Of a stretch of DNA of 39,148 nucleotides, positions 1-39,148 are shown piece after piece (position 1 is the stretch's first letter; the number at the start of each line of letters is the position of its first letter). The DNA is taken from positions 1 through 39,148 of the forward strand of contig JBAYNT010000002.1 of NCBI GenBank assembly GCA_041678645.1. The letters run 5' to 3'. The translations under genes were made by a program, and so were the position numbers. The notes below the pieces were generated by a model. That model had not been told where the DNA came from. It saw only the letters and a list, made by a program, of their open reading frames with translations, and made no database searches. The DNA is from Candidatus Dojkabacteria bacterium (lineage in GTDB: Bacteria > Patescibacteriota > Dojkabacteria > SC72).

Positions 1-337
1 CATTCTTCATAGATTTCTTTAATAGCTTCTGAAAGGATTCTTTCAGGGCATGGAAATCATTACAAAACTTAAAGGCTATATATTCATATATGTACCCATT
101 ATCATTTAACCTCATTTCTTCTACCGATTCTTTTACCACTACCCTAAGAAGTCTAGTCATTCTATGTCTTTGTGGTGCATTACCTATCTTTTTACTGACT
201 ACAAACCCAAATTTAGGTGTAATTTCAGTAGAGTAGGGAACTGCAATCAACATACCGTATTCATCTCGGTATTTATCGCCTTTCTCATATATATATTTAA
301 AAAGTTTGGGTGGTAACCTATATCGTTTCTGTAGCAT
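1..337 (-). CDS. rnpA: RNase P protein component (C-terminal end cut by window edge)
   Basis: My own minus-strand translation from the ATG at 337-335 is open to position 1: MLQKRYRLPPKLFKYIYEKGDKYRDEYGMLIAVPYSTEITPKFGFVVSKKIGNAPQRHRMTRLLRVVVKESVEE... The FGFVVSKK.GNA..RHR.TR motif is RnpA-like. It lies 13 nt downstream of rpmH, the conserved rpmH-rnpA arrangement. It is not in the ORF track because no stop falls in the window. Confidence 0.8.
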   Translation of the reverse strand, partial: MLQKRYRLPPKLFKYIYEKGDKYRDEYGMLIAVPYSTEITPKFGFVVSKKIGNAPQRHRMTRLLRVVVKESVEEMRLNDNGYIYEYIAFKFCNDFHALKESFQKLLKKSMKN

Positions 338-350
338 ATCCTATTATATA

Positions 351-533
351 CTATCTCTTGTGTGCTTTAGGTTTTTTCCTTAATTTCTTGTACTCTTCAG
401 TTGCTGAAAGGGCCTCTCTACCCTTCTTCCTTCTTCGACTGAGAACTCTCTTTCCGTCCTTAGTTTTATTCCTAGCTCTAAAGCCAAATTTTCTAAGTCT
501 TTTTAAGTTTTTTGGTTGGTACGTTCTTTTCAT
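351..533 (-). CDS. rpmH: 50S ribosomal protein L34 with a 16-aa basic C-terminal extension
   Basis: [44 protein letters not shown] is canonical L34, followed by [16 protein letters not shown]. It is divergent from dnaA. Confidence 0.95.
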
Positions 534-752
534 ACGGCCTAATTATATATAAATAAGTTAATTTAGGCAAATATAAGATAGTTTTAAAACTACCTTGATT
601 TTTCAGTTCTACTAATCCTTTAGTTAAGAGCTTTCTATACTTCTAGCTAAAGAACTATCCACATGACGAAAAATGTGTATATAATGTGAGAGTAGTCCCA
701 ACCGACTATCGACTGCCCCAAGATAGTAAGATTTTTATGTAATACAACTTTT

Positions 753-2222
753 ATGAACAAAGTCGATATTGAAAATTATAAAAAAGATTTACCTAGACCT
801 GATATTTCTAATAATAGTAGTATTTCTTCTGAAGAAAACTTTGATGCAGATGATACCTGGAAAGCTGTAAAAGAAATCTTAAAGTTAAGAATACCTGACA
901 GAGGGTTTAAAACTTGGTTTAATAATGCTTATATCGAGAATATCTCTAATGGGGTTGTAGAATTCACTTGTGATAGTGACATACAAAAGCATGCAATAGT
1001 TAAAGACTACATACAAGTTTTAAAGGATTCTCTGCAGAAAGCTACCGGTATGAATTTTATGATTAATATTAATACAAGAGATAAGGAAAGAAGTAAAAAA
1101 GCTAAATATGAGTATTACGAAGGGACTGAGGGTAATGCTCCAGAATCGAAAACTCTGTTCACTGATCTAGAGAATCAGAGGATTTTACGCCAAAAGGCCA
1201 TTGAGAAGGCTCAACTTAATCCTAAATATACTTTTGATAATTTTGTAATAGGCTCACATAACAGATTGGCTGAAGCAGTTGCTCGGGCCTCAGTAGAAGA
1301 GTTAGGTACGTTGTACAATCCAGTTTTCTTCTATGGGAGTACTGGGGTAGGTAAGACTCATCTTATGCAAGCTATGGGTAATGAAGTAATTAAAAATGAT
1401 CCAAAAAAGGAAGTCGTCTATGTTTCTATAGAGCAATTCCTTAATGAAATGATCACTAGTATTAGGTCTAAAAGGGAACAGAATTTTAGAGAAAAATATA
1501 GGAAGGTTGACCTTTTAATACTTGATGATATTCAATTTGTAGAATCGTATCCTAAAACTCAAGAGGCTCTTTTCCACACTTTTAACACGCTTTACCAATC
1601 TAATAAACAGATTGTGCTTGCAGCAGACAGACCTCCAAGTGAGATGAGAAATCTAACAGATAGGCTTAGATCTAGGTTTTCTGGAGGTATGGTTGCAGAT
1701 ATAGGCGTGCCTGATTATGAGACTCGTATGGCTATATTACAGCAGGTTATCGAGGACAAGCATATTGATATTCCAAATGAATACTTAGATTTAATAGCTA
1801 AGAACATTGAGAGTAATGTAAGAGAGTTAGAGGGAGCTTTAAATAAGATAACTTCTCTTGCGAGGCTGGGTGATTTACCGTCTTTTGAGGAAGCTGCAAA
1901 AATTTTACAGGTGGATATTGATAGTAAGAGAAAGAAAATTACCCCTAAAAAAGTCATAGAAACAGTATCGGATGTATTTGAAGTTAAGGTCTCTGAGATT
2001 AAAGGTAATAGAAGGACGGCATATGTCGCCCTCTCTAGGCAGGTAGTCATGTATATTCTTCGAAAGGAGCTTGAATTGCCTCTAGAGAAGGTCGCAAGAG
2101 AGGTAAATAGGAAGGATCATACTACTGTATTACATGCATGTGAAAAGATAGAAAAGATGATGGACGAAGATAGCAGATTTAAAGAAAAGGTTGAAACTTG
2201 TAAGAGATACCTCTGTCAGTAG
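753..2222 (+). CDS. dnaA: Chromosomal replication initiator DnaA
   Basis: Walker A GSTGVGKTHL, Walker B LLILDDIQF, sensor/box VII and the C-terminal DNA-binding helix DHTTVLHACEKI. Conserved rpmH/dnaA/dnaN synteny. Confidence 0.97.
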   Translation: MNKVDIENYKKDLPRPDISNNSSISSEENFDADDTWKAVKEILKLRIPDRGFKTWFNNAYIENISNGVVEFTCDSDIQKHAIVKDYIQVLKDSLQKATGMNFMININTRDKERSKKAKYEYYEGTEGNAPESKTLFTDLENQRILRQKAIEKAQLNPKYTFDNFVIGSHNRLAEAVARASVEELGTLYNPVFFYGSTGVGKTHLMQAMGNEVIKNDPKKEVVYVSIEQFLNEMITSIRSKREQNFREKYRKVDLLILDDIQFVESYPKTQEALFHTFNTLYQSNKQIVLAADRPPSEMRNLTDRLRSRFSGGMVADIGVPDYETRMAILQQVIEDKHIDIPNEYLDLIAKNIESNVRELEGALNKITSLARLGDLPSFEEAAKILQVDIDSKRKKITPKKVIETVSDVFEVKVSEIKGNRRTAYVALSRQVVMYILRKELELPLEKVAREVNRKDHTTVLHACEKIEKMMDEDSRFKEKVETCKRYLCQ

Positions 2223-2690
2223 TCTGTGGATAAGTATGTGAACATCTTCCTGACAATTTCTGATAACTCTGTAGTTATTCACAATGATTTAATAGTATAT
2301 TGAAACCTTCTCCTTTTATGACAATGTTTTTAATGAAAAGAGTATCCACAACCACAAGCGACTTATCCTTTCTTATTCACAAAAACAATCCACATTGAGA
2401 AATGTTTTGAGGGAAAGATTTCCTAAAGGGTTAAAGTGTAACTTTAATATTTAGTATCCACAGACTAAAATTATAGAGAAATGTCGTATTAGAAAAGATT
2501 TAGATATGCTCATTTCTAAGATATCAACATATCCATACCCCTTATTATTATTACTACTATCTTTATATAAAATAAAAACTATTAATGAACAAAGGAAAAG
2601 AAAAAGAAAACACCCCTACAAACCAATTGATAATTGTCATATAATGGAGAAGTTAGAACTGCCTGTATTTAATATCTATAGAAGATAACT
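2223..2690. other. Candidate oriC: DnaA-box cluster plus AT-rich unwinding tract in the dnaA-dnaN spacer
   Basis: Six 9-mers with 0-2 mismatches to TTATCCACA. They are 2225-2233 (tgtggataa, perfect, reverse), 2275-2283 ttattcaca, 2342-2350 gtatccaca, 2373-2381 ttattcaca, 2386-2394 caatccaca and 2454-2462 gtatccaca. An AT-rich tract (cttattattattactactatctttatataaaataaaaactattaa) lies at about 2541-2590. One further box, ctatccaca, sits at 655-663 upstream of dnaA. Confidence 0.75.
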
Positions 2691-3815
2691 ATGAAATTCT
2701 CATGTAATCAAGATACCTTTGCTAAGTATTTAAACATTGTTAGTAGAATTGTTAGTAGCAAACCAGGATTACCTATATTAAACAATGTTAAATTTGAGGC
2801 AAGTAAGGGGAAGATCTTAATTACTGCAACCGATCTTGAAATAGGTATTAGTACATGGATAGGTGCAGATATCCAATCAGAAGGAAAGATCACAGTGCCT
2901 GCTAAGCAATTAGCAGAGTTTATTAACTCTATTCCTAATGAGAAAGTAGATGTAGAACTTGATAAGCAGACCTTTAAGGTTAGCTCACCCAATAATAATG
3001 CAGAGTTTAATACCATTGGAACAGAGGATTATCCAGAAATTCCAACAATAGATAAAGAGAAACCTTTGCTTAAGATTAGTCAGGAGGATTTAATCAAAGC
3101 TGTTAATAGGGTTGCATTCGCAGCAGCTACGGATAATATAAAACCCGTTCTTGCGGGAATGTTAATGGAAATAGATGGATCTAAAGTTAACTTTGTCGGC
3201 ACAGATGGTCTAAGGCTGTCTAGGCAGATTATTGAGTTAGAAAGTGATACTCAAGAGAGTAAATCACTACTGATTCCTGTAAAGGCTATGCAGGAGTTAG
3301 CATATATTATGTCTGAAATATCAGATGAGGCCTCCGCAGTTGAGCTGTACTTGATTAAGGATAGGAACCAAATACTGTTTAGAGTAGGGGATGTCGATTT
3401 AACTTCTAGGTTAATAGATGGGGAGTTCCCAGAGTATAGGCCAATTATACCTACGGGATTTAACACAAAATGTGAAATTAAAAGATCTGACTTTTTGGAT
3501 TCCCTTAAAGTTACCAATATTATAGCTAGATCAGTCTTGGGTAATAAAATTATTATTCAGATAGATAGTAAAGAAGGTACTATCACAATGTCTGCCTCCC
3601 AATCAGATGTTGGTAGTAATCAAAGCACCTTCTCTGGTGAGATGGAAGGAGAGAATATAGAGATTGCATTTAGCTCGAGGCTTTTAACAGATGTATTAAA
3701 CCACTTACAATCAGAAGAAATTCTGTTTGAGTGCTCAGAAGCTATTAAGCCAGGTGTTTTTAAAGTAAAAGATGACGAAAACTTTATACACCTAGTTATG
3801 CCAATGATGATCTAG
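2691..3815 (+). CDS. dnaN: DNA polymerase III beta sliding clamp
   Basis: 374 aa immediately after dnaA/oriC. N-terminus MKFSCNQDTFAKYLNIVSRIVSSKPGLPILNNVKFEA is typical of DnaN, and the length fits three domains. Confidence 0.96.
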   Translation: MKFSCNQDTFAKYLNIVSRIVSSKPGLPILNNVKFEASKGKILITATDLEIGISTWIGADIQSEGKITVPAKQLAEFINSIPNEKVDVELDKQTFKVSSPNNNAEFNTIGTEDYPEIPTIDKEKPLLKISQEDLIKAVNRVAFAAATDNIKPVLAGMLMEIDGSKVNFVGTDGLRLSRQIIELESDTQESKSLLIPVKAMQELAYIMSEISDEASAVELYLIKDRNQILFRVGDVDLTSRLIDGEFPEYRPIIPTGFNTKCEIKRSDFLDSLKVTNIIARSVLGNKIIIQIDSKEGTITMSASQSDVGSNQSTFSGEMEGENIEIAFSSRLLTDVLNHLQSEEILFECSEAIKPGVFKVKDDENFIHLVMPMMI

Positions 3816-4479
3816 GTTTATATTCCATCACTTTATAACCTCTACCATGTATAGTTCTTATAATGTCCTTATGGTCGAGCTTATCTCGTAACCTTTTTAT
3901 ATGTACATCTATTGTATTTGAACCTATATACTCTCTATAATCCCATACATGATCAAGTAACTCACACCTACTTACTATCCTATCTTTATGCCTAACCAAA
4001 TACTCTAGTAGTTCAAATTCCTTCTTTCTAAGTTTTATATCCTTCTCCTTATCCTTAATTGAGAAATTATCCTTATCTAAGCAGTATTCTCCTATATATA
4101 GACTACCATCTATATATGACTTGGGCCTCCTCTGTAAAGAGTTAATCCTTTCCACTAACTCCTGTATAGGAAAAGGGTAGGAGACTACGTCGTCTCCACC
4201 ATTTTTTAGAAAACTAACCTTGTCTTTCCAACCTCCATGGCTACATAATCCTAATATCTTTATTTCCTTGTCAACCTTCCTAACACTTATTAAGATATCG
4301 AGCGTATATCTCCCTGGTAGATTAGTATTAATTATTACTACATCGAAGACCTTTTTCTTCACGAAAGTTTTATTGTAGAAATTTTTACTATCTATCGTGA
4401 TATCAAAACCTTGAGCTTCCAAAGACTTTTTAACTAATTGGGATATTGTTTTACTTTCCTCTATAATTAGAATATTCAT
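3796..4479 (-). CDS. OmpR/PhoB-family winged-helix response regulator with a degenerate (non-phosphorylatable) receiver domain
   Basis: C-terminal KLRKKEFELLEYLVRHKDRIVSRCELLDHVWD...NTIDVHIKRLRDKL...IRTIHGRGY is the trans_reg_C winged helix. In the N-terminal receiver, DVVIINTNLPG replaces the consensus DLIILDxxLPG (Asp to Asn). LCSH replaces LTA (Thr to Cys) and SYPF replaces KPF (Lys to Tyr). The gene overlaps the dnaN 3' end by 20 nt, convergently. Confidence 0.85.
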   Translation of the reverse strand: MNILIIEESKTISQLVKKSLEAQGFDITIDSKNFYNKTFVKKKVFDVVIINTNLPGRYTLDILISVRKVDKEIKILGLCSHGGWKDKVSFLKNGGDDVVSYPFPIQELVERINSLQRRPKSYIDGSLYIGEYCLDKDNFSIKDKEKDIKLRKKEFELLEYLVRHKDRIVSRCELLDHVWDYREYIGSNTIDVHIKRLRDKLDHKDIIRTIHGRGYKVMEYKPRSSLA

Positions 4480-4555
4480 ATATTTGAAAAAATAAATTAA
4501 TAGAAAGAGGATAAAGTAAATTGAGAAACAACCTTAATCCTATATTAAGAAAGTT

Positions 4556-4924
4556 ATGAAAATACTTTTAGGGCAGGGCATTTTAGTCTTTCTATCTGCA
4601 ATTATTTTGTATTACTTACTTCATGCCCCAACTTTTTTACCGTATACCGACAGTGGGGTAATTAATTGGGAGAATGTTATTGTTCTAATCTTTTTCTCAT
4701 CTGTAGTACTATTAAACTTGGTGTCTATATTTTTTGTTCTTATTAATAAGTTCTTCTTAAGAAAGCCTTTAACAAAAGAACTTTTTTATACATCACTCAA
4801 ATTAGGAACCCTGATAACCTTAGGGATAATTACTGTCTTTACATTGAATTTCCTACATATTTTAAATATTTATTACGGTTTAGGTGTACTCCTTATTGTG
4901 CTTGTTACATTTTTTGTTATATGA
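4556..4924 (+). CDS. Hypothetical 4-TM membrane protein
   Basis: 122-aa ORF with four hydrophobic segments, divergent from the response regulator. No recognisable family. Confidence 0.5.
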   Translation: MKILLGQGILVFLSAIILYYLLHAPTFLPYTDSGVINWENVIVLIFFSSVVLLNLVSIFFVLINKFFLRKPLTKELFYTSLKLGTLITLGIITVFTLNFLHILNIYYGLGVLLIVLVTFFVI

Positions 4925-4931
4925 TGTAAGT

Positions 4932-5624
4932 ATGAAAGAGAACGAAAATAGAAAAGAAACAGATAGTGATTTAGAGAAGATTGCCAAGATCATTACAGGA
5001 GAGATGTCTCTTAAAAAGAAAGAAGAAGAGCTTGAGAACATGAAAAAGAGCGCTATACAAGGTCAGAAGGAGAGTAAGAGGAAGGCTGTAATCGATATGG
5101 AGGTGGAATTAGAGGACGATGTTACCCAGCCTAAAAAAGTTATACAAAACATTAAGCTTTTTGAGTGGGAGACTCCTGATAGGTATGAGTACTCCTTTGA
5201 TGACAAATCTTTTATCATAGTTATTGCAATATCTCTCGTTTTAATCCTTTTCTTAGCCATCTTAGGTAAATATTTCCTAATGGCTGCATTAATCTCACTT
5301 CTTTTCTTCATCTATGTAGTTTTTTCAACAAAGCCTCTAATGGTAAAGCATAAGGTAACAGCTAGAGGAGTGGATTTTAATGATAAGCTTTATGAGTGGT
5401 TTATGTTAGACAGCTTCTACTTTTCAAAGAGAAAGGAGCAAAACTTCTTAATTGTTAATACTAGGCTAAGGTTTCCTAATACATTAATTATGCTTTTGGA
5501 TGAGAAGGATAGGTTACCTTTGTTTTTACTTCTACAAGAGTATGTTCTGTATAAGGACATTAAGAAGCAGGGGAGAATAGAAAAGATGAGTTTTGGAGAG
5601 TATATACCATTAGACGAGGTTTAG
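4932..5624 (+). CDS. Hypothetical membrane protein (charged N-terminus, 2-TM hairpin, C-terminal globular domain)
   Basis: The ORF track starts at 4884. I prefer the ATG at 4932 (MKENENRKE...) because it avoids overlap with the upstream gene. The TM hairpin is FIIVIAISLVLILFLAILGKYFLMAALISLLFFIYVVF. Confidence 0.55.
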   Translation: MKENENRKETDSDLEKIAKIITGEMSLKKKEEELENMKKSAIQGQKESKRKAVIDMEVELEDDVTQPKKVIQNIKLFEWETPDRYEYSFDDKSFIIVIAISLVLILFLAILGKYFLMAALISLLFFIYVVFSTKPLMVKHKVTARGVDFNDKLYEWFMLDSFYFSKRKEQNFLIVNTRLRFPNTLIMLLDEKDRLPLFLLLQEYVLYKDIKKQGRIEKMSFGEYIPLDEV

Positions 5625-5657
5625 GATTTCTGTCTATATTCATATATAATAGCTATT

Positions 5658-5749
5658 GGAGAGATGCCTGAGTGGTCGAAAGGGGAGCACTCGAAATGCT
5701 TTGTGTGAGTTTACTCATACCGGGGGTTCGAATCCCTCTCTCTCCGCCA
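5658..5749 (+). tRNA. tRNA-Ser (anticodon CGA), CCA encoded
   Basis: Acceptor ggagaga/tctctcc, anticodon loop ctCGAaa, long variable arm, T-loop ttcgaat, 3' gcca. TATAAT at 5645-5650. Confidence 0.94.
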
Positions 5750-5954
5750 TCTTGCTAGAGAGATATTGTCTTAGAATTGAACGTAGAGCAGCAAGAAAAT
5801 TTCCCAGATTTTTACTTATTAGCATTATTCACCATGATGTGGACAACTACACTTAAGTGTCAACGAAGGGCCGTACATAAGCACTTTGCACCGTCTAAAC
5901 TACTATATACTATACGATATATAACTATAGGGGCGAGATATAAAAGGTGGTAAA

Positions 5955-6509
5955 ATGGTCTCCTTTTTGATAATGTATAAGTATATGGAAAATCTTTCAG
6001 AGCCTCTGTCAGAGCAGGCAAAAATCCAAATCCAGGAAGAGATCAAACCTAAGAAAGAAAAGTACTCTATTCTTGAGGTTCTCGTTGTCCTATCTGCAAT
6101 CTCAATTGTTGTTGTACTTGCTTTTTTAGCAATTAATCCGGGCAAACAGGGAGCTGAAGCAAGGAATAGCCAGAGACGAGCAGATGTCTCGTATATCCTT
6201 AGCCAAGTAGTTGCTAATTCCCGTAGTAGAGAAGGGATCTCAAATATTATACCGATAAACGACCAATGTGTTTCTTTCGGAAACGAGATATGTAAAATTG
6301 GGCCATATGACTGCAGAGACTATGTCGATTTAAGCTTTCTAAATGCTCCTAATAGCGAGGATGTTGTTCAGATTCCTACAGATCCTCTCTATATATCAGC
6401 TAACGGTACAGGGTATTACATCGTTCAAGACGGGGCAGGGGGCTTAACAGTATGCTCTCCATATGCAGAAAGAAGCGAAGAGATTACATTTACTAAATAT
6501 TTATATTAA
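5955..6509 (+). CDS. Type IV pilin / pseudopilin-like protein with an atypical long leader
   Basis: Strong SD aaggtgg (5944-5950) lies 4 nt before the ATG. The segment YSILEVLVVLSAISIVVVLAFLAI resembles the class III signal FTLIELLVV with Glu at +5. The C-terminal domain has four Cys. Confidence 0.6.
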   Translation: MVSFLIMYKYMENLSEPLSEQAKIQIQEEIKPKKEKYSILEVLVVLSAISIVVVLAFLAINPGKQGAEARNSQRRADVSYILSQVVANSRSREGISNIIPINDQCVSFGNEICKIGPYDCRDYVDLSFLNAPNSEDVVQIPTDPLYISANGTGYYIVQDGAGGLTVCSPYAERSEEITFTKYLY

Positions 6510-6510
6510 T

Positions 6511-7491
6511 ATGTTAGATATGGGTGGATATTCTGAAAAGAAATTTGAAATGCAAAAGAAGCAAATCCTTCTCTTTGTAACAGTGTTAGCGTTTTTAATC
6601 TTTGCATACAACGCAGGGGAGATTTCTTGGATGAAAGATCTCTTATTATTTATAGAGTTAATATCTTCCATTTTAGCTGTATTTATTGGCCTTCTTGCAT
6701 TAGTGCGCTTTTACACTAAGAAAACTAAGTTAAGTTACCTTGTCATAGGGCTAGGCTTTCTCTTCATTGGGTTCCTAGAGGGGGTACAAATAGTCGTGTC
6801 TGTTGGGAGTTTCCAATCGTTGCTTAACTATTCTCCATCGGAGGTCTTTCCTTTGACGATGGTTATATCTAAAGGGTTTTTAGCGATAGTATTCTTTTTA
6901 AGCTACCTACTAAGGAAGGATTATGAGAATGTAAATAGTAAACAGGAGAAAGGTATTTCTTTAGTAGTTCTCTTTCTCTTTGCTTTTCTAATTTCTATAT
7001 CCTTACTTTTCACAGACATGTTCAATAACTATCAGGAATACCTCCCTGCACTCGTAGGAGGCTTTTTAAGCATGCTGATGTTCCTATTCACTGTCTTTGG
7101 TCATTGGAGGTCTAATACGTGGAAATATGAGTCTTTGGAGTATTGGCAAATGTTCTCCCTAGTTTTTCTTCTGCTCTCAACAATTTTCTTTCTTCCTCTT
7201 CTGAACTTAGAGCATGATTTAATGATGACCTTTTCTGTATTAGCCAAATTCTTCAGCTATATCTTCCTCTTGCTTGGCTTTCTAGTGAGTATTTATGAGA
7301 TGTACAGTAGGGAGTTTGAGTATCTTGAAGAATTTAAAGAGAAAAACAGATTGTTGTTAAAGAGTAAGGAGAGTGTGGAGGAGGCATATATGCTTTTGAG
7401 AGATGAGAAATGGAGGATTGCTAAGGGTAAAGGGAAGGGTAAGATGGAGGGGGTATTAAAAAATATCATTGAGGGTAAAGATGAAAATTAA
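6511..7491 (+). CDS. Polytopic membrane protein (about 7-8 TM, MASE3-like sensor-module resemblance) with a C-terminal coiled-coil and no output domain
   Basis: The ATG at 6511 follows the pilin stop (6509). LLLFIELISSILAVFIGLLALVRFYTKKTKLSYLVIGLGFLFIGFLEGVQIVV resembles the first helices of MASE3-type membrane sensor domains (from memory, not searched). The C-terminus is EFEYLEEFKEKNRLLLKSKESVEEAYMLLRDEK...KGKGKGK. Confidence 0.5.
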   Translation: MLDMGGYSEKKFEMQKKQILLFVTVLAFLIFAYNAGEISWMKDLLLFIELISSILAVFIGLLALVRFYTKKTKLSYLVIGLGFLFIGFLEGVQIVVSVGSFQSLLNYSPSEVFPLTMVISKGFLAIVFFLSYLLRKDYENVNSKQEKGISLVVLFLFAFLISISLLFTDMFNNYQEYLPALVGGFLSMLMFLFTVFGHWRSNTWKYESLEYWQMFSLVFLLLSTIFFLPLLNLEHDLMMTFSVLAKFFSYIFLLLGFLVSIYEMYSREFEYLEEFKEKNRLLLKSKESVEEAYMLLRDEKWRIAKGKGKGKMEGVLKNIIEGKDEN

Positions 7492-8194
7492 GAGGTACCA
7501 AAAGAAGTATGATTTTTCGTATGCATTAGGTACTTATCCCGTTATTGATTTGTTAAATTACAGGGCAAATGAGATTATAACGATCTTTATTAAATCAACT
7601 GCGGATAGTAGTGAGGGAGTAAAGGAGGTGAAGAGATTGTGTAAAGAGAAGGGTATTAGTTTAAATGTATCTGATAGGAGTATTGAGAAGATTGCAGTAA
7701 AGGAGAATACGTATGTAATGGGTGTGTTTAGAAAGTATGATACAGAACTAGAGGAGGGTAATCATTTGGTTTTGATTGAGCCTAGGAATATGGGCAATAT
7801 AGGTACAATTATTCGGACAATGTTAGGTTTCAGTTTTAAGAATTTAGTATTGATAGGTTCTAGTGCTGATATTTTTGATCCTATGGTTGTAAGGTCTACG
7901 ATGGGTGCATTATTTAGGATAAACTTTAAGCATTACAACACTATACAACAGTATATGTCCGGATATCCGAAATATAACTTATATCCGTTTATGTTGGAGG
8001 GGGCCAAGGATATTAGAGAGGTAGAATTTAAAGAGCCTTTTAGTATTGTACAGGGTAATGAGAGTAGGGGGTTAGATAGTAGCTTTAAGGATATTGGGCA
8101 GAGTGTGTATATTCCCCATTCAGAGGATATTGACTCTTTGAATTTAGCAATAGCTACTAGTATTGGGTTGTGGGAGGCTAGCAGGAGAAAGTAG
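7481..8194 (+). CDS. SpoU/TrmH-family RNA 2'-O-methyltransferase
   Basis: SPOUT motifs LIEPRNMGNIGTIIRTMLGF, GNESRGL and IPHSEDIDSLNLAIATSIGLWE. SD gaggg (7471-7475) favours the ATG at 7481 over the TTG at 7469. Confidence 0.85.
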   Translation: MKIKRYQKKYDFSYALGTYPVIDLLNYRANEIITIFIKSTADSSEGVKEVKRLCKEKGISLNVSDRSIEKIAVKENTYVMGVFRKYDTELEEGNHLVLIEPRNMGNIGTIIRTMLGFSFKNLVLIGSSADIFDPMVVRSTMGALFRINFKHYNTIQQYMSGYPKYNLYPFMLEGAKDIREVEFKEPFSIVQGNESRGLDSSFKDIGQSVYIPHSEDIDSLNLAIATSIGLWEASRRK

Positions 8195-8242
8195 TTGTAA
8201 CGCTTTGTGGCCATTCAGGTTCTTCAAATGTGTATAACTAAA

Positions 8243-8251
8243 TGGTATAAT
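8243..8251 (+). promoter_or_regulatory. Extended -10 element TGGTATAAT upstream of tmRNA
   Basis: Exact TGnTATAAT lies 20 nt upstream of the tmRNA 5' end. The same motif recurs before two tRNAs and a pilin gene. Confidence 0.45.
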
Positions 8252-8271
8252 ACATAGTTCTTTATCAATAT

Positions 8272-8686
8272 GGGGACGTCAGGCTTCGACAGAAGTGAGA
8301 TTCAATACGTTTCAAATCGAGATCATACTCGTTAAAAGAAACACAGATAAGTGTAGAAAATCGTATTAACGCTTTTGTAAGTGGTATTGTTGATACAGTA
8401 AAGAGTGCTTTTGCATCTCCTATGTACAACTACAACTTTGCATAAGTCTAGTCTTTTAAGATTAGTGTCTTTATTACTTCCTCCTACAGAGGTTTTAATA
8501 GACAGTCGTTTGTAGGATATATGCATATTCTTAAATTAGGAGAGGGTATGTATTAAAATAAGTCCTAAGCGTATATACTTTTTGGTTAGTCTTTTAGGTA
8601 TATATGTCTATACAAGATTAACTATGTTTGTACAGAGCGTATGATGATGCTTTTGGACGTGGGTTCGACTCCCACCGTCTCCACCA
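8272..8686 (+). ncRNA. ssrA: tmRNA (SsrA)
   Basis: 5' ggggacgtcaggcttcgaca and 3' ggacgtgggttcgactcccaccgtctccacca form a tRNA-Ala-like acceptor with a G3:U pair (g8274:t8680), a T-arm and encoded CCA. The internal tag frame ends ...SAFASPMYNYNFA with TAA at 8443-8445. Confidence 0.93.
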
Positions 8687-8763
8687 TTAAAAATTTATGA
8701 TTTTTCTATTCGCGCTTTTCTTTGCTCTATTACTTTCATTTTCTTGTCCTCTTTTAAACTCCC

Positions 8764-10125
8764 TTATTTCCTAATTTTCCTCTCAAACCTTTCTCTATAT
8801 CCAAAGAATAGAAAGGCCTGATTAGGCATTTTATATACCCCTAATCCAAAGAAGAGAATTATTACCCCTGTAACTATTATAAGACTGTTAGCAAACACTC
8901 CTGTCTTAGGGAGAGCTTCTTTTGCCACGTCTTTAGTGTCATCTACCGTTGGTGTGGGAGTCACTGGTGGTATTACAGGTGGAGGATCTACAGGAGGTGG
9001 GTCTACGGGTGGAGGATCTACAGGAGGCGGAGGAGAGTATTGCCAAAAAAGACGAGGATAGTCATTACCATCATCTATATACCAGGTACTAGGATTACTA
9101 GAATCAAAATTACTAATACCAAGTATATCCCAACCCTCATCAAAGGTTGACAAAGATTTCATCTCTAATGTTGTCTTACCGGTACCCCCTGCAGAAGTCT
9201 CTACCCCTGCTGTTTGGGTGTCCCAATATGAATGGGTAACTGTTCCCGGCTGATTTTGCCCAATCAATCCTCCCATACTCTCTCCACCTGCACTAATATT
9301 GCCTGTAGAATATGAATTGGTAATAGCTCCAAGAAAATTATCTCCAACCAACCCCCCAACCAGTGAAGACCCACTAACGTCACCATTAGAATATGAATTG
9401 ATAATAGTTCCGTAGAAATTTTGTCCAGTCAATCCTCCAGCGTAACCTCCAGTTGCACTGACAGTACCACTGGAGTATGAGCGATCTATTCTTCCATCAC
9501 TGCTATTATTTCCAACCAGTCCTCCTATCTTATCAACTCCACTAACTACCCCTCTAGAACTTGAAAAGGTAATTGTTCCATTATTACTCCCAACCAACCC
9601 CCCTGCGTTATCTCCTGTTGCATTAATCTCTCCTGTGGAATATGAATTGGTAACTGCACCATTATTACTTCCAATCAGTCCTCCTATGCTGTAAGATCCT
9701 CTAATATTTTCATCTATGAGGCCTAGATTTCGAACAGTTCCAGAGCTCGATCCAAACAAGCCTTGGTTGAATGCAGCCCTGTTAATAAATAAATGGCTTA
9801 TCTTGTGATTACTCCCGTCAAATGTGCCAGTAAAAGGCGCAGAAGCCGTCCCTATTGGTACCCATCCCTCTCCAGTTGTCCATATAGCCTTGTTCGCTAT
9901 ATTCTCATAATGCGAGTCATTTCGAAAATCTAAATCCTTCACTAAGAGATAATCCCCTGCCAAACCGTCTCGTATTGCATATAACTCCTCTAAAGTAGAT
10001 ATTTCTATTGGTGTCTGAGCAGACACCTCGATATCTTTAGAGAACCTTGTCGTTAGAAACAGGCAGAATAACAGTGATAATACAAGAACAAAATATCTTG
10101 AGAAAATTTTAAACGTTTTCGTCAT
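8764..10125 (-). CDS. Secreted GLUG-repeat surface protein with a Pro-rich stalk and an LPXTG (LPKTG) sortase anchor
   Basis: N-terminal signal/TM FKIFSRYFVLVLSLLFCLFL. About six repeats of GGL(V/I)G.N.G.I.NSYS.G. Stalk PPPPVDPPPVDPPPVDPPPVIPPVTPTP. Then LPKTG, the hydrophobic stretch VFANSLIIVTGVIILFFGLGVY and a basic tail. Confidence 0.85.
   Translation of the reverse strand: MTKTFKIFSRYFVLVLSLLFCLFLTTRFSKDIEVSAQTPIEISTLEELYAIRDGLAGDYLLVKDLDFRNDSHYENIANKAIWTTGEGWVPIGTASAPFTGTFDGSNHKISHLFINRAAFNQGLFGSSSGTVRNLGLIDENIRGSYSIGGLIGSNNGAVTNSYSTGEINATGDNAGGLVGSNNGTITFSSSRGVVSGVDKIGGLVGNNSSDGRIDRSYSSGTVSATGGYAGGLTGQNFYGTIINSYSNGDVSGSSLVGGLVGDNFLGAITNSYSTGNISAGGESMGGLIGQNQPGTVTHSYWDTQTAGVETSAGGTGKTTLEMKSLSTFDEGWDILGISNFDSSNPSTWYIDDGNDYPRLFWQYSPPPPVDPPPVDPPPVDPPPVIPPVTPTPTVDDTKDVAKEALPKTGVFANSLIIVTGVIILFFGLGVYKMPNQAFLFFGYRERFERKIRK
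8978..9037. repeat. Tandem 15-bp (30-bp super-unit) repeat encoding (PPPVD)n
   Basis: ggtggaggatctaca / ggaggtgggtctacg / ggtggaggatctaca / ggaggcggaggagag (degenerate), lying inside the GLUG-protein gene. Confidence 0.8.
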
Positions 10126-10209
10126 AATCTATTCTTTCAGAGTTGCTTAATTTAGTCAATTAAGTCTCTGTTGTTAAACACAAAGAGCTATTCTTAAACA
10201 AACAGCCCG

Positions 10210-11061
10210 CTATATCAATTCTGCGCTTCCTAATATTTCATCTATTACTAACAGATCAGCGCTAGTAGCATCATCTGTAGGGCCATAGAAGTAAGCCTCA
10301 TATACATGACCTTCTTCATCGGTGAAATATAGGCCTTCTAGTGTAAGTACTCCCTCTACACAAGGAGGCTCAAAGTAGTTGTTGCCCTCTTTCATATCAT
10401 AGAAATATTTCTCTCCAATTCTTCTAAAAGTAACTCCTAGGAATTCAAACTCAACATACTTTTGGTCTCTGTAATCTACAATATTTAAGGTGTCTCCCAT
10501 CTCATCGCTAGCAGATTGTTGCTCAGCATGGTATGAAGGACTATCATCTTCAAATAGGGCGTAGTTGGGACAACCAACAAATCCTATACCAGATACGGCT
10601 TGTAGGGTAAAAACCTGTTTACTCTTCGGGTTTACAATATCTATTGCTGTAAGACCTTTGTAACTGCCACCCATATCGGGAAGAGACTCTGTGCCCTCAC
10701 CATCAAAGTACTCTACAATACTCCAACCCTTGGGTAATTTGGCAGAGATTACCTCTCCTTCAAACATTGTATATTCATCCTTTGGTTTAGCTGCGATATC
10801 TTCTTCACAGTCCTCATCTCCAACTTCACATACTCCTAGATCTGTATCCTCTTCCTCTGTCTCTTGAGTGTTCTCTTGCTCCTCAGGCTCTTGGAAAAAT
10901 TCTGTATATACAATATATCCACCTAGAATAAGGAATAGGAGGGATAAGACGATCACTAAAATTACTATACCTTTCTTTTTCCCTTTCCCACCTTTTGGCT
11001 CAATATTTTTTGTAGCCTCTGGCCTACTTATGGTAGGGGACTCTGCGTTATTATTCTCCAT
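10210..11061 (-). CDS. Hypothetical N-terminally membrane-anchored protein with an acidic linker and an extracytoplasmic domain
   Basis: Basic patch KGGKGKKKG, TM IVILVIVLSLLFLILGGYIVY, acidic EEQENTQETEEEDTD, four Cys. It overlaps the upstream gene by 11 nt (operon). Confidence 0.6.
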   Translation of the reverse strand: MENNNAESPTISRPEATKNIEPKGGKGKKKGIVILVIVLSLLFLILGGYIVYTEFFQEPEEQENTQETEEEDTDLGVCEVGDEDCEEDIAAKPKDEYTMFEGEVISAKLPKGWSIVEYFDGEGTESLPDMGGSYKGLTAIDIVNPKSKQVFTLQAVSGIGFVGCPNYALFEDDSPSYHAEQQSASDEMGDTLNIVDYRDQKYVEFEFLGVTFRRIGEKYFYDMKEGNNYFEPPCVEGVLTLEGLYFTDEEGHVYEAYFYGPTDDATSADLLVIDEILGSAELI

Positions 11062-11332
11062 CTAAATTATCCTCTAAATTTATATCGCATGCTCTCTCTG
11101 TACATGCTATGACACCGTCATTGCATACACACACATTACAACCATCTCCAGAATCAAAACTCTCTCCGTGTTCATATGACCAGCCCTGATAGGGGCATCT
11201 ATTCAATGTTCTGTTCTGTATCCTATACTCGGAATATACCACATAACTTATTAATCCTAAAAGGATTACACCTAGGGTGATTGATAAACTTAAAAGAAAA
11301 TTTTCTTTGTCTTTCATATAGGTAGAGGCCAA
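11051..11332 (-). CDS. Small membrane-anchored Cys-rich protein with a VWC-like six-Cys motif
   Basis: TM FLLSLSITLGVILLGLISYVVY, then CPYQGWSYEHGESFDSGDGCNVCVCNDGVIACTERAC. The start codon directly abuts the ABC gene stop. Confidence 0.55.
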   Translation of the reverse strand: MASTYMKDKENFLLSLSITLGVILLGLISYVVYSEYRIQNRTLNRCPYQGWSYEHGESFDSGDGCNVCVCNDGVIACTERACDINLEDNLDGE

Positions 11333-13105
11333 TTAATTATCTCCTGTAAACTTAGAATACATTTCATAGTAAAAGCCTTTCTTCTCGATAAGCTGTTGAT
11401 GATTACCTTGCTCAAGGATAGTGTTATCTTTGATAAGAATTATATGATTTGCGTTAAATATGGTACTTAATCTGTGAGCTATTACAAAAGTAGTTTTCCC
11501 TTTGACTGCTTTCTCTATAGCTGTTTGTAACAATTTCTCTGACTTAGTATCTATGCGCGCAGTAGCTTCATCTAAAATCAATATCTTAGGATCTCGAAGA
11601 AGTATTCTAGCTAAGGAGATTATTTGCCTTTGCCCGGAACTCAAGCCAGTCCCTTCACTATCAATTTCTGTTTGTAAGCCCTTAGATAACGAATTGATAA
11701 AAGATTCTACCCCCAAAAATTCAAACATCTCTTTAGCATCTTTCTCTGTAACAGTAGGATTATCATATTTCAGATTATTTAGGATTGTATCTTCAAACAA
11801 GAAAGTATCTTGTATTAGATATCCTATACTTTCTCTTAAAGTATCTAGATCCCAATTCTTAACATCTACATCATCTACCTTTATTTGACCATTCTTAACG
11901 TCATACAGTCGAGCAATGAGGTTTACAAATGTTGTTTTACCACCACCAGTAGGACCAACGATTGCGATTGTTTTGCCAGGATATGCTACAAAGTTTACAT
12001 CTTTTAAAACGACATCGTTCCCGTTATATCCGAAATCAACATCTACAAACTCTACTTTACCCTCTATCTTTTTAGGAGAGTAGGGAACTTCAGGGTTTTT
12101 AATATTACTCTCTAGTTTCAAGATATCATCTAACCTAGAGGCAGCAGCTAATCCAGTTTTAACGTTTCTCCAAATATATGAGACTCTATCTAAATTTCTA
12201 AAGATTTGTTGAGAATAAAGGTTAAAAAGGATTATTGCACCAAGAGTGATAGAACTTGTAGACATTAAACTTAGAGAATAAATTAGGGTAGCTACTACTG
12301 TAATAACGTTCATAAAGGTTAAGAATGTGTCAGCTGTTGAGGATATTACAGCAACTTTTTTAGAGATTTCATAATAGTTATTAGTCAATCTATTAAATTG
12401 AGTGAACCATTTATCTTGTTGATTAGCTGACTGTATTGGGACAAAGCCATCCAAAGTCTCTTGAACTTTGGCACTAACCATACCCTCTTTATTAAGAGAC
12501 TCCTTTATGGGCTTTTCTAAAAATTTTCCTTGTAGAGATATAAATGAAAGGGTAATTGTAGCTGCAATTAAAGAAATCGTTGCAACTCTCCAATCTAAGA
12601 GATACATTGCAATTAAGATACTCGTTAAACTAAAGGTTAACTGCATTATTCGGACAAGTCCCTCTGAGAAGAAGGTGTTTAAGGACTCTACATTACCAGT
12701 AAGACGTTGGATTACATCGCCAGCTTGATTGTCTGATACAAACTGAGTTGGCAGCTCTTGAATTTTGTTAAATACCTCCTCTCGAATATTAAACAAAACT
12801 TTTTGAGAAAGGACCCCAGTTGATCTCACTCTTATGTACTGGCCAATTGCTGTAAGGGCGAGAATCCCCAAAACATACATAAGGATGTTCAGGAGACCGG
12901 AAATATCCCCTTTAAGAATATTCTCGTCTATAGCTATCTGTGCCAGTTTCGGTATGGCTATCGTTGATAGTACGTTAGTCAAAAGCAATGAGAATATCAC
13001 AAGGGCAAAGAGTGGGATGTAAGGCTTAAAGTGCCTGACTAAGAGCGTCAAGCCTTTCTTCGTATTTACTTCTTCTTCTTTGTTTAGATTGTAATCATTA
13101 CTCAT
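11333..13105 (-). CDS. ABC exporter permease/ATPase half-transporter (consensus-site subunit)
   Basis: Six-TM domain plus an NBD: Walker A GPTGGGKTT, signature LSSGQRQ, Walker B ILILDEATA, H-loop IAHRLST. Confidence 0.93.
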   Translation of the reverse strand: MSNDYNLNKEEEVNTKKGLTLLVRHFKPYIPLFALVIFSLLLTNVLSTIAIPKLAQIAIDENILKGDISGLLNILMYVLGILALTAIGQYIRVRSTGVLSQKVLFNIREEVFNKIQELPTQFVSDNQAGDVIQRLTGNVESLNTFFSEGLVRIMQLTFSLTSILIAMYLLDWRVATISLIAATITLSFISLQGKFLEKPIKESLNKEGMVSAKVQETLDGFVPIQSANQQDKWFTQFNRLTNNYYEISKKVAVISSTADTFLTFMNVITVVATLIYSLSLMSTSSITLGAIILFNLYSQQIFRNLDRVSYIWRNVKTGLAAASRLDDILKLESNIKNPEVPYSPKKIEGKVEFVDVDFGYNGNDVVLKDVNFVAYPGKTIAIVGPTGGGKTTFVNLIARLYDVKNGQIKVDDVDVKNWDLDTLRESIGYLIQDTFLFEDTILNNLKYDNPTVTEKDAKEMFEFLGVESFINSLSKGLQTEIDSEGTGLSSGQRQIISLARILLRDPKILILDEATARIDTKSEKLLQTAIEKAVKGKTTFVIAHRLSTIFNANHIILIKDNTILEQGNHQQLIEKKGFYYEMYSKFTGDN

Positions 13106-14807
13106 GGTTTCTTTGTGTTAATTCAATTTCTTGATACAGTATAGAACTTTTAAGTAACTGCTCATGTGTCCCGGACTCAACAATCTCTCCTTCATCAAAT
13201 ATGTATATCTTATCGCAGTCTTTAACAGAGGCTATTTTTTGTGCCACAAGAATTATTGAGATATCTTTATATTCTCTCTTAATATTATCAAAAACCTTAT
13301 TCTCAGTAGAGATATCTAATCTGCTTGTTGCGTCATCAAGTATTAGTAAATCAGGGTTTGGTGCTATGGCCCGCGCAATCATGATTCTCTGTTTCTGACC
13401 TCCGGAAAGATTGTTCCCCCTTTCTCCGACACTACTTTTGTATCCTTTTTCCATCTCCTTGACGAATTCGTCTACCTCAGCGATTTTGGCTGATTTAACA
13501 ATTTCCTTATTAGGGATATTTCTTCCGAACTTAATATTCTCATATATGGTCCCATTAAAAAGGAAGTTCTCCTGGAAGGAGAAGCCTATTAGGTCTCTCA
13601 CATCCTTAATTTGGTAATTTTTGATATCTCTTTCATTTAATAGGATTGTGCCACTTGTTGGCTCTAGGGATCTAAGAAAGGTCTTAAGGAAAATTGTTTT
13701 TCCAGAGCCAGTTAATCCAAGTATACCAATCTTTTGCCCCTTCTTAATCTCAAAGTTTATATTCCTTAAAACGTTTGTGTCATTAATCTTAAGAGAGAGG
13801 TTTCGTACCTCGATACTCTTAAATTCATCTATACTTAATTTCCCATCTTGAAATTTAATAGGAGCATTTAATATATCGTTAATTCTTCGTAAGGAGGCCA
13901 TAGCTTGACCAAGACTTGTTATCATTAATCCGAGCATGAGTAGGGGCATTGTAAAAAGTTGTACATATGCATTAAAAGCGTTGACATCTCCGATGCTCAT
14001 ATTGCCATATATTATTTCTTTCCCACCGAAATAGAGTATGAGTACGGTACCGATGATTGACAAAGAGTTGACTACAGGCATAACTATGGCGAAGATCTTA
14101 TTAATCTTTAACCCTACCTCTCTATTTTTCTCATTTACCACTTCAAATTTCTTGATCTCTGTCTTTTCGGACACGAACACTCTAACAAGCATAGTGGCCT
14201 TTATGTTTTCTCCAATTACCTTATTAAGTCTATCTCGTAATTCTTGGACTTTCTTAAAGAGTTTAAACTTATCTTTAATAGCAAGAATTAATATCCCAAC
14301 TATAGTGGGGGCTGTAATTACTATGATAAGAGCGAGTTGAGAGTTAAGGGAGAACATTAGTATCAGACTTCCAAAGAGGAGGAATATAGCTACCAGAGTA
14401 GTGCCAATTGCCTGTACAAAGGTTCTTTGGATGTATAAAGTGTCGCTATTGATAATGGTTAATAGTTTAGAAGGTTTCTGTTCTACAAGGAAAGAGTAAT
14501 TGTGTTTAAGGAGTTTTTTAAATAGTCTATCTTTTAAATCTTTACCTATTTTCTCTCCAAGTATTGTATTTAGATAGGTATTTAGGTATGTAAAGCCCGT
14601 TCCTACAACGAGTAGTATACCGATTAAGATATACCATTTGTTATCTATACTTTGCGTTACTGTGTACTCATCGATTATTTTAGAGAGAGCAGTTGGAAGG
14701 AGTAGATTTACAGAATTGGCGAGTATTAGAGCTATGATTCCAGCTATTATTAGCAACAAGTACTCTTTTTTTGTCAGGTATTTAGCTAGTGTTTTAAATG
14801 TCTTCAC
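13098..14807 (-). CDS. ABC exporter permease/ATPase half-transporter (degenerate-site subunit)
   Basis: Walker A GLTGSGKT and signature LSGGQKQR. Walker B is LLILDDATS (catalytic Glu to Asp). The switch loop is ILVAQKIAS (His to Gln). 8-nt overlap with the partner gene. Confidence 0.93.
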   Translation of the reverse strand: MKTFKTLAKYLTKKEYLLLIIAGIIALILANSVNLLLPTALSKIIDEYTVTQSIDNKWYILIGILLVVGTGFTYLNTYLNTILGEKIGKDLKDRLFKKLLKHNYSFLVEQKPSKLLTIINSDTLYIQRTFVQAIGTTLVAIFLLFGSLILMFSLNSQLALIIVITAPTIVGILILAIKDKFKLFKKVQELRDRLNKVIGENIKATMLVRVFVSEKTEIKKFEVVNEKNREVGLKINKIFAIVMPVVNSLSIIGTVLILYFGGKEIIYGNMSIGDVNAFNAYVQLFTMPLLMLGLMITSLGQAMASLRRINDILNAPIKFQDGKLSIDEFKSIEVRNLSLKINDTNVLRNINFEIKKGQKIGILGLTGSGKTIFLKTFLRSLEPTSGTILLNERDIKNYQIKDVRDLIGFSFQENFLFNGTIYENIKFGRNIPNKEIVKSAKIAEVDEFVKEMEKGYKSSVGERGNNLSGGQKQRIMIARAIAPNPDLLILDDATSRLDISTENKVFDNIKREYKDISIILVAQKIASVKDCDKIYIFDEGEIVESGTHEQLLKSSILYQEIELTQRNHE

Positions 14808-14869
14808 AGGGAAAGTATATCAGAAAAAGCTATATAGTAGATAAACTTTATTTAGGTGTAATAAGTTTT

Positions 14870-14961
<92 letters not shown>

Positions 14962-15039
14962 ACAGCACCATGTATTATACATTATCTAACACCATATTTT
15001 CCAATTTGTTTTTTATGCTCATCAAAGTTAAAATATAGT

Positions 15040-15909
15040 ATGTATTTAGGAGCACACGTATCATCAGCAGGAGGGATAGAGAACGCAGTTAAGGCTGCTA
15101 AAGAATACAATATAAATAGCATTCAAATGATGCCTACCGCGCCAATGAGATGGGCTACAAAAGAGATAGCGCAAGAAGATATTGAAAAGTTTGTTAATGA
15201 AATAGGGGGCTCCGGATTAAAAAAGATATTAATACATGGAATATATCTAACTAACTTAGCAAGAGAGGACAAAAAGCTCTTCCACTTGGGCAAAGAGGGG
15301 CTAAGAGTATATTTAGACTTTGCAGAAAGAACAGCAGAATTAATAGAGAAGAAAAAGTTAGATTGTGAAATACTTGGGATATGCTTCCATCCAGGCTCTC
15401 AAAAGGAGCTTTCCTTTGAGGACAGTATCGAAAGAATCTCATATGGAATAGATTGGGTACTAGAGAAGGTTAGTGGCAAACAGAAACTTCTAATCGAAAC
15501 TACTGCAGGTACTGGAAACAATTTAGGGAAATCCTTTACGGAATTAAAGAAAATGAGAGATAGAGTAAAAGGCAAGAGTAGAGTAGGTTTCGTAATAGAT
15601 ACACAGCATATGTATGCTGCGGGATACGATTTAGTTAATGATTTAGAGGGGGTAATTGAGGACATGAATAGAGAATTAGGTATAGAGAATGTTAAAGCAG
15701 TACACCTTAATGATTCTAAAATGAAACTCGGCTCAAACAAAGATAGACACGCAAACCTTGGTGAGGGAGAGATAGGCAGAGAGGCGATAAAAAAACTATT
15801 GCACAGGAAGGAATTCAAAAACGTCCCTTTTATACTAGAAACTCCTGCACTTAAAAAAGGTGGAGATATGAGGGCGGAAATAGAGATGTTAAAAAAACTG
15901 GCAAAATAG
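15040..15909 (+). CDS. nfo: Endonuclease IV (AP endonuclease family 2)
   Basis: MYLGAHVSSAGGIENAVKAAKEYNINSIQMM..., HGIYLTNL, HPG, IETTAG, VIDTQHMYAAGYD, HLNDSK...DRHANLGEGEIG and ILETP are Nfo metal-site motifs. The ORF-track start at 14869 lies inside the tRNA gene, so I use the ATG at 15040. Confidence 0.9.
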   Translation: MYLGAHVSSAGGIENAVKAAKEYNINSIQMMPTAPMRWATKEIAQEDIEKFVNEIGGSGLKKILIHGIYLTNLAREDKKLFHLGKEGLRVYLDFAERTAELIEKKKLDCEILGICFHPGSQKELSFEDSIERISYGIDWVLEKVSGKQKLLIETTAGTGNNLGKSFTELKKMRDRVKGKSRVGFVIDTQHMYAAGYDLVNDLEGVIEDMNRELGIENVKAVHLNDSKMKLGSNKDRHANLGEGEIGREAIKKLLHRKEFKNVPFILETPALKKGGDMRAEIEMLKKLAK

Positions 15910-16036
15910 TCTAAGATAGAACTATGAAAGAAAAAACAAAACGAGATATTTGCATAATTAGGGTGCTAACAATGACAGCAATAGGACTTAGTATATTAGC
16001 AATTTCCTGCTTACTATCATTCTCAATTAAATAAAT

Positions 16037-19000
16037 ATGGCACAGATAAGGCTTAACGAAAATCAGAAGAAGGCCGTAGAGCATAAAGAAGGCCCACTTT
16101 TGATAATAGCTGGCGCTGGTACAGGTAAGACAGCAGTAATTACTCAAAGGGTGATACACATTATGAAATCAAAATGGGCGAAGCCATCTGAAATTTTAGC
16201 ACTTACTTTTACTGAAAAAGCCGCCCAAGAGATGGTTGAAAGAATAGATATCGCTATGGAGTACGGCTATGAAGAGCCCTGGATATCAACATTCCATGCG
16301 TTTTGCGACAGGACACTTAGAGAAGATGGTCACTACATTGGACTTGATACGAATTTTTCCTTAATGACCCAAGCGCAAGCATATATCCTTATGCGAAAGC
16401 ATCTATTCGACTTTCCATTAGATATTTTTAGACCACAAGGTGACCCGACGCAATTCATAACGGATCTCATTAAACACTTCTCTAGACTACAAGATGAGGA
16501 TTGTGCGCCAGGAGAATACATTAAATTTGTTAATCAACTACCTAAAACAACAGAGAAAGAAAGGGGGAGATATGCTGAACTCAAAGAGCTTGCACAAACA
16601 TATGAAATGTATAACAAAATCAAGATAGAGGAGTCCAAGCTGGATTTTGGTGACCTCATAATTCTCACGCTGAAACTTTTTAGAGAGAGACCAAGTGTGT
16701 TAAGGAAGTATCAAGATAAATTTAGATATATTCTTGTAGATGAGTTCCAGGACACCAACTATACACAGAATGTTTTAGTAAACACCTTAGTTTTAGGGAA
16801 AGATTATAAAAATGAAAGGAAATTGCCAAGGAATTTGACTGTAGTAGGGGATGATGATCAAGCCATATATAAATTTAGAGGCGCAGCAATTTCTAACATT
16901 CTGCAGTTTAAAGAGAAATATCCAGATGCTAAAGAAATTGTCCTTACTCAAAACTACAGATCTAGACAAGAGATATTAGATAGTGCTTACAGGTTAATTA
17001 AACACAACGACCCGCATAGATTAGAAATTACTGAGAAGATAGATAAGAAACTAGTAGCTAGCAATGTGTTTGAAAATAGTGATGAAGATGCTGTAAATTT
17101 CGTAGTTGCTGGGAACGAGAATGCCGAGGCGGAGTGGGTAGCAGAGGAAATTCTTAATCTTACGGGCAACAAAGATATAGAGGTAGAGAGTGAGGGTTCT
17201 GCCTCTTTTAATGAGTCTGGTCAATCTTCTCTCTCGGGAAAAGATTTTAAGAAAGAAAGGAATAGCAGATATCACTTCTCTGATTTTGCAATACTTACTA
17301 GATCTAATGCGCAATCAGACATTTTTGTACAAACACTTAGATATTACGGAATTCCATATAAGCTTGGAGGACAAAGGGCTTTATATACAAGGGAGGAGAT
17401 ACAAAACCTGATTTCTTTTCTGAGGATTCTTGCAGATTACACAGATGGTATAGCGATGTACGACCTATCGAGTATGGAGATATGGGGCGTATCTCCTAGA
17501 GAGTTTGTAGAACTCAATAGACTTGCCAGAGAGAAAAAGATCTCATTATTTGAGGAACTGGAGAATCTTTGGGAAATTAAACTAGGAGAGCAAGATTGGC
17601 AGATTGATGAATTAGAGGTTGAGGAGAGTAATCTGATTAAAAAGATTTTGTCCCCTGTTTCTGTTTCGTCCATCAGTGACTTCCTTCTATTAATCGATAA
17701 GGGCTTAAAGATGGTAAAGGAGGGGAAATCTATTGGGGAAATACTTTATAATTTCGTTACGGAGAGTGGCTATATACAATACCTTGTTGAGAATGAGAGT
17801 AATGAGAATCAGTTTAAAATTTCTAATATTGCCAAATTTTTTGATTTAATTAAGACTTTCGAGAAGAATAACCCTCAGACCAATATCTATGAATATTTGG
17901 ACTATTTAGAGTATTCAATAAAAGTAGGGGATTCTCCAGCGGTAGATCAGTCAGACTTTGATGATTTCGATGGAGTAAATATTCTGACAGTACATAGTGC
18001 TAAAGGTTTGGAATTTCCTGTTGTGTTTATCTGCAATCTCGTGTCGGACAGATTCCCTACCAGAAATATGAGTGATAGGATAGCTCTGCCAGAAGAGTTG
18101 ATTAAAGAATCAATCTCAGAAGAGCTTGATAGCAAGGAAGAGCAGATAGCTGAAGAGAGAAGACTTTTCTATGTCGGGGCTACTAGAGCAAAAGAGAAGT
18201 TGTATTTAACAGCCTCTCATTTCTATGGAGATGCTAAGCGCAAGAAGAAGCCAAGCATTTTTTTATATGAAATTCTTGATGAAGATGTAAACGAGTCGTT
18301 TAGCAATCCTGTTGTTGGAGGGATAGAGGAAAGCGCCGAAGAAAGGATGGCCCATTTTAAGGAAGGAGATGATATATTAGAAGGAGATATGCAAGATATT
18401 GATACTACTAAAAGAGTTAGCTACTCACAACTTAACACATATGAAGATTGTCCAAAGAAGTACAAGTATTCATACGTCCTTAAGGTTCCGTCGAGGCCTC
18501 ATGCCTCGCTATCCTTTGGTAGTACTATTCACAATACTCTCAAAGATTTCTATACACTATTTAAAGATTCTAAGGAGGGGCTGGAAGGAATCGTAGAGAA
18601 ACCAGATGAAAAGAAACTGCTCGAGTTATATGAGTCTCATTGGATGTCCCATGGTTATGATAGTAAGGCTCACGAAGAGAAGAGGAAGGCTTCAGGTATA
18701 GCGATATTAAAGAGTTACTATAAAAATCTTTTTAATGAAGACCAAAGGCCGTATAGACTTGAGGAGCCATTCTCTGTGCATGTAGGAGAGAGTGTGTTTG
18801 TGGGGAAAATTGATAGAATAGATGTGGTGGATGATAGTAAGGAAATGTTAGAGGTAGAAATCATTGACTATAAAACTGGTAAGGTAAAAAATGAGGCTAA
18901 TGTAAAAAAAGATTTACAATTGCCACTTTATGCACTATTTGCTGAGCAGAAGCTGGGACTAAAAGTGGTAAGTGCTAAATATGTGTTTGTTGAGCATTCA

Positions 19001-19162
19001 GAGGTCGTGGAGGTTAACGTATCAGAAGAGAGAAAGGAAGAGGCGGGGGAGAAGGTTGTTGAGATAATTGAAGAGATTAAAAAGAAAAACTTTATAGCTA
19101 CGCCTGGATATCTGTGTAGGTACTGCGATTATAATACAGTATGTGAAGACGCAATGGTTTAG
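16037..19162 (+). CDS. UvrD/PcrA-type SF1 helicase fused to a C-terminal Cas4/AddB-like PD-(D/E)XK nuclease with a 4-Cys Fe-S signature
   Basis: Helicase motifs AGAGTGKT, VDEFQDTN, VGDDDQAIYKFRGA, QNYRSRQEIL, TVHSAKGLEFPVVF and YVGATRAKEKLYLT. Nuclease region: YEDCPKKYKYSY, GKIDRIDVV...EIIDYKTGK, QLPLYAL and CRYCDYNTVC. Confidence 0.9.
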   Translation: MAQIRLNENQKKAVEHKEGPLLIIAGAGTGKTAVITQRVIHIMKSKWAKPSEILALTFTEKAAQEMVERIDIAMEYGYEEPWISTFHAFCDRTLREDGHYIGLDTNFSLMTQAQAYILMRKHLFDFPLDIFRPQGDPTQFITDLIKHFSRLQDEDCAPGEYIKFVNQLPKTTEKERGRYAELKELAQTYEMYNKIKIEESKLDFGDLIILTLKLFRERPSVLRKYQDKFRYILVDEFQDTNYTQNVLVNTLVLGKDYKNERKLPRNLTVVGDDDQAIYKFRGAAISNILQFKEKYPDAKEIVLTQNYRSRQEILDSAYRLIKHNDPHRLEITEKIDKKLVASNVFENSDEDAVNFVVAGNENAEAEWVAEEILNLTGNKDIEVESEGSASFNESGQSSLSGKDFKKERNSRYHFSDFAILTRSNAQSDIFVQTLRYYGIPYKLGGQRALYTREEIQNLISFLRILADYTDGIAMYDLSSMEIWGVSPREFVELNRLAREKKISLFEELENLWEIKLGEQDWQIDELEVEESNLIKKILSPVSVSSISDFLLLIDKGLKMVKEGKSIGEILYNFVTESGYIQYLVENESNENQFKISNIAKFFDLIKTFEKNNPQTNIYEYLDYLEYSIKVGDSPAVDQSDFDDFDGVNILTVHSAKGLEFPVVFICNLVSDRFPTRNMSDRIALPEELIKESISEELDSKEEQIAEERRLFYVGATRAKEKLYLTASHFYGDAKRKKKPSIFLYEILDEDVNESFSNPVVGGIEESAEERMAHFKEGDDILEGDMQDIDTTKRVSYSQLNTYEDCPKKYKYSYVLKVPSRPHASLSFGSTIHNTLKDFYTLFKDSKEGLEGIVEKPDEKKLLELYESHWMSHGYDSKAHEEKRKASGIAILKSYYKNLFNEDQRPYRLEEPFSVHVGESVFVGKIDRIDVVDDSKEMLEVEIIDYKTGKVKNEANVKKDLQLPLYALFAEQKLGLKVVSAKYVFVEHSEVVEVNVSEERKEEAGEKVVEIIEEIKKKNFIATPGYLCRYCDYNTVCEDAMV

Positions 19163-19193
19163 TTAATCCGCGAGATTGTGTATAATACGAAAC

Positions 19194-19547
19194 ATGAATA
19201 GTATAGTAAATAAAATATATGCGGACACTCTTTCAGATAAATTGCAGGGAACAATCAACTCAGATGGAGGTCTGTTTTCGCAATTTAGTGTAGAAGATGG
19301 AAATGCATTAGGCAACATTACATCTTCGATATTAGCGATTGCTCTACCATTAGCAGGTACTGTGACCTTAGTACTTTTAATTGTTGCTGGTTATAAGATG
19401 ATGAGCAGCCAGGGAAATCCTGATAAACTTAAAGATGCTAGGGAGATGATAACTAATGCAATAATAGGGTTGGTGTTTATACTGTTATCTATAGCAATAT
19501 TACTCTTAATATCGAATGTGTTTAATTTAGATGCTATAAATGCTTAA
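19194..19547 (+). CDS. TrbC/VirB2-like (T4SS_pilin-type) two-helix membrane protein, paralog 1
   Basis: TM1 ...TLVLLIVAGY, loop KMMSSQGNPDKLKDAREMITN, TM2 AIIGLVFILLSIAILLL. The ATG at 19194 is preferred over the TTG at 19176 because TATAAT sits at 19181-19186. Confidence 0.7.
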   Translation: MNSIVNKIYADTLSDKLQGTINSDGGLFSQFSVEDGNALGNITSSILAIALPLAGTVTLVLLIVAGYKMMSSQGNPDKLKDAREMITNAIIGLVFILLSIAILLLISNVFNLDAINA

Positions 19548-19879
19548 TGAAAAAATCAACTAAGAATTTTTTTAAGGGGGGCTTATTTGTAACTATAGGC
19601 GGTCAAGTTGTAGACTTCCCAATAGTTGAGAAATGGAAAGATTTGGATGAAGTAATTCTTGATGTCAAAGACATAATCAATGCTTTTATTATGTTCTCAT
19701 CTGTTGTTGCAGTTGCTATGATTATTGTCTCTGGATATACTTTGATTACTGCTATGGGCAATCCGGACAAGATAGAGCAGGGGCAGAAGACTTTAACAGC
19801 TGCTATCATAGGTTTGATAGTGGTGTGGATAGCAGGTTTGATAATTAAGTTTGTTTTAACCCTGCTTGAAGTTGGCTAA
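19547..19879 (+). CDS. TrbC/VirB2-like pilin, paralog 2
   Basis: ...AMIIVSGYTLITAMGNPDKIEQGQKTLTAAIIGLIVVWIAGLII. Its ATG overlaps the paralog 1 stop (TAATG). Confidence 0.7.
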   Translation: MKKSTKNFFKGGLFVTIGGQVVDFPIVEKWKDLDEVILDVKDIINAFIMFSSVVAVAMIIVSGYTLITAMGNPDKIEQGQKTLTAAIIGLIVVWIAGLIIKFVLTLLEVG

Positions 19880-19881
19880 TA

Positions 19882-19910
19882 TTGATAAGTTAGGGATTCT
19901 TTGGTAAAAT
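19882..19910 (+). promoter_or_regulatory. Sigma-70-like promoter inside the pilin array (TTGATA-N17-TAAAAT with TGn extension)
   Basis: -35 ttgata at 19882-19887, a 17-nt spacer, and an extended -10 tggtaaaat at 19902-19910. It lies 36 nt upstream of the paralog 3 ATG. Confidence 0.5.
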
Positions 19911-19945
19911 TCAAATTATAAATAAATTATTATTAAATTACGAAC

Positions 19946-20245
19946 ATGAATATAGGCAGTATTACAAACCCACTCGATATCCCAACATTGGGAGAATTGG
20001 TAACAAAGGGTTTAAATTTCGCTATTGGTGCAGCCGCAGTAATTTGTGTTGCAGTATTAATCGGAAGTGGTTATATGTATATTACCGCTGCTGGAGATGA
20101 GAGTAAAATTGAGAAAGCTGGTAAATCATTAACATTCGCAATTGTTGGCTTAGCTATAGCATTTATAGCAGTGTTGTTAGTAAACTTTGTCCTTGATGAG
20201 GTTTTGATGAAAACAAAAGCGTTGGTTACTACAGTAATAGCATAA
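19946..20245 (+). CDS. TrbC/VirB2-like pilin, paralog 3
   Basis: ...VAVLIGSGYMYITAAGDESKIEKAGKSLTFAIVGLAIAFIAVLLV. Confidence 0.65.
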   Translation: MNIGSITNPLDIPTLGELVTKGLNFAIGAAAVICVAVLIGSGYMYITAAGDESKIEKAGKSLTFAIVGLAIAFIAVLLVNFVLDEVLMKTKALVTTVIA

Positions 20246-20254
20246 TAGCTTTAT

Positions 20255-20527
20255 ATGTTAAATTTTTCTTTGCTTAATAACCCAACTGATTATGAGAGTC
20301 TAAGTGGTTTCGTAATAAATCTTATTAACCTAGCCATTAGTTTTTCTGTTATCATTGCCGTAGCTGCATTAATACTTGCAGGATTCAAATATATACTAGC
20401 AATGGGTGATGAAGAGAAGGTTGAGAATGCTACTAGATCTCTAATATTTGCCTTAGTAGGCCTGGTAATTGTATTTATTGCACCTTTACTTGTAAAATAC
20501 ATTACATCTTTAATGGGTGTTGAATAG
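20255..20527 (+). CDS. TrbC/VirB2-like pilin, paralog 4
   Basis: ...VAALILAGFKYILAMGDEEKVENATRSLIFALVGLVIVFIAPLLV. Confidence 0.65.
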   Translation: MLNFSLLNNPTDYESLSGFVINLINLAISFSVIIAVAALILAGFKYILAMGDEEKVENATRSLIFALVGLVIVFIAPLLVKYITSLMGVE

Positions 20528-20550
20528 TAATTTTATGCTTTAATAATTAA

Positions 20551-20805
20551 ATGGATGAGCCTGCAAGAATAGAAGAAATATTCACCAGCCTTGATAAGGT
20601 CTTAGACTTCCTTTTTCCTTTTGGTGTAATCCTTGCTCTCGCCTTTGTCGTCGTGGGTGGATATATGTGGATGTCTTCTGCTGGTAATCCAGATAAAATT
20701 AAGCAAGCCCAAGGCACACTTACATGGGCCATCATTGGCTTAATCTTTGTATTAATTTCAGGACTCCTGCTTAAGACTTTGATTGATTACATTGTCGGAA
20801 TGTAG
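20551..20805 (+). CDS. TrbC/VirB2-like pilin, paralog 5
   Basis: ...LAFVVVGGYMWMSSAGNPDKIKQAQGTLTWAIIGLIFVLISGLLL. Confidence 0.7.
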   Translation: MDEPARIEEIFTSLDKVLDFLFPFGVILALAFVVVGGYMWMSSAGNPDKIKQAQGTLTWAIIGLIFVLISGLLLKTLIDYIVGM

Positions 20806-20816
20806 GATAATCTGAT

Positions 20817-22619
20817 ATGAGTAAACTGCCTATTTTTAACATTACCGTTTTTGTTCTTCTTTCTTTTTTTCTTCTTCTTTTTCAGTTTACTCCTGCATAT
20901 TCTAGCCCAGCAGACGAGCTAGAAAAAGATATAGAGCAGACACAGGAGGAGATTAAAAAGAATGAATCTAACCTGCGAAGTATCGAAGCCAGGATTAAAG
21001 AGATCTCAAATAGTAACTATTCTGTTAGTCAGAAAATTAACCTACTAAGTGCTGAAGTAGAGGAGATTGAAACAGTACTAGAGGCAAAGAATAGCGAAAT
21101 AGAGGAGAAGCTGGAAGAAATAGCTCAGAAAGAAGAAGTAATTAGACAGAAGAAAGATTTGGTTGCTTCTGTTTCTAGTCAATTGTATATGGAGAGTAGA
21201 GTAGGTACTGTAGAATTCTTCTTTTCAAATAGTCGTATAGATGATGTTATACATTCTTTTTTTGTTAAGAAGAGCACTATTTCATTACTAAAGGATGAGA
21301 TTACTGAGATTACAGGGGAGTTTGAGAGTCTTACTGTTCTTAAGCAGGAGTTAGAGAGTGAGAAGACTGAATTGGATAGTCAGAAGAAGGATTTAGATGA
21401 CTCTCATAATCTTCTTTTAGCTGAAAGGGCTAAATTGCAAAGAGAGTTAAATGAGACATATAACAGTAGGAATTTGGTTAGTAGGACCATTAATGGTCTT
21501 AAGTCTGAACTTTCCGATTTGCAGTATCATTTACTTGTGGTTAGACAGGGAGGAACTAATGTAAATGCATCTTCAGTACCAGGGAGTACGGATAATAAGT
21601 CTACATTACCTGGGTTTTTGGCAAATGCGCCTAGTGACACATTTGCAGTATTTTCAATAGGGGCATATACGCATAGAAATGGTATGAGTCAGTGGGGTGC
21701 AAGGGCAAGGGCTGATTCAGGGCAATCATATACGCAAATATTAAATCACTACTATCCATCATTTATAATTACATCTGGTTATCCTGAGCCTGCTACAGTT
21801 ACAATTAGAGGGGATGGCCTTGATTGTAATAATAATGCTAAATATTACAATGAGACTTTAAATTTTGATACCTATATGAATCGTATATTTGAGATGCCTG
21901 CCTCTTGGAATCCTGAAGCGGTTAAAGCTCAAGCTATTGCAACAAGGAGTTTCGCTATTCACCAAATAAACAGGAATGGATATATCAGACCGAATCAGTC
22001 AGATCAGGTCTATAAGAACTGTGGTAATGGATCTGGTTGGATAAATGCTGTAAATGCTACAAAGGGTCAAGTCTTAACAAGTGGTGGTAGTGCAGCTTTT
22101 AGTCAGTATGCTGCTGTACATGGAGGTTGGAGTAATACTTCTGGTTGGGATACTACCGATGGTTCAGGTAGTGGTGATTGGATGGCTAGGGCATATGACA
22201 GTATTTCCAGGGTATCTTGGTTTTATCAGACTTGGTATACCTCAGGATCTAGTACTTGTGGTAGGAATCCATGGATGACACAAACAGAGATGTCAGATAT
22301 TGTTAATGCGTACCAGGTATGGGCAGCTAATGGTGGAAGTGATGGTCGTATAGTTCCTGTATATGATGCTTGCCACTCTAGTGGCAATCCATATTCTTAC
22401 TCCGAATTGAGAAAGTTGGCTGCGAAACCGGTATCGTCGATATCTGCCGTTGTCACGAGTAACAGTAACGGTTCAACTGGAAGCATTACTTTCTATACTA
22501 ATGCTGGGAATATAACGATTCCAGCTAGTTATTTTAAGACAATCTATAATATGAGGGCCCCTGGGCATCTTCATATTCCTCAAAACGGGTTTGTGCATAT
22601 AAATATTGAAAAGAAATAA
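20817..22619 (+). CDS. Secreted/anchored coiled-coil protein fused to a SpoIID/LytB-type peptidoglycan lytic transglycosylase domain
   Basis: Signal/TM FNITVFVLLSFFLLLFQFTPAYS. About 200 aa of heptad-rich sequence (EKDIEQTQEEIKKNESNLRSIEARIKE...). SpoIID motifs are NGMSQWGARARADSGQSYTQILNHYYP, IFEMPASWNPEAVKAQAIATRSFA, DQVYKNCG and FSQYAAVHGGWSN. Confidence 0.8.
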   Translation: MSKLPIFNITVFVLLSFFLLLFQFTPAYSSPADELEKDIEQTQEEIKKNESNLRSIEARIKEISNSNYSVSQKINLLSAEVEEIETVLEAKNSEIEEKLEEIAQKEEVIRQKKDLVASVSSQLYMESRVGTVEFFFSNSRIDDVIHSFFVKKSTISLLKDEITEITGEFESLTVLKQELESEKTELDSQKKDLDDSHNLLLAERAKLQRELNETYNSRNLVSRTINGLKSELSDLQYHLLVVRQGGTNVNASSVPGSTDNKSTLPGFLANAPSDTFAVFSIGAYTHRNGMSQWGARARADSGQSYTQILNHYYPSFIITSGYPEPATVTIRGDGLDCNNNAKYYNETLNFDTYMNRIFEMPASWNPEAVKAQAIATRSFAIHQINRNGYIRPNQSDQVYKNCGNGSGWINAVNATKGQVLTSGGSAAFSQYAAVHGGWSNTSGWDTTDGSGSGDWMARAYDSISRVSWFYQTWYTSGSSTCGRNPWMTQTEMSDIVNAYQVWAANGGSDGRIVPVYDACHSSGNPYSYSELRKLAAKPVSSISAVVTSNSNGSTGSITFYTNAGNITIPASYFKTIYNMRAPGHLHIPQNGFVHINIEKK

Positions 22620-22639
22620 TCCATATAGTAAAATACAGG

Positions 22640-22657
22640 TGTATACATATGTATACA
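22640..22657. promoter_or_regulatory. Perfect 18-bp palindrome TGTATACATATGTATACA, the likely operator of the toxin-antitoxin operon
   Basis: I verified it as self-complementary. It contains two GTATACAT half-sites 10 bp apart, just upstream of the TAATAT -10 (22667-22672) and the antitoxin ATG (22680). Confidence 0.6.
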
Positions 22658-22679
22658 TTAAGTTTTTAATATTCAAATA

Positions 22680-22970
22680 ATGGATTATAAAACAAAGGTT
22701 GCACAAACAAGATTAAGCCCCTCTGTAGTTAGAGATATAGAGGTTAAGCTTAAAAAAACTGGCTTGACAATGTCTGATTATCTTAGACTACTTGTATTAA
22801 AAGATTTAGATAGATTACCAATAGAGGTACCTAAAGATTTACCAACTATGGAATTAACTAAGGAGCAGGAGAAAGAATTAGATAAGGCAATGGAGGATGT
22901 AAAAGCGGGTAGGGTAACGGAGGTTGTTAACGTAGATGAGTACTTTAACAATCTTTATAAAAATGAGTAA
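22680..22970 (+). CDS. Type II antitoxin, ribbon-helix-helix (RelB/DinJ/CopG-like)
   Basis: N-terminus KVAQTRLSPSVVRDIEVKLKKTGLTMSDYLRLLVLKDL has a strand-helix-helix pattern. The C-terminus is acidic. 8-nt ATGAGTAA overlap with the toxin gene. Confidence 0.75.
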   Translation: MDYKTKVAQTRLSPSVVRDIEVKLKKTGLTMSDYLRLLVLKDLDRLPIEVPKDLPTMELTKEQEKELDKAMEDVKAGRVTEVVNVDEYFNNLYKNE

Positions 22971-23259
22971 AGATAAATACTCTCTTAATACAACTAAAAG
23001 TGTTGATAAAAAGATTAGGAAATTGGGAAAAGGTAATAAAAGATTAGATAAGGAGATGCGAAGAACTTTCAAGCAATTAGAAAAGAACCCTTTTTATAAG
23101 TCTTTAAAAACACACAAGGTAAATACCGGAAAGTGGGGGGAAGCTTACAGCTCTAGAGTAACTGGGGATATTAGAATTTTATGGTATTTATATGATAAAA
23201 ATCTTTTAATCCTGATTATCGATATAGGGGGTCATTCTGGATCTAAAAGTGTCTATTAA
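22963..23259 (+). CDS. Type II toxin, RelE/ParE superfamily
   Basis: MSKDKYSL...FKQLEKNPFYKSLKTHKV...WGEAYSSRVTGDIRILWYLYDKNLLILIIDIGGHSGSKSVY matches the RelE/ParE pattern (..nP....K.L.G....ysiRv..dyRi.Y......i.i..ig.H...Y). The start at 22963 is preferred over 22936. Confidence 0.75.
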   Translation: MSKDKYSLNTTKSVDKKIRKLGKGNKRLDKEMRRTFKQLEKNPFYKSLKTHKVNTGKWGEAYSSRVTGDIRILWYLYDKNLLILIIDIGGHSGSKSVY

Positions 23260-23315
23260 ATGATTGTCAATTCCTTGTTCTTATAGTAATTTTATGATAT
23301 CTTAACTAATATAGA

Positions 23316-23942
23316 ATGGCACAAAAAACAGATGTACCAAAAAAATTTAGAGATAAGAGATTTGCCTTTATAAGGGCTCTCCCTGAATCCTTTGACCGAG
23401 ACAAAAATGTTGACATCTTCCCTAAAAATGTACGATTCGATAGGAAGGAAGAGGGTGAAGAGATAATAATGATTACCAGAAAACATTGGACAGCATATTT
23501 CACTCATATCCTAGTTGCCATACTCATACCAATAGTTCCAATAGCCCTGTTATTCATTTCATCAAACTCTACAGACATTTATGGAAAAGTTACAATATAT
23601 TTGGGCCTTTTCGTAGCCTCCATTGTTATTTCGGTGAATGTAATTATCACAGCGATAGTGCAGTGGTATTACAACATTTCAATAATTACGGATAAAAGAA
23701 TTCTGTCGCTTAAGGTAACAAGCATATTCCAACACTCATATACCGAGATCCTTTGGAGAAAGATACAGGATGTAAGCCATGACAGTATAGGGCTACTAAG
23801 CTCAATATTTGATATTGGGAACATATATATTGATACTGCTGGAGAAGGTATTGATCTTACCCTGAGATTTGTGCCTAAGCCAAGGAATGTACAGGAAGTG
23901 ATTAATAATTTAGTTGATTTAGCTCATGACGGAGAGCTCTAA
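23316..23942 (+). CDS. Membrane protein with a bacterial PH (bPH_2/YdbS-YdbT-like) domain
   Basis: Two-TM hairpin, then ITDKRILSLKVTSIFQHSYTEILWRKIQDVSHDSIGLLSSIFDIGNIYIDTAGEG, the typical bPH_2 signature. Confidence 0.7.
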   Translation: MAQKTDVPKKFRDKRFAFIRALPESFDRDKNVDIFPKNVRFDRKEEGEEIIMITRKHWTAYFTHILVAILIPIVPIALLFISSNSTDIYGKVTIYLGLFVASIVISVNVIITAIVQWYYNISIITDKRILSLKVTSIFQHSYTEILWRKIQDVSHDSIGLLSSIFDIGNIYIDTAGEGIDLTLRFVPKPRNVQEVINNLVDLAHDGEL

Positions 23943-23950
23943 ATAAAGAT

Positions 23951-24205
23951 ATGAATATTGACTATACAAGCATATATGACAGTATAAACGTAGGAGTATC
24001 TGTAACAGGAAGCCTCGTTAAGGTTCTTGTAGGATTAATCCTTTTTGCCATTGTGTTCTACTCTTTCATGTTTATCCTTAAATTCCGAGTCCTCCAAGAC
24101 ACCGTAGATATATCATCTAGCGCTGTTTCCAAACTAGTGGTTACAGTAAATCTAGTGATATCCCTACTGGGTGCAATATTAGCTTTCATATTAATTCTAC
24201 TCTAA
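23951..24205 (+). CDS. Small 2-TM membrane protein
   Basis: 84 aa with two hydrophobic helices. 8-nt gaps to both neighbours indicate an operon. Confidence 0.5.
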   Translation: MNIDYTSIYDSINVGVSVTGSLVKVLVGLILFAIVFYSFMFILKFRVLQDTVDISSSAVSKLVVTVNLVISLLGAILAFILILL

Positions 24206-24213
24206 AAAACAGC

Positions 24214-26385
24214 ATGCCATTTACTGCCTTACAATTTGTACAAAACAGTAAAAATAGCAACTCCTTTATTGGGGTATTTCGATATCTAAAAACTTCTGGC
24301 GTTAAATCTTCCAAAGAGGGTGAACTATATGGTTTTGTAACAATATCAAGTGAAGGGAATCTCCCTGCAGAAAGAGTCGCACATATAGCGTGGGACGGAG
24401 TAGTAGAAGGATATATGTACTCTCAGAGTAAATCCATCTCAGAATCTCTTAAATCAGGAATACAGGAATTCACAAGAAGACTTAAGGATTTGATGAGAAA
24501 CAGTAAAGAGCTAGAGGAGTCCGGAATAGATGCAAGTCTGGTAATCATCTCAGCTACCAAGGAGGGAGTATATGTTGCCAATTTAGGAGAAAATGAGATT
24601 TATGCCTACAGAGGAGAAAAGGTCGTAGATATTATAGAGATTTTGGAAAAAAATAATGCTCAGACAGCAGGCTTCATAATCTCAGACAGTGATCTTTTAG
24701 TAATTTCTACTGCCTCATTAATTTCGGAGAACATGCATACCTTAGTTGGTAAAAATAGCAGGGAAGATGTTCTGAAAGCTTTAAATCTTCTAGGGAAGAC
24801 ACTACTTCCTAACCAAGCTGTATTTTCTATATATTCAGAAAAGGAAGGTAAAGCGGAACCACTCAATACAGAGCTAATTGAAGAGAAGATCGAGCTGAGG
24901 AGTAGGCCCTTAGAGCCTAAGAAGATAAGGAAAGAAGGTAAAAAAATCGATTTGAAGAGGATACTAGATAGAACTAAGGAGTTTTTTTCTACTATATTTA
25001 CATTTCTGAAAAAGATTTCCATCCCTGTAATCCTATTCTTTAAAAAAACCTTTGCAAAGGTGTGGGTATTCATTAACAAGAAGCTGGGCAATCAGAGATG
25101 GTTTAAAAAATATGCCGCTAAAGCCTCTGAGATGAGACTCAAGAAACGGGCTCCAGGAATAAGAATAGATGGATATAAGGTTAAAGATTTAAGAACACAG
25201 AGGTTTAAGGTCGCTATACTTGGGACAATTGCTGTAATAGTTGCAGTTGCTGGTTATCAATATGCTAGGAAGCAGAAGGTGTTAAGAGAGTTGCATGCTC
25301 AAGCAGACCAGGTTTTTGAAGAAGTCAACAAGAAACTCGATAGTGCTAAAGGAAATCTTGCTACCAATACAAGTGAAGCAGAAAAAGAAGTCTTCTCAGC
25401 GAGCAACCTTTTAAATGATGTCCCGGAGGGGATAGACGAGGAGCATATCAAGAAAATGAATGAATTAGAACAAAAAGTATTGGGTGTAGAAGACAGCCTC
25501 TACAAAAGGGTGGTAGCATCACCTGAATCATTTGTAGGTTTTTTTGAAAATGGTACCGAGCTTACAGATATGAAATATATTCTCGATGATTCTGGTAACG
25601 AAATGTTACTTATTACAGATAAGGGGACTGGTTCTGTATGGAGAGTATCTATATATGACAGAAGTAAGAGTAGGATGGCTGATAACGAGGGCTTAATTAA
25701 ATCTCCTAAATATGTAGATGTAGGTAATGAAGGAGATATTTTCGTGTATGATCAAGAGGTTGGTGTACTTAAGGCAACAGTTTCTGGTTCTGATTGGAGT
25801 CCATTCAAAAAGCTTACAGGAGTAGGTCTTAGCAATATAGGTATTAAAGATGTAGTGGAGTTTGCAGTCCTTACTGCTACTGACAACCTTTACTATCTTG
25901 ATAGAGATAATGCTAGGATCGTAAAAAGTGTTAATTACGGTACAGGGTATAGTAGTACTGTAACTACAGTCATAAATGATGAAAACTTTAGCAAGGCCAA
26001 TGATTTCTTTGCGGATTTTAGTATATATATACTTACCTCAGGTAATGAAGGGGTTTTGAGATACTCTGCAGGTAGTTATGTACCTATTACTGTTGTAGGG
26101 GTTAATGGCGAAATGGGGGAACTAACGTGTGGAAACACTTCTGGGAATATGGACTTCGCGTTCTATATGTTTGATCAGGGAAACAAGAGAGTGTTGAAAT
26201 TAGAAAAGCCAAAAGATAGCTACAATGACAAATTACATCCTAACGAGTTAGTTTTGCTTAATCAGTATGTCTATAGAGGAGATAACAACTCGATGTGGGA
26301 TAATGTAAAAGAAATTGCTGTTGATAGAGCAGAGAAATATATGTATGTATTGGATGGTAATAATGTCTGGAGAATCTCTTTGTAG
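24214..26385 (+). CDS. Bitopic receptor-like protein: degenerate PP2C/SpoIIE-like N-domain, TM, coiled-coil, six-bladed (NHL-like) beta-propeller
   Basis: PP2C-like strings are GVYVANLGENEIYAYRG and DSDLLVISTASL. The TM is FKVAILGTIAVIVAVAGYQY. Six blade-like repeats: LLITDKGTGSVWRV, IFVYDQEVGVLKA, LYYLDRDNARIVKS, IYILTSGNEGVLRY, FYMFDQGNKRVLKL and MYVLDGNNVWRISL. Confidence 0.6.
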   Translation: MPFTALQFVQNSKNSNSFIGVFRYLKTSGVKSSKEGELYGFVTISSEGNLPAERVAHIAWDGVVEGYMYSQSKSISESLKSGIQEFTRRLKDLMRNSKELEESGIDASLVIISATKEGVYVANLGENEIYAYRGEKVVDIIEILEKNNAQTAGFIISDSDLLVISTASLISENMHTLVGKNSREDVLKALNLLGKTLLPNQAVFSIYSEKEGKAEPLNTELIEEKIELRSRPLEPKKIRKEGKKIDLKRILDRTKEFFSTIFTFLKKISIPVILFFKKTFAKVWVFINKKLGNQRWFKKYAAKASEMRLKKRAPGIRIDGYKVKDLRTQRFKVAILGTIAVIVAVAGYQYARKQKVLRELHAQADQVFEEVNKKLDSAKGNLATNTSEAEKEVFSASNLLNDVPEGIDEEHIKKMNELEQKVLGVEDSLYKRVVASPESFVGFFENGTELTDMKYILDDSGNEMLLITDKGTGSVWRVSIYDRSKSRMADNEGLIKSPKYVDVGNEGDIFVYDQEVGVLKATVSGSDWSPFKKLTGVGLSNIGIKDVVEFAVLTATDNLYYLDRDNARIVKSVNYGTGYSSTVTTVINDENFSKANDFFADFSIYILTSGNEGVLRYSAGSYVPITVVGVNGEMGELTCGNTSGNMDFAFYMFDQGNKRVLKLEKPKDSYNDKLHPNELVLLNQYVYRGDNNSMWDNVKEIAVDRAEKYMYVLDGNNVWRISL

Positions 26386-26396
26386 TATAATCTGGA

Positions 26397-26840
26397 ATGA
26401 AAATTGTTAATAAAAAAGCCTATCGCAATTACAGTATTGAGGATTCTTTTGAGGCGGGTATTGTTTTAACGGGTGCTGAGGTTAAATCTATTAGGAGTGG
26501 GAGATGCAACCTTTCTGATGCGTATGTGAAATTTTTAGGTAATGAACTATGGCTTGTTAATGCAGATATAGCTAGATATACTCATGATGGTCGAGAGGAT
26601 TACGATAGTAATAGAAGTAGGAAACTTTTGCTTAAGAAAAAAGAGATGGATACATTAAGAGGTAAAATTAAGCAAGGTAGGCTTGTCTTAATACCTTTGA
26701 GTGTATATACCACTAGAAATCTGATAAAGGTTCAAGTAGGATTAGGCAAGGGTAAGAGAGAGTATGAAAGGAAGGGTGTAGAGAAAGATAGGGATGTCAA
26801 GAGAGAGATGGCTAGAATAAAGAGAAAACACATGGTATAA
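26397..26840 (+). CDS. smpB: SsrA-binding protein SmpB
   Basis: KKAYRNYSIEDSFEAGIVLTGAEVKSIRSGRCNLSDAYVKF...RSRKLLLKKKEMDTL...GRLVLIPLSVY...KVQVGLGKGKREYERK is canonical SmpB. Confidence 0.95.
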   Translation: MKIVNKKAYRNYSIEDSFEAGIVLTGAEVKSIRSGRCNLSDAYVKFLGNELWLVNADIARYTHDGREDYDSNRSRKLLLKKKEMDTLRGKIKQGRLVLIPLSVYTTRNLIKVQVGLGKGKREYERKGVEKDRDVKREMARIKRKHMV

Positions 26841-26852
26841 TTGTTATAGGTT

Positions 26853-27203
26853 ATGAATAATAAATTAGACGGATTTGGTAGTATGAATCCAACAATAGAA
26901 AATGTAATGCCAACAAAAATGGACACTCTAAAGGAGGGGGATCCTGCATTCCCTGTCGAATCAAATGAAATTAATAGTGTTAATCCTGAGATGGGAGAGA
27001 TGAAAGGAATTACCCCTATCCCATCAACCAAAGAATCATCAGAGGTCTCAGATTCTCCGCAGACGGTGTCTGCGTTGCAGGAGGGGCCTACAACTACAAG
27101 AGAGAAGAGAGAAATTGACGCTACAAACGGTTTTGCTTCTATACTAAATGGCAAAAGTGGTGGTAGATTTAGTGTAGATATTACTAAAGTCTCAAAAAAT
27201 TAA
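26853..27203 (+). CDS. Hypothetical low-complexity (likely disordered) protein upstream of the T4SS-type ATPase
   Basis: 116 aa rich in P/S/T/E, with no TM and no recognisable motif. Confidence 0.4.
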   Translation: MNNKLDGFGSMNPTIENVMPTKMDTLKEGDPAFPVESNEINSVNPEMGEMKGITPIPSTKESSEVSDSPQTVSALQEGPTTTREKREIDATNGFASILNGKSGGRFSVDITKVSKN

Positions 27204-27252
27204 CCTTTTTAAAATTCTCAACACATATTTTCTGTGATAAACTATACCTAGT

Positions 27253-29772
27253 ATGGTAACGCAGCAATATTCTAAAGAACAACTTTTTTCACAGGTGGGC
27301 CCTATGCCTACTGAAGAAGTAAGACCTGGCGCACAGGTACAGTACCCCAAAGACTCTTACAACAACAGAGAAATAGATATCCCATGGGGATGGATTACCT
27401 TTGTTTTTCTCTTTATCGGCATCATAATTGCTGTCTACTATATTGTTAAAAAAAGATTAGAGGAAAAAGATAGGGATGATAAAGCTAGCAAATGGGCCCT
27501 ATTTGAAGTAAGAGTACCAAGAACTAATGAGATTGAAATAGGGGAGGCAGAAAAGATGTTCGCTAATCTTATTAGTATTGGCGGAAAAGGTGATGGGTTA
27601 GCTGGTAAATTCACAGTAAACAACTCGATTAGCTTTGAATTGATGGCTATACCAGGAGAGATAAGGTTCTATGTACACTGCCCAAAAAGGTTGGCAGAGA
27701 TGGTTGAGAAACAGATATTAGGTTCATACCAAGACGCAGAGGTTAAGCAGGTCAATGATTATAATATTTTTGATACTAATACCCAGGTTGAATATACGAG
27801 ATTAGAGCTAGAGGAAGAAAATTACTTCCCAGTTAGAACAGCTGAAGGATTTGAAGGTGACCCGCTATCCAACCTACTAAGTAGCTTGAGTAAAATGTCC
27901 CAGGGTGAGGGTGCTATGGTGCAAATCATTATTACTCCTACAGATAATAAATGGCGAAAGAATGGAGAGAAATATATAGGGAAGATCGAATCAAATAATG
28001 CAGATCCTGAGAAAAAGAGAATAGAAGTTTCTCAAGAGAAACTGCAGGCAGTTAACAAGAAGATATCTAAAGCGGGTTTTAAGACAGATATCCGTATAGT
28101 CACGAGTGCTCCTAGTAAAGAATTAGCCAAAATGCATTTGGATAATATTGTTGGTGCTTTCGATCAATTTAGTAATCCAGGAGTTAACAGTTTTAAGAAA
28201 AAGAAAGTAAAGGATAGTGCAAAAGAAGAGTTTATCCATGACGTTATATATCGTAGAACTCCATTGGACTGTAAGACGATTTTGAATACTGAGGAATTAG
28301 CAGCGATATACCATTTCCCTAATAAGGAGATTACCACTCCTAATATCCATTGGCTTCTTTCAAGAGAAATACCTGCCTCTAATGAGATTAATACCGATAT
28401 CAACAGTATTGATACCATTTGGTTGGGCAACAATGAGTATAGAGGAGAGGTAAAAAGAGTTTGTTTTGAAAGAGACGATAGGCGTAGGCACACATATATT
28501 TTAGGGCAGACGGGTACTGGTAAATCATGGCTATTAGCAAGGATGATAGTTCAAGATATCTATAATGGCGACGGAGTGTGTTTTATTGATCCTCACGGAG
28601 ATGCGGCGGAAATGGTGTTAGAGCGTATACCACCAGAAAGAGCAGAGGATGTGATTTACTTTAATGCTGCAGATTTTGAGAGACCATTTGGTTTAAATAT
28701 CATGGAGTTTTATAATGAACAGCATAAACATCAGATTGTAAATAGCTTTATTGCACTTCTTATTCGTATGTTTGATCCTAACAATCAAGGGTTCGCTGGA
28801 CCTATGTTTCAACAGGCTGTACGTAACGCTATGCTCACTGCAATGTCTGAGAAGGGTTCTACGCTCATAGAGGTTGTGCGTATCTTACAAGACGAGCAGT
28901 GGGTCAAGGACAAGTGGTTGCCAATTATTCAAGACGATCTTGTTAGGAGGTATTGGACAGATCAAATAGCTAAGACAGATCAAAAGACAAAATCTGAGAG
29001 TTTAGGCTACTTTATATCCAAGTTTGATAAATTCACCACCAATTTGGCTATTAGAAATATTATTGGTCAGTCAGAATCCTCCTTTGATTTTAGAGACATT
29101 ATGGATAATCAAAAAATCCTTATCGTCAATCTTTCTAAAGGTATGATAGGGGAGGAGAACATGTCTTTTCTTGGGCTATTGCTGGTTCAGAAAATGTTAG
29201 CGGCTGCTTTGAGTAGAGAAAATGTTGAAGAGAAGCAGAGAAAAGATTTCTTTTTCTATGCCGATGAATTCCAAAATTTTGCTACAGACGATTTCTGCAC
29301 AATACTTTCTGAGGCTAGGAAGTATAGGCTAAATCTTACTATGGCCCATCAGTATATTGGGCAATTACCAGAGAATATTAAGAGTGCTGTGTTTGGGAAT
29401 GTTGGTTCTTTACTTATTGCTCGTTGTAGTGCGGAGGATGGTAAGTTTCTAGAGCCTCAGTTTGACCCACTTCTCACTGGAGAGGATCTTATAAATCAAG
29501 GTTTGGCTCATTATTATGTGAAGATGTTAACGAACGGTTCTTATCCTGGACCATTTTCACTTAATACATCCTATGGTAGTAGGTTCCCTATGTCTGGTTT
29601 TGATATGCCAGTTAATCCAGAGGTCCTTGGTCTTATAAAGAAGATGTCTAGAACTAGGTATGGTAGGGATATTAATGTAGTTAATGCTGATATTAAGAGT
29701 AGGGCCGACTTGGATAAACCAACAACGGCTCCTTTGGAAGCTCCTGTAAGTTTCCCACCAATGAATTTTTAG
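27253..29772 (+). CDS. Membrane-anchored FtsK/HerA-superfamily P-loop ATPase, VirD4/TraD/TrwB (T4SS coupling protein)-like
   Basis: N-terminal TM WGWITFVFLFIGIIIAVYYIV. Walker A ILGQTGTGKSW, then VCFIDPHGD. Walker B FFFYADEFQNF, then EARKYRLNLTMAHQYIGQL. I cannot exclude a VirB3-VirB4-like assignment without an HMM search. Confidence 0.7.
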   Translation: MVTQQYSKEQLFSQVGPMPTEEVRPGAQVQYPKDSYNNREIDIPWGWITFVFLFIGIIIAVYYIVKKRLEEKDRDDKASKWALFEVRVPRTNEIEIGEAEKMFANLISIGGKGDGLAGKFTVNNSISFELMAIPGEIRFYVHCPKRLAEMVEKQILGSYQDAEVKQVNDYNIFDTNTQVEYTRLELEEENYFPVRTAEGFEGDPLSNLLSSLSKMSQGEGAMVQIIITPTDNKWRKNGEKYIGKIESNNADPEKKRIEVSQEKLQAVNKKISKAGFKTDIRIVTSAPSKELAKMHLDNIVGAFDQFSNPGVNSFKKKKVKDSAKEEFIHDVIYRRTPLDCKTILNTEELAAIYHFPNKEITTPNIHWLLSREIPASNEINTDINSIDTIWLGNNEYRGEVKRVCFERDDRRRHTYILGQTGTGKSWLLARMIVQDIYNGDGVCFIDPHGDAAEMVLERIPPERAEDVIYFNAADFERPFGLNIMEFYNEQHKHQIVNSFIALLIRMFDPNNQGFAGPMFQQAVRNAMLTAMSEKGSTLIEVVRILQDEQWVKDKWLPIIQDDLVRRYWTDQIAKTDQKTKSESLGYFISKFDKFTTNLAIRNIIGQSESSFDFRDIMDNQKILIVNLSKGMIGEENMSFLGLLLVQKMLAAALSRENVEEKQRKDFFFYADEFQNFATDDFCTILSEARKYRLNLTMAHQYIGQLPENIKSAVFGNVGSLLIARCSAEDGKFLEPQFDPLLTGEDLINQGLAHYYVKMLTNGSYPGPFSLNTSYGSRFPMSGFDMPVNPEVLGLIKKMSRTRYGRDINVVNADIKSRADLDKPTTAPLEAPVSFPPMNF

Positions 29773-29801
29773 AGGGGGTAGATGTATTTTGTCTCAATTT
29801 T

Positions 29802-29810
29802 TGGTAAAAT
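29802..29810 (+). promoter_or_regulatory. Extended -10 element TGGTAAAAT, 11 nt upstream of tRNA-Ile
   Basis: Same motif and same 11-nt spacing as the element before the tRNA at 32822. Confidence 0.45.
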
Positions 29811-29821
29811 CACGACAGCAT

Positions 29822-29898
29822 GGGAGTATAGCTCAGGTGGTTAGAGCACGGTTCTTATAAAGCCGCGGTCGATGGTTCAAGTCCATCTACTCCCACCA
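29822..29898 (+). tRNA. tRNA-Ile (anticodon UAU), CCA encoded
   Basis: gggagta/tactccc acceptor, D-arm gctc...gagc, anticodon stem cggtt/agccg, loop ctTATaa, T-loop ttcaagt. The body resembles Ile tRNAs. Confidence 0.9.
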
Positions 29899-29976
29899 TG
29901 TTACAGATCTATGGTACAAGAAGTCAGTTATTCAGTGTCTGAAATAAAAAAGGATGTGTGTGTAGATGCAGAAACC

Positions 29977-30873
29977 TTATAAATCCCTTAAACTCTTTTC
30001 ACTCTCAGGATTTTTGTTATCTATAAGGTTTAAATATTTCTCTGTGGTAGATAATCTTTTATGACCAACTAATTTAGAAACGGTCACTAAGCTTACCCCG
30101 TTAGCTAAATGGTGTGCTATAAATGTATTCCTAAGATCGTTAACTTTTGCATTCTTAATACTTGCTCTCTCAAAAGCCTTATCTATAGTTGTTCTAATGT
30201 TTCTAACCAGAAGAGGTCTACCATTCTTAGTTATAAAAAGTGTTTCCTCATCTGTCTCTGGTCTAATCTCTAGATAGTCGTCTATTGCCTTCTTCGCTGA
30301 CTTATTAAGAGGGACATTTCTAGAATCATGACTACCGTAAGGAGCAATATAAATGTAATTCAATTTCTTTCCGTCAACATCCTTACTCTTAATATCATCT
30401 ATGGTAAGAGAGGCTAGCTCTCCAATTCTAATCCCTGTCTGAAGCAATATCTCAATGATAGAGTAAAGCCTTATGTCTGCCCTGCTAACATCTCTCAATG
30501 CTCTATACTCCATCTCAGAAAGAACTCTTGGAGGTTTAGTCTCAAACTTAGGATGTGCTAACTTGTCAGAAGGGTTATCTGAGAGCTTACCAACAGAAGC
30601 AAGGTATTTATAAAAGGTCCTTGTGCTATTTATTTTTCTAGAGACACTTTTAGGGGTGTAGTTGTTGTCCTGTAAATATTTCTTATATGCCTCTAAATCT
30701 TCTATAGAGGTATCCTCTAGTTTTATTGTGCCGTTCTCAGAAAAGAAGTTGAGTAACTGCTCAATATCTTTTGAATAGGCGACAGCAGTAGATTCAGCTC
30801 GGCCCTTACTGCTAAGGTCCTCTATGAAATCTCTATGGTACTGGGCAAAATTCTCGTTTTTTACTTTAATCAA
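29977..30873 (-). CDS. Tyrosine site-specific recombinase, XerC/XerD family
   Basis: N-terminal SAM-like AESTAVAYSKDIEQLLNFF. Catalytic region LLQTGIRIGELASL (Arg), RNVPL, NDLRNTFIAHHL, LVGHKRLSTTEKYLNL (His..Tyr). The apparent start is TTG, since no in-frame ATG lies near the N-terminus. Confidence 0.85.
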   Translation of the reverse strand: MIKVKNENFAQYHRDFIEDLSSKGRAESTAVAYSKDIEQLLNFFSENGTIKLEDTSIEDLEAYKKYLQDNNYTPKSVSRKINSTRTFYKYLASVGKLSDNPSDKLAHPKFETKPPRVLSEMEYRALRDVSRADIRLYSIIEILLQTGIRIGELASLTIDDIKSKDVDGKKLNYIYIAPYGSHDSRNVPLNKSAKKAIDDYLEIRPETDEETLFITKNGRPLLVRNIRTTIDKAFERASIKNAKVNDLRNTFIAHHLANGVSLVTVSKLVGHKRLSTTEKYLNLIDNKNPESEKSLRDL

Positions 30874-31004
30874 TGTAGTAGCTACTAAATTAATAATAGT
30901 CTTTGAATAATATACTATAAGTTGGTGGCAAATGCAAAGGTTTCGAATAAAACAATCTATACCTTATTTCTTTTTGTTTTAAATATTTGATACTATTGAT
31001 ATAT

Positions 31005-31454
31005 ATGAAAGAATTTAAATACAACAGGAAAGATAGAAACAGAAAGAGTAAGGAAGAAGGCAGTATAGCAAACAGGCTACTGGATAGTGGGATAGGGAAA
31101 GTAGTTTTAATAATCGTTTCCATACTAATGATTTTGAGTGTATATAGATCTTTTAAACAGATGGGGCAGAAGGTATCTTTACTTAAACAGGCTGAACAGG
31201 AGGTAAGAAGCTTAAGGCTGGAAAATTTAAATCTATCCCTACAGGTTGAGAAAGCAGGAAGTATTACAACATTAGAGAAAGAGGCTAGGAACAGATTAAA
31301 TTATGGGCAGGAAGGAGAATTAATTTTTGTAATAGGGGAGGACTTGGTGGAAGTAGGCAAAGAGAAAATTCAAGCCATTCTTTATCCTGAGGAACAAGAG
31401 TCTCAGGAAGACGTTCTAGATGAATGGTTAGACTTCTTAGTCACTGGGTATTGA
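31005..31454 (+). CDS. ftsB: Septum formation initiator (FtsB/DivIC family)
   Basis: Single TM VVLIIVSILMILSVY, then coiled-coil LLKQAEQEVRSLRLENLNLSLQVEK and the conserved EKEARNRLNYGQEGELIF. It ends in TGA. Confidence 0.75.
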   Translation: MKEFKYNRKDRNRKSKEEGSIANRLLDSGIGKVVLIIVSILMILSVYRSFKQMGQKVSLLKQAEQEVRSLRLENLNLSLQVEKAGSITTLEKEARNRLNYGQEGELIFVIGEDLVEVGKEKIQAILYPEEQESQEDVLDEWLDFLVTGY

Positions 31455-31505
31455 AATTTGCTATTAACCTCTCTGTTGATATATAATTAGCCCATACTTG
31501 ATTAG

Positions 31506-31580
31506 CGCGGGGTAGAGCAGTGGCAGCTCGTCAGGCTCATAACCTGGAGGTCGTCGGTTCGAATCCGACCCCCGCAACCA
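31506..31580 (+). tRNA. Initiator tRNA-fMet (anticodon CAU), CCA encoded
   Basis: cgcgggg...ccccgca gives the C1xA72 mismatch typical of bacterial initiators. Anticodon loop ctCATaa, T-loop ttcgaat. Confidence 0.88.
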
Positions 31581-31588
31581 GAAATATC

Positions 31589-32140
31589 CTAAACCTGAAT
31601 CTTCCTAATTATATCTCTCCCATTCCTGTACTTCCCGCCTTCATCTAATCCATATCCTAGTACCCAAGCATCTGGTATTTGGAAACCCAAGTAGTCTATA
31701 GGTACATATATTTCTCTTTTGCTCGGTTTTGATAGTAAGCTACAGACTTTTATAGAGTTAGGATTCCTAGCATATAGCATTTTTAAGAGAGTATCCATGG
31801 AGTATCCAGTATCAACGATATCCTCTATTATTATCACATCAGTATTCATGATAGATCTTTTAGTGTCAGAGAGAATTTTTGGTTCCCCATCAGTGTTCTG
31901 GTCTTTTGTATAACTAGATAACTTCATAAAATCTATGTATATATCTGGATGACTGATGCTTTTAGCGAGATCAGAGGTGAACATAAAGGCACCATTAAGA
32001 ATCCCTATCAAAACAAGATCGTGATTACTGCTCTCATAGTCTTGTGTGATTTCTTCTCCTAGCTCATTAACCCTATCTAAAATTTCTTTTTCAGATAGAA
32101 GTGTCTCGAATAGCCCTTTTTCTTTTTCTACCATTCTCAT
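31589..32140 (-). CDS. hpt: Hypoxanthine(-guanine) phosphoribosyltransferase
   Basis: PRPP-binding motif DVIIIEDIVDTGYSM, plus LIGILNGAFMFTSDL, KVCSLLSKP and YGLD. Confidence 0.92.
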   Translation of the reverse strand: MRMVEKEKGLFETLLSEKEILDRVNELGEEITQDYESSNHDLVLIGILNGAFMFTSDLAKSISHPDIYIDFMKLSSYTKDQNTDGEPKILSDTKRSIMNTDVIIIEDIVDTGYSMDTLLKMLYARNPNSIKVCSLLSKPSKREIYVPIDYLGFQIPDAWVLGYGLDEGGKYRNGRDIIRKIQV

Positions 32141-32178
32141 TTAGATAATTTTATTCCTTACCAATATACCACGTTTTA

Positions 32179-32187
32179 TGATAAAAT
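32179..32187 (+). promoter_or_regulatory. Extended -10 TGATAAAAT for efp, back-to-back with a TGGTATATT element on the minus strand (about 32163-32171) for hpt
   Basis: Both elements read directly in the 72-nt divergent intergenic region. Confidence 0.4.
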
Positions 32188-32221
32188 TACGCTGTTTCAA
32201 TTTTTAATAAGGATGAAGCGT

Positions 32222-32782
32222 ATGCCATTAACAGATCAGCCAACAAGAGGTATGTATATTATAGAAGACGGAAGAGTGTTCCATATTATTGACAGGAAAC
32301 TAAAAACTCAGGGGCGCCAAGGGGGCCTTATAATTATGAAAATAAAAGCCCTTGATAGTGGACAGCTACTAGAGAAAACTATTAAGGCTGGTGTTAAAGT
32401 GGAATATATAGAGCCAGAAACAATAGAAGTCCAGTATCTATACTCCGATGAAAACAGTTGTTATTTTATGGATAGTAAAACTTACGAATCCATTACAATT
32501 AATAGGGATATTTTTGGCAACTATGTGAACTTTCTTAAAGAAGGGGAGAAGTGCTTGATAATGAGGCATGAGGGTAAAGCGATTAACTTTAAAGGTAGTC
32601 CCACAGTTGATCTTAAGGTGATAGAATCCACTCCTGCCGTTAGGGGCAATACTGCCAACTCAGCTAGTAAATTGGTTACTGTTGAGACAGGGTATAGAGT
32701 GAATGTTCCTCTCTTTATTAAGAAAGGTGATCTAATTAAAGTTAGTACTGAAACAGGGGAGTATTCAGGAAAGGCTAGTTAA
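32222..32782 (+). CDS. efp: Translation elongation factor P
   Basis: GMYIIEDGRVFHIIDRKLKTQGRQGGLIIMKIKALDSG...VQYLYSD...YFMD..TYE...VETGYRVNVPLFIKKGDLIKVSTETGEY. The ORF track starts at 32213. The ATG at 32222 has better spacing to the SD aagga (32209-32213). Confidence 0.92.
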   Translation: MPLTDQPTRGMYIIEDGRVFHIIDRKLKTQGRQGGLIIMKIKALDSGQLLEKTIKAGVKVEYIEPETIEVQYLYSDENSCYFMDSKTYESITINRDIFGNYVNFLKEGEKCLIMRHEGKAINFKGSPTVDLKVIESTPAVRGNTANSASKLVTVETGYRVNVPLFIKKGDLIKVSTETGEYSGKAS

Positions 32783-32801
32783 TGCATGCGATAGGATCTT
32801 T

Positions 32802-32810
32802 TGGTATAAT
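32802..32810 (+). promoter_or_regulatory. Extended -10 element TGGTATAAT, 11 nt upstream of the tRNA (CAU)
   Basis: Exact TGnTATAAT. The tRNA begins at 32822. Confidence 0.45.
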
Positions 32811-32821
32811 GGCTATAACAC

Positions 32822-32895
32822 GGTGAGATAGCTCAGAAGGTTAGAGCATAGGATTCATAAACCTAAGGTCGGCGGTTCGATTCCGCCTCTCACCA
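32822..32895 (+). tRNA. tRNA with CAU anticodon (elongator Met, or Ile2 if lysidinylated); CCA not encoded
   Basis: ggtgaga/tctcacc acceptor, loop ttCATaa, T-loop ttcgatt. The 3' flank is a-ctc, so there is no genomic CCA. Confidence 0.88.
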
Positions 32896-32922
32896 CTCTC
32901 ATATTATTTGAAATTTTATAAA

Positions 32923-34803
32923 ATGGCAGACAAAAAAAACGCAGAAAATGAGAAAAAGGCTAAAAAAATAGATATAAGGGTTGTGAGGAAAAGAAACAAT
33001 ATCCCTAGCATAATAGGAATATTAATAGGCTCCATCATCGTTACTTTCGCTATAAATCTTCTTGTTAATCTTTTCTCATATGCAGGAGAAGAGGTGGGTT
33101 TAAGTGAAATAGTTTCTGACATAGCTACTGAAGAGTATGACAGAATTATAATCAAAGATGATGTTATTACACTAGAATATGCTGCAGAGGATAAGGAAAA
33201 AGAGAAACTGGTTAAAAAGTATGCACTAATTTCTGATAACACAGACTTCTATAGTGTTGCTACTGATGCAGGCATAGATATCAAGGGCCTAAATAACGTT
33301 TATTATGAACCTAAACTTGCAATTACATTTGGTGATGTCCTTACTTTAATAATGATAATAGGTGCTTTTGTGTTAGGCTATTTCTTTATCAACAATATGA
33401 AGAAATCTGGAGGGCAGATATTTGATTTTGGTCAGAGTAAAGCAAGGCTTTTAATGGGAAAGAAAACAGGTATTAGTTTTGATGATGTTGCTGGTATTGA
33501 TGAAGTTAAGGAAGAGTTAGAAGAGATTGTAGATTTCCTAAAATACCCTAAAAAATACTCCATTGCTGGTGCTAGAATACCTAAAGGTGTTCTGTTAACA
33601 GGTGCACCTGGTACTGGTAAAACGCTTTTAGCGAGGGCTGTTGCTGGCGAAGCTAGTGTACCATTCTTTCATTCTTCTGGTTCTGAATTTGAAGAGATGT
33701 TAGTCGGTGCAGGTGCTTCTAGGGTAAGAGATCTTTTTGAAAAGGCTAAGAAGGCTGCCCCATGTATTATCTTTATTGATGAAATTGATGCAGTAGCTAA
33801 AAAGAGGGGTACAGTTTTACACTCTGGTGCTGGCGAGCAGACTTTAAATCAAATTCTTGTAGAGATGGATGGTCTAGAGGCAAGGAACAACGTCATTATA
33901 CTTGCTGCTACTAATAGGCCAGATGTATTAGACCCCGCAATTCTAAGGCCGGGGAGGTTTGATAGGACTGTCGCTGTCCCGATGCCTGACTTTAAGGGTA
34001 GGAGAGAGATATTGGAGGTGCATTCTAAGAATAAAAAATTTACAGATGAGGTGGATTTAGAGGCGATAGCTAAGAAAACGATAGGGTATTCTGGTGCCGA
34101 TTTAGAGAATCTCTTAAATGAAGCAGCAATTATGGCGGCTATAGATGATCGTAAGGTAATTAGTCAAGAGGATTTGTCTGAGGCATACCTTAAGGTTCGA
34201 CTTGGTAGAAAAAAAAGAGACCAAGAGAATGATGAAGAAGATGTTAAAACAACAGCTTTCCACGAAGCTGGTCATGCGATAGTATCTCATTTCACTCCTA
34301 AGTCTGATCCTGTAGAGCAGGTTTCAATAATATCCAGAGGTATGTCTGGTGGGGTTACAGTGTATCTCCCAGAGAAGGATACGAAGCATATGTACAAAGA
34401 TCAGATGTTGGCTAGAATGAGGAGCGGTGTGGCTGGTAGGGCCTCAGAGGAGGTGTTTCTAGGTAGGATTTCTACTGGTGCTAGTTCTGATATTGAGCAT
34501 GTTACAGAGATGGCTAGGGAGATGATTACTCAGTATGGGATGTCTGATAATCTAGGTATGGTTAAATATGGGGATGAGGAGCAAACAAAACATTTGGGCT
34601 ATAACTATGGAGGTGGCAGAGCATATAGCGAAGAGTACGCTAAAAGAATAGATGACGAGGTTAAGAGCTTGCTGGATGAGGCATATAGTGATGCTAAGAA
34701 GGTATTGAAAGAGCATGAGGAGGAAGTTAAGAAGCTTGTCAAAATATTGATAGAGAAAGAAGTTGTTAGTGGAGATGAATTTGAAGAGATTTTCGAGAAG
34801 TAG
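32923..34803 (+). CDS. ftsH: ATP-dependent zinc metalloprotease FtsH
   Basis: Two TMs, AAA+ Walker [12 protein letters not shown], Walker [13 protein letters not shown] region, and zinc motif HEAGHAI. The ATG at 32923 is preferred over the TTG at 32908. Confidence 0.96.
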
Positions 34804-34824
34804 ATTCTCTAGTATAATCTATAT

Positions 34825-37503
34825 ATGACACTACCGACTTCTAAAGAGAAGAAAATATTCTTAGCCATAGATGCTAACGCAATAATACACAGGGCATTCC
34901 ATGCATATCCACCGACCCTTCAGACAGAAGACGGCTTACAAGTAAATGCGGTATATGGATTTGCTACTATGCTCCTTAGTGCATTAAAAACATTCCACCC
35001 AGAATATGTAATGTGTGCAATGGATACTGCACAACCAACATTCCGACACGAAATGTATCCAGACTATAAAGGGACTAGGGCTCCAACAGACCAATCATTA
35101 ATAGATCAAATGCCCATGGTAGAAGAGCTACTAAACTCATTCAGTATTCCTGTTATAAAGAAACCAGGCTATGAAGCAGATGATATCCTAGGCACCCTCT
35201 CTAAATACATCTCTACGGGCAAGTGGCAAGATGAAGGCATGGATATGTATATTTTAAGTGGTGACAAAGACCTCCTTCAGCTCGTACAGGAGGATGTATA
35301 TGTCTGTCTGCCTAATGGTAGTTTCAAAAACATTGTTGTGTATGACAGTCAAAAAGTAAAAGAGAAATATGGATATCTGCCTGGCCAAGTAGTAGATTAC
35401 AAAGCTATAGTGGGGGACAGTTCTGACAACATACCAGGGATTAAAGGGATAGGTGATAAGACAGCTACGATTCTCTTAGAGAAATATGAGACCCTAGATG
35501 AGGTATATAAGCACGTGGATGATCTGTCTACACGACATAAGAATCTCTTTACAGAGAGCATAGAGCAAGCAGAATTCAGTAGAAAACTCGCACAAATAGA
35601 TACAGAAATGAACTTAGATATACACTTAGCAGATTGTCAGTTGGTGGATTTCGACAGGAATAAGTTAACCTATACTTTCAAAAGATACAATTTCAAATCA
35701 CTGCTTCCTAAGTTAGATGAGCTTTTCGGTAAAACTAAGTTAGATATTAATCGTAATAGTTCTCAATTAGGAATTTTCACTTCAAATGAAGAGAAAGAGT
35801 ATAGTTGGAGTGAGTTTGTTGATATAAAGGAAGAGCTTAAAGGATTCAGTAGAATATATATAGCATATATTTCTGAAGGAGAAGCTTTCGATTCAGTGCC
35901 CTTTGTAATAGTTGGAGCAGGGGATAAAAATTATCTTCTTAAGGAGTACGCATGGATTAAGGAGGTTAATTCGGACATTATTTTCTACAATTGGGAAGAA
36001 TTTGTTTCGGGCATCGGCCTTTATAAATTTGATAATTCTAAAGTATTTGATATCTCTCTATTTGAACATTTGTTAAAGTCGGAAAGAAGGGGTTTTAAGC
36101 TAAAAGATCTCTCATTTGACTACAGCGATTATGTGTTAGGTGAGAAGATACCCCCCTATGATTATCTCAAAGTAATAGAGGTAATGAAATTGACATATGA
36201 GAAACAGGTTGAGAGAGCAAATAATTTGGAGCTATACGACTATACTAAAAAGAATATAAAAGGGTATCTAGATGTGAAAAACAACTACCTTATTAATTCC
36301 CTCAAACTAATAGAGCAACCGATTTCTTGTATATTGGCAAAAATGGAGGATAGGGGAATGAAATTGAATAAAGATAGGCTGCTAAAGTTAAAAGGGGAGG
36401 TTGATAAAAGCGTCGAAGAGTTAGAGAAAACGATATATGATTTCGTAGGGCATGAATTCAATATCAATTCACCTAAACAGCTAGCAGGCATTCTTTTTAA
36501 TGAACTACAGCTACCTAAAAGCCGCAAACTGTCAACTAAAGAATCTGTACTTAGCAGTATGAAGGGTATGCATCCAGTAGTGGATGATCTGTTAAGTTAC
36601 AGAGAGGTATCTAAAATTTCTACTACATATGTAGAGCCACTCTTAAGCATAGCTAACGAGTCGGGAGATGGTTCTGTTCATACAGATTTTAAACAAACAG
36701 GAACAAGCTCTGGGAGATTCTCTTCGGTTAACCCTAATATGCAAAATATCCCAATAGTTGGTAAGTGGGCCGATAAGGTAAGAAACTGCTTTGTCGCAAA
36801 AGAAGGGTTTGATCTTATGGCAATAGACTACTCGCAGATGGAACTTAGGATAATGGCAGACATATCTAAGGATAAGACCCTTTCACAAGACTTCTTGGAG
36901 GGAAGGGACGTTCATACTGCTACAGCTTCTAGAATACTTGGTAAAGAACTCGATGAAATAAGCAAAAAGGAGCGTAATTTAGGAAAAACAATCAATTTTG
37001 GGATGATATTTGGACAAACAGGTTACGGTCTATCTAATCTTTTAGGTATAGATGTGGCAGAAAGCACTCGATATATTAATGAGTATTTTCAGATATATTC
37101 AGGAGTAGAAGAGTATATGCGAGAAACTGAGGAGCAGGCTCGAGAAAAAGGCTATGTACAAAGTATGTTTGGTACTACACGCAATGTGGCTGGGCTCAGA
37201 TCTAAAAATAGGAGGATATCCTCTGCCTCCGCTAGGGAAGCTATAAATATGCCTATACAGGGTACAGAAGCAGATATTATGAAATTTGTGATGATTAAAC
37301 TTCAGGATTTAATTGACGAAAAATATAAAGATAAGGCATATATGTTACTACAGATACATGATGAAATTATATTTGAAATAGAAAAATCTGTGGTAGAAGA
37401 TTTTAAAGCAGAGGCAAACGAGATTATGATAAATGCCGTAAAACTTGATGTGCCACTACAGACACACATTACTGTAGGGGATTCTTGGGACAAACTTAAT
37501 TAA
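34825..37503 (+). CDS. polA: DNA polymerase I (5'-3' exonuclease + polymerase; 3'-5' exo motifs not evident)
   Basis: 5' nuclease LAIDANAIIHRAFHA and GDSSDNIPGIKGIGDKTA. Pol motif A IDYSQMELRIMA, motif B LGKTINFGMIFGQTGYGL, motif C LQIHDEIIFE. I could not find a DxE ExoI motif in the middle domain. Confidence 0.96.
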   Translation: MTLPTSKEKKIFLAIDANAIIHRAFHAYPPTLQTEDGLQVNAVYGFATMLLSALKTFHPEYVMCAMDTAQPTFRHEMYPDYKGTRAPTDQSLIDQMPMVEELLNSFSIPVIKKPGYEADDILGTLSKYISTGKWQDEGMDMYILSGDKDLLQLVQEDVYVCLPNGSFKNIVVYDSQKVKEKYGYLPGQVVDYKAIVGDSSDNIPGIKGIGDKTATILLEKYETLDEVYKHVDDLSTRHKNLFTESIEQAEFSRKLAQIDTEMNLDIHLADCQLVDFDRNKLTYTFKRYNFKSLLPKLDELFGKTKLDINRNSSQLGIFTSNEEKEYSWSEFVDIKEELKGFSRIYIAYISEGEAFDSVPFVIVGAGDKNYLLKEYAWIKEVNSDIIFYNWEEFVSGIGLYKFDNSKVFDISLFEHLLKSERRGFKLKDLSFDYSDYVLGEKIPPYDYLKVIEVMKLTYEKQVERANNLELYDYTKKNIKGYLDVKNNYLINSLKLIEQPISCILAKMEDRGMKLNKDRLLKLKGEVDKSVEELEKTIYDFVGHEFNINSPKQLAGILFNELQLPKSRKLSTKESVLSSMKGMHPVVDDLLSYREVSKISTTYVEPLLSIANESGDGSVHTDFKQTGTSSGRFSSVNPNMQNIPIVGKWADKVRNCFVAKEGFDLMAIDYSQMELRIMADISKDKTLSQDFLEGRDVHTATASRILGKELDEISKKERNLGKTINFGMIFGQTGYGLSNLLGIDVAESTRYINEYFQIYSGVEEYMRETEEQAREKGYVQSMFGTTRNVAGLRSKNRRISSASAREAINMPIQGTEADIMKFVMIKLQDLIDEKYKDKAYMLLQIHDEIIFEIEKSVVEDFKAEANEIMINAVKLDVPLQTHITVGDSWDKLN

Positions 37504-37579
37504 TGTCCGAAATTCATATATAATAGAGTAGGGTTCATAAAGGGACTCTATAAGTGGATAAATTTAAATATCATATGTT

Positions 37580-37993
37580 ATGCAAAAAGAGAATTGTAAC
37601 AATAAAAGTTGTTTCCCAAATTTCTTTACTCTTTTAGCCTTCATCCTTGGCTTTGTTTTGTACATAATCATTAAACATGGGAAAAGCAATGAAGGTGGAA
37701 TCTTAACAGGAGAGAAAATCTTAATGTTAAAAGGAGAAGCGCCACTTAAAAAAGTGAACAAAGTAAAAGTTACCGAAAGTAAAACAGAGGGTATAAGGCT
37801 TACAGATAGGCAAGAGAGGATAGTTGAAAGATTGATGCAAAAAGGAAAAATGTTTCCTTCGCAGTTACAAGATTTGCTTCCAGAGGTTTCTGCTAGAACA
37901 GTCAGGCGCGATATGACTAGCTTAGAAAAGCAAGGTTTAGTAAAACAAAAGGGTACAACAAAATCAACTTACTATGTATATATAGGAAGTTAA
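37580..37993 (+). CDS. Membrane-tethered winged-helix (DeoR-type HTH-like) protein
   Basis: N-terminal TM FPNFFTLLAFILGFVLYIII, then LTDRQERIVERLMQKGKMFPSQLQDLLPEVSARTVRRDMTSLEKQGLVKQKG. Its stop lies 1 nt before the ligase ATG. Confidence 0.6.
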   Translation: MQKENCNNKSCFPNFFTLLAFILGFVLYIIIKHGKSNEGGILTGEKILMLKGEAPLKKVNKVKVTESKTEGIRLTDRQERIVERLMQKGKMFPSQLQDLLPEVSARTVRRDMTSLEKQGLVKQKGTTKSTYYVYIGS

Positions 37994-37994
37994 T

Positions 37995-39148
37995 ATGGCA
38001 AAAAGCTTTAAACAACTTTGTAAACTGTTCAATACTATCGAAGGTACCCCTGGAAGGATTGATATGACATCCTTAATGGGGGATTTTTTAAAACAGTGCT
38101 CTATAGGTGAAATACAAATGATTTCATATCTTGTACAAGGTAGGGTTGCGCCTATGTTTGTAAAGAGCGAGTTTAACTATTCTGAGAAGAGTTTAAGTAA
38201 TCTCTTAAACCGGTACTTTGAGAACAAAGCCTTAGATATTAACGTATCTGAGATTAGGCAAGTAACGGGAGATATAGGGGATACAGTATTTCGCTTATCT
38301 GAGAACTTAATAGAAACCGAAAAACGAAGGAGTGTAGAAGATGTTTATGAGCTTCTTTGGAACATAATTAATATTTCGGGTACTGGTTCTGTAGAACGTA
38401 AAAACAATTTAATCATCAACTTTCTTACTACGGCAAGTGCTTTAGAATCTAGATATTTTGTAAGGATAGTGTGTGGGCAATTACGACTTGGCTTACATTC
38501 TAGAACAATGATGGATGTTTTTTCATATATTGTTACAGGGGACAAAGAGCTTAGTGATGAATTTAATAGAGCTTATGGAGTCTGTTCAGATATTGGGTAC
38601 GTAGCTAGTAAACTTGATAGTTTCCAAAGAGGAAAAGTGGAGGAAGAATTAAAGAGTATAACTATCACGCCTGGTTTCCCTGTTCTCTCTAGATTAGTTG
38701 AGAGGGTAGGATCCTTTGAGGAAGCTGTGGAGCGTTTAGGAAATGATTTACTGGTACAGGGTAAGTTTGACGGTTTGAGATTACAGATACATAAATATAG
38801 AAAAGAGGACATAGACAAAAGAAGAGTAATATGGAAAAGATACCTTGCAGATAAGTCTCAAGACTTAAACTTATTCAAAGGTCCCGAGCAAGGAGGTAGC
38901 GTAATTAAACTGTTTACTAGAAACCTCGATGACGTTACAGATATGTTCCCAGAGGTGGTTGATGATGTAAGATCCTTGTCTGTGAATACCGTGATTTTTG
39001 ATTCGGAAGTCCTAGGTTGGGATTATGAGAAAGACACCTTCCTGAGCTATCAAACTACTATGCAACGCAGAAGGAAGTATGGGATTGCCGCAATTAGGAA
39101 AGAGATACCTGTTAAAGCGATGATCTTCGATCTGCTATATTTAGATGG
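37995..39148 (+). CDS. ATP-dependent DNA ligase (Lig1/archaeal-type with N-terminal DNA-binding domain), 3' end beyond the window
   Basis: My own translation is open from the ATG at 37995 (SD aggaag at 37985-37990) to the window end: MAKSFKQLCKLFNTIEGTPGRIDM...RYFVRIVCGQLRLGL.... Adenylation motif I is VQGKFDGLRLQIH. Later motifs are FDSEVLGW and AMIFDLLYLDG. It is absent from the ORF track because there is no stop in the window. Confidence 0.88.
   Translation, partial: MAKSFKQLCKLFNTIEGTPGRIDMTSLMGDFLKQCSIGEIQMISYLVQGRVAPMFVKSEFNYSEKSLSNLLNRYFENKALDINVSEIRQVTGDIGDTVFRLSENLIETEKRRSVEDVYELLWNIINISGTGSVERKNNLIINFLTTASALESRYFVRIVCGQLRLGLHSRTMMDVFSYIVTGDKELSDEFNRAYGVCSDIGYVASKLDSFQRGKVEEELKSITITPGFPVLSRLVERVGSFEEAVERLGNDLLVQGKFDGLRLQIHKYRKEDIDKRRVIWKRYLADKSQDLNLFKGPEQGGSVIKLFTRNLDDVTDMFPEVVDDVRSLSVNTVIFDSEVLGWDYEKDTFLSYQTTMQRRRKYGIAAIRKEIPVKAMIFDLLYLD

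Follow-up and report, generated by a model that had tools for sequence, protein, structure and literature searches.

An ancient pilin array and a VirD4-type coupling ATPase in a conserved, relaxase-free chromosomal locus of Candidatus Dojkabacteria

Patescibacteria have been described as carrying an MPF-FATA-derived T4SS that lacks a relaxase and often lies near dnaA; its pilin arrays comprise 2-11 PF18895 genes, and most of its T4CP genes are distant from virB4 (PMC12102498). Only 148 of the 5,713 T4CP homologues surveyed were near virB4, and the T4CP homologue of S. epibionticum was reported as non-essential, exaptation being raised as a possibility (PMC12102498). This organism cannot grow as an epibiont without its T4SS and pilin array (PMC12857230). 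Tubular parasite-to-host structures seen in a cultured Microgenomatia strain were suggested to be T4SS pili. Dojkabacteria are listed among T4SS-bearing lineages in a preprint, and two of their assemblies were scored VirB4-positive in a survey (Quinonero-Coronel 2025). The locus analysed here is thus no uncatalogued puzzle, the class of system having been published between 2023 and 2025 (PMC12102498; PMC12857230; Wang et al. 2023, as cited there; Quinonero-Coronel 2025).

The locus lies 18-29 kb from dnaA on a Candidatus Dojkabacteria (CPR/Patescibacteria) chromosome, in a window of 39,148 nucleotides, the whole stretch of DNA that was analysed. The pilin-to-ATPase interval spans 10.6 kb, and between the pilin array and the ATPase stand a SpoIID/LytB cell-wall enzyme, smpB, a toxin-antitoxin pair and membrane-protein genes (Table 1). 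Setting the toxin-antitoxin pair aside, the order is addA, five pilins, SpoIID, bPH, DUF5657-like, the 723-aa protein, smpB, a small protein and the ATPase, followed by tRNA-Ile, xer, ftsB, efp, ftsH and polA. This addA-to-polA order is kept in all of the approximately 17 species-level relatives with enough flank, which places the locus at the same site beside smpB across the whole Dojkabacteria class. Profile scans and synteny thus bore out the preliminary description of a chromosomal, relaxase-free T4SS-like locus with interspersed core genes, and the five pilin genes and the VirD4-type coupling ATPase are vertically inherited among these core genes. Promoter and terminator scans of the locus gave matches at chance level.

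Table 1. Coordinates of the features of the locus and its surroundings in the window, with the evidence for each.
Feature	Position	Strand	Evidence or remark
Glug-repeat protein	8764..10125	-	sortase signal LPKTG
VirB2-like pilin paralog 1, 123 aa	19176..19547	+	PF18895 33.8 bits vs GA 26.6; two TM helices
VirB2-like pilin paralog 2, 110 aa	19547..19879	+	PF18895 34.4 bits; two hydrophobic helices
VirB2-like pilin paralog 3, 99 aa	19946..20245	+	PF18895 30.4 bits
VirB2-like pilin paralog 4, 90 aa	20255..20527	+	PF18895 42.3 bits
VirB2-like pilin paralog 5, 84 aa	20551..20805	+	PF18895 42.2 bits
Membrane-anchored coiled-coil SpoIID/LytB-domain peptidoglycan enzyme, 600 aa	20817..22619	+	PF08486 48 bits; TIGR02669
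RHH antitoxin (plausible)	22680..22970	+	NikA-like 27.9 bits vs 27; RelB/ParD below threshold
RelE/YafQ/YoeB-like toxin (plausible)	22936..23259	+	YafQ/YoeB/ParE resemblance, below threshold
bPH_2 membrane protein, two TM helices	23316..23942	+	PF03703 23.1 bits vs GA 22
84-aa membrane protein, two TM helices, weakly DUF5657-like	23951..24205	+	PF18901 E 0.018, below GA
723-aa transmembrane protein	24214..26385	+	AF2 model, mean pLDDT 76.9
smpB, trans-translation factor	26397..26840	+	PF01668 161.5 bits
116-aa protein rich in P, E, S, T	26853..27203	+	directly upstream of ATPase; no family match
Type IV coupling protein (VirD4/TraD/TrwB-like) ATPase, 839 aa	27253..29772	+	three Pfam matches above GA
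tRNA-Ile(TAT)	29822..29898	+	ARAGORN and Rfam
XerC/XerD-type tyrosine recombinase	29977..30873	-	PF00589 and PF02899

Regarding the pilins, the five tandem plus-strand ORFs (19176-20805) all exceed the PF18895 T4SS_pilin gathering score of 26.6, at 30.4-42.3 bits and E values of 4e-7 to 8e-11, as the preliminary assignment of five VirB2/TrbC-like paralogs had anticipated. Each carries a short charged loop between two hydrophobic helices. TrbC/VirB2 PF04956 gave weaker, sub-threshold matches in three of the five, including paralog 4 (25 bits, below GA 27.9), whose close homologues are named "type IV secretory pathway VirB2 component (pilin)" by JGI and "pilin" by NCBI. Paralog 1, for which 19194 is another possible ATG start, scored 36.5 bits against NF045849, a Mycoplasma ICE pilin-like family, below the cut-off of 40. 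Positional orthologues were present in relatives for paralog 2 and were 40-57%, 52-73% and 41-57% identical for paralogs 1, 3 and 5, respectively. Since the pilins are 40-73% identical to their own positional orthologues versus 22-44% between paralogs, the duplication is old and all copies have been retained; by these sequence criteria, the array of VirB2-like pilins formed by the five small genes is ancient. In two other patescibacterial genomes, 6-7 PF18895 genes lie beside VirB6-like (TrbL_3), PrgI, TraC-like/TrsD and VirB4 genes, which ties the pilin family to real T4SS. We know of no PF18895 protein for which a pilus has been demonstrated. The paradox of VirB2-type pilins in a monoderm is real, and the encoded LPXTG protein was confirmed: in the Glug-repeat protein, the sortase signal precedes a TM helix and a basic tail.

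The membrane ATPase recognized earlier as VirD4/TraD-like matches T4SS-DNA_transf (39.3 bits, GA 20.1), DUF87 (35.9, GA 23.2) and TrwB_AAD_bind (25.9, GA 20.5), FtsK_SpoIIIE being absent from its Pfam matches at E <= 0.1. It consists of a single N-terminal TM helix, a DUF8128 domain (PF26449) and a P-loop motor with an invariant Walker A (GQTGTGKS) and Walker B (DEF). Among solved sequences, TrwB and DotL are the closest to it, and its residues 126-769 align (E 6e-41) with a relaxase-adjacent DUF87 ATPase of the B. subtilis plasmid NZ_OX419581.1. An identification as VirB4 was rejected: against the VirB4 of that plasmid, Walker A alone aligns (E 0.057), and hhalign against CPR VirB4 gave a probability of 5%. 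Homology thus assigns the 839-aa protein to the VirD4-type coupling ATPases, of the kind found on monoderm plasmids. Its identity among relatives (65-84%) is comparable to or above that of ftsH, efp, smpB and polA, indicating strong purifying selection.

Profile scans agreed with the earlier reading that the window holds no relaxase, VirB4 or VirB6/VirB8: Pfam and NCBIfam scans of its main ORFs detected no relaxase, VirB4, VirB6, VirB3 or VirB8, and the Pfam labels of called genes 10 kb either side included none of these five. Likewise, phmmer with VirB4, TrsD, PrgI and VirB6 from two complete patescibacterial T4SS loci gave no match in the window and its 10-kb flanks. As two other Dojkabacteria assemblies are tabulated as VirB4-positive in the published survey, and Saccharimonadia-type pilin arrays stand beside VirB6, PrgI, TrsD and VirB4, the VirB4, TrsD, PrgI(VirB3) and VirB6 core is probably encoded elsewhere in the genome. 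The interval, first presented as a T4SS locus without VirB4, is therefore probably not self-contained.

The SpoIID/LytB protein (TIGR02669, 99.6 bits versus a cut-off of 83.3) has an N-terminal TM anchor at residues 4-22 and a coiled coil of about 200 aa. In every Dojkabacteria locus its gene comes after the pilins, with dgkA between in some, and a homologue is also near the ATPase in five CPR loci (L026, L043, L044, L049, L060). A cell-wall lytic enzyme is indeed present as proposed, but it is of the SpoIID type and not homologous to VirB1, so that it is a candidate functional analogue, which may fill the VirB1 slot, or a housekeeping wall hydrolase. The layout of coiled coil and hydrolase also fits a division-type wall hydrolase.

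Three membrane proteins follow, for which a receptor trio had been proposed; only one of them is receptor-like. The 723-aa protein is modelled as a cytoplasmic PP2C-like domain, a TM helix and an extracellular six-blade NHL-type beta-propeller; Foldseek matched the PP2C phosphatases tPphA and PstP (TM 0.54-0.59 on target) and Pizza6/NHL propellers (TM ~0.7), and no Pfam domain was found in any of 29 homologues. From this predicted fold, it is likely an envelope sensor or receptor. The bPH_2 protein (TM helices 65-83 and 97-115), which keeps its place in every Dojkabacteria locus, and the 84-aa protein, with positional orthologues in 16-20 loci, are not receptor-like. Together with SpoIID, these three are lineage-conserved envelope genes.

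The smpB gene, confirmed in the middle of the locus and also upstream of the ATPase gene in L025 and L026 as in Dojkabacteria, is a housekeeping gene in conserved order and no T4SS part. The 116-aa protein is probably disordered; almost every Dojkabacteria locus has, before the ATPase, a positional equivalent of 94-116 aa that is scarcely conserved in sequence, and in many more distant CPR loci this slot holds a different protein of 140-210 aa with a conserved helical C-terminus. The toxin-antitoxin pair, whose genes overlap by 35 nt, is plausible from weak family matches but does not belong to the T4SS set in which it had been counted: it is missing from every related locus, where the SpoIID-bPH gap is 15-92 nt, and its GC content is 0.30 versus 0.365 for the locus. 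It is a strain-specific insertion outside the conserved locus.

On the whole, we consider it fairly probable that the locus holds the ancient pilin array and coupling ATPase of a T4SS whose core is encoded elsewhere, acting as follows. The two-helix pilins would enter the membrane, from which the VirB4/VirB6 platform would pull them out and polymerise them into a wall-crossing tube. This would require a local opening of the peptidoglycan, for which the adjacent SpoIID-type enzyme would be the best candidate. The five diverged paralogs could supply distinct subunits, e.g. major, minor and tip, or host-specific variants. Finally, a hexameric coupling ATPase, anchored by its single TM helix, would pass macromolecular substrate to or from the channel at host-cell contact; effectors, DNA or host RNA are candidate cargoes, and transport could run in either direction.

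Shared gene order is, however, weak evidence of shared function, as the housekeeping flanks are equally syntenic. It is possible, though we think it rather unlikely, that the pilin array is the only T4SS part here and that the rest is unrelated or exapted. SpoIID would then be a general or division wall hydrolase, its coiled coil and hydrolase recalling the architecture of FtsEX-regulated hydrolases; the bPH, DUF5657-like and PP2C/NHL proteins would form an unrelated envelope-signalling module; and the DUF8128 ATPase would serve a T4SS-independent role, e.g. nucleic-acid uptake or segregation, possibly with the adjacent Xer. The ATPase is in fact conserved CPR-wide, as a rule with housekeeping genes around it: in most of the distant CPR loci its neighbours are dnaX, cysS, corA, dnaJ and dus, and pilins are absent from its vicinity. 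Its ftsH- and efp-like conservation points the same way, as do the xer gene, which lies downstream of the ATPase in Dojkabacteria, L025 and L026 and at another point of the locus in a few others, the unrelated housekeeping genes (dgkA, sbcCD, GAPDH or RNR) that break up the equivalent interval in other lineages, and the published scarcity near virB4, non-essentiality and possible exaptation of T4CP homologues (PMC12102498). Against this, the closest plasmid homologue is a relaxase-adjacent coupling-type ATPase in a conjugation cluster, and FtsK_SpoIIIE is not among the Pfam matches. Moreover, a pilin-like gene lies directly 3' of the coupling-ATPase gene in the distant CPR loci L040 and L051, and SpoIID follows it within 1.5 kb in L043.

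A self-contained, VirB4-independent apparatus, in which pilins, SpoIID, membrane proteins and the DUF8128 ATPase would form a minimal pilus or translocon with the coupling-type ATPase as sole motor, appears improbable. The lack of VirB4, VirB6 and VirB3 in the window and 10 kb either side would fit it, as would the conservation of the module as one block throughout the class and, in part, in L026. The best Foldseek matches of the ATPase model are full-length TrwK/VirB4 chains (E 4.5e-12), but with TM scores of only ~0.22 and a model mean pLDDT of 58, whereas sequence and profile tests group the ATPase with T4CPs, away from VirB4. The published VirB4-positive scores also speak against such an apparatus. 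To our knowledge, every characterised VirB2-type pilus needs VirB4.

The signs of an ordinary ICE (relaxase, VirB4/VirB6, flanking repeats, patchy presence) were looked for in the window with 10 kb either side and among the relatives, and not found. The tRNA-Ile is at the same place in six of six relatives checked, with variable genes inserted around it in some, and was read as a core gene conserved behind the ATPase, not as an att site. The recombinase scored ~155 bits with XerC/XerD models, below equivalog cut-offs, and was rejected as an ICE integrase: it is a chromosomal gene, 69-88% identical and syntenic in relatives. The composition check showed a locus GC of 0.365 that matches the flanks and tetranucleotide usage in line with them (r = 0.98 to the window), and the 14-33 kb region holds no repeat longer than 32 nt at ~75% identity, which is chance level; with no flanking repeats, the locus is therefore not an ICE. 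A decayed element inserted at tRNA-Ile via the adjacent recombinase, which then lost relaxase and VirB4, might be read into the tRNA and recombinase adjoining the ATPase, the variable genes around the tRNA and the NikA-like RHH protein with its toxin, yet it is barely credible, being contradicted by an order and position identical in all Dojkabacteria relatives and kept partly into Levyibacteria-type genomes, by the Xer conservation, composition and lack of direct repeats, by core genes (smpB, tRNA-Ile) inside the interval, and by the NikA-like match falling in the strain-specific insertion. Domesticated T4SS parts, as first suggested, are preferred to it because the locus is fixed at its site across the class.

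Compared with known systems, PF18895 pilin arrays of Saccharimonadia-type loci adjoin VirB6, PrgI, TrsD and VirB4, whereas the Dojkabacteria array here is without such neighbours. In the Tcp-type conjugative plasmid of B. subtilis (NZ_OX419581.1), the ATPase homologue sits in the conjugation gene cluster. The locus is no new kind of system but a further example of the published relaxase-free chromosomal T4SS.

From nfo/addA (about 15000-19162) through the end of the ATPase gene at 29772, all genes of the locus lie on the + strand and are spaced 0-66 nt apart, in a window of ~36% GC. Pfam and NCBIfam scans of the window ORFs gave family matches across the locus, and the gene inventory of the preliminary description for the 19-30 kb interval was therefore essentially correct. 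Promoter-like and terminator-like sites did not exceed shuffled expectation in the scan and offer no guide to operon structure.

Features of the locus and its flanks, with positions in the window
Feature	Position	Strand	Remarks
dnaA	753-2222		near window start
dnaN	2691-3815
Five T4SS_pilin (PF18895) ORFs	19176-20805	+	each above the Pfam gathering score
SpoIID/LytB-domain protein, 600 aa	after the pilins		N-terminal anchor and long coiled coil
RHH and RelE/YafQ-like pair, overlapping	after the SpoIID gene		weak matches
bPH_2 membrane protein	after the RHH/RelE-like pair
84-aa protein	after the bPH_2 gene		two TM helices
723-aa protein	after the 84-aa protein gene
smpB	26397-26840	+
116-aa protein	26853-27203		between smpB and the ATPase gene; no family match
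839-aa ATPase	27253-29772	+	thresholds of T4SS-DNA_transf, DUF87 and TrwB_AAD_bind passed
tRNA-Ile, then XerC/D-like recombinase	downstream of the ATPase gene		recombinase on the opposite strand

All five tandem genes (5/5) belong to the PF18895 family and encode proteins of 84-123 aa, with two hydrophobic helices separated by a short charged loop. Matches to TrbC/VirB2 (PF04956) were sub-threshold in three of them (best 25.0 bits versus 27.9, the others ≤17), and a separate long signal peptide was not evident in paralogs 3-5. The Mycoplasma ICE family NF045849 ('Mbov_0395 pilin-like conjugal transfer protein') matched all five, likewise below its cut-off (19-36 bits, cut-off 40), which suggests that other monoderm MPF-FATA systems may not lack VirB2-like proteins altogether. 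In two complete Saccharimonadia-type T4SS loci (L089 and L090), arrays of 6-7 PF18895 genes directly adjoin VirB6-like, PrgI, TraC-like/TrsD and VirB4 genes, confirming that this family belongs to genuine T4SS. The positional orthologue of each pilin in relatives is 40-73% identical, versus 22-44% between paralogs, and the array appears to be old, with every copy retained. Tubular structures in a cultured Microgenomatia strain are the only hint of pilus polymerisation for such predicted pilins.

Analysis of the 839-aa ATPase revealed the signature of a type IV coupling protein (T4CP) motor, with scores above the gathering thresholds for both T4SS-DNA_transf (PF02534, 39.3 bits) and TrwB_AAD_bind (PF10412, 25.9 bits). 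Its best PDB sequence matches were TrwB and DotL, and Walker A and Walker B were invariant in 32-34 homologues. The N-terminal membrane anchor comprises one predicted hydrophobic helix (residues 47-65) followed by a basic stretch. Among the matches listed in a tblastn search against all plasmids, haloarchaeal 'TraM-recognition / conjugative DNA transfer' and Bacillus 'DUF87' proteins showed 22-28% identity over 72-82% of its length. The homologue on B. subtilis plasmid NZ_OX419581.1 (WP_144625398.1, DUF87) is encoded directly upstream of a replication-relaxation family relaxase and just before a TcpD/TcpE/VirB4-type transfer operon. Residues 126-769 of the ATPase align with this plasmid protein (25% over about 640 residues, E 6e-41), an alignment that takes in the N-terminal DUF8128 domain as well as the P-loop motor. 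With the VirB4 of the same plasmid, Walker A alone aligned by BLASTP (E 0.057), and profile-profile comparison with hhalign gave probabilities of 5% for CPR VirB4 and 0.4% for TrsD. A hidden VirB4 was ruled out, as the similarity to plasmid and CPR VirB4 and to TrsD ends at the P-loop by BLASTP, phmmer and hhalign. Foldseek ranked TrwK/VirB4 at the top, but with a TM of about 0.22 and from an AF2 model of low confidence (pLDDT 58), and this ranking was set aside. On sequence grounds, the ATPase is a coupling protein and not a VirB4. The usual relaxase partner of a T4CP was found neither in the window nor among the called genes within 10 kb on each side.

The ATPase family extends across the CPR at 35-48% identity (Levyibacteria, Magasanikbacteria, Kuenenbacteria, Peregrinibacteria, Gracilibacteria-labelled loci and others), where its gene sits amid dnaX, cysS, corA, dnaJ and dus. 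Among Dojkabacteria, its conservation is comparable to or above that of ftsH, efp, smpB and polA. A small-protein gene lies just upstream of the DUF8128 ATPase gene in most of the related loci (L001-L079). The Dojkabacteria protein is 94-116 aa long, P/E/S/T-rich and hardly conserved. The upstream protein of many distant CPR loci is 140-210 aa long, its gene start often overlaps the ATPase gene, and it has a strongly conserved, helical C-terminus (motif ...WL..IPGVNkFFLEQEAKIKtDKI...) and no Pfam family; alignments of the two showed no evident common motif.

The locus had been described as relaxase-free and as having no VirB4 or VirB6 in view, which held in Pfam/NCBIfam scans, precomputed labels and phmmer searches alike. 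Scans of the window's main ORFs against Pfam and NCBIfam found no relaxase, VirB4, VirB6, VirB3/PrgI, VirB8 or TrsD, and PrgI, TrbL and TraC-like gave no Pfam matches among the window ORFs. The same core and relaxase families were not among the precomputed Pfam labels of the called genes 10 kb on each side, extensions that hold only housekeeping, T4P (PilM) and rRNA-region genes. The VirB4, TrsD, PrgI and VirB6 sequences of L089/L090 had no phmmer match in the window or in the 79 related loci (E ≤ 0.01), and jackhmmer with a Bacillus VirB4 found nothing in these 79 loci. Two Dojkabacteria assemblies are VirB4-positive in Table S1 of Quinonero-Coronel et al. 2025 (PMC12102498), and a preprint places Dojkabacteria among the T4SS-bearing lineages. 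This genome most likely encodes its VirB4, VirB6, PrgI and TrsD core in another region.

The unannotated ORFs at 4556-7491 were considered as hidden T4SS parts and rejected, since none matched the T4SS query sequences. These four conserved + strand ORFs without family follow dnaN and a response regulator, and encode membrane proteins of 122 aa (four TM helices) and 246 aa, a pilin-like protein of 184 aa and a protein of 342 aa (eight TM helices; weak MASE3-like match); in the related locus L083, an Exo_endo_phos gene is inserted among them. At its N-terminus (KYSILEVLVVLSAISIVV), the 184-aa protein (5955-6509, +) is type IV pilin/pseudopilin-like, and it matches XpsH weakly; PilM_2 is encoded about 10 kb to the left of dnaA (L080, 1-591). 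Together, these two genes indicate that type IV pilus genes are present in the genome in addition to, and apart from, the VirB2-like array.

Other observations concern the remainder of the window and its right flank. A Glug-repeat surface protein (8764-10125, -) ends in a sortase signal, in which LPKTG precedes a hydrophobic helix and basic tail, and this fits a monoderm envelope. The 93-aa Cys-rich protein at 11051-11332 (-) resembles Pacifastin or VWC domains, families unusual for a bacterium. Within the window, tetranucleotide fit is lowest (r about 0.90) and GC highest (0.42) at 7-12 kb. The tmRNA (8272-8686, +; 114.5 bits in Rfam) and its partner gene smpB are 18 kb apart; the tag predicted by ARAGORN is unusually long, with 30 residues ending ...YNFA, and may reflect a mis-set resume codon. 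Some 2.5-9 kb past the right end of the window, beyond polA, an HTH gene and an ATP-dependent DNA ligase, the four loci L084-L087 have a long stretch without called genes, which in two of the four contains a LAGLIDADG homing endonuclease ORF. This stretch is probably an rRNA operon with an intron; such operons are common in the CPR.

To place the locus among its relatives, homology to the ATPase was scanned with one genome per species, giving 79 loci. The closest ~24 are 65-84% identical (94% for one short fragment) and are mostly labelled Candidatus Dojkabacteria, the others being mislabelled MAGs of the same clade. All close loci with enough flank share one gene order: addA, five (once six) pilins, SpoIID, bPH, DUF5657-like and 723-aa genes, then smpB, the small protein, ATPase, tRNA-Ile, xer, ftsB, efp, ftsH and polA. 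The comparison proposed at the smpB site thus found the locus conserved in every such relative, and that of GC and tetranucleotide usage detected no difference between the locus and the remaining window (r = 0.98), sliding windows staying within the window-wide spread. No flanking direct repeats above chance were found over 14-33 kb, and the recombinase and tRNA-Ile are conserved core genes in relatives, not an integrase and att site. The features of an ICE, namely a relaxase with VirB4 and an integrase with att repeats, patchy distribution and atypical composition, were found neither in these comparisons nor in the scans of the window and the 10 kb on each side. The decayed ICE offered as an alternative in the preliminary description is ruled out by the class-wide fixed gene order, the flank-like composition, the chance-level repeats and the core nature of xer and tRNA-Ile. 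The locus is relaxase-free, chromosomal, vertically inherited and origin-proximal, with synteny across the class.

Around tRNA-Ile(TAT), between the ATPase and xer genes (29773-29976 in the window, where there are no extra genes), different Dojkabacteria carry different additional genes (L008, L009, L011, L013, L017, L018, L022 and L023), up to three in L022, one of them encoding a 1049-aa protein. Judged from these sequences, the interval behaves as a small insertion hot spot within an otherwise rigid gene order.

The RHH and RelE/YafQ-like genes overlap by 35 nt, putative antitoxin first, with a GC of 0.30. The RHH protein exceeded the NikA-like cut-off (27.9 bits versus 27), and the matches of the putative toxin were sub-cut-off (YafQ 23 versus 30, YoeB 23 versus 51.8). 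The pair is missing from every relative examined, where the gap between SpoIID and bPH is 15-92 nt, and it is a recent insertion in the present strain.

Regarding the wall enzyme, the catalytic domain is SpoIID/LytB, not the SLT/lysozyme-like or CHAP domain of VirB1-type proteins, and the enzyme is a candidate for a VirB1-like role by analogy. The AF2 model of the 723-aa protein (mean pLDDT 77) has a predicted receptor-like layout, with a PP2C-like domain on the cytoplasmic side joined through a disordered linker to a membrane helix and then a six-blade NHL-type propeller. The Pfam PP2C match was below threshold (E 0.018) and the canonical metal-binding motif DGxGG was not evident in this protein, which may therefore be a pseudo-phosphatase. 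The 723-aa, bPH and small two-TM proteins are Dojkabacteria-specific, with faint relatives in the distant loci L025 and L026.

We propose that the pilin array and the coupling-type ATPase would be two dispersed parts of the chromosomal T4SS repertoire of this lineage. Within the locus, the SpoIID-type enzyme would be the strongest candidate to open the wall for a pilus, and the PP2C/NHL protein may be a sensor of the envelope or of the host; smpB is a bystander and the putative toxin-antitoxin pair an insertion. We infer that the pilins are inserted, that VirB4 drives their polymerisation and that the T4CP handles substrate. The main rival, in which the ATPase and the envelope genes have roles unconnected with the T4SS, is the less probable explanation and remains substantial. 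Common gene order is weak evidence for common function in these compact, collinear genomes, where unrelated genes also occur inside the interval: dgkA in some Dojkabacteria and sbcCD in L026 lie between the pilins and the SpoIID gene, and GAPDH and RNR lie between smpB and the ATPase gene in L025. Some evidence the other way comes from distant CPR, with a gene that has a pilin-like match directly 3' of the ATPase gene in two loci and a SpoIID gene ≤1.5 kb downstream of it in another. Very improbable is a VirB4-independent, self-contained minimal conduit made of the five pilins, the SpoIID enzyme, the small membrane proteins and the DUF8128 ATPase, with the PP2C/NHL protein as a host-contact gating sensor; if true, a T4CP alone would power this T4SS-derived machine. 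Of the earlier interpretation, domestication rather than an ICE stands on synteny, composition and repeats, but a likely self-contained system does not, given the published class and the VirB4-positive Dojkabacteria assemblies. Nor is the locus uncatalogued, since this class of system has been published (Wang et al. 2023; PMC12102498).

Effector delivery, DNA uptake and host-RNA acquisition have been proposed in the literature as functions of patescibacterial T4SS; the system is essential in the single species in which this was tested, and no other monoderms have such pilins. In Southlakia epibionticum, a T4SS with a six-gene VirB2-like pilin array is essential for epibiotic growth (Wang et al. 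2023, as related in PMC12857230). A survey of 3,035 genomes (Quinonero-Coronel et al. 2025, PMC12102498) described a VirB4 clade that is monophyletic and falls within MPF-FATA, a near absence of relaxases, dnaA frequently close to the T4SS, PF18895 arrays of 2-11 genes with a mean identity of about 25%, and 5,713 T4CP homologues, only 148 of them near virB4. Like the chromosomal T4SS of Patescibacteria (S. epibionticum ML1, TM7x; PMC12102498, PMC12857230), the Dojkabacteria locus combines a monoderm host and no relaxase with a divergent array of PF18895 genes, five here, in a chromosomal, vertically inherited, origin-proximal position, and its T4CP homologue is encoded away from virB4. In Saccharimonadia-type loci, the array adjoins VirB6, PrgI, TrsD, VirB4 and an M23 peptidase, none of which is in view here, whereas the present array is flanked by addA and the SpoIID-type enzyme and precedes the T4CP-like gene by 6.4 kb.

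Compared individually, the components also depart from their known counterparts. The pilins share size, paired hydrophobic helices and charged loop with VirB2/TrbC (PF04956) and NF045849 proteins, but miss both curated cut-offs, are retained as five paralogs and, unlike those of diderms, have no outer membrane to cross. The wall enzyme resembles the VirB1 transglycosylases and CHAP or M23 hydrolases of T4SS loci as a peptidoglycan-cleaving enzyme encoded beside T4SS structural genes, and differs in its SpoIID/LytB domain, N-terminal anchor and long coiled coil, and in an adjacency broken by dgkA in some relatives. The 723-aa protein recalls Mycobacterium tuberculosis PstP and the PknD-type NHL sensor in its predicted PP2C-like fold, single TM helix and extracellular six-blade propeller, unlike them lacking an above-threshold Pfam PP2C match; to our knowledge, such membrane proteins have no link to T4SS. 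The ATPase is membrane-anchored with intact Walker A/B motifs like the Gram-positive Tcp/MPF-FATA plasmid ATPase and, more distantly, TrwB, VirD4 and DotL. Unlike the plasmid enzyme, it is chromosomal, CPR-wide and without a relaxase partner, is preceded by a small, probably disordered protein, and has one predicted TM helix where VirD4 proteins typically have two. The locus thus reveals no new kind of system; its value lies in comparative data for a known one, to which it adds a variant arrangement with the pilin array apart from the VirB4 block, and candidate partners in the coiled-coil SpoIID-type wall enzyme, the PP2C-like/NHL-propeller transmembrane protein and the highly conserved coupling-type ATPase with its small upstream partner.

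Follow-up and report, generated by a model that had tools for sequence, protein, structure and literature searches.

What purpose is served by five tandem, divergent pilin-like genes in a single bacterium: do they offer a choice of exchangeable variants, or do they encode the separate parts of one structure? The question is raised by a locus of a 647-kb MAG of Candidatus Dojkabacteria (Patescibacteria), located in a 39,148-nt stretch of DNA that is referred to below as the window. The genome contains five pilin copies in total, all of them in this array. ORF calling of the window places the five tandem genes, numbered here p1 to p5, on the + strand, spanning 19176/19194–20805:

19176 (TTG) or 19194 (ATG) to 19547, + strand: p1, 123 or 117 aa, a two-TM hairpin
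19547 to 19879, + strand: p2, 110 aa, with a start overlapping the p1 stop (TAATG)
19946 to 20245, + strand: p3, 99 aa, without the Sec-type leader found in most orthologs
20255 to 20527, + strand: p4, 90 aa, by profile the most VirB2-like of the five
20551 to 20805, + strand: p5, 84 aa, beginning where the predicted mature N-terminus of its orthologs lies

These lengths agree with a preliminary description of the locus, as does the translational coupling of p1 and p2, whose stop and start codons overlap at 19545–19549. The N-terminus of p1 contains a conserved motif, K(I/V)YA-x-(S/T)L. Its start, TTG 19176 or a leaderless ATG 19194, stays ambiguous because the residues 5′ of ATG 19194, which appear conserved in near relatives, coincide with a TATAAT box (19181–19186). 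Protein alignment recovers the core motif described earlier in all five paralogs, as (A/S/G)G(Y/F), six residues, G(N/D)(P/E)xK, about nine residues and A(I/L)(I/V)GL; residues G66, G74, K78, A89, G92 and L93 (p1 numbering) are invariant across the five. The pairwise identity of the other paralogs to p1 is 22–33%. A repeat comparison within the array found no DNA-level repeats between the paralogs, so the DNA is well diverged, as had been stated, and a recent tandem duplication was rejected.

The assignment of the five proteins to VirB2-like pilins is borne out by the profile search proposed in the preliminary description. All five lie above the curated gathering cut-off of PF18895 (T4SS_pilin, 26.6 bits), with scores of 33.8, 34.4, 30.4, 42.3 and 42.2 bits for p1–p5, and so do 132 of 132 orthologs (best E 3.6e-17). 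The parallel check against PF04956 (TrbC/VirB2) gave a mixed result: p1, p3, p4 and p5 match weakly, but none reaches the cut-off of 27.9 bits, the best window copy being p4 (25.0 bits, E 2.2e-5) and the others scoring at most 17 bits. Of the 132 orthologs, 92 reach E ≤ 0.01 against PF04956 (best E 6.5e-9). Judged by these profiles, PF04956 is a related superfamily, of which the window copies themselves are not members. Proteins p1 (36.5 bits) and p4 (33.2 bits) also match NF045849, a Mycoplasma-ICE pilin-like family, under its cut-off of 40 bits. Spurious weak matches of hydrophobic proteins occur in Pfam searches, and several are present in the Pfam results obtained here.

The topology of a helical-hairpin pilin, also implied earlier, is supported by hydropathy, with two hydrophobic segments in each of the five proteins (52–70 and 95–113 in p1). 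Each protein is a two-helix membrane hairpin of about 70 residues; its N-tail is short and acidic, and the loop joining the helices is conserved as G-(D/N)-(P/E)-x-K. The AlphaFold2 monomer model of p4 comprises helices 16–48 and 53–87 (pLDDT 84). A Foldseek search of this model against the PDB gave a best E of 0.48 (SK channels, CnrX), with no pilin in the top 50; since a two-helix hairpin is too simple to discriminate, this neither supports nor opposes pilin identity. A search of PDB sequences with a profile of the 132 pilins returned chance matches to designed proteins only.

Short two-TM proteins adjoining a peptidoglycan hydrolase, in this case a SpoIID-type enzyme, could also be imagined as a lysis cassette of unrelated, e.g. 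holin-like, small membrane proteins, the pilin matches being compositional artefacts of a kind that hydrophobic proteins do yield. This is extremely improbable, given the scores above the PF18895 cut-off throughout the window set and its orthologs, the additional TrbC/VirB2 matches of most orthologs and a conserved loop motif, G(D/N)(P/E)xK, that is not hydrophobic. Searches of the five proteins against Pfam and NCBIfam profiles found no match to holin families, and in all complete relatives the locus is part of a conserved core-chromosome block rather than of a prophage. A holin–endolysin cassette was rejected.

The main result concerns the relationship of the array to those of related genomes. 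The five genes correspond to five positional orthogroups, which follow one another in the order 1-2-3-4-5 in 33 of the 48 uncut Dojkabacteria arrays; 11 of the 15 variant arrays differ solely by extra p3 copies. Exactly five copies are present in 31 of 60 relatives and six copies in 12. An independent tree was built for 258 pilins; mapping array position onto it for 179 proteins, drawn from 36 five-gene arrays, takes 8 changes where 4 is the minimum, and the p1 and p5 orthogroups each form a single clade. Orthologs are 41–51% identical, against 21–39% for paralogs inside one genome. Separate orthogroups in one order across the class strongly support the earlier proposal of an old duplication with functional specialisation: to judge from these comparisons of sequence, the paralogs are ancient, fixed in order, non-interchangeable and kept class-wide. 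The five-group scheme is already blurred in one family within the same taxonomic order (four arrays). Orthogroup HMMs do not trace the Dojkabacteria orthogroups into 20 arrays from other Patescibacteria classes; the margins there are only 0–16 bits, compared with 20–100 bits within the class, so the scheme is neither extended nor excluded beyond Dojkabacteria.

Paralog p3 is the sole one with a copy number that varies among species. It is amplified to 2–4 copies in 11 of the 48 arrays, all extra genes of the 6- to 8-gene arrays classify as p3, and the core of within-genome p3 duplicates is 76% identical while the N-tail is 35% identical. Divergence concentrated in the predicted exposed N-tail of an amplified paralog, along with the low identity between paralogs, would suit a stock of exchangeable pilins that serves antigenic variation or versatility in host range. 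That reading is suggested in PMC12102498; it has been put forward for the virB2 paralogs of Bartonella and Anaplasma and, with reservations, for the arrays of Patescibacteria. It is distinctly unlikely for the array studied here, where p1, p2, p4 and p5 are single-copy orthogroups with a fixed class-wide order and a conserved N-terminal architecture of their own, there are neither silent cassettes nor DNA repeats for recombination, and p3 itself is present only once. Moreover, several array pilins of Candidatus Southlakia epibionticum are reported to be essential (PMC10633639), which argues against redundancy. The antigenic repertoire named as an option in the preliminary description is thus a misfit for the five-gene set, and could fit only p3.

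The N-termini provide further distinctions. Their stepwise shortening, noted earlier, is real in the window but does not characterise this type of array, the lengths in other genera being, for example, 108/109/120/89/105 aa. It reflects no graded design, because the genus has lost the signal-peptide-like leaders of p3 and p5. According to alignment, most p3 and p5 orthologs possess a 20–30-residue leader-like segment of the form MK...hydrophobic...(F/Y)A(Q), usually ending in PVFAQ in p5, and the window proteins do not. Paralog p4 has a leader in no species and is 87–99 aa long in 31 of 33 canonical arrays; the two longer calls (108–109 aa) look like over-extended starts. The leader calls rest on ortholog alignment rather than rule-based signal-peptide scoring; a crude rule flags 18/33 p3, 16/33 p5 and 1/33 p4 orthologs, and is too crude for Ser/Thr-rich leaders. 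In the alignment, N-terminal architecture is specific to each orthogroup and conserved within it.

The spacing of the genes is also conserved, with median intergenic gaps of 2 (p1–p2, across 33 species), 69, 27 and 1 nt in succession. The widest of these, between p2 and p3, contains a further element in the window:

19882 to 19910, + strand: internal sigma-70-type promoter, TTGATA-17-TAAAAT with an upstream TG, ending 35 nt 5′ of the p3 ATG

A raw promoter scan of this AT-rich window region yields 11 sites, which is not above chance (8.4 ± 3.5 in shuffles), and cross-species conservation was used as evidence in place of a simple scan. Orthologous p2–p3 spacers carry TTGCAA/TTGATA-17-TATAAT, conserved in position and sequence in about 30 other species. 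A promoter score of at least 10/12 is reached by 59% of p2–p3 spacers versus 7.5% of shuffles, and the distance from the −10 box to the ATG is 31–36 nt in 21 of 34 spacers. The promoter is retained even in two arrays with a 1-kb gene inserted between p2 and p3. This conservation upholds both the promoter proposed in the preliminary description and the existence of at least two transcription units. The spacer comparison supports a first unit consisting of the translationally coupled p1–p2 and a second, p3–p4–p5, driven by the internal promoter; the second probably runs on into the SpoIID-type hydrolase gene.

Two genes downstream of the array may be relevant to its function:

20817 to 22619, + strand: membrane-anchored coiled-coil and SpoIID/LytB-domain protein, 600 aa, beginning 11 nt after p5
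27253 to 29772, + strand: VirD4/TraD-like (T4CP-like) ATPase, 839 aa, 6.4 kb 3′ of the array

The SpoIID-type protein matches PF08486 (SpoIID, 48 bits) and TIGR02669 (99.6 bits). Its gene follows the array directly in almost every relative, including those related only at class level, and is a probable operon partner; the product is a candidate peptidoglycan-opening enzyme, analogous to VirB1. The ATPase matches PF02534 (39.3 bits), PF10412 (25.9 bits) and DUF87, and its PDB matches, DotL and TrwB, span the P-loop region only. The array and these two genes belong to one class-wide syntenic block. No homologue of VirB4 or VirB6 was recognised in the 39-kb window; VirB4 and PrgI are encoded, in one copy each, on another contig, and 59 of 61 relatives have a single VirB4. 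The array and virB4 are 76–97 kb apart in complete genomes from this family and 6–7 kb apart in a sister family. A mobile-element origin of the locus was rejected: no relaxase is present, the domain set of the integrase at 29977–30873 is of Xer type and the block is syntenic class-wide. Beyond Dojkabacteria, three PF18895 domains are joined in a natural 353-aa ORF of another class (a Rosetta-stone hint), and fusions of the pilin domain to a 1239-aa CARDB-containing protein occur in other classes.

Five orthologs, one order, one internal promoter and orthogroup-specific N-termini therefore point to a defined multi-subunit structure. The five genes probably encode non-redundant VirB2-superfamily (PF18895) pilin-like proteins, which together would make up a single pilus or conduit associated with a T4SS. 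They would belong to the chromosomal, relaxase-less T4SS carried by Patescibacteria. By analogy with VirB2 and TraA, the hairpins may insert N-out/C-out, an orientation that cleavable p3 and p5 leaders would enforce in most species; with the leaders gone in this genus, the short acidic tails would have to cross the membrane unaided. The unlinked VirB4–PrgI(VirB3) module might then pull the hairpins out of the membrane to form one heteromeric pilus or short conduit, for which the neighbouring SpoIID enzyme would make an opening in the wall. Promoter position and copy-number behaviour suggest p3 as the abundant, exposed subunit and p1/p2 and p4/p5 as accessory subunits of fixed stoichiometry, placed at the base, at the tip or where assembly is initiated. 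By analogy with Southlakia epibionticum, the structure could serve epibiotic exchange with a host cell. Several points count against this explanation: p3 and p5 of the window are without the leaders that would fix their topology, the array is not beside virB4 in this genome and family, the window contains no recognised VirB6 homologue, and the orthogroups are not traceable into other classes.

A fixed five-gene set would also fit a defined complex that never leaves the membrane, namely a heteromeric channel part or platform of a monoderm T4SS, composed of VirB2 homologues without an extracellular filament. VirB2-type pilins are so far undescribed for monoderm T4SSs outside Patescibacteria, and in diderms transfer requires the pilin even if no pilus is made (PMC12857230); the sub-threshold matches to the pilin-like conjugal transfer protein found in ICEs of wall-less Mycoplasma point the same way. 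Nevertheless, the class-wide retention of a wall hydrolase gene directly 3′ of the array suggests that something crosses the cell wall, and the CARDB fusion in other classes looks like surface display. A purely membrane-bound role is rather unlikely, although sequence alone cannot separate it from a pilus.

If the five proteins do form a pilus or conduit, a bolder version can be put forward tentatively, as possible but doubtful: an obligately heteromeric VirB2-type filament or conduit built from five dedicated pilins in genetically fixed composition, with coupled p1/p2 and p4/p5 pairs and an abundant, exposed, evolvable p3. It would be the first heteromeric conjugative-type pilus, and in a monoderm, and the leader loss in p3 and p5 would show that these pilins insert without a signal peptide. 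To our knowledge, all solved conjugative pili are homopolymers of a single pilin, and neither filaments nor complexes nor expression have been reported for VirB2-like proteins of Patescibacteria. In the sole genetically tractable Patescibacterium, both the T4SS and its pilins are indispensable for epibiotic life. The published view is one of variable pilin repertoires; a class-wide five-ortholog set points to a defined multi-subunit structure instead, in which p3 is indicated as the subunit likely to be exposed and evolving. It is predicted that each paralog is individually essential, that subunit stoichiometry is set and that the filament is heteromeric; these predictions are relevant to T4SS research on Saccharibacteria and on further members of the candidate phyla radiation (CPR), as Patescibacteria were formerly called. 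As regards the window alone, the outcome amounts to a sound annotation, not to a discovery.

Diderm T4SSs normally have one structural pilin gene, whose product loses a long N-terminal leader to signal peptidase and polymerises into an extracellular homopolymer with bound phospholipid; some members are cyclised. The VirB2/TrbC/TraA pilins of diderms (T-pilus, F-pilus; PF04956) resemble the Dojkabacteria proteins in being small two-helix hairpins with a charged inter-helix loop and an N-terminal leader, the latter predicted in many Dojkabacteria orthologs. They differ in that the array described here comprises five obligate paralogs in a monoderm, which score under the PF04956 cut-off and, in this genus, are devoid of p3 and p5 leaders. 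The Mycoplasma ICE protein Mbov_0395/MMCAP2_0565 (NF045849) is likewise a small two-TM pilin-like protein of a wall-less/monoderm, MPF-FATA-type T4SS; however, it is single-copy and serves conjugation, and the window proteins score under the cut-off of its family.

Several tandem virB2-like genes per genome are found in Bartonella and Anaplasma phagocytophilum as well; as cited in PMC12102498, these are read as lineage-specific amplifications for antigenic or host variation, whereas four of the five paralogs considered here are single-copy, class-conserved orthologs. The closest characterised counterpart is the pilin array in the essential T4SS cluster of Candidatus Southlakia epibionticum ML1 (Saccharimonadia), SEML1_0006–0019 (Wang et al. 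2023, PMC10633639). Both loci consist of tandem, divergent VirB2-like two-TM pilins of the same Pfam family associated with a chromosomal, relaxase-less T4SS. Strain ML1 has six such pilins (PMC12857230), situated within the virB4 cluster, while the five in the window are on another contig than virB4/prgI.

Arrays of 2–11 VirB2-like pilin genes have thus already been published for Patescibacteria (Wang 2023; Quinonero-Coronel 2025). Quinonero-Coronel et al. (2025, PMC12102498) described 441 arrays in 383 Patescibacteria assemblies, with a mean identity of 25%, and the window corresponds to their definition (tandem PF18895/PF04956 genes, 22–33% identity, Patescibacteria chromosome). Dojkabacteria are absent from the main text of that work, which contains no orthology analysis between arrays and favours a versatility/antigenic reading. 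The array reported here differs in being a set fixed in number and order, with p3 alone expanding; what is new is the fixed order of five orthogroups, the expansion confined to p3, the conserved p2–p3 promoter and the genus-specific loss of leaders.

Five open reading frames follow one another on the forward strand between positions 19176 and 20805 of the window and encode proteins p1–p5, with lengths of 123 (or 117, if p1 begins at the 19194 ATG), 110, 99, 90 and 84 aa:

19176 or 19194 to 19547, forward strand, pilin paralog p1
19547 to 19879, forward strand, pilin paralog p2
19946 to 20245, forward strand, pilin paralog p3
20255 to 20527, forward strand, pilin paralog p4
20551 to 20805, forward strand, pilin paralog p5

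The preliminary description had read them as well-diverged VirB2/TrbC-like pilin paralogs with a shared core, and the protein alignment agrees. The core consists of a hydrophobic helix, (A/S/G)G(Y/F), six residues, G(N/D)(P/E)xK, about nine residues, A(I/L)(I/V)GL and a second hydrophobic helix. Proteins p2–p5 are 22–33% identical to p1, and no DNA repeats link the paralogs. The stop codon of p1 and the start codon of p2 overlap in the TAATG at 19545–19549, as the preliminary description noted; no obvious Shine–Dalgarno sequence precedes any of the five genes. The start of p1 is ambiguous (TTG 19176 or ATG 19194). A TATAAT box at 19181–19186 ends 7 nt before the ATG, inside the alternative TTG frame, so p1 may be leaderless and begin at 19194.

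All five proteins exceed the curated Pfam cut-off for T4SS_pilin (PF18895; 30.4–42.3 bits versus 26.6), while matches to TrbC/VirB2 (PF04956) are below threshold, the best being that of p4 (25.0 bits versus 27.9). Among 132 orthologs scanned singly, PF18895 was found in all 132 and PF04956 in 92 at E ≤ 0.01. In NCBIfam, a pilin-like conjugal transfer protein of Mycoplasma ICEs was matched near threshold. Two hydrophobic segments are present in every one of the five, and the AlphaFold2 model of p4, built on a 132-sequence alignment, is a hairpin (helices 16–48 and 53–87, mean pLDDT 84). Foldseek and a PDB profile search returned nothing significant; the fold is too simple for this to count for or against the assignment. 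The alternative of unrelated, holin-like membrane proteins was rejected; no holin family matched any of the pilins. The array is real, was correctly read and is biologically meaningful.

The source assembly (647,487 bases, 75 contigs, 94% complete; the window is contig C2) contains no PF18895 copies other than these five. The family is present in 58 of 60 relatives (59/61 with the window's own genome), with exactly five copies in 31 and six in 12; in a phylum-wide sample it occurs in 150 of 151 genomes, in 1–15 copies.

The comparison drew on 20 arrays from relatives and on 74 loci surrounding the SpoIID gene that follows the array. A first tree, of 100 pilins, grouped the proteins by array position and not by genome (SH-aLRT 97 for p1, 95 for p5, 99 for p4 and 87 for p2), with p3 paraphyletic around p4. 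In an independent tree of 258 pilins, the position label needs 8 changes against a minimum of 4 (179 proteins, 36 five-gene arrays), or 5 once two divergent arrays are left out; p1 and p5 each form one clade. Orthogroup HMMs read the order 1-2-3-4-5 in 33 of the 48 arrays uncut by contig ends, and 11 of the 15 variants differ only by added p3 copies (1-2-3-3-4-5, n = 7; three p3, n = 1; four p3, n = 1; 1-2-3-3-3-5, n = 2). Mean identity is 41–51% between orthologs versus 21–39% between paralogs of one genome. Together with the grouping by position, this indicates that the duplications, judged old from the outset, took place before at least two families of the order radiated, and that every paralog has been separately kept since. 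In other classes, arrays of 5–9 genes exist; the Dojkabacteria orthogroups are not recognisable outside the class. Of the two roles suggested earlier, specialisation is strongly supported by the positional orthogroups, and for all paralogs but p3 the evidence contradicts an interchangeable antigenic repertoire.

N-terminal architecture also differs between orthogroups. Proteins p1 and p2 carry the short conserved motifs K(I/V)YA-x-SL and IGG, respectively. Orthologs of p3 nearly always have a Sec-type leader (MK..K, a hydrophobic stretch, FAQ or AxA), and in those of p5 the leader, usually present, ends in PVFAQ and precedes a PPxL motif; leaders are absent from all p4 proteins, which measure 87–99 aa in nearly all 33 canonical arrays. 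The p3 and p5 proteins of the window and of its nearest relatives begin where the predicted mature N-terminus falls elsewhere. The stepwise shortening described previously does hold in the window (123/110/99/90/84), but it results from lineage-specific leader loss; other genera have, for example, 108/109/120/89/105 aa. The N-tails of the window pilins are short and net acidic, which would be compatible with unaided N-tail translocation. In the hairpin core, duplicated p3 proteins of one genome are 76% identical; in the tail that joins the leader to the first helix, they are 35% identical. By these sequences p3 appears to be the evolvable member of the array and, lying directly behind a conserved promoter, the likeliest subunit to be abundant and exposed.

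This promoter, TTGATA-17-TAAAAT preceded by TG (19882–19910), lies in the 66-nt spacer ahead of p3. It had been proposed from one sequence, where a scan could not demonstrate it; cross-species conservation now backs it. In almost every species TTGCAA or TTGATA, 17 nt and TATAAT directly follow the p2 stop. A promoter score of at least 10/12 is reached by 59% of p2–p3 spacers versus 7.5% of shuffles, exact TATAAT occurs in 25 of 34 spacers, and the −10 box lies 31–36 nt upstream of the p3 ATG in 21 of 34. Median gaps across arrays are 2 nt (p1–p2), 69 nt (p2–p3), 27 nt (p3–p4) and 1 nt (p4–p5). In two species (L036 1879–2883 and L041 1857–2849), p2 and p3 are separated by an inserted 1 kb gene, whose product of about 330 aa matches no Pfam family; the promoter is kept directly upstream of p3. 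The SpoIID-type gene begins 11 nt past p5 and is, from this gap, probably cotranscribed with it.

The array lies within a block syntenic up to class level: AP endonuclease, UvrD/PD-(D/E)XK helicase–nuclease, the five pilins, coiled-coil SpoIID/LytB protein, bPH membrane protein, an 84-aa two-TM protein, a 723-aa protein, SmpB and a VirD4/TraD-like ATPase. The bPH, 84-aa and 723-aa genes are tightly packed (23316–26385) and syntenic with the array to class level; the 723-aa protein has no Pfam match, a weak PP2C-like hint N-terminally and hydrophobic segments near residues 257 and 331. A NikA-like (RHH)/YafQ-like toxin–antitoxin pair (22680–23259) between the SpoIID and bPH genes is, judged by synteny, an insertion. 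Apart from the window, only one same-genus genome (L012) has it here; in L025 it lies at another position. Pacifastin is an arthropod protease-inhibitor domain, unexpected in a bacterium; a 93-aa Cys-rich ORF (11051–11332, reverse strand) adjoining two ABC exporter genes scores above the Pfam Pacifastin_I cut-off (30.5 bits versus 27.9).

Further T4SS components are encoded on contig C13 of the same genome (L031), adjoining recF-like and lepA genes and unlinked to the array:

4026 to 6455, reverse strand, VirB4, 809 aa (P-loop_TraG, AAA_10, CagE)
6433 to 7080, reverse strand, 215-aa ORF between VirB4 and the PrgI/VirB3-like gene
7080 to 7910, reverse strand, PrgI/VirB3-like protein, 276 aa

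A single VirB4 copy was found in 59 of the 61 genomes searched, namely that of the window and 58 of 60 relatives. In complete genomes of the window's family, 76–97 kb separate VirB4 from the array, compared with only 6–7 kb in a sister family, where the helicase–nuclease gene lies between VirB4 and the five pilins (G039:C1 550100–560290; G043:C5 224604–235403).

From the established homology, hairpin, orthogroups, order, promoter, leader pattern and synteny, we infer that a single T4SS-associated pilus or conduit is built from the five proteins as non-redundant subunits. The proteins would insert N-out/C-out, be extracted by VirB4–PrgI and assemble into a heteromer whose major exposed subunit would be p3; the SpoIID enzyme would open the wall for the structure to pass through, possibly to allow exchange with a host cell. 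Sequence does not distinguish the pilus reading from one in which the proteins are a channel component embedded purely in the membrane. A hint that different paralogs assemble side by side comes from another class, where one 353-aa ORF (L110 4051–5112, reverse strand) contains three tandem PF18895 domains (80.3 bits, three stretches), a natural three-hairpin fusion. In another Patescibacteria class, a 1239-aa protein (L115 2341–6060, forward strand) with an N-terminal PF18895/TrbC pilin domain and a CARDB domain resembles a surface protein or adhesin anchored by a pilin; a similar ORF occurs at L116 (1907–5689, forward strand), and a 3312-aa open frame in genome G149 has the same domain.

Such pilin arrays, as a kind, are already published. 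For Candidatus Southlakia epibionticum, Wang et al. (2023) reported pilins of the T4SS cluster to be essential (PMC10633639). Quinonero-Coronel et al. (2025) described 441 VirB2 arrays of 2–11 genes in 383 Patescibacteria assemblies, with a mean identity of 25%, and suggested versatility towards hosts (PMC12102498); the main text mentions neither Dojkabacteria nor orthology between arrays, and nothing newer on either was found in the literature. The same study found no VirB1 near most pilin genes (PMC12102498); here the neighbouring SpoIID enzyme could plausibly take over its function. A 2025 review highlights these pilins as the only case known of VirB2 in Gram-positive-type (monoderm) T4SSs, which otherwise lack it (PMC12857230). 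Set beside these published arrays, three incremental points are new: the fixed organisation of five paralogs across the class, the conservation of the internal promoter and leader loss as the explanation of the shortening.
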